Virus record (IMG/VR): IMGVR_UViG_3300032240_001498
Location: 136,605-200,604 of that record
Reading direction: 5' to 3' (one strand)
Source of the DNA: a virus
Taxonomy: Duplodnaviria; Caudoviricetes
Length of the DNA: 64,000 nt
Shown: positions 1 to 64,000 of the stretch, piece after piece
Position numbering within the stretch: position 1 is the first letter of the stretch
Layout: every line of letters starts with the position of its first letter
The notes under the pieces: generated by a model
Databases searched by the model: none
The model's input: only the letters and a program-made list of their open reading frames with translations
Told to the model about the DNA's origin: nothing
Position numbers and translations under genes: made by a program

Positions 1-236
1 AGGCTAGATGTAGAATTAACTGTATGAACTATGCTGTGCCTAGTTGGGCACAAGACGGTGTAAGCAACTATGCCGTAACCGCAGTTGATCAAAACGGCGT
101 TAAAAATGCAGTAAATGTACTAACCGGTGTTACTGTTAGAACAACAAGTCCTGTGGTGTATCCTGTATGCTCGCAAGAAATTAGAGAATATATTGTTGCC
201 GGCCAGCAGTGGGTCTTTAGCTCTATTATTAGTTAA
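1..236 (+). CDS. C-terminal part of a gene truncated by the window edge, probably virion structural
   Basis: The frame is open from the window start through the tracked 70 aa ORF to the stop at 236, and it lies directly upstream of the tail fibre genes. Confidence 0.55.
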   Translation, partial: ARCRINCMNYAVPSWAQDGVSNYAVTAVDQNGVKNAVNVLTGVTVRTTSPVVYPVCSQEIREYIVAGQQWVFSSIIS

Positions 237-249
237 TTAGGAAAAACAA

Positions 250-2358
250 ATGGCATACGAAATAAGAAAATCAAACAATACATTAGTTACAAATCTTCCT
301 GATTACGAAATAGATAATACTACCCTATCGATTAACCTGATAGGAAGAAATGCGTCTAACTTCGGCGATGCGCAAAATGAAAATTTTGTCCGCATGCTAG
401 AGAATTTTGCAAATCATGTACCACCAGTAAATGCCTTAGCAGGACAGATTTGGTTTGATACAGCAGTAAATGTACTTCGTCCTATTGTTTATGATGGCGC
501 CGCATGGCGCCCTATTGCTACAATCTTAGTTGCCCCGACCAGCGCAGTCACCGACGAGCAAGGCAATTTAATCACAGCCCAAGAACCGGGTGATCTGTGG
601 TTTAAATCGGATGATTCTCAACTTTATATTAATACTGGAACAGGCTTTAGTCTAATTGGCCCACAGGCTGTTCCTGGCTTTGGCACAACTAGATTTGTTT
701 CAACAGCGATGACGTCTATTTCGCAGATAAAGCATCCTACTATTCAAATGCAGGTAGACGGAGAAGTTATTGGGGTTATCAGTAGTGATTCATTCCAACC
801 TAATGCCGCAGGCTTAGCACTAGGGTTTCCTCAGATATACCGTGGCCTGACATTAAAAAATTACAGTCCCGGAACAAGACAATCGTCAACAACTACTGAT
901 GTATTGTTCCACGGAATAGTTGAACAGTTAGACAATTCATATACTCGTAGAGAGCAAGACGAGTTGATTACCGGCAATTGGTCTATAGCAGACATGAAAA
1001 TGTTCCAGTTTGGATCAGCCGGTAATGCCAAGATAAGTTTCCTTTCAGTGGGAGGCGGCTTTCCTGATAACCTAACTATTGATCATCCTACTGGTATTAT
1101 CACAATTAAGGCAAACGGAAGTTCGTTATTATATTCAGGTGATACGTTATCTCCTAACGCAAACGATGTACAGGATCTTGGTAGCTCTGGAAAAAGATTT
1201 GATAGTGTTTATGCCAAAACATTAAATTCTGGAGCGCCGACAACATCTGCTAATATTAATGGACAATGGGCTCTTACTACAAACAGTAAAATTCTTCCAC
1301 ATGGAGATTCTGGAAACGATTTAGGTACTGCCGCATTACGTTTTAGCAACGTATATACCTTTGGTATAAATTCAGGAGCAGACTTAGGAGCATTTAAAGG
1401 AAATTGGCAATTAGACACAGGATCTCAATTCAGTCCTAAGACTGACTTAGGTAACGATTTAGGACAGTCTATTAAACGATTTGGAACTGTATATGCAAGT
1501 GGATTAAGCGCGGCAACTGACGCTGACCGGTTAGTCATTACTGGCGATATCAATACCAACGGTAGCATCAAGCCTGTTGCTGACCAACAGTATAATATAG
1601 GTGATCCTACTGCCAAGTGGAACACTATGTATGCTTATGATACACGGTCTGATTCTGCCACAATCGGTGCCTTAAATGCAACAATTTTACAATTACAAGA
1701 CAGTTTTCAGAACAGTATTACACGTTTTGACCGTGATGCACAATTAACAGCAGACTCAGACACCCGTGTTCCTACACAAAAAGCCGTTAAGGCCTATGTT
1801 GATTCCGCAGGAGTCAATTCCGGAACACAGATCGGGCAAATTGCGCAACAATTACAAGATGCTATAAATGCCCTACAATTACAGGTTAACAATTTACAAA
1901 CAGTTCCAACAGGAACAGTATTTTGGTCTGCTAAATCAGTAGCCCCAGCTGGTTACTTAATTTGTGATGGCGCCGCATATCTAGCAACAGCCTATCCAAA
2001 ATTATTCCAGGCAATTGGATATACCTATGGCGGTAGTGGCGGCACATTCCTTGTTCCGGATCTCAGAGGTCAATTTATCCGAGGTTCAGACTTAGGCCGT
2101 GGCGTTGATGCAGGGCGTGTATTTGGTTCAACGCAGGAAAGTAGTTTTGCTTCTCATAGTCACGGAATGCCAGGTGACGATCAATTAGCATTTGCTAATG
2201 GAGTTGCCGGGTGGACTGCTAGAAGTCGCGGTGGATTTGGCTACGATGCTAGATCGGTATCGGGTGGTGGCGCTGCCGTTTGGTCAACCACTGACGAGGG
2301 CGGTGCAGACACTCGCCCAACTAACGTAGCTATGCTACCAATCATTTACTATAGATAA
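250..2358 (+). CDS. Tail fibre / short tail fibre with C-terminal phage tail collar domain
   Basis: The C-terminus reads VPTGTVFWSAKSVAPAGYLICDGAAYLATAYPKLFQAIGYTYGGSGGTFLVPDLRGQFIRG, a collar-domain signature. It has internal PxxDxxxDLG..RF..VY repeats and an N-terminus paralogous to the next gene. Confidence 0.85.
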   Translation: MAYEIRKSNNTLVTNLPDYEIDNTTLSINLIGRNASNFGDAQNENFVRMLENFANHVPPVNALAGQIWFDTAVNVLRPIVYDGAAWRPIATILVAPTSAVTDEQGNLITAQEPGDLWFKSDDSQLYINTGTGFSLIGPQAVPGFGTTRFVSTAMTSISQIKHPTIQMQVDGEVIGVISSDSFQPNAAGLALGFPQIYRGLTLKNYSPGTRQSSTTTDVLFHGIVEQLDNSYTRREQDELITGNWSIADMKMFQFGSAGNAKISFLSVGGGFPDNLTIDHPTGIITIKANGSSLLYSGDTLSPNANDVQDLGSSGKRFDSVYAKTLNSGAPTTSANINGQWALTTNSKILPHGDSGNDLGTAALRFSNVYTFGINSGADLGAFKGNWQLDTGSQFSPKTDLGNDLGQSIKRFGTVYASGLSAATDADRLVITGDINTNGSIKPVADQQYNIGDPTAKWNTMYAYDTRSDSATIGALNATILQLQDSFQNSITRFDRDAQLTADSDTRVPTQKAVKAYVDSAGVNSGTQIGQIAQQLQDAINALQLQVNNLQTVPTGTVFWSAKSVAPAGYLICDGAAYLATAYPKLFQAIGYTYGGSGGTFLVPDLRGQFIRGSDLGRGVDAGRVFGSTQESSFASHSHGMPGDDQLAFANGVAGWTARSRGGFGYDARSVSGGGAAVWSTTDEGGADTRPTNVAMLPIIYYR

Positions 2359-2362
2359 AATT

Positions 2363-4318
2363 ATGTCATACGTACTCAAAAAAACTAACGGAACAACATT
2401 GGTTACCATTCAAGATGGTAGCATAGATTCAGCCACCGACCTTGTATTTGTAGGCAAGAACTATGCAGGGTACGGTCAAACAATAAACGAAAATTTTTTA
2501 AAGTTATTAGAAAATTTTGCAAATACAAAACAGCCAGCTGATCCTTTAAACGGACAAGTGTGGTACGACTCAGCAAATTTAAAATTAAGATTTTATGATT
2601 CTGTCAATGCTCGATTTAAGAGCCTTACTGTAACCGATGTTGCAAGTAATAAACCCAGCGATTTAAAAGCAGGAGATCAGTGGTTTGATACAGTAGATCA
2701 AAAATTATACGTTTACAATGGTATGGATTTTGTGATGATCGGTCCAGAGAAATCTATTACGGCCTTACAAAGTGCTATTGGTCCTAGTATAGTTGCTGAT
2801 AATCTCAATAACAACTATACGGTATTAGGTGCAAGTGTTGGTACAGGCGGAGGTTCAACCGTTGCTGTATTTTCACCAAATGCATTTACACCAAATACAA
2901 ATAGTTTATTAGCAAGTGATCAAAAGTTTGCTAACGTTGCTCGAGGTATTACATTACCTGGTACAAGAGTTGCAAATGGTTCAAAAGATCCAACAGTTAT
3001 TGGTGCATTGCCAGATAGAGCAAACAAATGGATATTCTTTGGTGCCGCTGGATCAAGTTGGGGATTATTAGAAAATGATGCTCTAGGTAACATTATATTT
3101 TATGATTCAAAGAATTATATTCGCAGAGATGAATTTGCCAGTTTTAGCGGAAGTTTAACAGTTAACAGTGACTTTGGTATCCTTGCAGGAACCAACAGAG
3201 TCATTCAGATGCACGTAACAAACAACACAATTGGTAATTTATCTAACATTAATTACACCACATTGAAGTTTAACGTTAATCCTGGGACAGGCCTTACAAA
3301 CGTAATTACTCTTGACGGAACAAGCGGATTAAAAGTTTTACCAAGCTCTGTATCAAATGTTGATTTAGGAACATCTGGGGATGGCGGAAGTTTTGTTAAT
3401 GGATATATCAAGAATTTATATGCGTCTTCATTAACTACTTCTACGAGTGGTGTAATACGAGGTAATTGGGTATTAGCCGCCGGATCTCAAATTTCAGGTG
3501 GAACAATTACAGGTAGCTCAAGCGCATTAGCAACCAGCTCTACTTATTTAGAAAGCTATGTAAGGGATGCACAAACATTTGTACATACTGATATTACAGA
3601 TGTTCCATTTAGCATTACACAGCGGAATAGTGCAGGCGCGATACAGGTTACAGGCATATCTGTTGCATCAACAGGCACTTCCAAAATTACCGGTGCTTGG
3701 ATACTAGATACTGCATCTACTCTACAAGCAACTACAATTTTAGGTGCAGGTACTACTGGTTATGTAACTCCGAGTCAAGGTGTTGCAAATAATTCTATTG
3801 CTCAAAGAGATGGTACTGGCGGATTATCAGCCACTGCTATTACTACTCCGTGGATATATGCAGGCTCTGGCAATAGCGCAAATGGAAAAATTAGTGGAAC
3901 ATGGACGCTTGATGGAACCAGTACATTAGAAGCTACCTATTCAGACCTTGCAGAAAAATATCATGCAGACGGACCCTATGAAGAAGGTACTGTATTAGTG
4001 GTTGGGGGAAGTTACGAAGTTACAACTACTACTAAGAGAGCTGATCCTAGCATCGCTGGAATAGTTTCAACCAAGCCGGCATTTAAAATGAATCAAGCGG
4101 CTGGTCCAGAAAGCACACATCCATACATTGCACTCAAAGGCCGTGTTCCATGCAAAGTAAACGGAACAATACGCAAAGGTGATAGATTAGTTTCTAGTTC
4201 ATTAAGCGGACATGCAGAAGCATGGAAGCCTGGGGATGATCCAAACGCTGTACTAGGTATAGCCCTAGAAGATCATATAGTAATAGATGGTACAGGAATA
4301 ATAGAAGTTAAGGTCTAA
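2363..4318 (+). CDS. Tail/baseplate fibre protein with C-terminal intramolecular-chaperone (Peptidase_G2/IMC-like) domain
   Basis: The N-terminus LVFVGKNYAGYGQTINENFLKLLENFAN matches the previous gene. The body is G/S/T-rich. The C-terminus contains YSDLAEKY...IALKGRVPCKV..I.KGD.LV. Confidence 0.75.
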   Translation: MSYVLKKTNGTTLVTIQDGSIDSATDLVFVGKNYAGYGQTINENFLKLLENFANTKQPADPLNGQVWYDSANLKLRFYDSVNARFKSLTVTDVASNKPSDLKAGDQWFDTVDQKLYVYNGMDFVMIGPEKSITALQSAIGPSIVADNLNNNYTVLGASVGTGGGSTVAVFSPNAFTPNTNSLLASDQKFANVARGITLPGTRVANGSKDPTVIGALPDRANKWIFFGAAGSSWGLLENDALGNIIFYDSKNYIRRDEFASFSGSLTVNSDFGILAGTNRVIQMHVTNNTIGNLSNINYTTLKFNVNPGTGLTNVITLDGTSGLKVLPSSVSNVDLGTSGDGGSFVNGYIKNLYASSLTTSTSGVIRGNWVLAAGSQISGGTITGSSSALATSSTYLESYVRDAQTFVHTDITDVPFSITQRNSAGAIQVTGISVASTGTSKITGAWILDTASTLQATTILGAGTTGYVTPSQGVANNSIAQRDGTGGLSATAITTPWIYAGSGNSANGKISGTWTLDGTSTLEATYSDLAEKYHADGPYEEGTVLVVGGSYEVTTTTKRADPSIAGIVSTKPAFKMNQAAGPESTHPYIALKGRVPCKVNGTIRKGDRLVSSSLSGHAEAWKPGDDPNAVLGIALEDHIVIDGTGIIEVKV

Positions 4319-4320
4319 AA

Positions 4321-4344
4321 AAAAGCTACCCTAGGGTAGCTTTT
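4321..4344. terminator. Bidirectional intrinsic terminator
   Basis: A perfect 24 bp palindrome, AAAAGCTACCCTAGGGTAGCTTTT, lies between convergent stop codons and gives a U-tract on both strands. Confidence 0.85.
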
Positions 4345-4345
4345 C

Positions 4346-4909
4346 TTATGCTTCAACAGTTTCTGCCTTGGCTTTTTTCTTTGGCGGATCTAACTCATCT
4401 GCTGTCTTACGTAGTTTGGCCGCTTCTTTATATAAAGCATCGGCACGTGAACGCATTTCTGCAGGGGTCATCTCAGTTGTTGAAATTTCCTTTTCAGCTT
4501 TTGGTTCTGTGTTAGTTGCTGGCTTACCATCTTCGGTAGTTGCTAAGTCGTTAACTGACACACCTTTTTGCTGTGCAATGAGCTTATTCAACTCATCCAA
4601 AGGGATCTCATCGTTTCTTGTTGGTGTAACGATTACACCGTCTGTGGGAACCTTTTTAAGATGTCCGTTGGTATGCAAATGTGCTAACATATTGTTACCG
4701 TCCGGAAACTTTTTAACAGCCAAGATTTCCGAAACTTCATTTGCCTGCTGGGCTAAGTCACTCTCGACAACACTCATTAGAGCGTCATGGTATGCATCTC
4801 CAAGCGCATTAGTGCCAATGACTAGGGCACTATTTGCATCTCCGGGGATGGTGCGATATGCAATCACAACCCTTGCCCCGTTATTTTTCATTTTACCAAC
4901 GTGTTTCAT
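4346..4909 (-). CDS. Hypothetical protein (187 aa)
   Basis: It has an ATG start with an upstream GGAG and lies in the minus-strand gene series. Confidence 0.8.
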   Translation of the reverse strand: MKHVGKMKNNGARVVIAYRTIPGDANSALVIGTNALGDAYHDALMSVVESDLAQQANEVSEILAVKKFPDGNNMLAHLHTNGHLKKVPTDGVIVTPTRNDEIPLDELNKLIAQQKGVSVNDLATTEDGKPATNTEPKAEKEISTTEMTPAEMRSRADALYKEAAKLRKTADELDPPKKKAKAETVEA

Positions 4910-4921
4910 CGAAGGCTCCTA

Positions 4922-5203
4922 TTATTGAGCGGCCGGTGCTGGTTGCTGTACGCCGTCGGCTACTCCTGGTGATGGAGGAAGCGATTGTGGGTAAACTGCT
5001 TCCAAGAATTTGTTTAGCTTGTTAAACACAGCGCCAACAGCTTCCATTTCAGCGGCACGGAATGCGCCACGTTGAGCGGCTACGTCAATAACTGAACGTA
5101 GGTTTGTTAGGTCTGCAATTGATAGTTCTGGGGTTGCCGCAGGGGCTTCTTGTCCACCTACTGGTGCACCTTGTTGAACTTGACCTTGATCTAAATCTGC
5201 CAT
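4922..5203 (-). CDS. Hypothetical protein (93 aa)
   Basis: It has an AGGAG RBS and a helical core flanked by Q/P/A-rich tails. Confidence 0.75.
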   Translation of the reverse strand: MADLDQGQVQQGAPVGGQEAPAATPELSIADLTNLRSVIDVAAQRGAFRAAEMEAVGAVFNKLNKFLEAVYPQSLPPSPGVADGVQQPAPAAQ

Positions 5204-5215
5204 TTGTATCTCCTA

Positions 5216-5491
5216 TTATAATTGGTTTAAGTATGGGCATGCCAGACTAAACATAGTTAGTTCAGACGCATCTTCGAAGCCTATTTCTTGAGTTTCGATC
5301 ATGCGGTTATCTTCACTAATTTTGAGTGTCCGTTTTATAGCATATCTACTGTTTAAGTTACTGTAAACCCAACTACTTATTTTGTCAGAATCAGCTTTTA
5401 TACTCATTCTGACAAAGTGCTTAGGGAAGTGATTTAGTCTTCTTTGTCCTAATACATTCAGCGGATTAACTGTACCTTTTGCAAGTGACAT
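5216..5491 (-). CDS. Hypothetical protein (91 aa)
   Basis: The ORF tiles with its neighbours and follows a TATAAATA motif at 5505-5512. Confidence 0.7.
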   Translation of the reverse strand: MSLAKGTVNPLNVLGQRRLNHFPKHFVRMSIKADSDKISSWVYSNLNSRYAIKRTLKISEDNRMIETQEIGFEDASELTMFSLACPYLNQL

Positions 5492-5503
5492 AATATACCA
5501 CTT

Positions 5504-6763
5504 TTATTTATAGTAGGCATGAGAGCCAAAGGGTGGAATTATGGTTTCGTTTCCGTGGATAATAAACAGGCTATCACAATAGTGTTCATCACCCCAGCTA
5601 CCGCAAGGATAACCGTCTGTAAACATAATGAACTTTTTAGGCTCAATTCCTTCTTCTTTCATAAAGTTAAAGTTAACGTCAAAGTCTGTACCGCCGCCAC
5701 CTTTTACTTCATAGTCCATAATTTCGTCTGCGGTATCGCCAGTGAATTTAGCATAGTTGTAGACTTCGGTATCAAAGCACCAAATGTCAAGTTTGAAGTC
5801 TTTGTATTCTTCCATAATACCTTTAACTTCACTCATAAAGTCTTTGGCTTGAACATCTGAAATAGATCCGCTCATGTCAATGGCAATACTTACGTCAATA
5901 GTTTCTTCGTTCATAAGTCCGGGCAAAACTGCACCGCTATGTTGACTTTTACGATTAGGACGACTGAAGCTGAAATTGCTTTTAACAATACTTTGGATCT
6001 GCATACGCAACAGTTGTCGCCAGTCCATCTTTGGCTCAGTAAAGTCTTTGATCAAACGTGCAACACCTGCTGGAACACGACCGGCTCCTGCTGACTGTGC
6101 CGCGGCAACCATTGCTTCTTTGATCTCGTCACGGATCTGTTTCTTTTCTTCGGCAGTAAGTTTAGGACGGCCCTTGCCTTTACCTTCTTTGTCTCCATCT
6201 TCATCGCCACCACCTTCGCCTTCACCTTCTTCGTCAAGGTGCTCGTCGAGCAGTTCTCCTAATTTAGAGATGTCAATCTTTTCTGCCTTTTCATAAATGT
6301 CATCGTAAATTTCTTCATATGACATACCGCGGTATTTGCTGTCTTGGAAAATCTTAATCCAATCAGGCACTTCGCCGATGCGTTCATCTTTAAGAATTTG
6401 ATTGACTGCAAAGTCTGCCGCAATGTTTGACAGTTGAGGATCGCGACCGTTACGGCGACCCATATGGTCAAACACATTATGTAGAACTTCGTGAGCAAAC
6501 CCAAACTCTGCTTGTTTAGGAGTAAGTTTATCTACAAAGCCGACATTGTAGTAAAATCTGCGGCCGTCAGTTGCAAGGGTAGAGCACCAGTCACTTGCAT
6601 CAATTAGTTGCAGACGAGTTGCCATGTTACCAAAAAATGGATGGCGAAGTAGCAAGCCTACACGGGCTGTAATCAATTTGTCAATTACTTTATTTTTTTC
6701 GGATTCTGTATAGACGCGAGTTTTGTCAACTTTGGTCTTTTCTTGTTTCATTACTTGGGACAT
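5504..6763 (-). CDS. Metallopeptidase-like (HExxH) plus vWA domain protein (DUF2201-type), MoxR partner
   Basis: It contains AHEVLH (HExxH), an acidic G/E/D linker, the MIDAS motif DMSGS, and GGGGTDF. Confidence 0.85.
   Translation of the reverse strand: MSQVMKQEKTKVDKTRVYTESEKNKVIDKLITARVGLLLRHPFFGNMATRLQLIDASDWCSTLATDGRRFYYNVGFVDKLTPKQAEFGFAHEVLHNVFDHMGRRNGRDPQLSNIAADFAVNQILKDERIGEVPDWIKIFQDSKYRGMSYEEIYDDIYEKAEKIDISKLGELLDEHLDEEGEGEGGGDEDGDKEGKGKGRPKLTAEEKKQIRDEIKEAMVAAAQSAGAGRVPAGVARLIKDFTEPKMDWRQLLRMQIQSIVKSNFSFSRPNRKSQHSGAVLPGLMNEETIDVSIAIDMSGSISDVQAKDFMSEVKGIMEEYKDFKLDIWCFDTEVYNYAKFTGDTADEIMDYEVKGGGGTDFDVNFNFMKEEGIEPKKFIMFTDGYPCGSWGDEHYCDSLFIIHGNETIIPPFGSHAYYK
5505..5512 (-). promoter_or_regulatory. 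T4-type late promoter TATAAATA
   Basis: It is an exact match to the T4 late consensus and overlaps the stop of the vWA gene. Confidence 0.5.
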
Positions 6764-6793
6764 GTTAACTCCGTTTCTTTAGTGTATGTATAT

Positions 6794-6822
6794 ATTATAT
6801 ACTTTCTTTTTGGTTTTGTCAA
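6794..6822 (-). promoter_or_regulatory. Sigma70-type promoter for the vWA gene
   Basis: TTGACA (6822-6817), 17 nt spacer, TATAAT (6799-6794): a perfect consensus. Confidence 0.85.
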
Positions 6823-7019
6823 CCTCTAATAAGGCCAAAAATACTGTTTTGGAGATCTGCGACTTCGTCGTTAGGCACATAAAAGTCCGTTCTAGGATCC
6901 CAATATTCTCCTGCCTTTGTGTCATAATAAAGGACACGGCCGTTTGGATAATGGAAAGGACCTTCTAGGCCTTTTCGAGCGGTGTATTCTTTATTATGCT
7001 GAAAGACGGTGTAAGACAT
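6819..7019 (-). CDS. Hypothetical protein (66 aa)
   Basis: The aromatic-rich ORF is coupled to the upstream small ORF by a TGATG overlap. Confidence 0.7.
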   Translation of the reverse strand: MSYTVFQHNKEYTARKGLEGPFHYPNGRVLYYDTKAGEYWDPRTDFYVPNDEVADLQNSIFGLIRG

Positions 7020-7195
7020 CAGTAGTTTTCCTTAATAATGTAGTAGTGTGTTGTTGGGTACTTTTCCAAAAGCTCTTGTTCTTTAATCCATTTGTTCATA
7101 TCTGGCGCAGTAAAAAACAATTTACTGGTAAGTCCCTGAACTGATTTATTAGTTCCTTTTTCTACTACTGTTAGATACCAAGATTTTACGGCCAT
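7019..7195 (-). CDS. Small hypothetical protein (58 aa), not in the supplied ORF track
   Basis: I translated it by hand as MAVKSWYLTVVEKGTNKSVQGLTSKLFFTAPDMNKWIKEQELLEKYPTTHYYIIKENY. It has an AAGGA RBS and its TGA overlaps the next ATG. Confidence 0.7.
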   Translation of the reverse strand: MAVKSWYLTVVEKGTNKSVQGLTSKLFFTAPDMNKWIKEQELLEKYPTTHYYIIKENY

Positions 7196-7218
7196 TTTAT
7201 TTTTCCTTTATTTAAAAT

Positions 7219-7239
7219 GAAAAAGGCCCCGAAGGGCCT
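7219..7239 (-). terminator. Intrinsic terminator with UUCG tetraloop
   Basis: The minus strand reads AGGCCC-TTCG-GGGCCT-TTTT immediately after the MoxR stop. Confidence 0.85.
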
Positions 7240-7243
7240 AATT

Positions 7244-8329
7244 TTAATTCTCCATTGCTGTGATAATGTACTTGCCGTACTTGTCATGGAAACGATCAAA
7301 GTTATTCATCTTTGATGCATCAAACGGCAATTGATAGTTAGTCAACGCAACCTTGGAACCCATAACAACCAGCTCAGTTGGGAAATTATCCATCATAAAG
7401 CCAAAGAAGTTGTCTGCCATTTTATTCCAGTCTTTAACCTTCTTTTCATGTGCAGTTTGAAGTTCGTAGCACAGGCTAATTACCAAAGAATACATCGCTG
7501 AAATTTCTTTGATATCGCACTTGGTAACAGATCCATCTAAGATAGATTCTGGCTTAGGCATTTGCTTGGCGACCTTGCGGTGAGCCATAAACTTGACAGC
7601 AAGTCCATCACCTACCGCACCTGCGATGAGGTCAGTGAGCGTAGATTCAGGCAAGTCATCGTCGCCAAGCAAATCTGATACGAAGCTCCAAGAGCGTGGA
7701 GTAGCAAAACTACGTGCTGAACTCTTTGGATCAAAGTCGTACAAGTCGTTTTTAGCAAAACCAATGTAACCAACAACCTGTTCGTTAATCTTGTTGGTAA
7801 CTGCCCATTCTTGCCAGTCATCAAAACTAACCTTCAATTCCAAGTGCAAGAAACGGTTTGCCAACGGAGCAGGCATGCGATATGTAACGCCCTTGTCAGT
7901 TTCACGGTTACCTGCGGCAACAATGCTAACACCTTTTGGCAAGTAATAAGTACCTACACGGCGGTTTAGAATAAGTTGATATGCCGCGGCCTGTGTAGCA
8001 GGAGCCGCTGAGTTAAGCTCGTCCAAGAATAGGACTGCTGTAGATTCTGGATCGCTAGGCAACTCAATCGGAGGAGCCCATTCCATGGAATTTGATTTGC
8101 TGTTGTAAAACGGAATACCTTTAATATCTGTAGGTTCCCACAAGCTCAAACGAACGTCAATTACTTCACGCCCTGTCTCACCAGCAATCTGGTGAACAAT
8201 ATCTGACTTGCCAATTCCGGGAGGACCCCACATGAAAACTGGACGATTTACTTTGAAGCACTTGCGGATAGCCGCTTTAGCTTCATTGGGACTTTGTGTA
8301 CGGTTAGTACTGATCTCACCTTTTGCCAT
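7244..8329 (-). CDS. MoxR-family AAA+ ATPase
   Basis: Walker A is GPPGIGKS and Walker B is LFLDELN. It also has AAGNR (sensor 1) and the arginine finger in PLANRF. Confidence 0.85.
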   Translation of the reverse strand: MAKGEISTNRTQSPNEAKAAIRKCFKVNRPVFMWGPPGIGKSDIVHQIAGETGREVIDVRLSLWEPTDIKGIPFYNSKSNSMEWAPPIELPSDPESTAVLFLDELNSAAPATQAAAYQLILNRRVGTYYLPKGVSIVAAGNRETDKGVTYRMPAPLANRFLHLELKVSFDDWQEWAVTNKINEQVVGYIGFAKNDLYDFDPKSSARSFATPRSWSFVSDLLGDDDLPESTLTDLIAGAVGDGLAVKFMAHRKVAKQMPKPESILDGSVTKCDIKEISAMYSLVISLCYELQTAHEKKVKDWNKMADNFFGFMMDNFPTELVVMGSKVALTNYQLPFDASKMNNFDRFHDKYGKYIITAMEN

Positions 8330-8383
8330 TTGTGTAACCTTTCAAAATAAAAACAAATGTAATTTACTACGCTCTAAGTATAT

Positions 8384-8412
8384 ATTATACGGCATCTTAG
8401 CGGAGAAGTCAA
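8384..8412 (-). promoter_or_regulatory. Sigma70-type promoter for moxR
   Basis: TTGACT (8412-8407), 17 nt spacer, TATAAT (8389-8384). Confidence 0.8.
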
Positions 8413-8443
8413 GACCTTTTGGATAAACCAATCCGTTGTATTT

Positions 8444-8833
8444 TTACAACAGATGTTTTGCTTCGTTTGAGCTCCATCCGAATTTATGGACATCGCCGGA
8501 GAAAAGGATTAGTTGGAAGGCAGTTTTTTCTTTGAACACAATGATAGCATCTTTGTCCAAAAAATATGGACAGTCGATAAATCGATCCATCCAAATTATT
8601 GTTTGCGAAGTTACTTGAAATTCTTCGTCTTTTGGAAATTCAATGCGATAGTCTTTGTAGCCCAACACATCTCGAAGATATTTGTATCCGTCAAACGTTA
8701 GTCCCCAACCGCCCACTTTTTTATTACGTAGACTTTTCCATACACTTTTGTGGAATTGGTCAAAACTAACATTCTCTGATCTTTCGCCTAGCTCTTCGTA
8801 GAGTTTTTTGCTGAGATCTTTTTTGGTAATCAT
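8444..8833 (-). CDS. Hypothetical protein (129 aa)
   Basis: It shares an ATGA overlap with the upstream gene. Confidence 0.75.
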   Translation of the reverse strand: MITKKDLSKKLYEELGERSENVSFDQFHKSVWKSLRNKKVGGWGLTFDGYKYLRDVLGYKDYRIEFPKDEEFQVTSQTIIWMDRFIDCPYFLDKDAIIVFKEKTAFQLILFSGDVHKFGWSSNEAKHLL

Positions 8834-9117
8834 TCTTTGATAAGTTCACCAGTGGTCAATTTGTAAACACCAAAGTCGCTACAGTTGAAAAGTTTGTTTA
8901 ATTTTTCTGCGAGATTATGGGCATGACCTGAATTTGAGAAGGATACTTTTTTGTATTTTGGACCAAGTTGTTGTGCTACTAGACTTGTGGTTTTTAAATT
9001 AACCGGTTGTGCTTTATAAAACACCGCCCATATGGCATCAGCTTCAAGTACTTGTTCTGTCTTGTAGTTTTTCTTATTTGTTATTTCTAACAATACTTTA
9101 GGTTTAGGGCGTGACAT
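8830..9117 (-). CDS. Hypothetical protein (likely start MSRPKPK at 9117)
   Basis: GGAG lies just upstream of ATG 9117, and TAAATA is at 9143-9148. Confidence 0.7.
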   Translation of the reverse strand: MSRPKPKVLLEITNKKNYKTEQVLEADAIWAVFYKAQPVNLKTTSLVAQQLGPKYKKVSFSNSGHAHNLAEKLNKLFNCSDFGVYKLTTGELIKE

Positions 9118-9158
9118 AAGTGCATCTCCAAATATACGCACTTATTTATTATATACAG

Positions 9159-9386
9159 CTAGAAATTGCCGCCATCCATTTGTACTTGTGTATCTGGCTG
9201 ATCCTGCATTGCGGCCTGCAGAATAGTGTCTAGTTCACCGCTAATACGTGTCATCACTACCGCTAGACTATTGGCCAACTCCGTGGCTTCTAAAATGTCT
9301 AAAGTGACAATTTTCTGACCTGATTTAGCCGCAATTCTCGCCTTATCTAAGTAGTTTTCGATAGGAATTGTGTTTAATTGTCTCAT
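9159..9386 (-). CDS. Hypothetical protein (75 aa)
   Basis: It has an ATGA overlap with the upstream gene. Confidence 0.7.
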   Translation of the reverse strand: MRQLNTIPIENYLDKARIAAKSGQKIVTLDILEATELANSLAVVMTRISGELDTILQAAMQDQPDTQVQMDGGNF

Positions 9387-18030: not shown

Positions 18031-18774
18031 TTATCTTGGGGCAAATTCTTGTTGTAATTTAATGTTGTCAAAGAACTCTTTCTTTGTATTACCATCGGTA
18101 TTAAAAGCACCTTTAAGTACTGTGGTCTGTGTTAACGAACTGTGCGCCATAATACCACGATTCTCACAGCAACCGTGTACCGCTTGAATATAAACACCTA
18201 GGTCTTTGGCTCCTGTTGCCTTTTCGATTTCCCTAGCAATGTCATTGCAAAGTTCCTCCTGGAGAGTACCTCGTCTTGCACACCACTGTGCAATTCTTGT
18301 GTACTTAGACAAGCCGATGAGCTTCTGAGCGGCAATAATGCCAATATAGGCAACACCAGTAACGGGTTGGTGATGATGACTACACATAGAACGAAGCTCA
18401 CTTCGAACAACCAACATACCTTCATAACGGTCCGCCGAGTCGTTTGGAAATGCTGTTGCGTCTGGTGCTGGTTCATATCTTCCTGCCATTATTTCATTAA
18501 AGTACATCTTGGCAAGTCGTCTTGCTGTGCCTTTGGAGTTTGGATCGTTTTCGCGATCAATTAACAAGCAGTCTAACACTTTTTCAAATGCTTCTGTTGT
18601 TTCATCGATCAGCTGTTCTTTCATTTTGACATCAATGTATTCACTGATGTTATCTCCGGCCCAAAATCTTTTACCATTGCGTTTCATTACAAAACCCAAA
18701 TAGTTGTGTGCTGTGCCTTCTTGATATCCGCTGTCGCCGTACATGGCGTCGAGTGCTGTTGCTTTATTTGTCAA
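18031..18774 (-). CDS. folE: GTP cyclohydrolase I
   Basis: It contains SMCSHHHQP, IGLSKYTRIAQWCARR..LQEEL and HGCCENRGI (Zn ligands). Confidence 0.92.
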   Translation of the reverse strand: MTNKATALDAMYGDSGYQEGTAHNYLGFVMKRNGKRFWAGDNISEYIDVKMKEQLIDETTEAFEKVLDCLLIDRENDPNSKGTARRLAKMYFNEIMAGRYEPAPDATAFPNDSADRYEGMLVVRSELRSMCSHHHQPVTGVAYIGIIAAQKLIGLSKYTRIAQWCARRGTLQEELCNDIAREIEKATGAKDLGVYIQAVHGCCENRGIMAHSSLTQTTVLKGAFNTDGNTKKEFFDNIKLQQEFAPR

Positions 18775-18815
18775 TTTATTATTCTCCGAGTTAATGACGT
18801 GGATGTCTATATGTT

Positions 18816-18844
18816 ATTATACTGAATTATTTAGGTTAAGTCAA
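18816..18844 (-). promoter_or_regulatory. Sigma70-type promoter for folE
   Basis: TTGACT (18844-18839), 17 nt spacer, TATAAT (18821-18816). The -35 box encodes the last codons of the upstream gene. Confidence 0.8.
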
Positions 18845-19624
18845 GCGAAGCAGAGTATTTTTCTTTACGGCCGCATCCAACACATTCATTTGGACATTTT
18901 GACTTTCTGCATATTTCAATAATGCTGAGGTATCTTTAGGAAAACATGCACCACCGAATCCAAAGGAACCATCAGGCCCTGGAACTTGCATATGACTATT
19001 GCCGATTCTAACATCGCTTTTAATCATAGACGCAATCTTATTGTAGTCACAATCACTGGCTTTTGCTAGAAAATACAATTCGTTCATAAATGTAACCTTA
19101 GTGGACATGAATGTGTTGATTGCATATTTTGCCAAACTTGCTTCTGCAATAGTGCAATGGTGAACGTGTTCCAAACCACCTTGTGTTTCTTTAATAACAC
19201 TTTCGGCTAGATCTCTATAGGCTTTAATGCGACCGCCGATGATGGCAAACTTGCCATTGGCATAATCTCTAGCGGCATTAGCGGCAGTTAGAAATTCTGG
19301 CGCATGTACAAGATTTGGATATCGGTTGTTTAATCTAGTATATGTATCAGGTGGTGCTGTGCATTTACTGATAATAACGCCTTCAAACTTGATTATTTCC
19401 AACTTTGCTAGAATGTCTTCTAAGATGGTAGTATCACAAGTACCGTCCTCGTCTTGCGGAGTAGGAACACAGATAAAGACACCATCACATTGTGATAGAT
19501 CTTGGAATGGATCTCGACCACGTGCTTTGTCATTGTCGACTAATACTAATTGATCTTCATTCCAAAATGCCTGCTTGATAGCGTTGCCTACAAATCCTAA
19601 TCCTACAATTCCTATTTTACCCAT
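18836..19624 (-). CDS. UDP-glucose/GDP-mannose 6-dehydrogenase family protein (lacks the C-terminal domain)
   Basis: It contains the Rossmann motif IGIVGLGFVG, FICVPTP, PEFL, KYAINTF and the catalytic GFGGACFPKD. Confidence 0.85.
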   Translation of the reverse strand: MGKIGIVGLGFVGNAIKQAFWNEDQLVLVDNDKARGRDPFQDLSQCDGVFICVPTPQDEDGTCDTTILEDILAKLEIIKFEGVIISKCTAPPDTYTRLNNRYPNLVHAPEFLTAANAARDYANGKFAIIGGRIKAYRDLAESVIKETQGGLEHVHHCTIAEASLAKYAINTFMSTKVTFMNELYFLAKASDCDYNKIASMIKSDVRIGNSHMQVPGPDGSFGFGGACFPKDTSALLKYAESQNVQMNVLDAAVKKNTLLRLT

Positions 19625-20712
19625 TTTAATAATTCCCCAGCACTAAAGAAGTGCTCTGTTAAATCGTGTGTTTGTTTTTTTAGCTGTGGAATAAATTGAT
19701 TATAATTGTCCATATACTGCATAATCTTCCCACACAACTCTGGACGATATGCCTTGTATGCTTCAAATGATTCTGTCCATACACTTGGATATCTGAATGT
19801 ATCGTAATACATTTCAGTATAACTAAGTCGATCCGGAACCATTGGAATAGCATCTACAATAGCGCCTTCATAACAACTAATGCCAAGTGTCTCTTGTAGA
19901 TTTGCACTAAACACTAATTTAGCTTCGCCTAATAGGTTATGATATTCATTCTTGGTTAGATGTTGATCCTGACATACAACAAATTCATATTGTGGCAAGT
20001 GTTCTTTTAGGTCTCTAAAAATTTCAACTTGTTTCTCAGGAGCGATACGATGTGGAAATAAAATAAGATCACGTTTAGGCATGTTCTTGTACCCTGTTAA
20101 CGTAGTATCCATATACTCCATGGGCCAACCGGTGCGTATAATTTTAGTATACTCACCCGCTAAGATCTCACTTAGTTCTTCCTCATACCAGGGATTTTCA
20201 GTTTGGAATCCACCGTTAAGTAATTCTCTATGAAACAACTCAATATGAAAGTTGGTAGCAAAATAGTTATGATCAAATGCATAAAAGAAACCCTGTTCAG
20301 CATGTCTAACCCAAGGTTTATTACCAACTAGGCGTCCTAAGAAATCTTGAGGATCATATGATCCAGCATGCCATAAGCCGTGTGTAGTTACTGGAATACC
20401 CAGTAACTCGCTCATGTATTTTAAATTTATAATGCCTGGATGCCAAGCATCAGTAAAAATAAAGTGGTCGCCGGGATGAACGGCTCCGTTACAAAATAAC
20501 CTGCCCATTTGTTCAACTTGGCTAGACTTGTATATATTGGTTCCACCAAAATTAAGAAAAGCACCAGGAGTAGTGGCTGTAGGAATATCCGTAGGGCCAG
20601 AGATAACTTGAACATTGTGTCCTGCCTTTCGTAAGAGAGCAGGTACATGAGTCTTCCATTGTCCCGTGTACCTAGTTTCTACTGCTTCTAAATCAATTAG
20701 AAAAACGGTCAT
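19612..20712 (-). CDS. GT-B-type glycosyltransferase
   Basis: The C-terminal donor-binding lobe reads ILFPHRIAPEKQVEIF...LQETLGISCYEGAIVDAIPMVPDRLSYTEM, matching the E-x7-E pattern. Confidence 0.7.
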   Translation of the reverse strand: MTVFLIDLEAVETRYTGQWKTHVPALLRKAGHNVQVISGPTDIPTATTPGAFLNFGGTNIYKSSQVEQMGRLFCNGAVHPGDHFIFTDAWHPGIINLKYMSELLGIPVTTHGLWHAGSYDPQDFLGRLVGNKPWVRHAEQGFFYAFDHNYFATNFHIELFHRELLNGGFQTENPWYEEELSEILAGEYTKIIRTGWPMEYMDTTLTGYKNMPKRDLILFPHRIAPEKQVEIFRDLKEHLPQYEFVVCQDQHLTKNEYHNLLGEAKLVFSANLQETLGISCYEGAIVDAIPMVPDRLSYTEMYYDTFRYPSVWTESFEAYKAYRPELCGKIMQYMDNYNQFIPQLKKQTHDLTEHFFSAGELLKWVK

Positions 20713-20953
20713 TATTATATGGCCTTGGATTCTTACCTAGGTAAGGTTTACGTTCACCGTTTCCACGGTAACCTTTTCCACCATTTTTCCTATAAGTGAA
20801 ATCCCTATAGGCCTTAGACTTATACAAGTCTGCTTGGTTGAAATCGATCATTTCAAAACGGCAATGATCGTGCCATGCCTCAAGATCATCAAAGATCTTG
20901 CTGACTTCAGGCTTCATAGTCAGATATTTGTCGAGCCATTTTGGCTGTGCCAT
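20693..20953 (-). CDS. Hypothetical protein (86 aa), basic C-terminus
   Basis: It has an AAGGA RBS and sits inside the modification operon. Confidence 0.7.
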   Translation of the reverse strand: MAQPKWLDKYLTMKPEVSKIFDDLEAWHDHCRFEMIDFNQADLYKSKAYRDFTYRKNGGKGYRGNGERKPYLGKNPRPYNNDRFSN

Positions 20954-20965
20954 TTTTTAAGTTCC

Positions 20966-21397
20966 TTAAATTACAATGGATTGTGACGGGCGAGTAAGAT
21001 TATAATGAATGACACATCCGTTCTCACCGTCCTCGGATACGTCAATTATTACAGCACGGTTTGGATACCTTGCCGCAATCTGGGAATACAAGTCGTCTGC
21101 GATCATTTCGCAACTCTTGTAGTTTAATTCTAATACGGAATTTTGACCATTATACAACGATATGAGCCATCGCTTGAACTGGATGAACTCGATGTCCCTG
21201 TCATTGTGGAACACATCGATTGACACCCTAAAATGGAAAATGTGACGATGAGGAGTACCAAGGAACGATACATCATATTCATCTCCTGTAGCAAGTGCTG
21301 GGTCTGTTGCCGCGGCAGGGTAGCAGTGAATGCCTTCCTTCTGGAACGTAACCCAAATTTGTCTTTGTGCGGCTTCTTTAATTGTTTCTATAGTCAT
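20966..21397 (-). CDS. QueD-like T-fold protein (6-carboxytetrahydropterin synthase paralogue)
   Basis: The pattern F..EGIH.YP / PHRHIFHFRVSI / DIEFIQFKRWL / SCEMIA / DVSED aligns with QueD F.A.H.LP / LHGH.Y.V.V / DF..LK / T.ENIA / V.ET. Confidence 0.65.
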   Translation of the reverse strand: MTIETIKEAAQRQIWVTFQKEGIHCYPAAATDPALATGDEYDVSFLGTPHRHIFHFRVSIDVFHNDRDIEFIQFKRWLISLYNGQNSVLELNYKSCEMIADDLYSQIAARYPNRAVIIDVSEDGENGCVIHYNLTRPSQSIVI

Positions 21398-21945
21398 TTG
21401 ATAATCTCGTCTTTACCATATTGATCCCAACTTGTAAACTTATTTCTATCAAGTAGGTCGTGGAGGTTATGGCACCATACTCCAGGATTTGTAGCGGCAA
21501 AATCTACATCATCAATCTTAATTGTAGCATTATATCCTAGCTGTGTCAAGTAGGGCAATTTAACCGAAATCTGTGGAATAAACTGACGATGTTCGACGAG
21601 GCCGCTTTCTAATAGACCTTCTACCTGTGCTACATCGAGATCCAATGTACACCAGTATCCTGAATCAAGACATTCTTGGATCATATATTCCCAAGGAGCC
21701 CACCCATCAGCATCGTTAGTTTCAAGTTTAGGAAAACTTTGATTAGCACCAAAGTAGATATGTTTGATACGTTTACTCTCATCAAGCAATGCTTGAGTAT
21801 CGTTTGCAATATGCAGTACTGTTTGAGGATCATGTGTGCCCACTACAAACAGAGTTTTCATTCCGTAAGCAGGAGTCTTTTCAATCTCTACGCCTGTAAA
21901 GAACATGATGTCTGTTGCAACACCAGAATCGTAATCTCGTTTCAT
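21394..21945 (-). CDS. Hypothetical protein (183 aa) in the dpdA operon
   Basis: It has ATGA overlaps on both sides. Confidence 0.75.
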   Translation of the reverse strand: MKRDYDSGVATDIMFFTGVEIEKTPAYGMKTLFVVGTHDPQTVLHIANDTQALLDESKRIKHIYFGANQSFPKLETNDADGWAPWEYMIQECLDSGYWCTLDLDVAQVEGLLESGLVEHRQFIPQISVKLPYLTQLGYNATIKIDDVDFAATNPGVWCHNLHDLLDRNKFTSWDQYGKDEIIK

Positions 21946-22520
21946 CTTTCGTTATCCCACCAAAGCCAGCCAATTAAAATATATTTGTCGAGGTTGGCAG
22001 TAATCTGCCCTCGATGAATATGTGTGTATGCAGTTGGGAACAAAATTGTTTTGCCTTTGACTGCGTCAACAACTCTGTTCTGATGCAAAAATTCAGTTCC
22101 GCCATTTGGTACGGTATTCAAATAGGTTAAAAATGTTATTGCACGATCGCAAAACTCATGACCGCCGTCAATATGCCATGCGTGATAACCTGCACTAGGT
22201 TTATACCACTGTATTTGTGGTAAATCACGTATAGTAAACTTTCCAGCGTGTTCATATATTTTAGCATCTGTACAGTATTTGTCAATGAATCCGGACAATT
22301 CGGTATGATAATTTGGCCATTTAAAATCCTGTGGCTTGCCCAATGTTCTAGCATCACCTAAATGGAAATCAACGCTGTCTTTATAATCTGGTCTAATTTG
22401 TTCGTCCGAACCTGTAACACCTGGATTGGTTAAACCATTACTATCTGCAAGTCTAAAAAGTCTTAACAGTTCGTCACAGATAGTAATGTCTGATAATTGA
22501 TATTCAGCTATAAAGTCCAT
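21942..22520 (-). CDS. 2OG-Fe(II) oxygenase (prolyl-4-hydroxylase-like)
   Basis: It contains YHAWHID (HxD), TFLTYLN...GGTEF, LFP...THIHRG and KYIL. Confidence 0.85.
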   Translation of the reverse strand: MDFIAEYQLSDITICDELLRLFRLADSNGLTNPGVTGSDEQIRPDYKDSVDFHLGDARTLGKPQDFKWPNYHTELSGFIDKYCTDAKIYEHAGKFTIRDLPQIQWYKPSAGYHAWHIDGGHEFCDRAITFLTYLNTVPNGGTEFLHQNRVVDAVKGKTILFPTAYTHIHRGQITANLDKYILIGWLWWDNER

Positions 22521-24163
22521 TAGGCATTATCAATTTCTAATGCATCGAGTTTGTCTTCGTCAAGCTCTGGCATTGCAGTTACAGGACTTACAGTTTTATC
22601 TAACACTACTTCTTCAGTATCAAATAGACTTGTAAAGTTATTTTCGGCATTACCGCCGCGTAGGCGCATACCCATCATGTTAGACAACATGGGTTTAGCA
22701 TCTTCAATCATCTGGAAAGCTTCTGCTTTAGATTTTGTATTGAACAATTCTTCTACAAAACGGCTAAAGTAAAGAATATTACGTGGAACCCAATCTGAAT
22801 ACTGGTCGCTACCTGTTTCAGAGTCTTTGAGTTTCTTCCAATGACGCCAATCAGGTTGAGCCTTTGCAGTTTCAATGTCCATTAATTGATTAGCACGTTG
22901 TACAGCAACAATATGGCATTCAACATTATGACCCATCATTAGAGCATAAGCAAAACTATCCCAACTTGTTCTGTTTGGAATCTTATCAAGTTTATTCTTA
23001 CGGGGAACAACATGATAGTGTGCCTCATTCAAGTGATCAAATTTAACACCGCCTAATTCTGCATCAGTTTTACGAACACCTAGATCATAATAAGCAATAT
23101 CACCCATTGTTAATCTACGACCAATTGATGATTCAAACGGGAATGGAATATCCGAACCTGACAATGCTTTATTGTCCGGCGCCTTATCCATAATAACTGA
23201 CCAACGTTTAGTTGTATGTTGTGCGTTGGTATATACCAAACCGTGTGCAGTAGCAATAAACGGACTTGCACAGTCAAAACTAATTGTAAGCTCTGGATTG
23301 ATATGCTTACGGATCTGACGTTGGATCAAGGTCAAGTAACATGCCCAGTCTAATTGTGCTGTACCTAAGAAGTGAATCCAGTTCTTACCAGTTAACAATC
23401 CATCTTCACGCATGGTCATTAGCCGCTTGAGCGTAATGTCCATCTTACACATGTTAGCACCACCAAAGGCCCAACCTTCAGCTGACGGGTTTTTATTTTC
23501 ACCCCATGTTTTGTTTGGATCGCTAAATTGTTTAACACCGTTGTACCAATCTTCTGCTGAATCCCAGTCCCAACCTTGTAGCACGTTTAAGAACTTGGTT
23601 TGTCCTAGACGATTTTCTAAGAAGTATCTGTTGTTGTACTGCGTTTTTTCTAAACAATCTTCAACAGTCTTAAGACCGGTCTTTGGACTGTGTACATGGT
23701 CACAAGCCCAGGTCGGAACGTCTAGCATCATAGACCAATCAGCAGTAAGTTCAAGCCATTCTAAAATACTTTGACGAGTTTTAGTTGCACTAGGACCTTC
23801 GAAGTCTAACCAATCAAATTTAAGAACACCCTTACCGATCTGATATCCACCGGAGTCACCTAAGATCATCGTGTTGTTTCTATCACGTTGTTGGATCATC
23901 GACTCCTGCGTCAAACTTTTATTCAAGTCTAACTGTGCATGACCTGCAGAGTATAGACCATACTTGTATGTAAAATATCCTTCTTCAGGATTAAGGAAGT
24001 TCATACCTTCGATGCCGCGATCAAATCCTGCCGGAATTCGATCATCAGGAATAAACTTTTCTAATCTTTGTTTTGCAATGTATGTACTATAGAAAGAGCT
24101 AATAGCTGGCAAATAGACAGCATAGTCTTTCTGTAGTGGAGTTAAATTAACTTGTTGTTTCAT
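22520..24163 (-). CDS. DpdA/TGT-like 7-deazaguanine transglycosylase
   Basis: The TGT motifs occur in order: ILGDSGGYQ, MLDVP, NVLQG, GWAFGG, IHFLG and SFDCAS. The gene is co-located with folE, queD-like and queE. Confidence 0.75.
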   Translation of the reverse strand: MKQQVNLTPLQKDYAVYLPAISSFYSTYIAKQRLEKFIPDDRIPAGFDRGIEGMNFLNPEEGYFTYKYGLYSAGHAQLDLNKSLTQESMIQQRDRNNTMILGDSGGYQIGKGVLKFDWLDFEGPSATKTRQSILEWLELTADWSMMLDVPTWACDHVHSPKTGLKTVEDCLEKTQYNNRYFLENRLGQTKFLNVLQGWDWDSAEDWYNGVKQFSDPNKTWGENKNPSAEGWAFGGANMCKMDITLKRLMTMREDGLLTGKNWIHFLGTAQLDWACYLTLIQRQIRKHINPELTISFDCASPFIATAHGLVYTNAQHTTKRWSVIMDKAPDNKALSGSDIPFPFESSIGRRLTMGDIAYYDLGVRKTDAELGGVKFDHLNEAHYHVVPRKNKLDKIPNRTSWDSFAYALMMGHNVECHIVAVQRANQLMDIETAKAQPDWRHWKKLKDSETGSDQYSDWVPRNILYFSRFVEELFNTKSKAEAFQMIEDAKPMLSNMMGMRLRGGNAENNFTSLFDTEEVVLDKTVSPVTAMPELDEDKLDALEIDNA

Positions 24164-24180
24164 GGATACCTTTAATCATA

Positions 24181-24915
24181 TTAGGCCTGCGCTGGTAAAA
24201 TGTATTCGTATGTTGCTAAACCGCTATCTAACGTAATCTTTAGTGCGCCTTGATTACTAATACTCAGTTTAGTATTATTAACATCTGCAATTTTCAAGAT
24301 GCTTAATACCTGTGCAACTGGCCAGCTTAGATTAGCTGTAATCTTACTTGTAAGACCGTCTGCAAATACAAACTCACCTGCGTGTGTATTAACATCACCA
24401 AATGTAAACTTCAATTTGTCGCCATCTGTTTTTGCAACAAATGTTGAGTGTTCTGAGTTTGCACTTGCTTGGAAGTTAAAACGCTGTACACTTGCTACTG
24501 TAGGAGTAATGGTGATATCCCAGTTAACACCTTTGAACTTAGGAACCTTAAGTTTTTCTTCAATAACTGCTTGGTTCATGAAGCGATAATCGTTCTTGAA
24601 GTCACCGCCTTTGTTTTCAAAGTGCAATCCTACAGGAATATCTTCACCGTTGCGCTGACCCTTAACAAGAGTGATCTTTGCATCCTCTTTGTATTCTGGG
24701 CAGTCCAAATGTATCTTTAGTTTGTTAAGTTGTGGCATACCAAAAATACCAACCATGTCTGGTTGTGCATTTGCAGTTTCTGCTGACAGGATAATTGAGC
24801 GGTCACCAGCGACAGAGTCAATTTGAGTTTTGTCTTCTGTACCAGTAATCTTAACTACTTCTAAAAATCCTAGATTGTGCGTATGTGATACGATGTCTTG
24901 TAAAATATCTTTCAT
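24181..24915 (-). CDS. Sliding clamp (gp45/PCNA-like)
   Basis: It is 244 aa with a two-repeat alpha/beta layout and a C-terminal LKITLDSGLATYEYILPAQ. It lies directly downstream of polB, and a clamp loader is present in the window. Confidence 0.65.
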   Translation of the reverse strand: MKDILQDIVSHTHNLGFLEVVKITGTEDKTQIDSVAGDRSIILSAETANAQPDMVGIFGMPQLNKLKIHLDCPEYKEDAKITLVKGQRNGEDIPVGLHFENKGGDFKNDYRFMNQAVIEEKLKVPKFKGVNWDITITPTVASVQRFNFQASANSEHSTFVAKTDGDKLKFTFGDVNTHAGEFVFADGLTSKITANLSWPVAQVLSILKIADVNNTKLSISNQGALKITLDSGLATYEYILPAQA

Positions 24916-24933
24916 GTTAAAGTCCTTTTATAT

Positions 24934-24962
24934 ATTATATTTAGATTTTGAATCAAAGTCAA
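24934..24962 (-). promoter_or_regulatory. Sigma70-type promoter for the clamp-dpdA operon
   Basis: TTGACT (24962-24957), 17 nt spacer, TATAAT (24939-24934). Confidence 0.8.
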
Positions 24963-24967
24963 GTAAA

Positions 24968-27637
24968 TTATTCAAATGTGAACAAATTACCAAACGTATT
25001 ATTTTGCGTGGTTGAGTTCAAGTCCCATTCCAACACACCAATCAAGTTATCAAGTTTGTTATTGATAATTGTTGTTTCCATTTCAGAATGATCAAATGGT
25101 AATTCCTGGAACCACTTGGGCAATCTTAATTCGTCTACGGGATATGCAATACTTGTATAGCCCATAGGGTTATCGCGAACTTTGCAAACAATAACTTTCA
25201 TTCCGTCAACAATCTGCATAGAATACTTGTCACCGTTCATTTCTCGCAACACGTTCCAGTTAATACTTGCACGTACATGACCTGGCATATTGGCCTTACC
25301 TGCTTTCTTTTCCTTCTCGCGATATTCAGTAATATTGTTAGCACGTTTAGGAGATCCTTTTTCCCAACCCGGTCTAACTTTAAACTCAGTTCGGAATTCG
25401 CCAATGCGGTCTAGGATCTCTTTTTCCTGGCTACCGTTGAGTACTTTAGTTAGGATTTCTTCCAAGAACTTCTGCATAAATTCCGGAGTATCCGAACGCT
25501 TCAAATCCAAGCCCATGGCCTTGATCTTGCCTGGCTTACCATCTATGTCTGCACGTTTGTTTTCTTTATCGTAATAAAGAACAGCATAACGCTTCTTGGT
25601 AATGAACAGGCCTTTAATAGCAACCAATTCACGACCTGCTTTGATGACCTCGCCACGGCTCTTTGGACAATGGAAGAAGTCCAACATCATCTGCGGGAAT
25701 GTTCCGTTTACTTCGTCTGCAATCTGATTATACAGTTGAACAACAGTTTCTTTATCCCAAGGCAATCGACCTTTATCGATATCAGTCTTTAATGTTGTAT
25801 AAGCCGAGAAATATGCAGAGTCTGTATCACCGTAAATGATGCTACGGCCTTTGTAGTCATACTCTCCGCAGATTACTTCATTTATTTTTGCGGCCATGTG
25901 ACGAGCAATGCATCGGCCTGTAAGAGTTGTGGATTGGCCAATACGCTTATCAAAGAACCTGCAACCAGCGTTAAGAATAGCACCGTATAAAGAGTTAAGG
26001 TTAATTTTCTTAACCAACTGACGTTTGTCCCAGTATTCTTCTTCAATTTTGTTTCCTGCATTAATAGCTTCCTTTAGTTTGGCCTGCATGTCTTTACGTT
26101 CGCTGTACCAGCGTTTTAGCAAGCCGGGGATAATCCCTTCGTTTTCGTATGTGAAAATTGTACCGTTAGCACTGAGCATCCACGGCTGATTACTTTCATA
26201 AATCATCTCATAGATTTGAGCACCACTCAGCACGTCAACTTCGCCGGACTCCCATTCAACAGTAATGTCATTAGCTTTGTCTTTGGCCATAACAAACTCA
26301 TATTCGTTAGAACCAAACTTACCTTCCCATGCCGCGGCAAATGAATTGCCCTTGGCCATTTTAGCATCAATTTCTGCTTGGGTGTAATCTTGACGTAACT
26401 GTCCGACAATAGTTTCTGGACCCATGTTAAGCGCACGAATCGCTGACGGATAAAGTGAGTTAATATCGACTGATCCAATCCAGTCGTGAAGTCCTTTTTT
26501 AGGATATGCAACATAAGCACCGGCCGCTTGGTTGTCTGCGCTTTCATCACGCTTTGGGCGACTTGGAACTATCAAGCCTCTGTGGTGGGCTTCATTAACA
26601 ATGGCCTGTTCAGTTACAGCCACAGCACCCATTGTGGTCTGTAGCAACACAGTACATTCATGTGCCAGCGTATTAGCAAGATCAATAAACTTTAGTTTCT
26701 TGTCTAGTTTGTCAAGTAGTGCAGTATCTTGTCTGTTGTACTCAATAAACTTGCGGAAGTCATTATTGTATAGTTGATCAAGTGTGCCTTCGTAGACTGT
26801 TTTGTTTTCACCAACTTCCATCTCACCAATAGCATCTAGTCGATATGTATGGCGTTCTTCATATGTGTACTTGCGATACAGTTCAAGACTGTCTAAGTGT
26901 ACACGACCAACAAAGTCATAAGTGACTGCGGCTTTACCATACTTTTCATATTCACGTTTCTTTGGAAATTGATCCCATAAACAGAAACGACGAGTATCTT
27001 CCTTGCTCAATACCTTTGTAACGCGGTTAACAGTATAGGGAATATCATAACCTTCACTGTTCCAGCCGCTGATGATATCTGCATCCTCAATTAGCTTTAG
27101 GAAAGTGTCAAGCATTTCTCCTTCGCTTTCGAATAGATGCGTGTTAGGAAATTCTTCAACTAACTTTTCAGCATCCTCCATTTTTAAGCCCTTTGGAGGA
27201 ATAGCTAACGTAACCATTGTTTCCATCCATTGTAGGTAAACAGAGATCGCAGTAATTGGCATAAACGCATCTTCTGGACTTGCGTAGCCACGTTCTGGAT
27301 CAAAGTCTACCTCAATGTCAAAAAACGCCACGTTTAGTTTAGGAGCATCTTTACCTAGATAGTTTTCTTCTAGGATACGGAATGAGGCATTGATGTCACT
27401 TTCAAACAGTCGGTGACCTGAATGGATTTTTTGTTCTTTGGCAAATTCCTTGAATGATTTACAAGAAACTTTTGACAGGCTTTCGCCATAAATTGATTTG
27501 TACTTGCCCCTATTATCTGGATAATAGAATACGTACCTTGCGGGATAGTCGACATAGATTCGACCTTTTTTTGGATCACGCTCAACGACACGTACACGGT
27601 CATTGTCACGATCCCAGATGGCATCGATATAACTCAT
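24968..27637 (-). CDS. polB: Family B DNA polymerase (T4 gp43-like) with 3'-5' exonuclease
   Basis: The motifs are ExoI FDIEVD, ExoII GWNSEGYDIPY, ExoIII YNRQD, DINSLYPS, KINLNSLYG, YGDTDS and KKRYA. No intein or intron is evident. Confidence 0.95.
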   Translation of the reverse strand: MSYIDAIWDRDNDRVRVVERDPKKGRIYVDYPARYVFYYPDNRGKYKSIYGESLSKVSCKSFKEFAKEQKIHSGHRLFESDINASFRILEENYLGKDAPKLNVAFFDIEVDFDPERGYASPEDAFMPITAISVYLQWMETMVTLAIPPKGLKMEDAEKLVEEFPNTHLFESEGEMLDTFLKLIEDADIISGWNSEGYDIPYTVNRVTKVLSKEDTRRFCLWDQFPKKREYEKYGKAAVTYDFVGRVHLDSLELYRKYTYEERHTYRLDAIGEMEVGENKTVYEGTLDQLYNNDFRKFIEYNRQDTALLDKLDKKLKFIDLANTLAHECTVLLQTTMGAVAVTEQAIVNEAHHRGLIVPSRPKRDESADNQAAGAYVAYPKKGLHDWIGSVDINSLYPSAIRALNMGPETIVGQLRQDYTQAEIDAKMAKGNSFAAAWEGKFGSNEYEFVMAKDKANDITVEWESGEVDVLSGAQIYEMIYESNQPWMLSANGTIFTYENEGIIPGLLKRWYSERKDMQAKLKEAINAGNKIEEEYWDKRQLVKKINLNSLYGAILNAGCRFFDKRIGQSTTLTGRCIARHMAAKINEVICGEYDYKGRSIIYGDTDSAYFSAYTTLKTDIDKGRLPWDKETVVQLYNQIADEVNGTFPQMMLDFFHCPKSRGEVIKAGRELVAIKGLFITKKRYAVLYYDKENKRADIDGKPGKIKAMGLDLKRSDTPEFMQKFLEEILTKVLNGSQEKEILDRIGEFRTEFKVRPGWEKGSPKRANNITEYREKEKKAGKANMPGHVRASINWNVLREMNGDKYSMQIVDGMKVIVCKVRDNPMGYTSIAYPVDELRLPKWFQELPFDHSEMETTIINNKLDNLIGVLEWDLNSTTQNNTFGNLFTFE

Positions 27638-27652
27638 AATTCTCCTTACCGC

Positions 27653-27699
27653 TTATGGCCGGCTAACCTTCAACATTGCGATTTATGGCTCGCTGAACC
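27653..27699 (-). repeat. Degenerate tandem repeat in the polB leader
   Basis: On the minus strand, GGTTCAGCGAGCCATAA (27699-27683) and GGTTAGCCGGCCATAA (27668-27653) lie between a TAAATA motif (27711-27716) and the AAGGAG RBS. Confidence 0.6.
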
Positions 27700-27716
27700 G
27701 TTCTCAAATATATTTA

Positions 27717-28010
27717 TTAATTAACCAACATGCGGACAAGACCGATTGAGTCAATGGTTGTTAGCAAGATGTAATTAGCCAACATACCAAATGACTTCCG
27801 AGTCCATGAAGCCCACGCATACATAGCACAGCCACTAATCCAGATAGGATATAGTACAAGAAGAGGGGGATTAGGGACTGTGACTGCCATTGTGATACTA
27901 CAGCCAATAGATATAGCCCAAGCAAGGAGCTCAACACAAAAGCGAAGTCCGTTGCTATTCCAATCATCCTTGATCCACTCTAATGTTGGCTTAAAGAATG
28001 TATCAATCAT
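27717..28010 (-). CDS. Small membrane protein (likely start MIDTFF at 28010)
   Basis: It has three hydrophobic segments. Confidence 0.7.
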   Translation of the reverse strand: MIDTFFKPTLEWIKDDWNSNGLRFCVELLAWAISIGCSITMAVTVPNPPLLVLYPIWISGCAMYAWASWTRKSFGMLANYILLTTIDSIGLVRMLVN

Positions 28011-28311
28011 TATCGCCGTTGCGGTTTGGATTTTGTGCATCATAATCGCTTTGACGGATTGCGTGACCGCTGATATCAACGATAGTTTCTAAGTCATCGA
28101 ACTCAGTAAACACACGTTCCCAATCGCCCTTCTGTGCGATTTTGATAGCTTTTTTAATAATGCTGGGTTTAACTTCTAGTTCTTCTGCGACAGCTTTGAT
28201 AGTGTCGTTCAAACCTTCGTTGAGGTCTTCAATTTCTTGTAGGACAGTAACGCCTTCAGAAATAAGTTGTTTGATTTTTGCTTGCTCTGGTGCGCCGTAT
28301 GCTTTGCTCAT
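28003..28311 (-). CDS. DsbA(T4)/GapR-like dsDNA-binding protein
   Basis: The pattern (coiled helix, IKAVAEELEVKPSIIKKAIKIAQK, acidic helix) resembles T4 DsbA and GapR. It has an AGGAG RBS. Confidence 0.55.
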   Translation of the reverse strand: MSKAYGAPEQAKIKQLISEGVTVLQEIEDLNEGLNDTIKAVAEELEVKPSIIKKAIKIAQKGDWERVFTEFDDLETIVDISGHAIRQSDYDAQNPNRNGDND

Positions 28312-28331
28312 AATTAATCTCCTGTACAGTA

Positions 28332-28360
28332 ATTATATACTGAACACAGGAGATTGTCAA
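28332..28360 (-). promoter_or_regulatory. Sigma70-type promoter embedded in an inverted repeat
   Basis: TTGACA (28360-28355), 17 nt spacer, TATAAT (28337-28332). The inverted-repeat arms are at 28316-28325 and 28346-28355. Confidence 0.85.
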
Positions 28361-28367
28361 GTCTTGA

Positions 28368-28757
28368 TTATTTTTTGTTGGCTTTGGCTTTACCAGCTTT
28401 CATATTTGCCTCCCAGTGCGCTAATTCTGCGGCACGACCACTGTGTTTTTTGGCAAATTTACGCAGATTGCTTACACTACTTTTTGTAGGCACATGATAT
28501 CGCTTGCTATCGCCTTTGTCTTCTGGATGACGACCATTTGCAAAGTTTTCGTCAACTTGTTTTTTGATCCAAGTATCAGGTGTTAGATTATGCTTGTCGA
28601 CAAACATATCATGTAATTTTTGTCCAGAAATATCTGCATCTTTACAAATTTTCTGCATGAGTTTATCTATTGAGTCGTAACTATGGCTTGGTAATTTCTT
28701 AAGTCCTTTTTCAAGTTTAAGAACAACGTCTTCAGTTATAACTTCTAGAATTCTCAT
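28368..28757 (-). CDS. Putative head-internal protein (129 aa)
   Basis: The N-terminus MRILEVITE resembles T4 capsid-targeting sequences. The protein is basic and has two modules. Confidence 0.6.
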   Translation of the reverse strand: MRILEVITEDVVLKLEKGLKKLPSHSYDSIDKLMQKICKDADISGQKLHDMFVDKHNLTPDTWIKKQVDENFANGRHPEDKGDSKRYHVPTKSSVSNLRKFAKKHSGRAAELAHWEANMKAGKAKANKK

Positions 28758-29986
28758 TTGTCTAATTTTTTACCAAGCATGACTTCAAGATAGATGTCGT
28801 ATGCATCTTCTTTCATCTTCTTTTTCTTCTTTGGATGTTTGATATGAGCCCAAGCCGCACCTTCTGCTTCTTCTTTGCTCATACCAGGATGTGCCTTCAT
28901 CATGCTCTTGGTAATGTGCTTTGCCTGACGATCAACTTTGGCACCTTCCATCGTAGTTGAAGTATGCTTTAGTGTACCATGACGATGCTGATGTGTGATA
29001 CCGGGAATAACTTCTTCATCGGTTTCTTCTTCTTTATCAACATCTTGTTCACCGTGTACTAGGAAGTCAAACACTGTTTCAATATAATCAGATGCTAGAC
29101 TAATCTTAGTCTGCACCCACGCATCCAACTGTGTGCTAGAATCCATTTGTTCTGCTAATTTAATAGCCAATTTTGCCGCAGTGATTAACTGTTGCTTGGC
29201 CATTGCGCCTTCTGTATCTGTATTTTCAAACATATCGCCTACCTCATCTCCAATCTTTGCACCAGACATCGCGCCCGATGGAGTTTTAGTTATTAATGCT
29301 CCTGCCGCACCGCCAACAACTGCACCTTTGATGCCTTCCACCACACCTTGCTCTTTCATTAAAGAACTACCACCGTGGTGTTTTTCAATATCTTGTTCCT
29401 TACCACTAATAGAGTAGTCCATAACACCTACAATTTTATCTGTAGCCTGAGCAATTTCACTTTGAACCCAGTCTGGTAAATCTTCTCCTCTACCAATTGC
29501 ATTGTCTAAATGTGTTACTACTCGTTTGATTGTATGCAATTGATTTTTAACAAAATCGCCCTCACCATCCGAATGATTATCGGGATCAATATTTTTTAAT
29601 TGTGTATCTTTAACATTGCCTTTAAATTCTTCCGCCACACTTTCATTATGCACACATTTACGAACCCGCCCACCGTTTTTGCCTTTTTTTGTACCAACAG
29701 CATGATGATTCGGCCAGCACTTGGTAAACCCATTGGCATCCTTTTGACCTTTTTTAATTTCATTGAGCATGTCTAATTGGGCTTGGAATTTTTCTTCCAT
29801 TCCCTCAGCATAGTCTTTTTTATGTTTTGTATCGCCTTGTTTCATAGCTTTCTTCTTGTCCTTATGTGCGCCTGCGCCTGTATTGATTGCGTTCTTAGCA
29901 ACAAAGTTACGTGGCTTGGGTGGTTCTATTGAAGCAACCTTTTGTTTATGACGGACCTTGAATCCTCTTTTGCCTTCGTTTATCAT
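28754..29986 (-). CDS. Putative head-internal mosaic protein (410 aa)
   Basis: It has K-rich and E-rich modules, a duplicated helical domain and a glycine zipper. Confidence 0.65.
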   Translation of the reverse strand: MINEGKRGFKVRHKQKVASIEPPKPRNFVAKNAINTGAGAHKDKKKAMKQGDTKHKKDYAEGMEEKFQAQLDMLNEIKKGQKDANGFTKCWPNHHAVGTKKGKNGGRVRKCVHNESVAEEFKGNVKDTQLKNIDPDNHSDGEGDFVKNQLHTIKRVVTHLDNAIGRGEDLPDWVQSEIAQATDKIVGVMDYSISGKEQDIEKHHGGSSLMKEQGVVEGIKGAVVGGAAGALITKTPSGAMSGAKIGDEVGDMFENTDTEGAMAKQQLITAAKLAIKLAEQMDSSTQLDAWVQTKISLASDYIETVFDFLVHGEQDVDKEEETDEEVIPGITHQHRHGTLKHTSTTMEGAKVDRQAKHITKSMMKAHPGMSKEEAEGAAWAHIKHPKKKKKMKEDAYDIYLEVMLGKKLDK

Positions 29987-30621
29987 ACGACTAAATTATT
30001 CCCATCTAATGCATTTGTGCTGGGCTTTTGTTTTTTAGCCGCAGGCTGTTTTGGTGATTTCTTACCAGTACCAGAAGTCATGCTACCTGTGTAACTTTTA
30101 TTGAACGCCCTGCGTTGTAGCTGATGACCAACACTACCACCACTAATTGAACCTACACCAACAACTGCTGTAGCTGATTCTTTAATACGTTTTCCGTCTT
30201 TATCATACTTGCCGGATTTTTTCTTGGCAATAGCAATAGCGGCCTGTTGTGCTCCGCCTTCTGCTATTTGTTGTTGTGTCATCTCTGCAATCATCTGTTC
30301 TCCGCGGGCAATCATGTCTGCCATTTCTTCAATGCTTTCACAATGCCAACGGCGTAAGGCCAATGCCTTTGGAGTAGGTTCACCATTGGGCTTCTTCATA
30401 GGCCCTTTGTTGCCACCCATTCTAGCACAGAATGATTTACGGCGGTTGGCAGCTTTACTGCCCTTCTTTAACTTGCTAGGCTTGGTAGTAACCGCAGTCT
30501 TTAATTTACTGCCAGGATGTTCTCTACGATAAGCGTTTACAGCCTTTTGACTTAGGCCATTTGTCTTGTCGTGATGATTGACTTTGTTCCAATCTTCTGC
30601 AATTAGTTCTGCGATTTTCAT
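29983..30621 (-). CDS. Putative head-internal basic protein (likely start MKIAELIAE at 30621)
   Basis: It has an ATGA coupling at 30618-30621. The N-terminus resembles the T4 internal-protein signal MKTYQEFIAE, followed by GLSQKAVNAYRREHPGSKL...RRKSFCARM. Confidence 0.7.
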   Translation of the reverse strand: MKIAELIAEDWNKVNHHDKTNGLSQKAVNAYRREHPGSKLKTAVTTKPSKLKKGSKAANRRKSFCARMGGNKGPMKKPNGEPTPKALALRRWHCESIEEMADMIARGEQMIAEMTQQQIAEGGAQQAAIAIAKKKSGKYDKDGKRIKESATAVVGVGSISGGSVGHQLQRRAFNKSYTGSMTSGTGKKSPKQPAAKKQKPSTNALDGNNLVV

Positions 30622-30914
30622 TCTTTTTTCTCTCCAGTCATGTATGGAAGACTGAACCATAACTTAAACCACTCAGGAGTTCCTGGTTGTATATTTTGTT
30701 CACGCATAATACGTGCATTCTCTGCGGCAGTAACACTTATGTTGCTACCTTGTTTTAAACTGTTCTTGTACTCTGCTAAACGTTCTTGTCCGCCTAGCCC
30801 ACCTAGAAATTGTAAACGTCGGATTTCTTGTGCAGGATCATCTGGTGCTAGATATGTATCACTATCTTCTTCGATAGGTGCTATATCTGCGGATGTTATT
30901 CTGTACTGTTTCAT
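30618..30914 (-). CDS. Hypothetical protein (98 aa)
   Basis: It has ATGA overlaps on both sides. Confidence 0.7.
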   Translation of the reverse strand: MKQYRITSADIAPIEEDSDTYLAPDDPAQEIRRLQFLGGLGGQERLAEYKNSLKQGSNISVTAAENARIMREQNIQPGTPEWFKLWFSLPYMTGEKKE

Positions 30915-33900
30915 TTACGTTCTAATAATTTAATGTAGCCAGCTAACAAGTTTTCAACGTCTTCGCTGACTGGTACACAGTTATTTACACGTTTTGCTTC
31001 GTGTGTCGCATTACGTTCCGGACTATCTTGCATACCTACTCCAGCCATTGTTTCTGCTGGTACTTTTTGCTTGGGCAACTTAACTGGTTGTGCGGCATCT
31101 GGATGAATACCTTTTTTAGCAGGAGCGCCTATACCCATACCTTTGCGGGTCAATTCCATTAATCTCATGATCCATTCCCTGCCTAATTTTTTAACATCAA
31201 AACCTTGAGCCCATACAGCATATTGTTGCTCCGGAGTAGCATTAGGATCTTTTAATATATTTCGTAAATCAGTAAAACTTACACCAGTGCCACCGGCTTC
31301 GGCAGATCGTTCAGTAACATCAGGAGTGACCTTGACATGTTCATAACCTTGAAACTTATTAACAGCTTTCATTAATGCAGTCGACATGTCGTTGGCCATC
31401 TTTGCTCTATCTTTGCCAACCATGATTATAATATTTTCATAGCGGGGAGGCTGTCCTTTTAACGGATTAATCAACTCGTGTTTGACCTTTTGTAACAAGG
31501 TACCTCCTTCCATGGTAGCACTAATATTCTTAGCGTACTCGGGATATAGTCTATGCCATGTTTGTACTTTAACAGCTGGAGGAATAGGATCATTCGGGCC
31601 TTCTGCATTACCAATAAACAAATACGGATCACCACCTACCTGCGCGGCCTTCTTGATAGTATAATCAAATAACTGTTCGTGCCCTACGTGTCCAACAAAG
31701 CTACCAATGGCAACTACTGCTGTTTTGTTTTCTCCACGAGGGCGTTCTGTACGAGCATTTGTCTTAGCATCTTGTTTTGCTTGAATAACATTACGTTGTT
31801 CTTGACTTGTGATCTTAATAGGACCGAGACGACTGTTAATAACAATGCCCTCGTAGTCCTTGCCTAATAGATCCTTGCCGATAATATTAGGATCATTGAT
31901 GATTGCCTTTTCTAATTCAAGTTTGACCGGCTCAAGTGCGGCTTTGACCTCTGCGGCTTGATCACGCTTCTTGCTATCCAGCATGGCCTTGAACTGTTTG
32001 ATGTTTTTTAGTGGCGGAACAATAGCTGTAACATCTAATGCTTTTTTCTGTGTTAGGCTGTTGTCGATAAACATGACACTACCCTGTTGCTTTAGACTGG
32101 TTAACTGTTTGACAATATCGGCAGAGTCTGGCAAATCTTCACCAGTAGTAGCGTCGGTGACTCGGAATGGCACAAATGCTATCTTTACACCCTTGGGTAA
32201 TTTATCATAGTGTATGCCTACGAATACCAGTTTACCTTCCTTAGTTTCTTTTGCAAAGTTTATATCTAACACTTCGCAGGTAACTTGTTTATTGACTAAG
32301 AATTCTTTACCCAGCTGTTGATCGATAATTTTTATAGCGACCATGTAGTCATTAAACTGCTCGTCAAATTTCTCGCTCATGGCCACGCTTTCTGGGCCCA
32401 TAAAGTCTAGCACTTCTTTATCGGTAATTGACTTTAGTTCTGGATCGTTATCATCTATGCTGTTTGGATCTTCAATACCTTTTTGCTTAGCCAGTAAGCG
32501 TTTCCTAAACCTAGCAATATTGCCTTTTAAGAATCCGCCTGCATATCTTGGTTCAGTGCGACTGGTACCCATGAAAGGTCTGCCTTCGGCATTCTTACCA
32601 AAGCGTCCGCCCATACCATCTACTTTAACATTTAAAGGAATATTTTTTAATTGAAATTGATCATTACCCTGATGCAGTTCATCTAGTAGGTCCAAAAAAT
32701 CTGCACTCTTTAGGTCTTTTAGATGTGGCATGCCTTTTCGCAACTGAGATTTTACTGCCGGCTGTTCTTCGGCTTCGTTAACTGGTGTTGATTGTTTTGC
32801 GGCTTTCTTATTAGTAAATGCTTGCTCGTATGCCATTGCGGTATTAATGGCTTCTTTTCTTAATCCTCGTGCGTTCGGTAACTTCAGATGCTCTACCATG
32901 TAATCAATGGCGGCCATCTTGGTATCGCGATCTCTAACAGGATCGTTTTTTGTAATCATTTGTGAGCCGGGCTCGAAGCATATACTTACAAAACGACGGA
33001 ACAGTTCCGTGCGTTGATTGTCGTCTAGATATTTTGTAGCGAGTTGTACAGTTCCAATGAAACTGTTCTTAAGTTGTTGATCTTGTTTATTTGGTTTCTG
33101 CCCAAAGAAGATTTCAAATTGTTGAGCTAGATTTTTAATATACTGTCTACTATCTGTTGGTAATAGTTGCATTACTGGTATACCGTCTTTTTCCATAGGC
33201 TCGCCAGTATTAGGGTCATTGTAAGGAATATATTTCTGACTTACTCCACCACCACCTTGACCACTGACTGCAAAACTGTAGTCGCTGTCCGTAACCGGCT
33301 CGTCGCTGATTTTTGTACCCTTCTTCAATACACGAGCAACATACTTGGTGCTTACATTTGCGGCATACGGTAAAGCACGATCGATATACTTATGGAATAC
33401 ACCTTTAATACCAGCAGACAAATCTTCCCATGCACTACTATGACTGTAGTCTTGCCACGGTGTTGGTAGCCCAGTCTTTGCATCGTGTTCGCCGTATTCA
33501 AAATCAATCTGTAATTTAACCGGCAAGTCATTTAATGTAACTTGCCACATACTTGAATATTGATTATTACCTGGACTAAATCCGATAAAAACAGTATTGC
33601 CAACTTTTTTACCAATTAATCCTGTTAAGAATTGTTTAATAGTTTCTTCATGTTTGTCTGGAGCCTGCGTATCAATATCACCTACTTTAGGTTTAACGCG
33701 AACAAATTCTTCATCGGGAATTTTTTTATCAAAGAATTTTGCAGTACTACCGCTTAGGAACTTTTGTGCCGCCACAGAATTTTCATGCCAAAGGGGTTCT
33801 TTAAATCGTTGTGCAAATAAATCGTTAATATTATGCAACAAATCGGACAATACTTGTACTACATATGAACGATCGTGTACTCGTAGATCTAACTCTTGTG

Positions 33901-34021
33901 CTTGGTGTTGTCCCGGGATACCTTGCCAACCAGGCATAGGAGTACCATCGTCTTTATGACTGGATTGATTGCCGCCTTCTGACAAGAGGCGCGGTCTAGA
34001 AAATAACTCTAGTAATTTCAT
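30911..34021 (-). CDS. Multidomain nucleotidyltransferase (Pol-beta-like + ATP-ligase-like + HIGH/cytidylyltransferase-like), 1036 aa
   Basis: It contains GS..GDID..QIDFE, then KVDG..EVL..FVPF..EGIVI..IKIT, then GSFVGHVGH..IMVGKDR. Confidence 0.65.
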   Translation of the reverse strand: MKLLELFSRPRLLSEGGNQSSHKDDGTPMPGWQGIPGQHQAQELDLRVHDRSYVVQVLSDLLHNINDLFAQRFKEPLWHENSVAAQKFLSGSTAKFFDKKIPDEEFVRVKPKVGDIDTQAPDKHEETIKQFLTGLIGKKVGNTVFIGFSPGNNQYSSMWQVTLNDLPVKLQIDFEYGEHDAKTGLPTPWQDYSHSSAWEDLSAGIKGVFHKYIDRALPYAANVSTKYVARVLKKGTKISDEPVTDSDYSFAVSGQGGGGVSQKYIPYNDPNTGEPMEKDGIPVMQLLPTDSRQYIKNLAQQFEIFFGQKPNKQDQQLKNSFIGTVQLATKYLDDNQRTELFRRFVSICFEPGSQMITKNDPVRDRDTKMAAIDYMVEHLKLPNARGLRKEAINTAMAYEQAFTNKKAAKQSTPVNEAEEQPAVKSQLRKGMPHLKDLKSADFLDLLDELHQGNDQFQLKNIPLNVKVDGMGGRFGKNAEGRPFMGTSRTEPRYAGGFLKGNIARFRKRLLAKQKGIEDPNSIDDNDPELKSITDKEVLDFMGPESVAMSEKFDEQFNDYMVAIKIIDQQLGKEFLVNKQVTCEVLDINFAKETKEGKLVFVGIHYDKLPKGVKIAFVPFRVTDATTGEDLPDSADIVKQLTSLKQQGSVMFIDNSLTQKKALDVTAIVPPLKNIKQFKAMLDSKKRDQAAEVKAALEPVKLELEKAIINDPNIIGKDLLGKDYEGIVINSRLGPIKITSQEQRNVIQAKQDAKTNARTERPRGENKTAVVAIGSFVGHVGHEQLFDYTIKKAAQVGGDPYLFIGNAEGPNDPIPPAVKVQTWHRLYPEYAKNISATMEGGTLLQKVKHELINPLKGQPPRYENIIIMVGKDRAKMANDMSTALMKAVNKFQGYEHVKVTPDVTERSAEAGGTGVSFTDLRNILKDPNATPEQQYAVWAQGFDVKKLGREWIMRLMELTRKGMGIGAPAKKGIHPDAAQPVKLPKQKVPAETMAGVGMQDSPERNATHEAKRVNNCVPVSEDVENLLAGYIKLLERK

Positions 34022-34389
34022 GGACGGTATTCGCCTTTCTTAATATCTTTGCGATAGTGATCGTCTAGCATGTTGCATAGTTCTTCACACATCTCTTTGT
34101 TGAATACTTCTTGGGGGTGTTGTAGCATTTTGTTGGCATTATGGAATTCCATACAGCCTTTCTTAACCATTGGCATCCATACATTTGCTGTTGAATCGTC
34201 GGTCATCTGTTCTGCAATATCATGGAACTGTTTACGATGGATATCGTCATGATCTAGAATATAAAAGAACAACTCGTTCTTAAATTGGTCTTTTTCTTCA
34301 AGACTCATTGTATACTTTTCGTCTGCTGTCTTGTCTTTGTTCTGATCAGAGTTGACATTAAGGTGGCTAAAAAATTCGTATAGTTTCAT
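34018..34389 (-). CDS. Hypothetical protein (123 aa), MKLYEFF start
   Basis: It has an ATGA coupling and a capsid-targeting-like N-terminus. Confidence 0.7.
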   Translation of the reverse strand: MKLYEFFSHLNVNSDQNKDKTADEKYTMSLEEKDQFKNELFFYILDHDDIHRKQFHDIAEQMTDDSTANVWMPMVKKGCMEFHNANKMLQHPQEVFNKEMCEELCNMLDDHYRKDIKKGEYRP

Positions 34390-34391
34390 GA

Positions 34392-34838
34392 TTAAAAATT
34401 ATAGTTAATAGCCAATAGTGCGCCTTGGCTGATATTGACATTTGCACGTACCCAAGTAAAGTTACCTACAAAGGTTAATGCTACTGTTGAAGTTGTTTGT
34501 AAATTCTGATTATAAAGATACGTTTTTGCTGTATCTTTGACAGGAAACCAGTCAGTTTCTATAGGGTTTGAGGCTAATGTGGCCTGCATAGTAACTGTGC
34601 CTACATAATCTTGTGTTGTCTTGTATGTAACGGTGTGCAATCCGCTACTGATTCCATAATACCCGCAACCTTTTTCTTTGTTGCTAGGGAATGTTAGAAC
34701 ATTATATGGGGGATTAAATGTGCTTTGATTGTGATAATATGCTGGCATACTTAACACGCTGGTCGTTGTTAAGACCGCTGTAGTACCAGTAGTATAGATA
34801 TCTGTATAGAAACTTAGAGTTGTGCTTTGTGCCGGCAT
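34392..34838 (-). CDS. Hypothetical beta-rich protein (148 aa), possibly virion
   Basis: It is T/S-rich, has an AAGGA RBS, and follows a TAAATA motif at 34858-34863. Confidence 0.7.
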   Translation of the reverse strand: MPAQSTTLSFYTDIYTTGTTAVLTTTSVLSMPAYYHNQSTFNPPYNVLTFPSNKEKGCGYYGISSGLHTVTYKTTQDYVGTVTMQATLASNPIETDWFPVKDTAKTYLYNQNLQTTSTVALTFVGNFTWVRANVNISQGALLAINYNF

Positions 34839-34853
34839 AGTTTTTCCTTACGC

Positions 34854-34870
34854 CCTGTATTTATTACAGG
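34854..34870 (-). promoter_or_regulatory. Late-type promoter TAAATA at the apex of a hairpin
   Basis: The minus strand reads CCTGTA-ATAAA-TACAGG and heads the head-protein block. Confidence 0.5.
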
Positions 34871-35553
34871 AGCAAGGTAGACCTGGGAACAAATTCTTCT
34901 ATTTTCTGTATATATTCGCCTACAACCAAGCTCATCATAGTTAAAAACTTAGCGTTAGATACATAACAGAAGGGGTTTGCAACGTACTGTTTTGTACCTA
35001 TCATAAACCCTTCTGTACTTCTACCTATTTTAACAGTATCTTCGTCATATTTAGAAATCCAGCTCCAGAATTGCAAACGCTTATCACGTGGTATCTTTTC
35101 TTTAAAGCATACCTTGTGTGTGTATTTGCCGTAGGGAATAGCATCGCAGATGACCTTGTTTCTGTTGTTAACAAGAAACTCGGCTTCTTCGGGATTTTCT
35201 GGACTGTATATATAGGTGATACACCAAGCTAGAGCTTGTTCTAGCTCATCAACCAGAGACGCATCATTTGTATAGAAGTTAAAGGTACTGCCCTCTGCTC
35301 TGATCTTAATCTCTTTATCGAGGAATGGTTCTACAGCATCTACAAATTTGAGTAAACGCTCTTTTTTGATAGTCTCAAAATGAGTTCTAAAACTTACCTT
35401 TGGGGGTTTATAGAATTGATCATCAGTGCAGAACTTTTTAACCCATTCTATACCGCGCAGACGTATAAGATTTGACCCTTGTACAGAGCACTCAATCTTA
35501 TACGGCCATTTGCCAAAGAATAGTTTATTCGTTGACAGTTTCTGCATCTTCAA
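34864..35553 (-). CDS. Hypothetical protein (229 aa)
   Basis: It is a long ORF overlapping the clpA stop. Confidence 0.75.
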   Translation of the reverse strand: MKMQKLSTNKLFFGKWPYKIECSVQGSNLIRLRGIEWVKKFCTDDQFYKPPKVSFRTHFETIKKERLLKFVDAVEPFLDKEIKIRAEGSTFNFYTNDASLVDELEQALAWCITYIYSPENPEEAEFLVNNRNKVICDAIPYGKYTHKVCFKEKIPRDKRLQFWSWISKYDEDTVKIGRSTEGFMIGTKQYVANPFCYVSNAKFLTMMSLVVGEYIQKIEEFVPRSTLLL

Positions 35554-37804
35554 CTTCTGGAGTATTCTTAACAGCTACGGGTAGTATTTCTACCAAGTCA
35601 AATACAAACTTGTCCTTGTCCATGGTTAGATTAATAACACCACCGTTAGTTAACTTGCCAAACAGGATCTCACGTGATAGGGGCTTCTTGATCTCGTCTT
35701 CAATAACTCTAAACAATGGGCGAGCACCCATCTTAGTATTGAATCCTTTCTTAACCAAGTACTCTAATGCGCTGGTATCTGGTTTAACATGGATATTCTT
35801 ATCTTTAACTAATGCGTTAAGTTCGTCAATAAACTTCTTAACAATCTTAATCATTGTTTCATGACTTAGTTTGCTGAATTGAATAATGCCGTCTAAGCGA
35901 TTGCGGAATTCAGGAGCAAAGAATCTATTAACAGCATCTTTGTTGTCATATTCTTTCTCCATCTTACCAAAGCCAATACCGTTTTTCTCAGCATCACTTG
36001 CACCTAGGTTACTGGTTAAGATAACAATAGCCTGACGTGCATCTGCTTTCTTACCGTTGCTACCTGTAACAAACCCATTGTCCATAAGTTGCAATAGGAT
36101 ATTGCTAACGCTTGGGTGTGCTTTTTCAATCTCGTCTAGCAACAGGATACAGTTTGGATGTTCTTGTAGTTTAGTAATCAATTGTCCGGCATTATCTTCA
36201 AAGCCAACATAGCCGGGAGGGGCACCAATCAACTTGGCAACGGAATGTTGTTCTTGGTATTCACTCATATCAAAGCGAACCATTTGCACACCCATTTGCT
36301 CTGCAAGTACTTTAGCAGTTTCTGTCTTGCCACAACCTGTTGGACCAACAAACAAGAAACTACCAATGGGTTTGTTAATTGCTTTAAGACCAGCTTGGCT
36401 AATGTAAATTTTGTCTAACAAGATATCAATTGCTTTTTCTTGGCCAAACACCTTGTTACGCATGTTCTTATCAAGCTCTTTAAGATTCTTATTTTCCTTG
36501 CTAGACACCTGTTCTAAAGGCAAGCCAGTAATCTTAGCTACTTCAAAAACAATTTCATCATGATCGACAATACCACCATCTTCGTCACGTACCTTAAAGC
36601 GGGCACACGCACAGTCAATTAGGTCAATGGCCTTGTCTGGCAATTTACGATCGCTAATATATTTGGTTGAATACTTAACTGAATCGACAATGGCTTGAGT
36701 TGTAATCTTAACATTGTGATGTTTTTCGTAATACTTCTTAAGACCCTTCATGATCTTAATAGCAGTTGCTTCATTTGGCTCGTCAACTGTTACACGCTGG
36801 AATCGACGCATTAGCGCACGATCCTTCTCAAAGTGCTTGCGATATTCTTCCCAAGTAGTAGAAGCAATAACCTTTAGAGTACCTTTGCCCAATGCTGGCT
36901 TTAACATATTGGCCATGTCGTTTGATCCGCCACTTACTGCACCTGCACCGTTCATCATGTGTGCTTCGTCGATGAACAGAATAGTGTTCTTTTTACGTTC
37001 AAGTGCATGGATAACCATCTTCAAGCGTTCTTCAAAGTCTCCACGATACTTAGATCCGGCAAGCATGGCACTAATATCTAGTGAGTATACAACGTGATCT
37101 TTGATATACTTAGGTACTGTACCTGCTAGGATCTTGTTAGCAAGTCCTTCTGCAATAGCAGTCTTACCCACGCCTGGATCACCGATCATCATTACGTTTG
37201 ATTTTGTACGACGGGCAAGAATAAGTTGAATTTCTTCAATTTCTTTTTCACGACCAATAACTGGATCGATCTTTTTCTCTTTAGCACGTTTGCTAAGATT
37301 CACACAATATTGTGCCAACATCTTTTCTAGTTGTGGGCTGGCACCTTCTTTGCCCTCTATAACTTCAGATTCTTCAGCTTCGTTGTTTAGATATTCAATG
37401 AACTTGTCTTTGTCAATCTTAGACTTACGAATCACATAAGCGGCATAACTTTTCTTTTCTGAGAACATGCTCAAAAAACAGTCCATTGGTTCAATAGTAC
37501 TTCTACCGCCAAACAATACCTGTGTAAATGCTCTGTTAAGCATACGTTCCATTGCATGGGTTTTTTTAGGTTTTTGTCCATCCACTGATGCAATAGAAGA
37601 TAATTCAGTTGTTACATATTCTGTAATGTCCGTCTTTAGCTGATTAGTATCAGCACCAAAGTCTGATAGTTTTTTATCAAATTTTTCATCTAACAACAAA
37701 CCGTATAGGAAATGTTCTAGGGTGATATATTCGTGTTTATGACTCATCGCAAGATGAACAGCACGTTCAAAAATACGTTCTAGGTCTTGATTAGGTTCAA
37801 GCAT
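35525..37804 (-). CDS. clpA: ClpA ATP-dependent Clp protease ATPase subunit
   Basis: It has the N-domain HEYITLEH, D1 GDPGVGKT/LFIDEAH and D2 GPTGCGKT/LLLDEIEKAH. The ClpP-docking GIGF loop is present, as are FAPEFRNRLD and GARPL. There is no ClpB middle coiled coil. Confidence 0.92.
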   Translation of the reverse strand: MLEPNQDLERIFERAVHLAMSHKHEYITLEHFLYGLLLDEKFDKKLSDFGADTNQLKTDITEYVTTELSSIASVDGQKPKKTHAMERMLNRAFTQVLFGGRSTIEPMDCFLSMFSEKKSYAAYVIRKSKIDKDKFIEYLNNEAEESEVIEGKEGASPQLEKMLAQYCVNLSKRAKEKKIDPVIGREKEIEEIQLILARRTKSNVMMIGDPGVGKTAIAEGLANKILAGTVPKYIKDHVVYSLDISAMLAGSKYRGDFEERLKMVIHALERKKNTILFIDEAHMMNGAGAVSGGSNDMANMLKPALGKGTLKVIASTTWEEYRKHFEKDRALMRRFQRVTVDEPNEATAIKIMKGLKKYYEKHHNVKITTQAIVDSVKYSTKYISDRKLPDKAIDLIDCACARFKVRDEDGGIVDHDEIVFEVAKITGLPLEQVSSKENKNLKELDKNMRNKVFGQEKAIDILLDKIYISQAGLKAINKPIGSFLFVGPTGCGKTETAKVLAEQMGVQMVRFDMSEYQEQHSVAKLIGAPPGYVGFEDNAGQLITKLQEHPNCILLLDEIEKAHPSVSNILLQLMDNGFVTGSNGKKADARQAIVILTSNLGASDAEKNGIGFGKMEKEYDNKDAVNRFFAPEFRNRLDGIIQFSKLSHETMIKIVKKFIDELNALVKDKNIHVKPDTSALEYLVKKGFNTKMGARPLFRVIEDEIKKPLSREILFGKLTNGGVINLTMDKDKFVFDLVEILPVAVKNTPEVEDAETVNE

Positions 37805-38309
37805 TAAATTTCCTTCTATTTGATTTTAATTTTTTAAGCGCCATTGCCCATTTTAACTGGCTGACACGATCTGAAAACACAACCCCTTCGAGATGGTCCA
37901 ACTCATGCAAAAATACCTTGCACATGTAACCGTCAAACTCACCTTCCATTGGCTCCCCGCTACTATTTTGCCAACTGACCTTAATAGCTTTAGGCCTCTT
38001 TATATTAACATATATTCCGGGAAAACTCAAACATCCTTCTTCCAAATCAGCTATATCTTTTGTGTTAGCTGTTACAATTGGATTAAAAAATACAGTAGCA
38101 TTTTCTGGAATACGTGGATCGCCCATTGCAAACGCTCGAGTCTCTACTCCTGCTTGATTAGCCGCAAGCCCAATACCGCCGTTGGCAAACATGGTTTCAA
38201 TTAAATTCTTTTCTAATTCTTTTGGATCGACTACTGGATTAGCAAAATCAAAATCAGGCATTTTACTTCGTAGTATCGGGTTTGGAAATTTAATAATTTG
38301 TAGTATCAT
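37797..38309 (-). CDS. def: Peptide deformylase
   Basis: It contains GIGLAANQ, EGCLS and HELDH. Confidence 0.93.
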   Translation of the reverse strand: MILQIIKFPNPILRSKMPDFDFANPVVDPKELEKNLIETMFANGGIGLAANQAGVETRAFAMGDPRIPENATVFFNPIVTANTKDIADLEEGCLSFPGIYVNIKRPKAIKVSWQNSSGEPMEGEFDGYMCKVFLHELDHLEGVVFSDRVSQLKWAMALKKLKSNRRKFNA

Positions 38310-39115
38310 TACTTGATGATCTTTCTTATAGCTTCTTTTTGTTGTTCGCTAATAGTTGGAATTTTAATTTTTAATTGCAAAAGTAATCGACCTCTACTAC
38401 CACTATTGTTGACATTTGGCATTCCGTGATCTGCAATAGCCATTACTGCATCGTGTTGGGTGCCAGCTGGAACATTGCCGGTTAAAGTCTTTCCGTCAAT
38501 AGTAGTAATGTTTATTTGAGATCCTAACATTGCATCAAAGCAATTAATATCAATTTCTTTAATTAAGTCATCACCTTGTCTAACAAACTCATGATGATTC
38601 ATTACCTCGACAGTGATTAGAACATCACCTGCTGGAAGTCCGCTAAGGGTATCATCGCCCATACCACTTAGGCGTAAGGTCATTCCATTGTGTATACCTG
38701 CTGGGATTTTTACATTGACAATTTTTTCCTGACCATTTGCTTTGATAAAACTAAACACCATTTCTTTGCCATAGAATGCATCTTCTAAAGAAATACGTGT
38801 GCCAAAGTTTAAATCTCTATTGCGAGATCTATGGGGTCTAAACAAATCACTAAATTGACTGTGACCAAAGAATGCATCAAATCCTGGCGGGAATCCAAAT
38901 CCGGAATTGTGTTGATGATACGCTTGTTGTGGCTGATCGTATCCGCTACGTTTTTGTTCGTCGCCTAGTGTGTCGTAGGCTTCTTGGATTTCTTTGAATT
39001 TAGCAGTATCGCCTCCGCGATCGGGGTGGTGCTTCATTGCTAGGCTTCTATAAGCCTTTTTGATTTCATCTTGTGATGCGCCTTTCTGGACGCCTAAGGT
39101 ATCGTAGTAATTCAT
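38309..39115 (-). CDS. dnaJ: DnaJ-class chaperone without zinc finger (CbpA-like)
   Basis: It has a J-domain with HPD, a G/F-rich region, and C-terminal GDLIKE and GRLLL motifs. Confidence 0.88.
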   Translation of the reverse strand: MNYYDTLGVQKGASQDEIKKAYRSLAMKHHPDRGGDTAKFKEIQEAYDTLGDEQKRSGYDQPQQAYHQHNSGFGFPPGFDAFFGHSQFSDLFRPHRSRNRDLNFGTRISLEDAFYGKEMVFSFIKANGQEKIVNVKIPAGIHNGMTLRLSGMGDDTLSGLPAGDVLITVEVMNHHEFVRQGDDLIKEIDINCFDAMLGSQINITTIDGKTLTGNVPAGTQHDAVMAIADHGMPNVNNSGSRGRLLLQLKIKIPTISEQQKEAIRKIIK

Positions 39116-39125
39116 ATCGGAAATA

Positions 39126-39168
39126 AAAAAGCAAGGTTCATAGTGTAATTATACACTCGAAGCCTTGC
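39126..39168 (-). terminator. Intrinsic terminator overlapping a promoter
   Basis: The minus strand reads GCAAGG-C-TTC-G-AGTGTA-TAAT-TACACT-AT-GAA-CCTTGC-TTTTTT after the last lysis-block gene. Confidence 0.65.
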
Positions 39169-39177
39169 CTGTGTCAA
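39148..39177 (-). promoter_or_regulatory. Sigma70-type promoter for dnaJ-def-clpA
   Basis: TTGACA (39177-39172), 18 nt spacer, TATAAT (39153-39148). Confidence 0.7.
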
Positions 39178-39185
39178 ATAAAGAA

Positions 39186-39398
39186 TTATTTTTTCTTGGC
39201 AGGTTCTGGAACCTTTTCGCCTTCGACTTTCTTATGAGTTTTGATCTTTTTGCAATCTTGAGCTTGCTTACCAGTTTTCTTATCCATTACAGCTTTACCT
39301 GCCTTGTCTACTTTTGGTGTGCAAACTTCTTTAGTTTCTCCGCCTGCAAATGCTGTAGTGGCTACGCATAATGCTAATAGTGCTAATAATTTTTTCAT
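39186..39398 (-). CDS. Small secreted K-rich protein with two Cys (70 aa)
   Basis: It has the signal peptide MKKLLALLALCVATTAFA followed by a basic mature part with a C..C pair. Confidence 0.7.
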   Translation of the reverse strand: MKKLLALLALCVATTAFAGGETKEVCTPKVDKAGKAVMDKKTGKQAQDCKKIKTHKKVEGEKVPEPAKKK

Positions 39399-39409
39399 TT
39401 TATGTTTCC

Positions 39410-39949
39410 TTATAAAACAGGATCTGGGTCCTGCGGTACTATTTTCTTACCACTTGCTGTTGTAGCTATTGGTGTTGTTCCCCAGCTCGGTGCTGGCGCG
39501 ACTGGTGCTGAAGGTGCGCCTCCAAACCCGCCTCCGCCAAAGCTACTTGGTGCTGGTGTTGCGGCTGGAGCGCCGAAGCCCCCAGTCGGTGCACCGAATC
39601 CTGCGCTAGGTGCGCTAGATGTTGCTGGCCCGCTCGGGAATCCTGTCGTTGGTGTTTGTGCTCCGCCATTGTTTGCTCCATTTAGTTTTTCTTGTGTACG
39701 ACCAAATGCCGCAATACCTAATACAGCACCCATCGCAATATGGAATAAGCCAGCACCTTGTAGTGTTAATGGATTCCATTGCGTAATTGCTGTGTGTGTA
39801 ACGGCTTGTAAGACGCTCCATAGCACTGGAAATACTACCATGTCCATGGTACAGATTAACATGTACATCCAACCCATCATTGGACGCCATTTTGAATTCA
39901 TCCAATCTTCTTTTTTCTTTTCGCTTTCGCTTGTAAATTGTTCGCTCAT
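39410..39949 (-). CDS. Holin-like protein (GTA 3TM-holin type) with low-complexity tail
   Basis: It contains W...WRPMMGW, hydrophobic helices and LGIAAFGRTQEK. It has an A/P/G-rich C-terminus and sits in the lysis block. Confidence 0.65.
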   Translation of the reverse strand: MSEQFTSESEKKKEDWMNSKWRPMMGWMYMLICTMDMVVFPVLWSVLQAVTHTAITQWNPLTLQGAGLFHIAMGAVLGIAAFGRTQEKLNGANNGGAQTPTTGFPSGPATSSAPSAGFGAPTGGFGAPAATPAPSSFGGGGFGGAPSAPVAPAPSWGTTPIATTASGKKIVPQDPDPVL

Positions 39950-39959
39950 ATATTGTCCT

Positions 39960-40544
39960 TTAAATCCATAAGAATACGCCGTTTAGGCTTAATAGTAAAC
40001 CAATACCTGCTACTACAAAACTACCCCAGAACAAAGGCATACTAACAGCAAGAATACTGGCTGACAATAATACGATTGCTAATTGATATGCTGTTGATGC
40101 ATAACCAATCCAAGGACTACGTGTCTTAGCATCATCGCGTTCTGCTTCTAAGGCTTTGGCTTTGATCATTAGGTCTTTCTTGCCTTCTTTAGGCTCGTTT
40201 TCGTAACGATCGATCTTCGCAGCCATCTCGACAGCACGGGCTTTATCGCCATTGTGTTGCGCTTCGTACAAGTTCTGCTCTGCTAGGCTTTGTTTGATTG
40301 ATTTAGCTTGATAAAAACTATAAGTGTCGTTAGCCTTGATAGTATTGTTCAATACTGTGCTAGATAACTTACCGCCGTACCATGCGTTAACTGCTAGACA
40401 TAGAGCAAATACGTTAATAACCATACCTGCTTTGTCTTTGATCTTTGCTTCACGCTCTGAACGTGATCCTGCCGGAGGCTTAGGTGCATCCGGATCTTTT
40501 GGTGTTTTGTTTACTAAATTTAATACTGAATCGATTAGTGCCAT
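39960..40544 (-). CDS. Membrane protein with periplasmic helical domain (DUF4337-like)
   Basis: It has one N-terminal TM, a helical loop with YSFYQAKSIKQ, and two C-terminal TMs. Confidence 0.6.
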   Translation of the reverse strand: MALIDSVLNLVNKTPKDPDAPKPPAGSRSEREAKIKDKAGMVINVFALCLAVNAWYGGKLSSTVLNNTIKANDTYSFYQAKSIKQSLAEQNLYEAQHNGDKARAVEMAAKIDRYENEPKEGKKDLMIKAKALEAERDDAKTRSPWIGYASTAYQLAIVLLSASILAVSMPLFWGSFVVAGIGLLLSLNGVFLWI

Positions 40545-40569
40545 CGTTCGCTCCTTGCTATACTCTTAT

Positions 40570-40818
40570 TTAATACATTGATGCTAGATTTACCAGTGCG
40601 TTCATTGCTGTGTTAATGTTTTCTTTTAACTGTAAATCTTGCACACTTTCGTTAATATTCTTTTCGTGATACAGATCAGTGATCATTTCTGTATACTCGC
40701 CTGCGCTAAGTTGTTTTTGTTCTAAGGCTTGTTTTAAAGCCATTGCACGATTAGCAAGATCCTGCATGTTAGGATCGCCTGTGTTAAAAATAGCTTCTAA
40801 TTGTTGTTCGATAGTCAT
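40570..40818 (-). CDS. Hypothetical helical protein (82 aa)
   Basis: It has an ATGA coupling. Confidence 0.7.
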   Translation of the reverse strand: MTIEQQLEAIFNTGDPNMQDLANRAMALKQALEQKQLSAGEYTEMITDLYHEKNINESVQDLQLKENINTAMNALVNLASMY

Positions 40819-41216
40819 CTTGGTTTCTTTCCTATAACATTTTGAATGTTAACAGCATTGCGCTCAATACTGCTAAATTTTGTAGTACAGTACATCATAC
40901 TAACAGGTTCTTTTCCGTGATATCGTTCACTTAATCCTTTAACGATTTCGGCCAACTCGCTACCCATCTTAGTAGCTTCTTCATTATGCGGAATGCTTTG
41001 AGTGTAGTTCTTAAACTCTACAGCAGTACGCCAAACACGGTCAACTTCTTCAATTACTTCGGGTTTGCCACATTTAGCCGCACCTAAGTTTGCTTCAGTT
41101 CTAATTTTGTTGATTAATAAGTATTCGTTGTTGTCAAATCGTGCCATAAAGTATGCATCATATAATGCACACCCTTGCAACAAACTGATTACTGCAAGTA
41201 GGATTAATTTTTTCAT
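40815..41216 (-). CDS. Lipoprotein (133 aa)
   Basis: It has the lipobox LLQGC and two further Cys. Confidence 0.7.
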   Translation of the reverse strand: MKKLILLAVISLLQGCALYDAYFMARFDNNEYLLINKIRTEANLGAAKCGKPEVIEEVDRVWRTAVEFKNYTQSIPHNEEATKMGSELAEIVKGLSERYHGKEPVSMMYCTTKFSSIERNAVNIQNVIGKKPR

Positions 41217-41482
41217 TTGATCGTCTCAAATATTTTCTTTTGACTGTTATACCATTGTATCCAAGCATCTACTCGAATACGGCATTCTTGGTATTGTCCA
41301 TAGTTGTCGACTACTACTGATACGACTTCACTAAGTTTTGTAGTATTTGGATCAGTTTCTTTTAGATCAGGACAAGCTACTTTTAACTCTTCTGGTACTT
41401 GCGGAAAACTCATTGTTACAGGTACTGAGGTAGCACATGCTGATAGGATCAATACAGAAAGTAAAACTAATAATCGTTTCAT
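41213..41482 (-). CDS. o-spanin (Rz1-like) lipoprotein
   Basis: It has the lipobox LSAC and a Pro-rich linker, and it follows the i-spanin candidate. Confidence 0.7.
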   Translation of the reverse strand: MKRLLVLLSVLILSACATSVPVTMSFPQVPEELKVACPDLKETDPNTTKLSEVVSVVVDNYGQYQECRIRVDAWIQWYNSQKKIFETIK

Positions 41483-41961
41483 TTCTTAACCTCCTCAATG
41501 GTAACAGTTCCTTTGCGGAGTTTTGCGGCATCATTTAAAATGCTTATAGCTTCTGGAGCAACCTTACATTCTGCGTCAATACGCTTTTCAATTTCTTTAA
41601 TGCGATCTTGATAGACTATTTGTAGTTCTTTAACTTTCTTTACACGATCAACATATACTTTTTTTACAACTACATTTGTTTCTTGTGATTTAACTTCGGC
41701 GGCCGCTACCTTTGCTTCTGCTTCTTTTACTTTATCACGCCATGCCATTTCTGTGTCATAGCCACCACGTAGCCACACACCTAATATTACTAGAGCAATA
41801 CCTACTGGTTTAATAAAACCTATATAACGTCCGTACACAGGAATAAACTTGCTGAACCATCCGGCAAACATTCCTGTAATACCTAGAGCAATAATAAACC
41901 AGTAGACCCAGTTTAGAACAGCATCAGGTATCAAACTGAACATCCAAGCAATTTGGCTCAT
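41479..41961 (-). CDS. i-spanin (Rz-like)
   Basis: N-terminal TM helices are followed by a coiled coil with a Cys. It lies directly after the endolysin. Confidence 0.65.
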   Translation of the reverse strand: MSQIAWMFSLIPDAVLNWVYWFIIALGITGMFAGWFSKFIPVYGRYIGFIKPVGIALVILGVWLRGGYDTEMAWRDKVKEAEAKVAAAEVKSQETNVVVKKVYVDRVKKVKELQIVYQDRIKEIEKRIDAECKVAPEAISILNDAAKLRKGTVTIEEVKK

Positions 41962-41964
41962 GAA

Positions 41965-42591
41965 TTATCCTTGTAGAACGTGGATAGCGTGTTGGTAATG
42001 CTGTTGGCGATCTGCTAAACCTAATGTGCCGCCGTTGATCTTCTTAGTCATAGTAAGAATGTCACCTGAATCTGCGTATTGGTTTAAGTTATTTGTTTCC
42101 CAGAACCAGCAAGCTGATTGTATAGCACCTTCAAACGTGGCCAGGAAGTCTGGAATTTCTTCTAATGGGGTTTCGATGCTATTAGCAAATGCTGTGTAGT
42201 TTGATTTACCGGTAAGTTGAATCAACCCACGACCACAATAACGGAATCCATCGCCACTGGCTTCATCACCGTTGCCCATACGGTTAGCATAAGCACGATT
42301 AGCAATAGCTTCTTGATTATGAGCATACTGATTAGCATTGCCAGAATTAAAATAACGTGGCCAAACTTTGCATAATGTTTCTGCACGATAGTTCAAGTTC
42401 TCTTTGAGAGCTCTATAACCACCCGACTCGTGTGCTGTCTGTGCTAAGAAAGCCGCTACACGCTCAGGAGTATCAATGTCGTAATCAGGAAGTATCTTAG
42501 ATAACGCTTCGTGCCAATGATCAAGATAAGGGTTACCCGGAAGTATCTTTGCTAATTTGTCTACTGTAAAATCAAATGTAAAGTCTGACAT
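41965..42591 (-). CDS. Endolysin, glycoside hydrolase family 19
   Basis: It contains AFLAQTAHESG, ENLNY, GDG..Y.GRGLIQLTGKSNY and INGG. Confidence 0.9.
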   Translation of the reverse strand: MSDFTFDFTVDKLAKILPGNPYLDHWHEALSKILPDYDIDTPERVAAFLAQTAHESGGYRALKENLNYRAETLCKVWPRYFNSGNANQYAHNQEAIANRAYANRMGNGDEASGDGFRYCGRGLIQLTGKSNYTAFANSIETPLEEIPDFLATFEGAIQSACWFWETNNLNQYADSGDILTMTKKINGGTLGLADRQQHYQHAIHVLQG

Positions 42592-42593
42592 GT

Positions 42594-43349
42594 TTATCCT
42601 TTATTAAAATTTACAAGTGCGGCTTGGTCATGTTTTCTAATAACAAACTTGCCGCCTATCTTGTTGATATCATAGTTACCTAAATATTTGGTAAGATAAA
42701 ATATTTCCGATGTTGATGTTTCATCGATTTGATAAGGACCTTTAAGGTCTTCCATAATTTTGTCGTACTGACCGATGCACTCTAATTCTAATTTCAAACT
42801 ATCGAAGAATGGCTTTTTAAATGTAAGTGTCATACTTTCATCAACTGAAACTTCAACGCCACCTTCACTGAAGAATGTGTTGACTTCTTGATTTCTGTTT
42901 TCGTTCAGTTTCATGTCGTAATCTTCCGGAGTCAACGGTACACTTTCTGTTATTCCATCCTCGGTAAAATCACGACTCATTGAATCTTTATAGAATCTAA
43001 ACTTCCACTCATCATTGCCTGTTAGTTTAGTTAATCCATCTAGAATTGTTCTAATCTGACTTGGCAACTTCTTAGTGCGTTCCATTTCAACAAACACACT
43101 ATACTTGCTGTCGCGTTCTTCACCTGAGCTAATGTCAGAGTCAAGAATGAATCCGTAGCCGCGCTCAAGGAATTCCATCATATCTATTGCAGGGAATTTA
43201 TCGTTGACTCTAAAACGTAAGACGGCGCAGTCACGATCGTTGCCCATTTTGCTGGTATACTGATCTACTGTAAAGATGTTATCTACACAGCCTTTTAGGT
43301 CTCCTTCTCTAAGACCTTCAAATAATTTATTGCGGGGTTGCTGGGACAT
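42594..43349 (-). CDS. Hypothetical protein (251 aa)
   Basis: It is a long ORF in the late block. Confidence 0.8.
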   Translation of the reverse strand: MSQQPRNKLFEGLREGDLKGCVDNIFTVDQYTSKMGNDRDCAVLRFRVNDKFPAIDMMEFLERGYGFILDSDISSGEERDSKYSVFVEMERTKKLPSQIRTILDGLTKLTGNDEWKFRFYKDSMSRDFTEDGITESVPLTPEDYDMKLNENRNQEVNTFFSEGGVEVSVDESMTLTFKKPFFDSLKLELECIGQYDKIMEDLKGPYQIDETSTSEIFYLTKYLGNYDINKIGGKFVIRKHDQAALVNFNKG

Positions 43350-43881
43350 CTGTCTGCTCCGTGCTGTCTATTTGGCCTGGCATAGCCTCTTGTGCCGCTT
43401 CTGTTGGCTCCATATTAGATGCTTCTGCTTTTTGCATAGCTTCGGCGTATTGAATATTGTCTTGTAATTCTTTGCCTGTAAAGATATCTTGCATTAATTT
43501 CTTAGGAACTGTGATCTCTACTACCCAAATAGGATGTGGATCGATCTTGCCTTTCTTTGTACCAGGACGAAAGTCGCTTGGCTTGCGTACCTTGCGTGGG
43601 ACTAGAATTTTATTCTTTTGGAATGTAACTTTGCAACCATACTCTAATAGACGTTCAGCGCCTTCTGGATCTGGCATATCATTTTCTGGCCACATGAATT
43701 TACAGCTAACAAAATATCTGCTGACGTTAGGGCCTGCAAGCAACTCGCCATCTTCCCAATTTTTAAATACGTACAGATCTAGATCATCTAAAACACGCTC
43801 ATAGTCTTTGAGAATTTTAAATGATGAATCGTCTGCCGCCAATGTTTGTATGTTCTTTACAATGTCTACTATATCGTGCAT
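43327..43881 (-). CDS. Hypothetical protein (184 aa)
   Basis: It is the first gene after a minus-strand TAAATA (43903-43908) and has an AGGA RBS. Confidence 0.8.
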   Translation of the reverse strand: MHDIVDIVKNIQTLAADDSSFKILKDYERVLDDLDLYVFKNWEDGELLAGPNVSRYFVSCKFMWPENDMPDPEGAERLLEYGCKVTFQKNKILVPRKVRKPSDFRPGTKKGKIDPHPIWVVEITVPKKLMQDIFTGKELQDNIQYAEAMQKAEASNMEPTEAAQEAMPGQIDSTEQTDVPATPQ

Positions 43882-44006
43882 GTGAGTTCCTGGTAACTCG
43901 AATATTTATGCTAAGAATCGTCTATCCAAAAAAACCCTATTTGAGCTTGGTTTTTTCAAACCTAAGTAAATATCTTTGCAGGTCTCCTAACTAATGGAGG
44001 TTAGAT

Positions 44007-44759
44007 TTGTCAAGAAACATCGCAAAAAGACGTAGCACTCCTCAACAGAGTTCACGTTACAACGACAGTCAAAATGTAGTAGAGTTAAATTCTTACTTTA
44101 AAAAGAAACAGCAGGTAAGCATACTTCCGCGGAACACATCGCAGGAGTACTACCTAGAACTGCTAAAAAATCCCAAAAAACACATAATATTTGCCATTGG
44201 ACCAGCCGGCACGGGCAAAACTATGCTTGGGGTACAATGGGCCATTAAACAATTAAAAGAGGGGGTGATTGAACGGATAATCATTACAAGGCCAGCAGTA
44301 AGTGTTGACGAGGAACATGGCTTCCTCCCAGGTACATTGAACCAGAAGATGGAACCCTGGACAAAGCCTATAATGGACGTATTTCAAGAATATTATCACA
44401 CCAAACAAATAGCAGAGATGCTAGAAGAAGGTGTAATTGAAATTAGTCCGTTAGCATATATGCGCGGTCGTACATTTAAACATGCTATAATTGTTGCAGA
44501 CGAAATGCAAAATGCTACTCCATCGCAAATGAAGATGCTACTTACACGGTTAGGTGAAGGTAGCCGCATGGTTGTAACAGGTGATTTGAATCAAGCTGAC
44601 CGACCCCGTGAAAACGGTTTGTTGGAATTCTGCAGTTTATACGACGAAGGAGGTGACCACCGTATGATTGCCATGGCCAAGTTTCAAACAAAAGATATTG
44701 AACGCCATCCGGTTGTTCGTGAAGTTTTATCTATATACAAGGAGCTGGATACCGATTAA
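44007..44759 (+). CDS. phoH: PhoH-like ATPase
   Basis: It contains GPAGTGKT, RPAV, GFLPG, PLAYMRGRTF, DEMQN, TRLG, GDLNQ and RHP. It has a TTG start with GGAGG. Confidence 0.93.
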   Translation: MSRNIAKRRSTPQQSSRYNDSQNVVELNSYFKKKQQVSILPRNTSQEYYLELLKNPKKHIIFAIGPAGTGKTMLGVQWAIKQLKEGVIERIIITRPAVSVDEEHGFLPGTLNQKMEPWTKPIMDVFQEYYHTKQIAEMLEEGVIEISPLAYMRGRTFKHAIIVADEMQNATPSQMKMLLTRLGEGSRMVVTGDLNQADRPRENGLLEFCSLYDEGGDHRMIAMAKFQTKDIERHPVVREVLSIYKELDTD

Positions 44760-44779
44760 ACTCTAAATCAATTCAAGAG

Positions 44780-44827
44780 AAACCGCGCTTTCACCCAGAC
44801 CTGCAAATCCGGATAGCGCGGTTTTTT
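44780..44827. terminator. Probable terminator between convergent phoH and clamp-loader genes
   Basis: A 10 bp stem, AAACCGCGCT / AGCGCGGTTT, encloses a 25 nt loop and is followed by a T-run on the plus strand. Confidence 0.55.
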
Positions 44828-45752
44828 ATTGGTTCTGTAATCGGCGTAGTTTAGCCAGTACAGTTGCTAGATTAATTTCAGGATCAGCAATGAGGGCGTG
44901 ATCGCATAGTCCTTGCTTGATGATAAACAATGCAGAATCTTTCTGGTCATCGTCTTTGCCAAACAAATCTAAGTTTTGATACAACCACGTGTAAATTTCC
45001 TCCATCTCTTCAGGACGAACAGTTCCGCATAACAATTTACGTGCTTCTTGTATCTTACCTGCTTTAAACAAATTGACCATATCTACCTTATAGTCTGCTT
45101 GTCCGGCATCACCTACGCCTGGCAATACCAATGTATTATCAACTACGCTCTGTTGTGCAAGATTAATACACTTACGCAGGTCTGGATAAGTTGCTTTAAC
45201 AATAGTATCCAATGTGTCTAAGTCAAACTCAACATTTTCTTCTACTAGGATAGTTGCAACACGAGCAGTGAATTCTGTTTGATCTGTCTTAACCATATCA
45301 AACCCTTGTGAACGACTATACAACGCAGGCATAATCTTGTTCTTGAGATTACAGGTAAGAATAAAACGTGCTGTGTCGTGATACTCTTCCATAACACCAC
45401 GCAACACAGCCTGTGCATTATGTGTTAAGTAATCAGCTTCGTCTAACAACACAACCTTAAATGGACCAAACGGGATCATGCTGACAAATGTTACGATCTT
45501 ATCTTTTAAGAAATCAACACCGTTGTCGCGTGATGCATTAATCTGCAGAATATCATATTCTTCCACACCAATTTCATTTAGCAATACCTTTGCTAGGGTA
45601 GTCTTACCAATACCAGGACTACCGCTTAAGATCAAATGCGGAATTGATTTTTCTTTAATCCAAGTCAATACCTGGTTACGTTGGTTATCATCTCTAAAGA
45701 CATAGTCTGCGACTGTCTTAGGACGATATTTCTCTACCCATAATTCTTTCAT
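44826..45752 (-). CDS. Clamp loader subunit (gp44/RFC small-subunit-like)
   Basis: It contains LWVEKYRPK, GSPGIGKT, INAS, LLDEAD, FILTCN and DLRKCIN. Confidence 0.9.
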   Translation of the reverse strand: MKELWVEKYRPKTVADYVFRDDNQRNQVLTWIKEKSIPHLILSGSPGIGKTTLAKVLLNEIGVEEYDILQINASRDNGVDFLKDKIVTFVSMIPFGPFKVVLLDEADYLTHNAQAVLRGVMEEYHDTARFILTCNLKNKIMPALYSRSQGFDMVKTDQTEFTARVATILVEENVEFDLDTLDTIVKATYPDLRKCINLAQQSVVDNTLVLPGVGDAGQADYKVDMVNLFKAGKIQEARKLLCGTVRPEEMEEIYTWLYQNLDLFGKDDDQKDSALFIIKQGLCDHALIADPEINLATVLAKLRRLQNQ

Positions 45753-45964
45753 TGTACAGTCCTTTGTTCGAATTTTTTAACTTGACCTCTGCTGTCACTG
45801 ATTGTGTCAACAATTCTATTATAAGAATCTTCGTCTAGTGCAGAGCGATAGATAGTTAGTGCTTGTGCCATCATTACACCCGCAACTTCTAAGGGTCCGT
45901 ATTCACTTGCTTGTTTATCAGCGAACGATAGCATTTCACTGTAGCATTGTTCTAAGTCACTCAT
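45749..45964 (-). CDS. Hypothetical protein (71 aa)
   Basis: It has coupled overlaps with its neighbours. Confidence 0.65.
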   Translation of the reverse strand: MSDLEQCYSEMLSFADKQASEYGPLEVAGVMMAQALTIYRSALDEDSYNRIVDTISDSRGQVKKFEQRTVQ

Positions 45965-46176
45965 TAGTGTTTATGACCGCAATCGCAGTCACCCTTTGTA
46001 AAAAAGTTTTTAATTGCTGTTATTAGATTATAAAATCTAGCCTTGTATGTATCTGAAAGAACGCTGTCAATCATAGCTGGCTGATGTGGACAACGACCTT
46101 GATACCATGTACATGTTCGTACGGTATCTTCTGTTATTTCAATACCACATGCATTACATTTTTCCATTTTTCTCAT
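45964..46176 (-). CDS. Small Cys-rich protein (70 aa), possible Zn-binding
   Basis: It contains CxxC...C....RCPH and a terminal CDCGH. Confidence 0.55.
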   Translation of the reverse strand: MRKMEKCNACGIEITEDTVRTCTWYQGRCPHQPAMIDSVLSDTYKARFYNLITAIKNFFTKGDCDCGHKH

Positions 46177-46624
46177 TCTCCGCTTGGACTACACGTTTAC
46201 GTAGACTACTTGAACTGAAACTGTGGTCCCGTCCGTTATAGATAATTTCAATACCACGTTTGGCACAAATTGCCTTACCTGTAAAATCTTTGTCTTGATA
46301 CTCTACACCTAATATTCTAACATCAATTGGTAATGTTAGCAAGATGTCTTCTAGGTCTTTTTCTGTATTATAAACAACAATTTCGTCTACATAAGTCACA
46401 GCACTTAGTTGGATTTGTCGTTCTACAATGCTTTGTATTGGTGCGTTCTTTTCTGGACGATCCCATTGAGCATTGTTTTGTAATCCTGCAATAAGATAAT
46501 CGCAATGATTCTTTACTTCTGATAGCATGGCAATGTGCCCTGCGTGTAACATGTCAAATTGACTAAAGGTTATGCCAATTCGTTTACCTTCTTTTTTTAG
46601 TTCTTTTATTTTGTTGAATATCAT
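46154..46624 (-). CDS. TagD-like cytidylyltransferase (likely start MIFNKI at 46624)
   Basis: It contains FSQFDMLHAGH, QSIVER.IQL.AV.YVDEI, R.LGVEY and HSFSSSSLR. Confidence 0.85.
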   Translation of the reverse strand: MIFNKIKELKKEGKRIGITFSQFDMLHAGHIAMLSEVKNHCDYLIAGLQNNAQWDRPEKNAPIQSIVERQIQLSAVTYVDEIVVYNTEKDLEDILLTLPIDVRILGVEYQDKDFTGKAICAKRGIEIIYNGRDHSFSSSSLRKRVVQAENEKNGKM

Positions 46625-46631
46625 ATCCCTT

Positions 46632-46660
46632 ATTATACAGGGAAGAACAGGGTAAGTCAA
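46632..46660 (-). promoter_or_regulatory. Sigma70-type promoter with both boxes in hairpin loops
   Basis: TTGACT (46660-46655), 17 nt spacer, TATAAT (46637-46632). Confidence 0.8.
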
Positions 46661-46670
46661 TACCCTGTTA

Positions 46671-46880
46671 TTATTTTCTTGCGGCTATTCGTGCGCTGAT
46701 TTGTTCAAAACTTGACCGACTACGGTTGTCTTGTCTTTCTAGAAACTCAACAACCTTGGTAAGTTGTGCAACCTGCAACTCTAGTTTGCTGAGTTTTTCA
46801 AACAGTTCCTCTGGAGTCGCACCAGAGGTTGCTGGTTTTAGATTTTCGTAATCTTGATCGTTGTGTTTATACTGATTCAT
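46671..46880 (-). CDS. Hypothetical coiled-coil protein (69 aa)
   Basis: It has heptad leucines. Confidence 0.65.
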   Translation of the reverse strand: MNQYKHNDQDYENLKPATSGATPEELFEKLSKLELQVAQLTKVVEFLERQDNRSRSSFEQISARIAARK

Positions 46881-46883
46881 AAT

Positions 46884-47294
46884 TTACATAGGAATGTTAA
46901 AATTAACATTTGACCCTGCTCCAACTGGTGCTCTGCGATCAACGGAATCATCAGGCTTTTCATCAGCTGACATAATCATAGAATCTAGTTCAACCATGCG
47001 AATCTCTGTAATATCGCCGTTGGCATCTTCGTAATGAACAGTACGTGTCCAGCGACTATGCTCGATAAGAATCCATTCGCCAACTTTAACATCTTTTTGT
47101 TCAGGACCGACTGCCCAAACACGACCCCAGCGGGGGCGAATACCTTCACTCTTACCATTATCGCTTTTTAAAACAATACCGCTTTTGGTAACTTCTTCAC
47201 CAAATTCCATGTCAGTTACAAATACCTTGTCATGCAAGGGACGGAATGTTCCGCTTATCTTTGTAATGTGACCTGATCTATTAAACTCACTCAT
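46884..47294 (-). CDS. groES: GroES/gp31-like co-chaperonin
   Basis: It contains FRPLHDKVFV, TKSGIVL, GRVWAVGP and DVKVGEWIL. Confidence 0.85.
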   Translation of the reverse strand: MSEFNRSGHITKISGTFRPLHDKVFVTDMEFGEEVTKSGIVLKSDNGKSEGIRPRWGRVWAVGPEQKDVKVGEWILIEHSRWTRTVHYEDANGDITEIRMVELDSMIMSADEKPDDSVDRRAPVGAGSNVNFNIPM

Positions 47295-47484
47295 CTTGAC
47301 CTTTCGTATCTTGATAATATTGTGAAACTATATCTTCACGTGTTTTTATTACTTTGCCGCCTGCGCCTAATTCATCGCCTCGTGCGTTCATACGTACATT
47401 TCCTACAGCAGGCACAGTTTCGTTAACTTGGATTAGCTTGTCCATGTCTACTTCTTTACCTTGCATTGATCTATATTTTGGCAT
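47287..47484 (-). CDS. Hypothetical protein (65 aa)
   Basis: It has an AGGAG RBS and contains GNVRMNARGDELG. Confidence 0.7.
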   Translation of the reverse strand: MPKYRSMQGKEVDMDKLIQVNETVPAVGNVRMNARGDELGAGGKVIKTREDIVSQYYQDTKGQDE

Positions 47485-47493
47485 GAGATTCTC

Positions 47494-48015
47494 CTATTTT
47501 AAAAATTCATGTATATCTAATTCGTATTTGATACTGTCTACTTTATGTACCCCTATGAGGTACAGACAATAGCTGGCTACTGAACTGCCACGTCCTACGC
47601 CCCATACAATGTTGTGTGTACGCATAGTATCTACCAAGTATTTAAGATATTTTAGAACCATGATAAAATTATGTTGAGCAAATAATTTCAATTCTTCAGC
47701 TACTCGGTCCTTTTGCTCTATTGTACGGCATTCGCTATACAGCCAATCTACAATATCATATAGCCGATATTCTTCGGGCATAAACCATTGTTCTTGATTT
47801 GCGGCATCAAACTCAGATTGAGTAGCATCGGTTTCTAAGAAAACCTTACAGACCTCTATAGGATCGTGATTTTTTCTTACACTTTCGTTGAATTTCTTAC
47901 ATTCATCCGGATTATCTAAGAAAATATCTCCAAGAGAAGTGATTTTACCAGAGTACATGCCGTTAAAGACATCCTCTGCGTTTAATATCACTTGACCATG
48001 TTTAGAGAGTTTCAT
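47494..48015 (-). CDS. Stand-alone fragment homologous to DNA polymerase III alpha (DnaE), lacking the catalytic Asp motif
   Basis: RVAEELKLF...WGVGRGSSVASYCLYLIGVHKVDSIKYELDIHEFLK aligns with DnaE RL..EL..I...GPGRGS.AGSLVAY.L.IT..DPL...L.FERFL. Confidence 0.75.
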   Translation of the reverse strand: MKLSKHGQVILNAEDVFNGMYSGKITSLGDIFLDNPDECKKFNESVRKNHDPIEVCKVFLETDATQSEFDAANQEQWFMPEEYRLYDIVDWLYSECRTIEQKDRVAEELKLFAQHNFIMVLKYLKYLVDTMRTHNIVWGVGRGSSVASYCLYLIGVHKVDSIKYELDIHEFLK

Positions 48016-48021
48016 ACTGAC

Positions 48022-48050
48022 AGTATAACACTTCTGTGTGTTAATGTCAA
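48022..48050 (-). promoter_or_regulatory. Sigma70-type promoter, probably giving a leaderless mRNA
   Basis: TTGACA (48050-48045), 17 nt spacer, TATACT (48027-48022), then 6 nt to the ATG, with no SD. Confidence 0.75.
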
Positions 48051-48286
48051 TCCACTTTGATAAGATCGTCTAGATCTTTGTTTGATTTTTCCATTAAGGA
48101 TTTTTGGGAAGCAATTTGTCGTTGACGCAACTCGTATTTGTATGCTTCTAGGCTTACTAACACTTGTTCTGCTAGGTATCCGTTGGTGCGCAATGCTATG
48201 AAATATTTTCTAGTTAATTCGGATATTTTATTTTCCAAATCGTTTTCTTTAATCTCACCGAGGTTAGGCAACAACGGATTAAACAT
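48047..48286 (-). CDS. Hypothetical protein (79 aa)
   Basis: It has a TAATG coupling, and its stop lies in the -35 box of the next promoter. Confidence 0.7.
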   Translation of the reverse strand: MFNPLLPNLGEIKENDLENKISELTRKYFIALRTNGYLAEQVLVSLEAYKYELRQRQIASQKSLMEKSNKDLDDLIKVD

Positions 48287-48864
48287 TAGTTATATCTACC
48301 TGTTAGTTTTGCCAACTGAGTCACACCACCGTCAGTGGAAGCAATGTCGTAAATGTATGTGGTAGTTGTATTCAATGTAGCAGGAAACGCTGTACTAGAT
48401 TGTGCGTCCAGTAATAATGTATTTGTTCCTGTTAAAACACTTACAGTAATATTGGTAGCAGAAGTGTTATGTAATTCTAGTCGTACATTAGCATGAATTT
48501 TGGAAGCTGGCCAGTTAATGACAGTAAAGTTAGTTGAAGAACTCAATGCCCATTTTTGGTAGTTGCCTTCTGTAAAATCTACAGTTTGTGAACCGCCTAC
48601 TGGAACCAATGTTTTATCTTGTACTAATTGTCCATAAGATTGTAATGTGGCATTTTGTAAAATATTTCCGCCAAGATTATTTGTTTGATCAATAAAAATA
48701 GCATTATTGTTAATATCGGTAAATTGCTTTGATGCATTGGTAAATGCATTTTTAATATTGGTAAAATTGTCTCTAAATCCCTGCGTGTCGTTATCCTGAC
48801 CTGCAACGGGATAAACAGTACTAATGCTGTTTGACCAATTGGTTACTGTATTCTGTCTTGACAT
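48286..48864 (-). CDS. Putative virion structural protein (192 aa)
   Basis: It is N/T-rich, contains YPVAGQDNDTQGFRDNF, and follows TATAAATA at 48886-48893. Confidence 0.65.
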   Translation of the reverse strand: MSRQNTVTNWSNSISTVYPVAGQDNDTQGFRDNFTNIKNAFTNASKQFTDINNNAIFIDQTNNLGGNILQNATLQSYGQLVQDKTLVPVGGSQTVDFTEGNYQKWALSSSTNFTVINWPASKIHANVRLELHNTSATNITVSVLTGTNTLLLDAQSSTAFPATLNTTTTYIYDIASTDGGVTQLAKLTGRYN

Positions 48865-48888
48865 GTTAATTCCTCTGTAGTTCTATAT

Positions 48889-51735
48889 TTATAATGACAG
48901 CGGATTGCCATCTTCAGTTTGAATATCTGTATCTGCAAATACAGCGTGTGTTATATCGGGGTCTGTAAACGCATTATAACTTTCTGTATCTAAGTAGAAA
49001 GATGTACTTACACCGCCACCCTGAGCCGCAGTTAATCCAAATACCAATTGTTTGACACCTAAATTAAAGTTTAGCACGGACCCAAACGGTATTCTAGATT
49101 CAACAGGGTTACTTATGGTAATTTGAGAGTTTGGAACATCTACATAGGTAATTACAGTACCTTGTTTTACTCCCCTAAATAAACATCTCATGCCCGGTAA
49201 CAGTCCGCTAATCTCAGATAATGTTATTACATTACGAACATCGTCGGTAGGAGAGATTGTTACAGATGTAGTCCTTGAAGAAATAGCATCTTCAACAGTG
49301 ATACGATCAATATCAAAATCAATATTCTTAAAATCAAACCCTTTGTTTTTAATGTTGGTAATAATATCGCTTGATCTATTCGGGACAGTATAGCATAAAA
49401 TAAATGCTTTAATAAATCCCAACGGAGTACCAGTTGCTCGTTGCAGAGTCTGCATGAATTTTGGACGTAGTTGTCCATCTACACTAATCAATTGTCCTTG
49501 TGTGGGAGATATTGCCGCTAATGATCCTTGTTCATTGATAACGCTATCTGGGTAATAGGTTACAACAGAACCATTGACCACTTGAGTAAAACTAGGACTA
49601 ACGCTAATTTTGTTGCCGTCCATTTGATCATCGATGATATCTAAGTAGATCACATCATACAATACATTTCCGGCATCATCAACTGCTTGTGCAGTTTTTA
49701 TATCTCCGAAGTAGTAACGCTTTCTCTGAAAATAATTTGTTAATGCAGGAGTGTATGCATCTATATCAATTTGTTCGACGCCATATTCAATGGTCATCTT
49801 AACTTTACTTTGTACACCAAAATCAGGATCATCAGATTTATACAGTAAACTTCTGTCAAAGACAACAGAGTCACTGACCAACGACTTAACATACGATCTT
49901 TGATCCGGAGTTAGTAACGGACTTACAAAAATGTTTGTGTAAGGAATAATTGAAGTTTCTTCAATTTCGATAGTAAAGTCTTTAGAAACAGCAGATAACA
50001 AATAGCTGTCTCGAGCAGAGATATTGAAATGATATTGCTTATCAAATGTTGTGCGACCTAAGTCAAAGGTAGTTCTTCCAAATCCTAAAATTGTAGCATC
50101 AAAATTAGTCTGTATGTTGTACGGGACAGTTCCTGTAATGTTTCCTTGATTGGTTAGACTTAGCCCGGGAGGTAATGATCCTCCAGTAAGGTTATACACA
50201 ATGTCAAGACCAACAGTTTTGTGTTTGGCAACAACGCTTAGATCGCTAACATATCCAGGTCGGATATATCCCAAGTCCGTATCAGTGACCCATTCGATCG
50301 GATTCTCAACATCGCCCTTGACTATTATGTTAAAGATTTGATTATCAGAAACGGTATCGGTAGTGTCGTAATCGCTCTTTGTAATTCTAACAGTAAATCT
50401 ATAGGTTTGACTATATGCAGGTTGATAAGGGATGCGACCGTATAACAGTCCAGTTTCTTTGTCTAACTCTAATCCTTCGGGATGAACACTGGCTGAGCCT
50501 ATGTATAACGTAGTCTTATCTGGGATGTCATATTTTAAAGGTGTATCTATGGTCAGAATGTAACCATAGTCGCCAAATTTTTCAACCTTGGTTATGTTAT
50601 AAACAAAGTTATTGGCTACTGCAACATACGGAGCCAGTTGAACTTGCATCCCACTTAACGGAACCCCAATTGATTTACTGATATAGATTTTATTCTGTAC
50701 AGCCAAATTTACAGTTGGTAAGAATATTTCATTTATTCGGCTGTCAGTATAAACTCTAATCTCTGGATTGACTCGGATTAGGTCCCAATCAAAGGTCACC
50801 GGACCAACAAACGGATATGGATCAAACACTGTTAGATCTATACCATGATTATTATTTGCTCGGATAGTTCCTAGATTAGCAGGATCTGGCAACAGGCTCT
50901 TATCAGCCGCCACCCATACCGGTGTTTGAAGATAACCTATGTCTGCTAAAAAGTTTGTGGTGTCGGAATCAATTTGTGTCGTGTCTGCACGGAACGCATT
51001 TGGATCTTCAACTCGTATTTTAAATTTTTGTCTGGCGCTAGAAATACCATCTGTTACAGTAATATAAAACGGATAAATCTTACTAACTGATGTAGGAACG
51101 CCGTCTGGATTCTTGTTAAAAAATACCACGTGATCATAAGGATATGCATCATACGATTCTGCATCATACCCCCCAATTTTGCTGGCGTTAAAATCTAGTG
51201 TTAGATTATCGTTTACATATCCGCTGATTAATCCTGTCTTTCCGTTTAACCGTAAACCGGGCGGTAATGCACCATCACCGTCTGCAATATAGTATGTTAA
51301 CTCTTTTCCTCTTGGAAGTTTATTTGTTTGGGCCTGTAATAAAATATCTACACGATTTTTATTAAGGCAATAAGGTTCTGCTTTTGGCCCAACTTCTAAA
51401 TATCCTTCTGGAGTAATCCAGGTAGGAGCAACAGGTCCGGTGATGTTTAGAGTAAATGTACGATCTGCAACACCATAGATGTTTGATGCACGTAATACTA
51501 TTGTTGATGACACATTTTCATTAACTGTATAAGGAGTACCTCGTATTTCCAACGAAGTAACTTCAGCCAATGATGTGCCTGTGTTAATATAGAAGTTGAA
51601 AAATCCTGGAGGGGTACCGGATATAAGATCAAAGTCACTTGCTCCTACAGCGGTAAGCACAAATGATGCTTCTTGTGCTTGTACATAGGTACCTATACTT
51701 CCGGCAGGGGTAATCCATTTTGGTGGAGATGACAT
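48889..51735 (-). CDS. Baseplate wedge-like protein with Ig-like (LPPGL) repeats (948 aa)
   Basis: It has repeated P.WITP.G and LPPGL.L...G.I.G modules and lies in the tail block. Confidence 0.65.
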   Translation of the reverse strand: MSSPPKWITPAGSIGTYVQAQEASFVLTAVGASDFDLISGTPPGFFNFYINTGTSLAEVTSLEIRGTPYTVNENVSSTIVLRASNIYGVADRTFTLNITGPVAPTWITPEGYLEVGPKAEPYCLNKNRVDILLQAQTNKLPRGKELTYYIADGDGALPPGLRLNGKTGLISGYVNDNLTLDFNASKIGGYDAESYDAYPYDHVVFFNKNPDGVPTSVSKIYPFYITVTDGISSARQKFKIRVEDPNAFRADTTQIDSDTTNFLADIGYLQTPVWVAADKSLLPDPANLGTIRANNNHGIDLTVFDPYPFVGPVTFDWDLIRVNPEIRVYTDSRINEIFLPTVNLAVQNKIYISKSIGVPLSGMQVQLAPYVAVANNFVYNITKVEKFGDYGYILTIDTPLKYDIPDKTTLYIGSASVHPEGLELDKETGLLYGRIPYQPAYSQTYRFTVRITKSDYDTTDTVSDNQIFNIIVKGDVENPIEWVTDTDLGYIRPGYVSDLSVVAKHKTVGLDIVYNLTGGSLPPGLSLTNQGNITGTVPYNIQTNFDATILGFGRTTFDLGRTTFDKQYHFNISARDSYLLSAVSKDFTIEIEETSIIPYTNIFVSPLLTPDQRSYVKSLVSDSVVFDRSLLYKSDDPDFGVQSKVKMTIEYGVEQIDIDAYTPALTNYFQRKRYYFGDIKTAQAVDDAGNVLYDVIYLDIIDDQMDGNKISVSPSFTQVVNGSVVTYYPDSVINEQGSLAAISPTQGQLISVDGQLRPKFMQTLQRATGTPLGFIKAFILCYTVPNRSSDIITNIKNKGFDFKNIDFDIDRITVEDAISSRTTSVTISPTDDVRNVITLSEISGLLPGMRCLFRGVKQGTVITYVDVPNSQITISNPVESRIPFGSVLNFNLGVKQLVFGLTAAQGGGVSTSFYLDTESYNAFTDPDITHAVFADTDIQTEDGNPLSL

Positions 51736-52298
51736 TAAACTCTTCCTACAACAACCTCAATCATGCCAGGAAATTCACTGTCATAATTTTCAAGGGCTTT
51801 ACCAATAACAGATCCGACTTTTGGATCATCGCTAGATGTAGCAACTCCTGGTATATTACTTGCAACCATTAGGTCTCCCTTTTTAATAGTTCCTACCACA
51901 CGACATGGAACTCTCCCTAGTAGTGCAACTTCTGGGCCATAGCAGTCTGTGTTCATTACGTATGCCGGATAACTTGAAATGATACCTGCGATATTTCTAC
52001 ATCCTGCATCTGTACTGATTGTGATTTCTTTTTTACCTCCAAATACTACAACGGTGCCTGGATCATAAAATTCGTCACTGGTATATTTTTCTGCCAAGTC
52101 AGCATACGTAGCTTGGAATGAAGAATTACTGCCTAATACGTATGTACCATTTACTGTGCAGGTTCCGCTGGCCGATAGTGATGTTAGCCCGGTAATGGCC
52201 TGTAATCCAGTTATAGATCCTGGACTGCTCATTGAGATTGACACAACATCTAGTACTAGACTGCTATCTAACGTATCGCTTCTTACTTTTGTTACCAT
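51735..52298 (-). CDS. Short tail-associated protein consisting mostly of an IMC/Peptidase_G2-like domain
   Basis: It contains YADLAEKY...VALLGRVPCRVVGTIKKGD...IGKALE. Confidence 0.7.
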   Translation of the reverse strand: MVTKVRSDTLDSSLVLDVVSISMSSPGSITGLQAITGLTSLSASGTCTVNGTYVLGSNSSFQATYADLAEKYTSDEFYDPGTVVVFGGKKEITISTDAGCRNIAGIISSYPAYVMNTDCYGPEVALLGRVPCRVVGTIKKGDLMVASNIPGVATSSDDPKVGSVIGKALENYDSEFPGMIEVVVGRV

Positions 52299-52311
52299 GA
52301 TATTTTCCTAA

Positions 52312-55300
52312 TTATTTGATAGCACACTCTACTAAGCCTGGCTCAGTGGTAGTTGTTAATGCAAAGCCAAATGGATGACGTCCATTACTTACATTTGTTG
52401 CGCCGCCGTCTACGTCTGGGTAAATTGGGTCACCTTTCTTAACTGCAACATTTAGTTTAACTGGTACACGACCTGTTAATGCTATTGGCTGACCGTTAGC
52501 ACCTGCATTCATCAAGTGAGCAGGGTTAGTTGATATAACACCTAGTACCCAGCAATCAGGACCTGTTACCGCAGTAACTTCCTCATCACCACCGACCATA
52601 ACAACTGTACCTGGATCGTACTCAACATCTGTTGTGTATTTCTCTGCCAAGTCAGCGTAGTTTGCTGTTGTAGCATTACCGCTCAAATTACCGCTAAATG
52701 TTCCAGCAGTTACGTTACCGCTGGCATCACGTTGCATAATCGAGTATGCCGTGTTAGCAGAGTAAACTGCTGAACGTTGACTTCCGTCCTCGCCTAGTAA
52801 CTTGTTAGCTTTAGCCGCTGTACCTGTTGTATCTTGGTTCCAGGTAGTTACAGTACCTGTTAGTTTACTGTAATTTAAACTGGTAATCCAAGCTGGGTCG
52901 GCATAGCTACCGTTGGTGTATACACCGTTAGTTACAGTTGCCGCATTACCATCAATGCTTGTGATACCAGTCAATGCAATCGCACCACTTCCCCTGTTAA
53001 TGGCAATTTGGGTAGTACCAAGATAGAACTGTTGTCCCACTGGTGCCGCACCGATTGAGTTATAGGATATATTTCTTGCGGTACCGCCATTATATGTACT
53101 ATCTGCTACTGCTCCTGTACCGTCGTTCTTGAATGTTAGCGCATTAGCAACGTTGGCCGCAGTACCATCAATACTGTTAATGCCAGTCAACGCCTGCGCC
53201 GCACTACTGCGATTATTTGTAATAGCTGTAGTACCAATATAGAATGTAGCACCTACTAGATCAAGCGTACCAGTTGCGCTTGGCATTGTGATAGTTGGAC
53301 TACCAGTTGCTGAAGGTTGTAGTATAGTGTTACCACTTGTAGCACCTGGCATCGTAAGAGTATTAATACCCGCTAATGCCAATGTACCAGTTGCTCTATT
53401 ATTAGCAACCTGTGTAGTACCGATATAGAATGTATCACCCAGGACTGCTAACGTTGCTGTCTTTGCCGGCAATGTTAGTGTGTTGGATCCAGCAACTGCC
53501 GCAGGCGTTAGTGTAATACCACCACTTGAGCTTCCTGGCATTTGAAGGTTAGTAATACCTGCCAAGTCTAAGTTACCACTTGTTCTATTCAACGCAACAG
53601 CAGTTGTACCAATGTACACGTTTGTACCACCTTGAACTGAACTTGGAATAGTACCAGTTAGTTTGCCTGCATCTAATGTGCCAATGAAAGAAGGATTACT
53701 GTATATGACAGCAGATGAGACCCCATTGGTAACCTTGCTAACGTCGTAGCTAGGAATCCAACTTGGATTAGGATAACTTCCAGTAGTGTATACACCGTTA
53801 ACCACATAAGTAGCAGTTGTTGAGAAATTAGACTGCTGTACATTACCTGATGCAGTTTGATAACCTTGCGCAACCACCCAGCTTTGGTAGGCCATTGTCT
53901 GACGAGTCGGACCTTGGCTGGTAATATAAAGATTGTTTCCATCCCATTCAACTGCTCCAACTACTGTATTCGTTAATGTTGAACCAACATTTAACTGAAT
54001 TGCTGATTGTAGTGTGGTACCTGCCGCAACAGTTAAGTATGCCGCACCCAGTGCTCCACCAATACCTAAACGATTAACTTGATAATTATTTGCACTATTA
54101 AGAGCATTAGCACTTGACGCAGTAACAGCATTGTCAATAGTACCTGACGATGTAAGGTATGCCGCACCGTTGGCAAATATTGTATTGCTTGGCGGTGTAC
54201 CAGTTAAGCCGTTCCATGGCGCAATAGCCGCATAGGTTGATGTCTGTGCTATCTGAGCATATACAGCGTAGGTTGAATATGTTGATGTATTTGCACTTGT
54301 GATATTATCTGCAAACTTCAAGAACCCTTGTGCATTTACATAGGTTTGACTTGCCACGGTCATTCGTGTTGTGCCTGCGGTCTGTGTATAATACAAATAT
54401 GTACCATCGAATTCAATAGCACCTACTTGAGGAGCAGATAATACTGTTCCCGCAATTAGTTTTAAGGTAGGTTTTGATGATGTACCTGCGGCAAGATATA
54501 GACTCTTACCAGTATTGATAGTTACATCACCTGAAATTGTGCCACCTGATTTTTCATACTTGTTGGCATTTAATTGATCGACTGCATCCTGTAAGTTATT
54601 AGCAGTTAATGGAAAGCTGGCAGTATATGCAACTGAGTTGGCATTAACCTGGAAGAAATAATATCCATCAACTTCTGCTAATACATAATCGCCTGTCTTT
54701 AAGCCAGTACCTAATGTAAAGGTTGTGGTACTTGTTTCAGTGTAGTCAGCACCACCAGTTTTTGCCGCATCCACGCTCTGACGAACACCGTTAACATAAA
54801 CACGAAGTTGTCCTGATCCGACAGTATAAGTTGGAGCAGTGAACACCGTTTGTCCGTCTGATGCTACAGTAGTAGCCAACCTTTGAGTTAGAATCTTTGT
54901 ACCTGTTTGTAGGCCACCACCTAGTTCTTGACCCCAGTAGTACTGTCCAGTACCGCTGGCTTTCAATACAAAACCAACTGACGGACTATTTGAAGCTCCG
55001 GCTAAAATATTAGTTAGAGCACCGCTGGCTGTACCTGCGGCTGTTCCGCCGTGTTCGATACCTAATGTACCGCCAATCTGTCCTGCATCAATGGCACCAA
55101 ATAATGTATTGGCATAGACATTGTTGTACTTGTTGCCAGTAGTGCCAAGATCATATGTACCATCCTGTGATGGAGACAACCCTTGAGTAGTTAGGTTACT
55201 GGTAAGATTGATACTAACCCAACCATTGCTTGCACTAAATTGTGTACTGTTGAATGTTGCAACACCTAATAGACTTTGATTAAAGGTTAACGGTGCAGTA

Positions 55301-58300
55301 TTATATAATGCTTTTGCATCCTGTAATGCTAATTTACTTTGTTGGATAGCCGCCGCAGTATTAATATGATGGTCAGTAATTGGATTAGTTGATCCTTGTC
55401 CACCTACTAATTTAACGACAGCAAATCGACCGTTGCGTGTAATAGTAACATCACTGCCACCACCTCTTGTTAATGGAGTATTAATAATAGTAGTAGTACT
55501 GTTAGCAACGTTAACTACTTGTCTAGCAGAATTGTACAGCGGAGTAACAGTTGAACTAGATGCAGTGATATTGCTACCAAACATCATTAGATCGCCGTCA
55601 GCTGTGTTAGCTAAGGATACATCACGCATCTTCGCTATCTGAGATTGACTGTCTACATAACGTTTGTTTGCCGCTTGATATACGCTGTCAAAATACAATG
55701 TAGTGCTTGGAGCAACTGTTCCAATGGCATTTGGGCTGATGCTAACTACGTTTGATGTTGTGCTGACATTGGTAACTGTTGTGCCACCGATAAAATTAAA
55801 TGCACCAACACCTGGATCGTATGTAACCTGCATACCAGGAACAAGTCCAGCTACGCTATCTAAGTATAGCAATCCATCGCCATTGTTAACCTGGGCTGAC
55901 AATACATGTGTAACAACTTTAGGATCGCCGTTTAATATCAACGATCCGCTCATTACACCTGCACCTTGTCCGCCTTTGTAAAATAACTCGTTAGTTCCGC
56001 GTTTGCTTATTTTGTCGTCGGCATAATCTTTATTAGCCGCATCAGTTCCGCCTGTTGGAGTACCAACGTTAGTTACTTTATTGCCAGCCATGTTCAATGG
56101 AGCCGCCATTGGTATCACACCGTTAGTTGCAATAGCACCTGGGCCAAGCACTGATGTTTTCCCACCAGATGTATCAAATCCTAGTCTACGACCAACATAA
56201 CCCACAATAGCAGATTCTGTAGGAACAGTGCGTGGATTGTTACCTGCCATGGTCTCGTCAATTGAGAAGTTATCAACTTCAACACCTTTCTTAAAGGACA
56301 GTTTGCTAATACCGCTCAATGCAATCGGTGCGTTAATTGTTACAGTACCGCGACCTTGATCAACGGAGAAGTACTTGCCAACACGGAAGTTACCGTCTTG
56401 GTCAGTGGTTACTGAGTATACGCGACCTTTACCGACTTCTCTAGTGATCTTACCTGCATCAGGAAGATATGTTGGAGGTCCATATAGATCGTTTGGATAT
56501 TTAGAACTTGCATAACCACCAGTACCTACGTTCAACATATCGTGGCCTGTGGCACGCATTGTCGAAATCTGTATGGTTACGGCACCACCTTGATTTTTTT
56601 CTATACCAGCATACAAAGGCTGTGTACTAGAATACCAAAATTCTTTAGTTAGTGTTGTGGCTACAGAATTTATTGGTACAAATTCAATTTCATTCCATGC
56701 ACCACCTGTTGCACTGGTATCATTAAATTTGTTACGGGTTCCGGCAGGCACATATTTGGTAATCTTGTACATCTGACCTTCGTAACCAAATTGGTAGTAG
56801 TAAGGCTTTGCCGCAGTTAAACCTGTGTTAATTCTTGCAATGTCTGAAGATTTAATATTGGCAGTCTTGATAACTGTTGATCCAACCATACCAGACAATG
56901 ATACTGTTACACTTGCGTTACCCGATACACCAACTGGACTTGGCCAGATTGTCACGGCAGGAGCGATATCGTAACCAATACCTGGGTCTGTAATTACCAA
57001 GTCGGTAATGTAGCCAGTTGCTTGATTAGATGTAGCATAGGCAGTTGCAGTACTACCAATGAAACTCAATGCTGTACTGGCTGTCCATGCCTGCGCCAGC
57101 GTTGTTTGAATCACAGAATTATCTGTACTTGCCCACAAGACTTTTTGTCCTGATAAGACGCCCGCTCCACTAATGGTCATACCTGGATGAATATTACCGC
57201 TTGCAGAAGCAATACTAAGTTGAGTTACACCTATCTGTGCAGTACCTTGATTGCCCAATACCACCGCAGACTTAATTGTAGGAGCAACAATAGTTGCAGT
57301 CCACGAAGCAGTTGTAGTATATCCTGATCCTGTTGATACAAAGTTAGGACGGCCAATACCTTGACTGAAGGTACTATCTTTGGTATATGGAGTGATGCTA
57401 ATATAGTCGTATGCTTCCTCTGACTCTGCTAACACATAGTCACTGCCTAAGTTGACATAGTTTAGAATACGATAGATATATGTTGACTCTTCGTTAAGTG
57501 TCAATACTGTACTTGGTCGAGTAACCGCAGATGCATTTAGGCCATACAATCTAAATTGTGTCTGTAGTCTAATGGTTACGGGCGAGCCATCTGGGATTGC
57601 CGCGTAAATGCCTCCTATGGCTGTAGTATCGATACTAAGAACATACACGTTGCCAACCACTTGTGATGCATTCTGTATGTTATAAATCTTTCTAATACCA
57701 TAATGGTTGACTTCAACTTCGCTACCTGCAAAAGGAGCATAGCCATATGTAGGATCGATTGTTACATAGAACTGAGCACCACCAGCAATGTTTTGATATG
57801 GTGCTTGGTTGTAGACTGTTGCTACCTGTGCTAATTGATCAGGTAGTGTAACTGGTGTAGGAATTTCTAATGGATTAGAACCTTCAGATACTAGACCATA
57901 GAAACCGTAACAGCTTGAACCAGTAATACTACGAACCTGTGCGCCGTTAAGAGCATAGTAAGAAGTCCAGTTGTAGTATGTGAACATACTAACGTTTTCT
58001 ATCAAACCACCGTTGGTTGCAAATACACCATAACCCAAATCGTTAATCTGTGTATAGTCGTTAGCCAACATACTTCTGTTACCAGCTGTATTAAGTTCAA
58101 TGTTGTATGGTAATGGGCCAACAAAACCGTTCTTTAGCACGGCACTGAATGACTGTTGACCAAATGTAACAGTTGGGGTAACGCTGAGACTGTAACCAGT
58201 ACCACCGTATGATAAGTTGATGCTGGTAATGGCCCCATTTACATCAACTGCTGTAATAGTTGCAGTAGCAGGAGTACCACCTCCTCCTGGTGATGAAATT

Positions 58301-61300
58301 GTAAGTTTTGTGCCAGTGGTATATCCAGTTCCACCGTTATTAACAGTCATAGCAGTAATAACACCGCCTACTATGGTAAAGTTAAAGGTTGCTTGACCAA
58401 CAATAATAGTTGGTTGACCAACATAGCCCTTACCTGGGAATGTTACGTTGAATCCGTTTATCAATCCACTGGCATCGGTTGTAACAAATCCTTTTGCACT
58501 GATAGCACCTGCAATACCTGGGTTAATAAAAGTACAGTAGATTGGATTAGCTTGAGTTCTGCTAGGCTGGAATTCTGGTGCCGCATTCTGTATAGAGACG
58601 CTTTGGAAGCCGCCTGGGTTATTTGAGTTTAGTGCTATCACCGCAGTACCTGCAAGTGCATTATATGAATTCATATAATCCACTTCATAGCTGATACCGT
58701 TATCGATAAAGAAGCAAGGGAACTGTGGCTTGCGTATTAGTCCAGATACAGGAATGAAAATTAAGTTTCCAAGTGTATCAGCTTGCGCGGCCTGACCCGG
58801 AGTTGTTACCGTTAACGGCAAGTTACCGCAGAATCCGTCAACCAACATACCACCAGCAAATGTGTGATGACCTGTTGATCTAGAGAAGCTAGAGCATGTT
58901 TGCGTGTAAGGTGATTTAGATTTGATCTGACCTTCTGGGTCGAGCACCTTCATGAAACCGCCGTGACCTTGTCCACCGCAGTAGCGTAAGATAGTTGCGT
59001 CGTTCATCAAGAACACATCTAATTGATCGTTATACTTGGCTGGGTTAAAGCTAGGATCTTTATTAAGGATTGCCTGCATTGCCGAAGTTAGATCTGCTAC
59101 TGTGAATAGTGCTACACTTTCTGCGTTATAGCTAAAGAGAGTCTGTTGTGCTACTGAATACTTTGTCACCGGTGCAACGTTGATCAACACTCTTTGCAAA
59201 ATAGTGTTCATGTATCCTACCATATCTATAGTTAATGGTAGTTTAGCCGCATAGCTTGTTGAAAGAATACTCGGGTCGCTGACAAAAGAATCAGCGGCAT
59301 TAATGGATTGATTTATGTCCCCAAACTTAAGATCGTATGCAATGGCGTTCAGCTGGATTCCGATGTCGCGCTTGCACTTAACAGGGTCGAGTACAAACTG
59401 TCCAGAGTACTTTTGATTTACATAACCAAATATTTCTTCTTTTAAGAATTCTATATTGCCCTGGATAATATTGTATGCGTGTACATGTCCGCCTGAGTTA
59501 GGACCTGCAATATAGTTTGCTGGTTTTGAGGGGTCACGTAGATAGTGATAACCAAAGTTGATAGGATCAAACACATGCCAGCTGCCACTTGCGATAGTAG
59601 CAGTACTACCAATTGATCTTTGATTATTGTAATTTTCAGCTAGATTAACAAAGAATGTATTTTGATTTACAGCGGTAATGGTTCCAACACCTGAATAGGT
59701 CTTGCCATCTGGGTTGTACTGTACAAATACTTTATTGATCCAATTTTTTGGTGTGGTAACTGCGCTACTGGTTGTAAGTGTAAATGTTGTTACACCAGTA
59801 GTAGCATCGTTAGTTACGCTAGATGGAATAACAGATACTGCTGTTAGGGTAGATGCGTAGTCTGTTGTAGTACTAATAGCACAGGTAATCAAACCGTCAA
59901 CTTGGGTATCTCTACGGAACCAAATATTAACCCACGGTGAAGTACTGATACTTGCACGGGCAGTACCGTTTACATAGGCTGGTTTAAAAATTGTACGGCG
60001 GAATTCATCTCCACGTAGTGACACGTTGTCTGCCATACGAATCGGAAACTGTTCATTGTATTCTCCAGATTCAACAATCAAACTAATTTCTAATTTATTG
60101 TATTTTTGTCCGTATCGTAGATTCTCGCCTTGGATAAAGTAACCAGAATACACATGCCATCTGTCTCCAGCAATGGTATTAAGATTAGTTAATGGACTAG
60201 ACATTCTAACGGTGAATGTATCATACACGTTACCGTTAGGATCATAAGAAGTGCTTACACTAATAATTTTACCAGATTGACCACCGACGTTTTGATCAAG
60301 TTGGAATATATATCCTATCCAGAAATCTGGAATTGGCACTAGGTTGTAGTTGAATAGAGTGAAGGTAACATCGCCGCTAAGTTTGTCTGCGGTAATCGCA
60401 CTGACAAATGTCTGTGCATAATCAACATAAGATACTTCATAGTATTCTTCTACGTTACTATTTTGACTTAGGCTGATGTTTAAGATATTAGCCATCGCAT
60501 TACTATCAGCACCTTGGATAAACATACCAGGACGGATACTACGCTCTTTAAATGGATCGGTACCTAAGCCACCGTTATAGGTAACGTTAAGTTTAATTGC
60601 ATTAGGAATTAAACTGGTAGCTGTACTAGAAATCTGTACATTAGACTGATAGTTGTCAGTAGTGATAAAACGTTGATATGGGCCTAGTTTAATTTCACTA
60701 ACTGCTTGGGATTCGATAGCGGCCTGTGCGGCCTTACCAATACTTTTAAAAGCGTAGGCTAAAGAACGACCGCGCTTGTAAGATGGAACTTCGTAACGTG
60801 CATCTTTACCTGCCAAGCTAACATAGAAATTGATCTTGCTAAGTGGGCTATTTTCATCAACGTAGCCTTTTGTTGCGGCGATCAACGGACTGTCAGTTTC
60901 TGCTGGTCCGCGGAATAGTTCTAATCCGCCAGTCATCTGACCAAAGCCTTTGTTTACTTGTCCTGTAAACGGATCAATCGTACTAATACCTTGTAAACTT
61001 ATTTTAGTGTCTACATAGTCTTTGCGTGTTAAATGACTAGGTAACCACTGTCCGCGACTGATATCCACAGTTGATGTAGTTCCAGAAGCAGTGAACACAG
61101 TAATAGTCTTACCTGTGTTTGTGCTGGTATTTGCCTGCCCTGGAATTAATTGTATGTTATGACGAAGTGTGCTACCTTCAACTATTGTTGAAGTTACATT
61201 TGCACCAGTGATAGGGTTGGTAGCAGAAATGTATTGATAGTTAGCGTCACGATTTACAAAATTATCATAGATCCACTTCTTAGTTGCGATATCTTGATCG

Positions 61301-61710
61301 TCAACTGGGTCGACAAAATTTATGCCTCTATAAACATAGTTTCCGCTTAGGTTGTTGGCTAATATAGGGTTTGGATCTTTAACTATGTTGGTAATAGTTG
61401 CGTCAACAGTTAGTGTTTTAGCTGTCTGATCTAGGGTTAATTGTATACCATTCCGACCAACTAGGCTAACTTGGGTAAGAGTTAAACCTGTTGGATTAGT
61501 TACAATTAATTTATTTGGTGATAAAACGTGCGGTGTGTCAATAAGTTTGGTAAAATATAATCCAGAACCTACACCTAATACTCCCGCGATTGTTGCAAAG
61601 TTTTGATTGACCTTATTAAACGCATCACGTATTGCGTCACCCGTTCCGTCGTTGGATTGGGCACCTAAGTTAATTGATTGAATCAGACTGGCTGTTGAAA
61701 TTGATGGCAT
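52312..61710 (-). CDS. Giant tail fibre / receptor-binding protein (3132 aa) with C-terminal IMC-like domain
   Basis: The N-terminus reads INLGAQSNDGTGDAIRDAFNKVNQNF. It has ATKxYVD knots, a beta-helix-like region, G/T/S-rich repeats and YADLAEKY. It follows TAAATA at 61730-61735. Confidence 0.8.
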   Translation of the reverse strand: MPSISTASLIQSINLGAQSNDGTGDAIRDAFNKVNQNFATIAGVLGVGSGLYFTKLIDTPHVLSPNKLIVTNPTGLTLTQVSLVGRNGIQLTLDQTAKTLTVDATITNIVKDPNPILANNLSGNYVYRGINFVDPVDDQDIATKKWIYDNFVNRDANYQYISATNPITGANVTSTIVEGSTLRHNIQLIPGQANTSTNTGKTITVFTASGTTSTVDISRGQWLPSHLTRKDYVDTKISLQGISTIDPFTGQVNKGFGQMTGGLELFRGPAETDSPLIAATKGYVDENSPLSKINFYVSLAGKDARYEVPSYKRGRSLAYAFKSIGKAAQAAIESQAVSEIKLGPYQRFITTDNYQSNVQISSTATSLIPNAIKLNVTYNGGLGTDPFKERSIRPGMFIQGADSNAMANILNISLSQNSNVEEYYEVSYVDYAQTFVSAITADKLSGDVTFTLFNYNLVPIPDFWIGYIFQLDQNVGGQSGKIISVSTSYDPNGNVYDTFTVRMSSPLTNLNTIAGDRWHVYSGYFIQGENLRYGQKYNKLEISLIVESGEYNEQFPIRMADNVSLRGDEFRRTIFKPAYVNGTARASISTSPWVNIWFRRDTQVDGLITCAISTTTDYASTLTAVSVIPSSVTNDATTGVTTFTLTTSSAVTTPKNWINKVFVQYNPDGKTYSGVGTITAVNQNTFFVNLAENYNNQRSIGSTATIASGSWHVFDPINFGYHYLRDPSKPANYIAGPNSGGHVHAYNIIQGNIEFLKEEIFGYVNQKYSGQFVLDPVKCKRDIGIQLNAIAYDLKFGDINQSINAADSFVSDPSILSTSYAAKLPLTIDMVGYMNTILQRVLINVAPVTKYSVAQQTLFSYNAESVALFTVADLTSAMQAILNKDPSFNPAKYNDQLDVFLMNDATILRYCGGQGHGGFMKVLDPEGQIKSKSPYTQTCSSFSRSTGHHTFAGGMLVDGFCGNLPLTVTTPGQAAQADTLGNLIFIPVSGLIRKPQFPCFFIDNGISYEVDYMNSYNALAGTAVIALNSNNPGGFQSVSIQNAAPEFQPSRTQANPIYCTFINPGIAGAISAKGFVTTDASGLINGFNVTFPGKGYVGQPTIIVGQATFNFTIVGGVITAMTVNNGGTGYTTGTKLTISSPGGGGTPATATITAVDVNGAITSINLSYGGTGYSLSVTPTVTFGQQSFSAVLKNGFVGPLPYNIELNTAGNRSMLANDYTQINDLGYGVFATNGGLIENVSMFTYYNWTSYYALNGAQVRSITGSSCYGFYGLVSEGSNPLEIPTPVTLPDQLAQVATVYNQAPYQNIAGGAQFYVTIDPTYGYAPFAGSEVEVNHYGIRKIYNIQNASQVVGNVYVLSIDTTAIGGIYAAIPDGSPVTIRLQTQFRLYGLNASAVTRPSTVLTLNEESTYIYRILNYVNLGSDYVLAESEEAYDYISITPYTKDSTFSQGIGRPNFVSTGSGYTTTASWTATIVAPTIKSAVVLGNQGTAQIGVTQLSIASASGNIHPGMTISGAGVLSGQKVLWASTDNSVIQTTLAQAWTASTALSFIGSTATAYATSNQATGYITDLVITDPGIGYDIAPAVTIWPSPVGVSGNASVTVSLSGMVGSTVIKTANIKSSDIARINTGLTAAKPYYYQFGYEGQMYKITKYVPAGTRNKFNDTSATGGAWNEIEFVPINSVATTLTKEFWYSSTQPLYAGIEKNQGGAVTIQISTMRATGHDMLNVGTGGYASSKYPNDLYGPPTYLPDAGKITREVGKGRVYSVTTDQDGNFRVGKYFSVDQGRGTVTINAPIALSGISKLSFKKGVEVDNFSIDETMAGNNPRTVPTESAIVGYVGRRLGFDTSGGKTSVLGPGAIATNGVIPMAAPLNMAGNKVTNVGTPTGGTDAANKDYADDKISKRGTNELFYKGGQGAGVMSGSLILNGDPKVVTHVLSAQVNNGDGLLYLDSVAGLVPGMQVTYDPGVGAFNFIGGTTVTNVSTTSNVVSISPNAIGTVAPSTTLYFDSVYQAANKRYVDSQSQIAKMRDVSLANTADGDLMMFGSNITASSSTVTPLYNSARQVVNVANSTTTIINTPLTRGGGSDVTITRNGRFAVVKLVGGQGSTNPITDHHINTAAAIQQSKLALQDAKALYNTAPLTFNQSLLGVATFNSTQFSASNGWVSINLTSNLTTQGLSPSQDGTYDLGTTGNKYNNVYANTLFGAIDAGQIGGTLGIEHGGTAAGTASGALTNILAGASNSPSVGFVLKASGTGQYYWGQELGGGLQTGTKILTQRLATTVASDGQTVFTAPTYTVGSGQLRVYVNGVRQSVDAAKTGGADYTETSTTTFTLGTGLKTGDYVLAEVDGYYFFQVNANSVAYTASFPLTANNLQDAVDQLNANKYEKSGGTISGDVTINTGKSLYLAAGTSSKPTLKLIAGTVLSAPQVGAIEFDGTYLYYTQTAGTTRMTVASQTYVNAQGFLKFADNITSANTSTYSTYAVYAQIAQTSTYAAIAPWNGLTGTPPSNTIFANGAAYLTSSGTIDNAVTASSANALNSANNYQVNRLGIGGALGAAYLTVAAGTTLQSAIQLNVGSTLTNTVVGAVEWDGNNLYITSQGPTRQTMAYQSWVVAQGYQTASGNVQQSNFSTTATYVVNGVYTTGSYPNPSWIPSYDVSKVTNGVSSAVIYSNPSFIGTLDAGKLTGTIPSSVQGGTNVYIGTTAVALNRTSGNLDLAGITNLQMPGSSSGGITLTPAAVAGSNTLTLPAKTATLAVLGDTFYIGTTQVANNRATGTLALAGINTLTMPGATSGNTILQPSATGSPTITMPSATGTLDLVGATFYIGTTAITNNRSSAAQALTGINSIDGTAANVANALTFKNDGTGAVADSTYNGGTARNISYNSIGAAPVGQQFYLGTTQIAINRGSGAIALTGITSIDGNAATVTNGVYTNGSYADPAWITSLNYSKLTGTVTTWNQDTTGTAAKANKLLGEDGSQRSAVYSANTAYSIMQRDASGNVTAGTFSGNLSGNATTANYADLAEKYTTDVEYDPGTVVMVGGDEEVTAVTGPDCWVLGVISTNPAHLMNAGANGQPIALTGRVPVKLNVAVKKGDPIYPDVDGGATNVSNGRHPFGFALTTTTEPGLVECAIK
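52980..53625 (-). repeat. Four protein-level repeats (F/V)Y(I/L)GTT...NR.....L.GI in the giant fibre
   Basis: The repeats are VYIGTTAVALNRTSGNLDLAGI, FYIGTTQVANNRATGTLALAGI, FYIGTTAITNNRSSAAQALTGI and FYLGTTQIAINRGSGAIALTGI. Confidence 0.85.
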
Positions 61711-61805
61711 GTTTTTCCCTACGTTCCTATATTTATTGGAGTAATTTCACTCCATACTCCAGGTGTATAGTATTATCGGGTATTTACCAATAAACAGCCA
61801 GTTGA

Positions 61806-62642
61806 CTAATCTAAATCAAACATTTGTCTCACTTCTTGCTGTAATTCTTCCTGTGGAATCAAATTGAATACAGTATTTTTAAAGCCTTCTAGAATAAGGT
61901 TTCTTGCCACGCTGTCTGTTAGCCCTTTGCTGTTGAGATACAACAACATAGAGTCATCTATGAACGCAGTTTGGCTACCGTAGCGTATTCTAGTAGTTTC
62001 GTTGAGGCTGTCAATTTCTGGTTTACTGTAGCATTTTCCGTTAGAACCTGTAATGATATTAACGTTTTCTATGCCAACTTCGGCCATTTCTGCCCCTTCG
62101 TCAACGTGTACCATACTCTGATATACAGTTTGACTATTAGGTCCAGCTTCTCCGGCGATTAACTGTGTACATAATGATTCTACGCCTTTCTGATATATTT
62201 TAAAAATAACTTCGGTATCGCCTGAGTCATTGTTGTTCATGTATCCGTAGTTGCTTAAATTGCCGCCGTCGTCTATCTCAATTTGAAATATGTGCTTGTT
62301 CAGCTTGCCACCTTTGACAAATACTCCTAGGTTCAGCGTAGCACCTTCTCTAATATGGATATCGTATAAACATACCTGCTGTAGCTTGGGAGTAGTTTCA
62401 TTTAGAATTGTAAGATCAAGCGAGCTGTTGTCTCTAAGATCTATCTTGAGATGTTTGGCTATTAGACCTTTTTCTGTAGGATTATGGCGCAGTACTACAC
62501 CATCTTTGCGACCTTCTTTTAGTTCAACCATGTTTGGTTCACTAAGTTTAAACTGCTTACCAAAGTACTCGTCTGGGCTATACAGCCAATCAGGATCGCC
62601 TTTATTTGCTTGTAGAAAGCTCTGGATGCCCATCTTCTTCAA
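61806..62642 (-). CDS. SufB/SufD-like beta-helix protein (short, divergent)
   Basis: It has a beta-helix sequence pattern. The C-terminus SKPEID...YGSQTAFIDDSMLLYLNSKGLTDSVARNLILEGF matches the SufBD tail. Confidence 0.75.
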   Translation of the reverse strand: MKKMGIQSFLQANKGDPDWLYSPDEYFGKQFKLSEPNMVELKEGRKDGVVLRHNPTEKGLIAKHLKIDLRDNSSLDLTILNETTPKLQQVCLYDIHIREGATLNLGVFVKGGKLNKHIFQIEIDDGGNLSNYGYMNNNDSGDTEVIFKIYQKGVESLCTQLIAGEAGPNSQTVYQSMVHVDEGAEMAEVGIENVNIITGSNGKCYSKPEIDSLNETTRIRYGSQTAFIDDSMLLYLNSKGLTDSVARNLILEGFKNTVFNLIPQEELQQEVRQMFDLD

Positions 62643-63339
62643 TCCTTGTTAGTATTTCAATTCCACCGCTGAGAACTATCTGACCATTTGCAATGACATG
62701 TACGTGTGTAGGTTCTATGTCCTTTAATACGTTTTTATCTTTGCTAAAGATAATACCCGCTCTTCGCTTGGTGTGTATGAAGTTCTTTATATTTAATGCG
62801 ACTTTTGTTTTGTCGTTAACTTCTAATTTCTCATCTATGTCGTCTACTAACAATAAGTTCGGATCAAGTAAAAAAGATATTAAGAGTTCGTTGAGCATAG
62901 CTTCGGCATGCGTCATGCTGTCACTATCAACTGCTTTAAACCCGTGGGCAATACTTAGTCCTAGATTCTCTACAGTTTCGTCATATAATGGCTTTAGGTC
63001 CGCAGGAGACCTAGGATCTTTTCTGTGTTTAAGTATGTTGCAAAACAGTTCCCAATTGGTTGTGTTGGGTATTTCAACAGGATGCTGAAATATTGAAGCG
63101 ATACCGTTTAGGCTTCTTTCGCTGAGTGACTGCTTTAATAGGCTTTTTGATTTGTATGTAATCGACCCTGAAGCTATATCTACGAATGGCAACCCGCATA
63201 GTCCCATCATTAGCGCACTCTTTCCACTGCCGCTAGGACCAATGATAGCGTGTACTTCTCCGGGTTTTACTTCTAGGTTGACATCTTTGATTAGTTCTTG
63301 TTCTGCTGATTTTATATTAAGGTTTTTTATTTTTAGCAT
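62602..63339 (-). CDS. SufC-like ABC ATPase with degenerate catalytic motifs
   Basis: It contains VKPGEVHAIIGPSGSGKS, FQHPVEIP and P..VHVIANGQIVLSGG, but the signature, Walker B and H-loop are altered. Confidence 0.75.
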   Translation of the reverse strand: MLKIKNLNIKSAEQELIKDVNLEVKPGEVHAIIGPSGSGKSALMMGLCGLPFVDIASGSITYKSKSLLKQSLSERSLNGIASIFQHPVEIPNTTNWELFCNILKHRKDPRSPADLKPLYDETVENLGLSIAHGFKAVDSDSMTHAEAMLNELLISFLLDPNLLLVDDIDEKLEVNDKTKVALNIKNFIHTKRRAGIIFSKDKNVLKDIEPTHVHVIANGQIVLSGGIEILTRIEEDGHPELSTSK

Positions 63340-63357
63340 TTAACTATTATAGCTTCT

Positions 63358-63915
63358 TTAAAGTTTAAAATCAAATATTCTATTGTTGATAGTTGACCAG
63401 TCCATGATCTTCCATTGATTGGACAAATATTTTTGTTTGTCTGCTTGGTAGTCTAATGCCCAAGCGTGTTCCCACCAGTCTATCAAGATTACAATATCGT
63501 CTTTGATTTCATGATTGACGATTGTTTTAATCTTGCCATCCTTTGCTAGGTATACCCATCCACTACCTTGTATGCTCATTGCAGTCTTTTCAAATGCTTC
63601 TTGAAAGGCATCCCATGACTTATGATGCTTTTCAATAAAAGTCAATATAGATCCAGTAGGTTTGTTACTGCCTTTAGGTGGTTGGAATTGGCTAAAATAG
63701 ATGCTGTGTAAGTATGCACCTGCTTCGTTAAAGTTTGCATCGCCTTCTCCGGCATTGAAACGATCAACATAGCCCTTGTAGAGCTTGCCATAGTGATAAT
63801 CGATAGCCTGTTTACTTAGACTACGGCCCAACCCATCCTTAGCATAAGGTAAACTAACCTGGGTTAATTCCTTTGGGGTTCTTCCTTCAGCAATAGTTTT
63901 GATAAAATTATACAT
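63358..63915 (-). CDS. sod: Fe/Mn superoxide dismutase
   Basis: It contains LPY..DGL, the metal ligands H (DYHYGK), H (YLHSIYF) and D/H (DWWEHAW), and GSGWVYL. Confidence 0.88.
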   Translation of the reverse strand: MYNFIKTIAEGRTPKELTQVSLPYAKDGLGRSLSKQAIDYHYGKLYKGYVDRFNAGEGDANFNEAGAYLHSIYFSQFQPPKGSNKPTGSILTFIEKHHKSWDAFQEAFEKTAMSIQGSGWVYLAKDGKIKTIVNHEIKDDIVILIDWWEHAWALDYQADKQKYLSNQWKIMDWSTINNRIFDFKL

Positions 63916-64000
63916 GGTAAATATCCTGTCAAGCGGTCAATAGGGCATCCGAGGATCCGCAAGCTATGAATTTTCCCTATTTCTTTTTCTAGCACAGCCA

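What the first reader, a model, noticed from the sequence alone, without database searches (positions are those of the whole stretch)
30911..34021. One polypeptide with three unrelated nucleotidyl-transfer folds and a capsid-targeting-like N-terminus
Seen in the sequence: (i) a Pol-beta-superfamily pattern, GS (aa 91-92) then GDID (DNA ~33671-33682) and a later QIDFE; (ii) ligase/capping-enzyme motifs in order, KVDG (~32616-32627), EVL, FVPF, EGIVI (~31841-31852) and IKIT; (iii) a Rossmann HIGH-type domain, GSFVGHVGH (~31679-31700) with IMVGKDR. The protein begins MKLLELF...LLSE and sits among probable head-internal genes. Inference: it may be packaged and injected to act at the start of infection, for example in RNA or tRNA end repair, NAD+ or nucleotide-messenger synthesis, or adenylylation of host defence proteins.
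Basis: partly seen in the sequence, partly recalled or inferred. Interest (0 to 1): 0.86.

Follow-up and report, generated by a model that had tools for sequence, protein, structure and literature searches.

The report
Capsid-targeted phage polyprotein with three nucleotidyltransferases

Summary
ORF 30911-34021 (-) encodes 1036 aa, and every quoted motif is present and invariant or nearly so in homologues.

- **Domains.** AlphaFold models (pLDDT 94 and 96) give a divergent Pol-beta-superfamily fold for aa 16-416. They give an ATP-dependent ligase adenylyltransferase fold for aa 417-760, closest to RNA ligases (Z 10.7 to the Naegleria enzyme) and with no OB domain. Sequence profiles place aa 761-975 in the HxGH (HIGH) nucleotidyltransferase class.
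- **Leader.** In 191 of 193 homologues an [L/I/V]-x-E site, the T4 gp21 protease motif, directly precedes an invariant GGN. Twenty-eight homologues start at MGGN.
- **Second site.** A conserved V-x-E|A site (E416, 142/160) lies between domains 1 and 2.
- **Packaging evidence.** The phage encodes a gp21-family protease. A stand-alone homologue of domain 1 that carries the leader was detected by mass spectrometry in Campylobacter phage IBB_35 virions.
- **Function.** Packaging is therefore plausible but unproven for this phage. The activity is inferred only: most likely nucleotide fill-in and sealing of broken RNA. The role of the HxGH domain is open.
- **Context.** The family has at least 769 protein clusters, and its first two domains match no Pfam family. 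This scan has already noted the same family on other DNA.

The parts
30911..34021 (-). Whole ORF, 1036 aa (P0001), translationally coupled to the upstream gene (ATGA overlap)
33977..34021 (-). Leader, aa 1-15 (MKLLELFSRPRLLSE), ending in an L-x-E site before the invariant G16-G17-N18. Candidate capsid-targeting propeptide.
   Evidence: Low pLDDT for aa 1-20. In homologues P1 = E in 191/193 and P3 = L/I/V in 191/193; 28 homologues start at MGGN.
32774..33976 (-). Domain 1, aa 16-416: divergent Pol-beta-superfamily nucleotidyltransferase (catalytic palm, beta-rich subdomain, helical bundle)
   Evidence: AF2 pLDDT 93.8. Fold hits to Pol beta, TdT, TUT7, OAS2, MenT4 and AbiEii. phrog_19290 E 1e-31.
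33746..33751 (-). G91-S92, the hG[GS] motif
   Evidence: Invariant in A1
33671..33679 (-). D115-I-D117, metal-binding carboxylates on a beta strand
   Evidence: Invariant in A1; strand 115-121 in the model
33503..33505 (-). D173, third carboxylate (QIDFE)
   Evidence: Invariant in A1; strand 169-177
32774..32782 (-). V414-N-E416, conserved [L/I/V]-x-E site followed by Ala in the otherwise variable linker between domains 1 and 2. Candidate second protease site.
   Evidence: 142/160 three-domain homologues have the motif at this position. Stand-alone domain 2+3 proteins start a few residues after it.
31742..32773 (-). Domain 2, aa 417-760: ATP-dependent ligase-type adenylyltransferase domain, RNA-ligase-like, followed by a helix and no OB domain
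   Evidence: AF2 pLDDT 95.7. Foldseek probability 1.0 to Rnl3, Rnl1 and Naegleria Rnl. VIA Z 10.7, 191 aligned, rmsd 3.4 to 5cot.
32615..32626 (-). Motif I, K466-V-D-G (predicted AMP-accepting lysine)
   Evidence: K466, D468 and G469 invariant
32273..32275 (-). Motif III glutamate, E583
   Evidence: Invariant
31838..31852 (-). Motif IV, E724-G-I-V-I
   Evidence: E724 and G725 invariant
31814..31816 (-). Motif V lysine, K736 (K-I-T; only one lysine)
   Evidence: K736 and T738 invariant
31097..31741 (-). Domain 3, aa 761-975: HxGH (HIGH, cytidylyltransferase-like) nucleotidyltransferase
   Evidence: phrog_3041 cytidyltransferase E 2.4e-13. Profile hit to RibF FMN adenylyltransferase at the HxGH motif, E 2e-4. 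Atlas features point to viral PF01467 clusters, score 0.94.
31679..31690 (-). H778-V-G-H781, the HxGH motif
   Evidence: H778, G780 and H781 invariant
31262..31279 (-). S915-F-T-D-L-R920, the ISSTxxR-like second signature
   Evidence: R920 invariant and T917 in at least 90% of sequences
30911..31096 (-). Variable C-terminal tail, aa 976-1036, plus stop. Homologues carry other modules here.
   Evidence: Poor conservation. LysM, DUF6321, Amidoligase_2 in tails of homologues.
34018..34389 (-). Upstream 123-aa gene with a similar N-terminus (MKLYEFF...)
29983..30621 (-). Downstream DUF6321 gene; from the internal Met it begins MKIAELIAED
28368..28757 (-). 129-aa gene beginning MRILEVITED

Best explanation
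The gene encodes a capsid-targeted polyprotein of a T4-related jumbo phage.

Shown:
- It contains three catalytically intact nucleotidyl-transfer modules: a Pol-beta-superfamily nucleotidyltransferase (aa 16-416), an RNA-ligase-type adenylyltransferase without an OB domain (aa 417-760), and an HxGH nucleotidyltransferase (aa 761-975).
- A 15-residue leader ends in a T4 gp21-type L-x-E site.
- A second conserved V-x-E|A site separates module 1 from modules 2+3.
- The phage encodes a gp21-family prohead protease.

Inferred:
- The leader takes the protein into the prohead core.
- The protease then removes the leader and cuts at E416. This would release a module of about 45 kDa and a ligase-HxGH protein of about 69 kDa, and both would be ejected into the host with the DNA.
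- Inside the cell, module 1 adds missing nucleotides to a 3'-OH end. Module 2 is adenylylated on K466 and seals the break. The likely substrate is RNA, such as tRNA cut by host defence nucleases, before any phage gene is expressed.
- The HxGH module transfers an NMP to a phosphate acceptor that is still unknown. It recurs next to module 1 in another domain order, so it probably serves the same pathway.
For: Folds:
- Module 1: AF2 pLDDT 93.8. Pol-beta-superfamily hits only.
- Module 2: AF2 pLDDT 95.7. The top 50 hits are all RNA or DNA ligases, and RNA ligases rank first.

Catalytic residues are invariant in all three modules.

HxGH module.

Modules occur separately and recombined: 160 with all three, 66 with module 1 alone, 16 with modules 2+3, 10 with modules 1+2. 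One lineage places an HxGH domain N-terminal to module 1 (hhalign probability 92%, E 7e-7).

Leader statistics. E416 site.

Peptidase_S77 (gp21 family) lies at G000:91138-91572 (E 1e-26), inside a portal-protease-scaffold-capsid module.

Seven ORFs in the 200-kb record start with the leader motif, against about 0.2 in shuffles. One is the small ORF right after the portal gene, at the position of T4 gp67.

IBB_35 gene 1-56 is a full-length homologue of module 1 with leader MKLSELMFILE|GGN. It was detected in virions by ESI-MS/MS with 17% coverage (PMC3322345).

The T4 capsid-targeting sequence and the L/I-x-E rule are described in PMC9026906.

A separate conventional DNA ligase exists in a 93%-complete relative, so module 2 is not the replicative ligase there.

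Pairing of Pol-beta NTases with RNA ligases for fill-and-seal RNA repair is an established prediction for jumbo phages (PMC7824862).
Against: - There are no proteomic data for this phage or for any full-length three-module protein.
- The virion evidence comes from one distant stand-alone homologue (29% identity).
- The gene lies between replication and chaperone genes, not in the head module. No T4-type late promoter motif is enriched.
- [L/I/V]-x-E before GGN could partly be a structural feature.
- No kinase/phosphatase end-healing partner, no tRNA genes and no CCA-adding enzyme were found in the 200-kb record.
- Module 1 aligns over its full length with DNA polymerases of family X as well as with RNA-specific enzymes, so RNA versus DNA is open.
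- Motif V has a single lysine.
- The substrate of the HxGH module is unknown.
Confidence: 0.42

Rival explanations
1. Same enzymology, but the protein is not packaged. It would be an ordinary cytoplasmic phage enzyme made after infection, as T4 Rnl1 and Pnkp are. The N-terminal peptide would be a conserved structural or regulatory element.
For: The gene sits in a conserved block between a ClpA/B-like ATPase with peptide deformylase and the DNA polymerase. No late-promoter signal was found. Stand-alone module 2+3 proteins and 28 module-1 proteins lack any leader.
Against: - The leader is dispensable for the fold, since some homologues start at MGGN, yet where present it almost always ends in [L/I/V]-x-E.
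- The same start motif occurs on the small ORF beside the portal gene.
- The IBB_35 homologue is present in virions.
- T4 internal-protein genes also lie outside the head cluster (established knowledge).
Confidence: 0.22
2. It is a packaged DNA end-repair machine. A Pol X-like module fills gaps and the ligase seals nicks or joins ends of the injected phage genome, for example after restriction, Cas or RecBCD attack, or at pre-existing nicks in virion DNA.
For: Module 1 aligns over about 190 residues with TdT and with Pol beta, lambda, mu and ASFV Pol X (Z 6.5-7.5). Atlas and BFVD neighbours include Pol X thumb clusters. The protein would travel with the DNA.
Against: - Module 2 lacks the OB domain and motif VI of DNA ligases, and its best matches are RNA ligases.
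- No HhH, 8-kDa or Pol X thumb Pfam match was found.
- A conventional DNA ligase is encoded separately in a near-complete relative.
Confidence: 0.18
3. It performs small-molecule or protein nucleotidylylation rather than polynucleotide repair. The HxGH module would make NAD+ or another dinucleotide to counter NAD-depleting defences. Alternatively, the modules would nucleotidylylate host proteins or make or destroy signalling nucleotides.
For: The HxGH and SxTxxR motifs are intact. HIGH-family NMN adenylyltransferases are used by jumbo phages for NAD+ salvage (PMC7824862). Weak fold hits of module 1 include OAS2, cGAS-like receptors, CdnG and alarmone synthetases.
Against: - NAMPT is present in only 1 of 5 related records and absent from the 93%-complete one.
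- No NMNAT, PPAT or GCT family model matches module 3.
- The ligase fold with all ligase motifs points to polynucleotide ends.
- The cyclase-like hits are no better than the polymerase or TUTase hits.
Confidence: 0.1

Closest known systems
T4 internal proteins IPI-III and Alt (capsid-targeting sequence, gp21 processing, injection)
   Same: A short N-terminal propeptide ends in L/I-x-E. The genome encodes a gp21-family protease. The cargo is an enzyme delivered with the DNA, as Alt is. The genes lie outside the head cluster.
   Different: The cargo here is about 1000 aa with three nucleotidyltransferase modules and an internal site. The leader is 9-18 aa and differs in sequence from MKTYQEFIAE. 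Packaging has not been shown for this phage.
RlaP (PF10127) plus RNA ligase repair modules of jumbo phages (Burroughs and Aravind 2016, as described in PMC7824862)
   Same: A Pol-beta-superfamily NTase is coupled to an ATP-dependent RNA-ligase-type enzyme, with a predicted fill-in-then-seal logic.
   Different: Module 1 is not matched by the RlaP model. The modules are fused. An HxGH NTase and a capsid-targeting leader are added. No kinase/phosphatase partner was seen.
Naegleria gruberi RNA ligase (Rnl5), T. brucei REL1, C. thermocellum Pnkp ligase domain, T4 Rnl1 and Rnl2
   Same: The adenylyltransferase fold matches (Z 8.5-10.7). Motifs I, III, IIIa, IV and V are in order. There is no C-terminal OB domain with motif VI.
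   Different: Identity is 11-14%. No Pfam or NCBIfam RNA-ligase model matches. There is a long helical insert between motifs I and III. Motif V has one lysine (K-I-T). The C-terminal partner domain is an HxGH NTase.
HIGH-superfamily nucleotidyltransferases (RibF FMN adenylyltransferase, NMNAT, PPAT, glycerol-3-phosphate cytidylyltransferase; PF01467, PF06574)
   Same: It has the GxFxGHxGH motif and an SxTxxR motif, plus profile similarity around HxGH.
   Different: It scores below every curated family cut-off. The spacing in the first motif is one residue shorter. The acceptor substrate is unknown.
Polyvalent proteins of phages (multidomain virion-embedded effectors; cited in PMC9503650)
   Same: It is a large multidomain protein predicted to be injected and to act early in infection.
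   Different: Targeting is by a T4-type leader rather than by MuF or portal fusion. The domain set (three NTases) was not among those I could find described.

Membership tests
Pol-beta nucleotidyltransferase superfamily | hG[GS] motif before a helix | tested here: met
   G91-S92 are invariant in 49 homologues and lie at the helix 91-96 start
Pol-beta nucleotidyltransferase superfamily | DxD on one strand plus a third carboxylate on a neighbouring strand | tested here: met
   D115, D117 and D173 are invariant, on strands 115-121 and 169-177
Pol-beta nucleotidyltransferase superfamily | Fold similarity to solved members | tested here: met
   Similarity is weak but consistent. Foldseek best E 8.5e-3 (Pol beta, MenT4). 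VIA Z 7-8 (TUT7, TdT, Pol beta/lambda, OAS2, Trf4). AFDB 'Polymerase nucleotidyl transferase domain' E 5e-6.
RlaP (PF10127) | Match to the family model | tested here: not met
   No hit at E <= 10 in Pfam for aa 1-420. No hit at E <= 0.1 in G000-G004.
Family X DNA polymerases | 8-kDa/HhH and thumb domains recognisable by family models | tested here: not met
   No HHH_8, DNA_pol_B_palm or DNA_pol_B_thumb hit. There is only structural similarity, Z about 7.
ATP-dependent ligase/capping-enzyme covalent nucleotidyltransferases | Motifs I (KxDG), III, IIIa, IV and V in order | tested here: met
   K466/D468/G469, E583, F600, E724/G725 and K736 are invariant. Motif V has one lysine.
ATP-dependent ligase/capping-enzyme covalent nucleotidyltransferases | Adenylyltransferase-domain fold | tested here: met
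   Z 10.7 to 5cot (191 aligned, rmsd 3.4). All top 50 rows are ligases. Foldseek probability 1.0.
DNA ligases and mRNA capping enzymes | C-terminal OB domain with motif VI | tested here: not met
   After motif V there is one helix (aa 740-759) and then the HxGH domain. PF01068 and PF01653 do not match this gene.
Named RNA ligase families (PF09414 RNA_ligase, PF09511 RNA_lig_T4_1) | Match to a family model | tested here: not met
   No Pfam or NCBIfam hit for aa 420-760 at E <= 10. PF09414 is absent from G000-G004.
Ligases | Covalent lysine-AMP intermediate and strand sealing | not testable with these tools
   Needs a biochemical assay
HIGH (HxGH) nucleotidyltransferases, PF01467 clan | HxGH motif and ISSTxxR-like motif | tested here: met
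   H778, G780, H781 and R920 are invariant; T917 is present in at least 90%
HIGH (HxGH) nucleotidyltransferases, PF01467 clan | Match to a curated family model above its cut-off | tested here: inconclusive
   PF06574 scores 14.9-16.8 bits against a cut-off of 27. phrog_3041 E 2.4e-13. RibF chains E 2e-4 with the profile.
T4-type capsid-targeted, gp21-processed head proteins | N-terminal propeptide ending in L/I-x-E | tested here: met
   The site is L13-S-E15. Across homologues P1 = E in 191/193 and P3 = L/I/V in 191/193.
T4-type capsid-targeted, gp21-processed head proteins | gp21-family prohead protease in the same genome | tested here: met
   PF03420, E 9.6e-27, above the cut-off, at G000:91138-91572. 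phrog_207 head maturation protease.
T4-type capsid-targeted, gp21-processed head proteins | Presence of the processed protein in virions | tested here: inconclusive
   Shown only for a stand-alone homologue in Campylobacter phage IBB_35 (PMC3322345 Table S2). There are no data for this phage, and cleavage was not mapped.

The most novel reading that the evidence does not exclude
A widespread clade of T4-related jumbo phages injects a pre-made, protease-matured fill-and-seal enzyme set together with its DNA. The set comprises a Pol-beta-type nucleotide adder and an RNA-ligase-HxGH transferase. Host-inflicted damage to tRNA or other polynucleotides would then be repaired before any phage gene is expressed. 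That would make it a virion-delivered counter-defence by repair rather than by inhibition.
Probability: 0.3. Interest if true: 0.82.

Novelty: new variant of a known kind. Interest (0 to 1): 0.68.

Why it matters
Known injected phage proteins mostly block or modify host factors (T4 IPI*, Alt, virion RNA polymerases). An injected polynucleotide repair kit would be a different counter-defence logic.

The family is large: at least 769 clusters at 90% identity and 804 representatives at 50%. It is highly conserved and syntenic in freshwater and other metagenomic jumbo phages. Modules 1 and 2 have no Pfam family and no published description that I could find.

The two new ligase and Pol-beta clades could also be useful enzymes. 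The leader rule, [L/I/V]-x-E before GGN, gives a simple way to predict head cargo in T4-related phages.

Tried and rejected
- **Near-identical DNA in cultured phages:** none found. By tblastn only module 1 has relatives in cultured phages (Campylobacter, Vibrio, Xanthomonas), all annotated as hypothetical.
- **PDB by sequence:** a single-sequence search and profile searches for modules 1 and 2 gave nothing meaningful.
- **NCBIfam:** nothing.
- **AFDB Swiss-Prot fold search of module 1:** no credible hit.
- **Module 2 as the phage's replicative DNA ligase:** rejected as the sole role. A conventional PF01068 ligase is encoded elsewhere in a 93%-complete relative. The 200-kb record itself shows none, but it is only about 55% complete.
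- **NAD+ salvage partner (NAMPT):** present in 1 of 5 related records.
- **RNA-repair partners:** no tRNA genes, CCA-adding enzyme or Rnl2-type ligase in the record.
- **T4 late promoter TATAAATA:** 2 sites against 6.1 expected, none near the gene.
- **C-terminal tails of long homologues:** Pfam gave only scattered domains.
- **Profile search with module 3:** found only unannotated relatives.
- **Not done:** a structure for module 3 and a whole-protein model, because both prediction jobs went to modules 1 and 2.
Full report
**Observation.** The minus-strand ORF 34021-30911 encodes 1036 aa. The window is the last 64 kb of a 200,604-bp IMG/VR virus record estimated to be 55% complete, so the source is a jumbo phage. 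Its DNA polymerase is closest to those of Sinorhizobium phage Phosso, Agrobacterium phage Atu_ph07 and the Rak2/121Q-like coliphages.

**Family and modules.** The protein has at least 769 relatives at the 90% cluster level, many at 50-80% identity over the full length and on contigs up to 340 kb. An exhaustive HMMER scan found 804 representatives at the 50% cluster level. Mapping three segments onto 270 retrieved proteins gave the following:
- 160 proteins with all three segments;
- 66 with segment 1 alone;
- 16 with segments 2+3;
- 10 with segments 1+2;
- 17 with segment 3 alone;
- 1 with segment 2 alone.

The polypeptide is therefore a fusion of separable modules. Gene order around it is conserved in 80 IMG/VR loci: a ClpA/B-like ATPase, three small genes, this gene, a 98-aa gene, DUF6321-type genes, then the DNA polymerase.

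**Module 1 (aa 16-416).** No Pfam, NCBIfam or PDB sequence match was found. The only family hit is phrog_19290, of unknown function. G91, S92, D115, D117 and D173 are invariant in 49 homologues of 28-83% identity. The AlphaFold model is confident (pLDDT 93.8). Fold searches return only weak hits, but they are consistently members of the Pol-beta superfamily:
- DNA polymerase beta and MenT4 (Foldseek E about 1e-2);
- TUT7, TdT, Pol beta/lambda/mu, OAS2, Trf4, CutA and cGAS-like receptors (Z 6.5-7.9);
- an AFDB 'polymerase nucleotidyl transferase domain' cluster (E 5e-6) and AbiEii toxins;
- viral Atlas and BFVD clusters, including Pol X thumb-bearing ones.

Module 1 is a new clade of this superfamily. 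The RlaP model (PF10127) does not match it.

**Module 2 (aa 417-760).** No sequence-family match was found. K466, D468, G469, E583, F600, E724, G725 and K736 are invariant, corresponding to ligase motifs I, III, IIIa, IV and V. The model has pLDDT 95.7. Foldseek gives probability 1.0 to RNA ligases Rnl3, T4 Rnl1 and Naegleria Rnl. By VIA-align the best match is Naegleria RNA ligase (Z 10.7, 191 residues, rmsd 3.4). Next come REL1 (9.6), the C. thermocellum Pnkp ligase domain (9.2), Rnl3, Rnl2, Rnl1 and DNA ligases (8.3-8.9). All 50 top rows are ligases. After motif V there is a single helix and then module 3. The OB domain with motif VI that DNA ligases and capping enzymes have is therefore absent, and the architecture is RNA-ligase-like. 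A conventional PF01068 DNA ligase is encoded elsewhere in a 93%-complete relative, so module 2 is an additional ligase in that genome.

**Module 3 (aa 761-975).** It matches phrog_3041 'cytidyltransferase' (E 2.4e-13). A profile hits RibF FMN adenylyltransferase chains at the HxGH motif (E 2e-4). Language-model features point to viral PF01467 clusters (score 0.94). H778, G780, H781 and R920 are invariant and T917 nearly so, which gives the HxGH and SxTxxR signatures. No curated family cut-off is reached and the acceptor substrate is unknown. In another lineage (P0219) a homologous HxGH domain sits N-terminal to module 1 (hhalign probability 92%, E 7e-7). An Atlas cluster also combines CTP_transf_like with a Pol-beta palm. 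Modules 1 and 3 are thus linked in two different orders, which argues for a shared pathway.

**Leader and processing.** Of 229 homologues that include the start of module 1, 223 have GGN there, and 28 begin directly at MGGN. Most of the others carry 9-18 extra residues. The residue before GGN is Glu in 191 of 193 cases, and the residue two before it is Leu, Ile or Val in 191 of 193. This is the cleavage rule of the T4 prohead protease gp21, L/I-x-E (PMC9026906). Of the 188 leaders of 8 or more residues, 136 start with M-x-[LIF]-x-[EQD]-[LFIMV]-[FILMVA]. The leader is modelled with low confidence.

A second [L/I/V]-x-E site, V414-N-E416 followed by Ala, is conserved in 142 of 160 three-module proteins, within an otherwise variable linker. 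Stand-alone module 2+3 proteins begin a few residues after it. No conserved site lies between modules 2 and 3.

The record encodes a gp21-family protease (PF03420, E 1e-26) inside a portal-protease-scaffold-capsid module. Seven ORFs in the 200 kb start with the leader motif, against about 0.2 in shuffles. Four of them lie in the block 28368-34389. One is the small ORF directly after the portal gene, the position of T4 prohead core protein gp67.

Experimental support comes from Campylobacter phage vB_CcoM-IBB_35. Its gene 1-56 is a full-length homologue of module 1 (29% identity, E 1e-35) with the leader MKLSELMFILE|GGN. It is one of 38 proteins identified by ESI-MS/MS in virions, at 17% coverage (PMC3322345 Table S2).

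**Mechanism.** The domain identities and the conserved sites are shown. Everything that follows is inferred. The leader would direct incorporation into the prohead core. Cleavage at E15 and E416 would release a nucleotidyltransferase of about 45 kDa and a ligase-HxGH protein of about 69 kDa, and both would be ejected with the DNA. In the cell, module 1 would restore nucleotides at a 3'-OH end and module 2 would seal the break.

This is the logic already predicted for RlaP plus RNA ligase modules in jumbo phages (PMC7824862), and it is analogous to the TUTase plus REL ligase steps of trypanosome RNA editing (my own knowledge). RNA is favoured over DNA by the architecture of module 2, but DNA is not excluded, because module 1 also resembles family X polymerases. 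The role of module 3 is the weakest point. An NAD+ salvage role lacks a consistent NAMPT partner.

**Comparison and novelty.** Delivery resembles that of T4 Alt and the internal proteins. The enzymology resembles RlaP/RNA-ligase repair modules. The overall format resembles the polyvalent virion proteins mentioned in PMC9503650. I found no description of this three-module protein or of its leader rule in the papers searched.

The scan itself has noted the same family on other genomes, and a follow-up there reached a similar reading. I tested its two leads. The RlaP model does not match this protein. The protease site at the border between modules 1 and 2 is conserved.

I class the finding as a new variant of known kinds, with two unclassified enzyme clades.

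Noticed in passing
window 28368-34389 (-); also G000:C1 positions 43416, 93077 and 99171 (outside the window): Seven ORFs of the 200-kb record begin with M-[KRNLF]-[LIF]-x-[EQD]-[LFIMV]-[FILMVA], against about 0.2 in shuffles. Four are clustered around the finding. One (84 aa, MLLNEFIYF...) lies directly after the portal gene, at the place of T4 gp67. They are candidate head-cargo or core proteins.
   Followed up: partly
P0219 (544 aa) and P0267 (602 aa), metagenomic homologues: An HxGH nucleotidyltransferase domain sits N-terminal to the Pol-beta-type module, the reverse order to the window's protein and with no ligase module. For P0219, hhalign gives probability 92% against the module 3 profile.
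   Followed up: partly
Homologues P0033, P0035, P0039, P0040, P0068, P0109, P0161, P0091: The C-terminal tails of three-module homologues carry variable extra domains: LysM, DUF6321, Amidoligase_2, a second NTP_transf_2, and a deaminase family. In the window, DUF6321 is a separate downstream gene (29983-30660).
   Followed up: partly
window 35525-38309 (-): A ClpA/B-type double AAA+ ATPase (759 aa) is followed by a peptide deformylase. Both are syntenic with the finding, in 66 and 53 of 80 related loci respectively.
   Followed up: no
window 52312-61710 (-): A 3132-aa ORF has no Pfam family. It is followed by a Peptidase_G2-like 187-aa ORF (51735-52298) and a 948-aa protein with He_PIG Ig domains (48889-51735). 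These are probably fibre or other structural proteins.
   Followed up: partly
G000:C1, whole 200,604 bp: ARAGORN finds no tRNA or tmRNA gene. There is also no CCA-adding enzyme, no Rnl2-type ligase and no conventional DNA ligase in this 55%-complete record.
   Followed up: yes
window 33990-34480 (-): The start codon of the finding overlaps the stop of the upstream 123-aa gene (ATGA). A TATAAT-like sequence lies just before that upstream gene. The T4 late motif TATAAATA is not enriched in the window (2 sites against 6.1 expected).
   Followed up: partly
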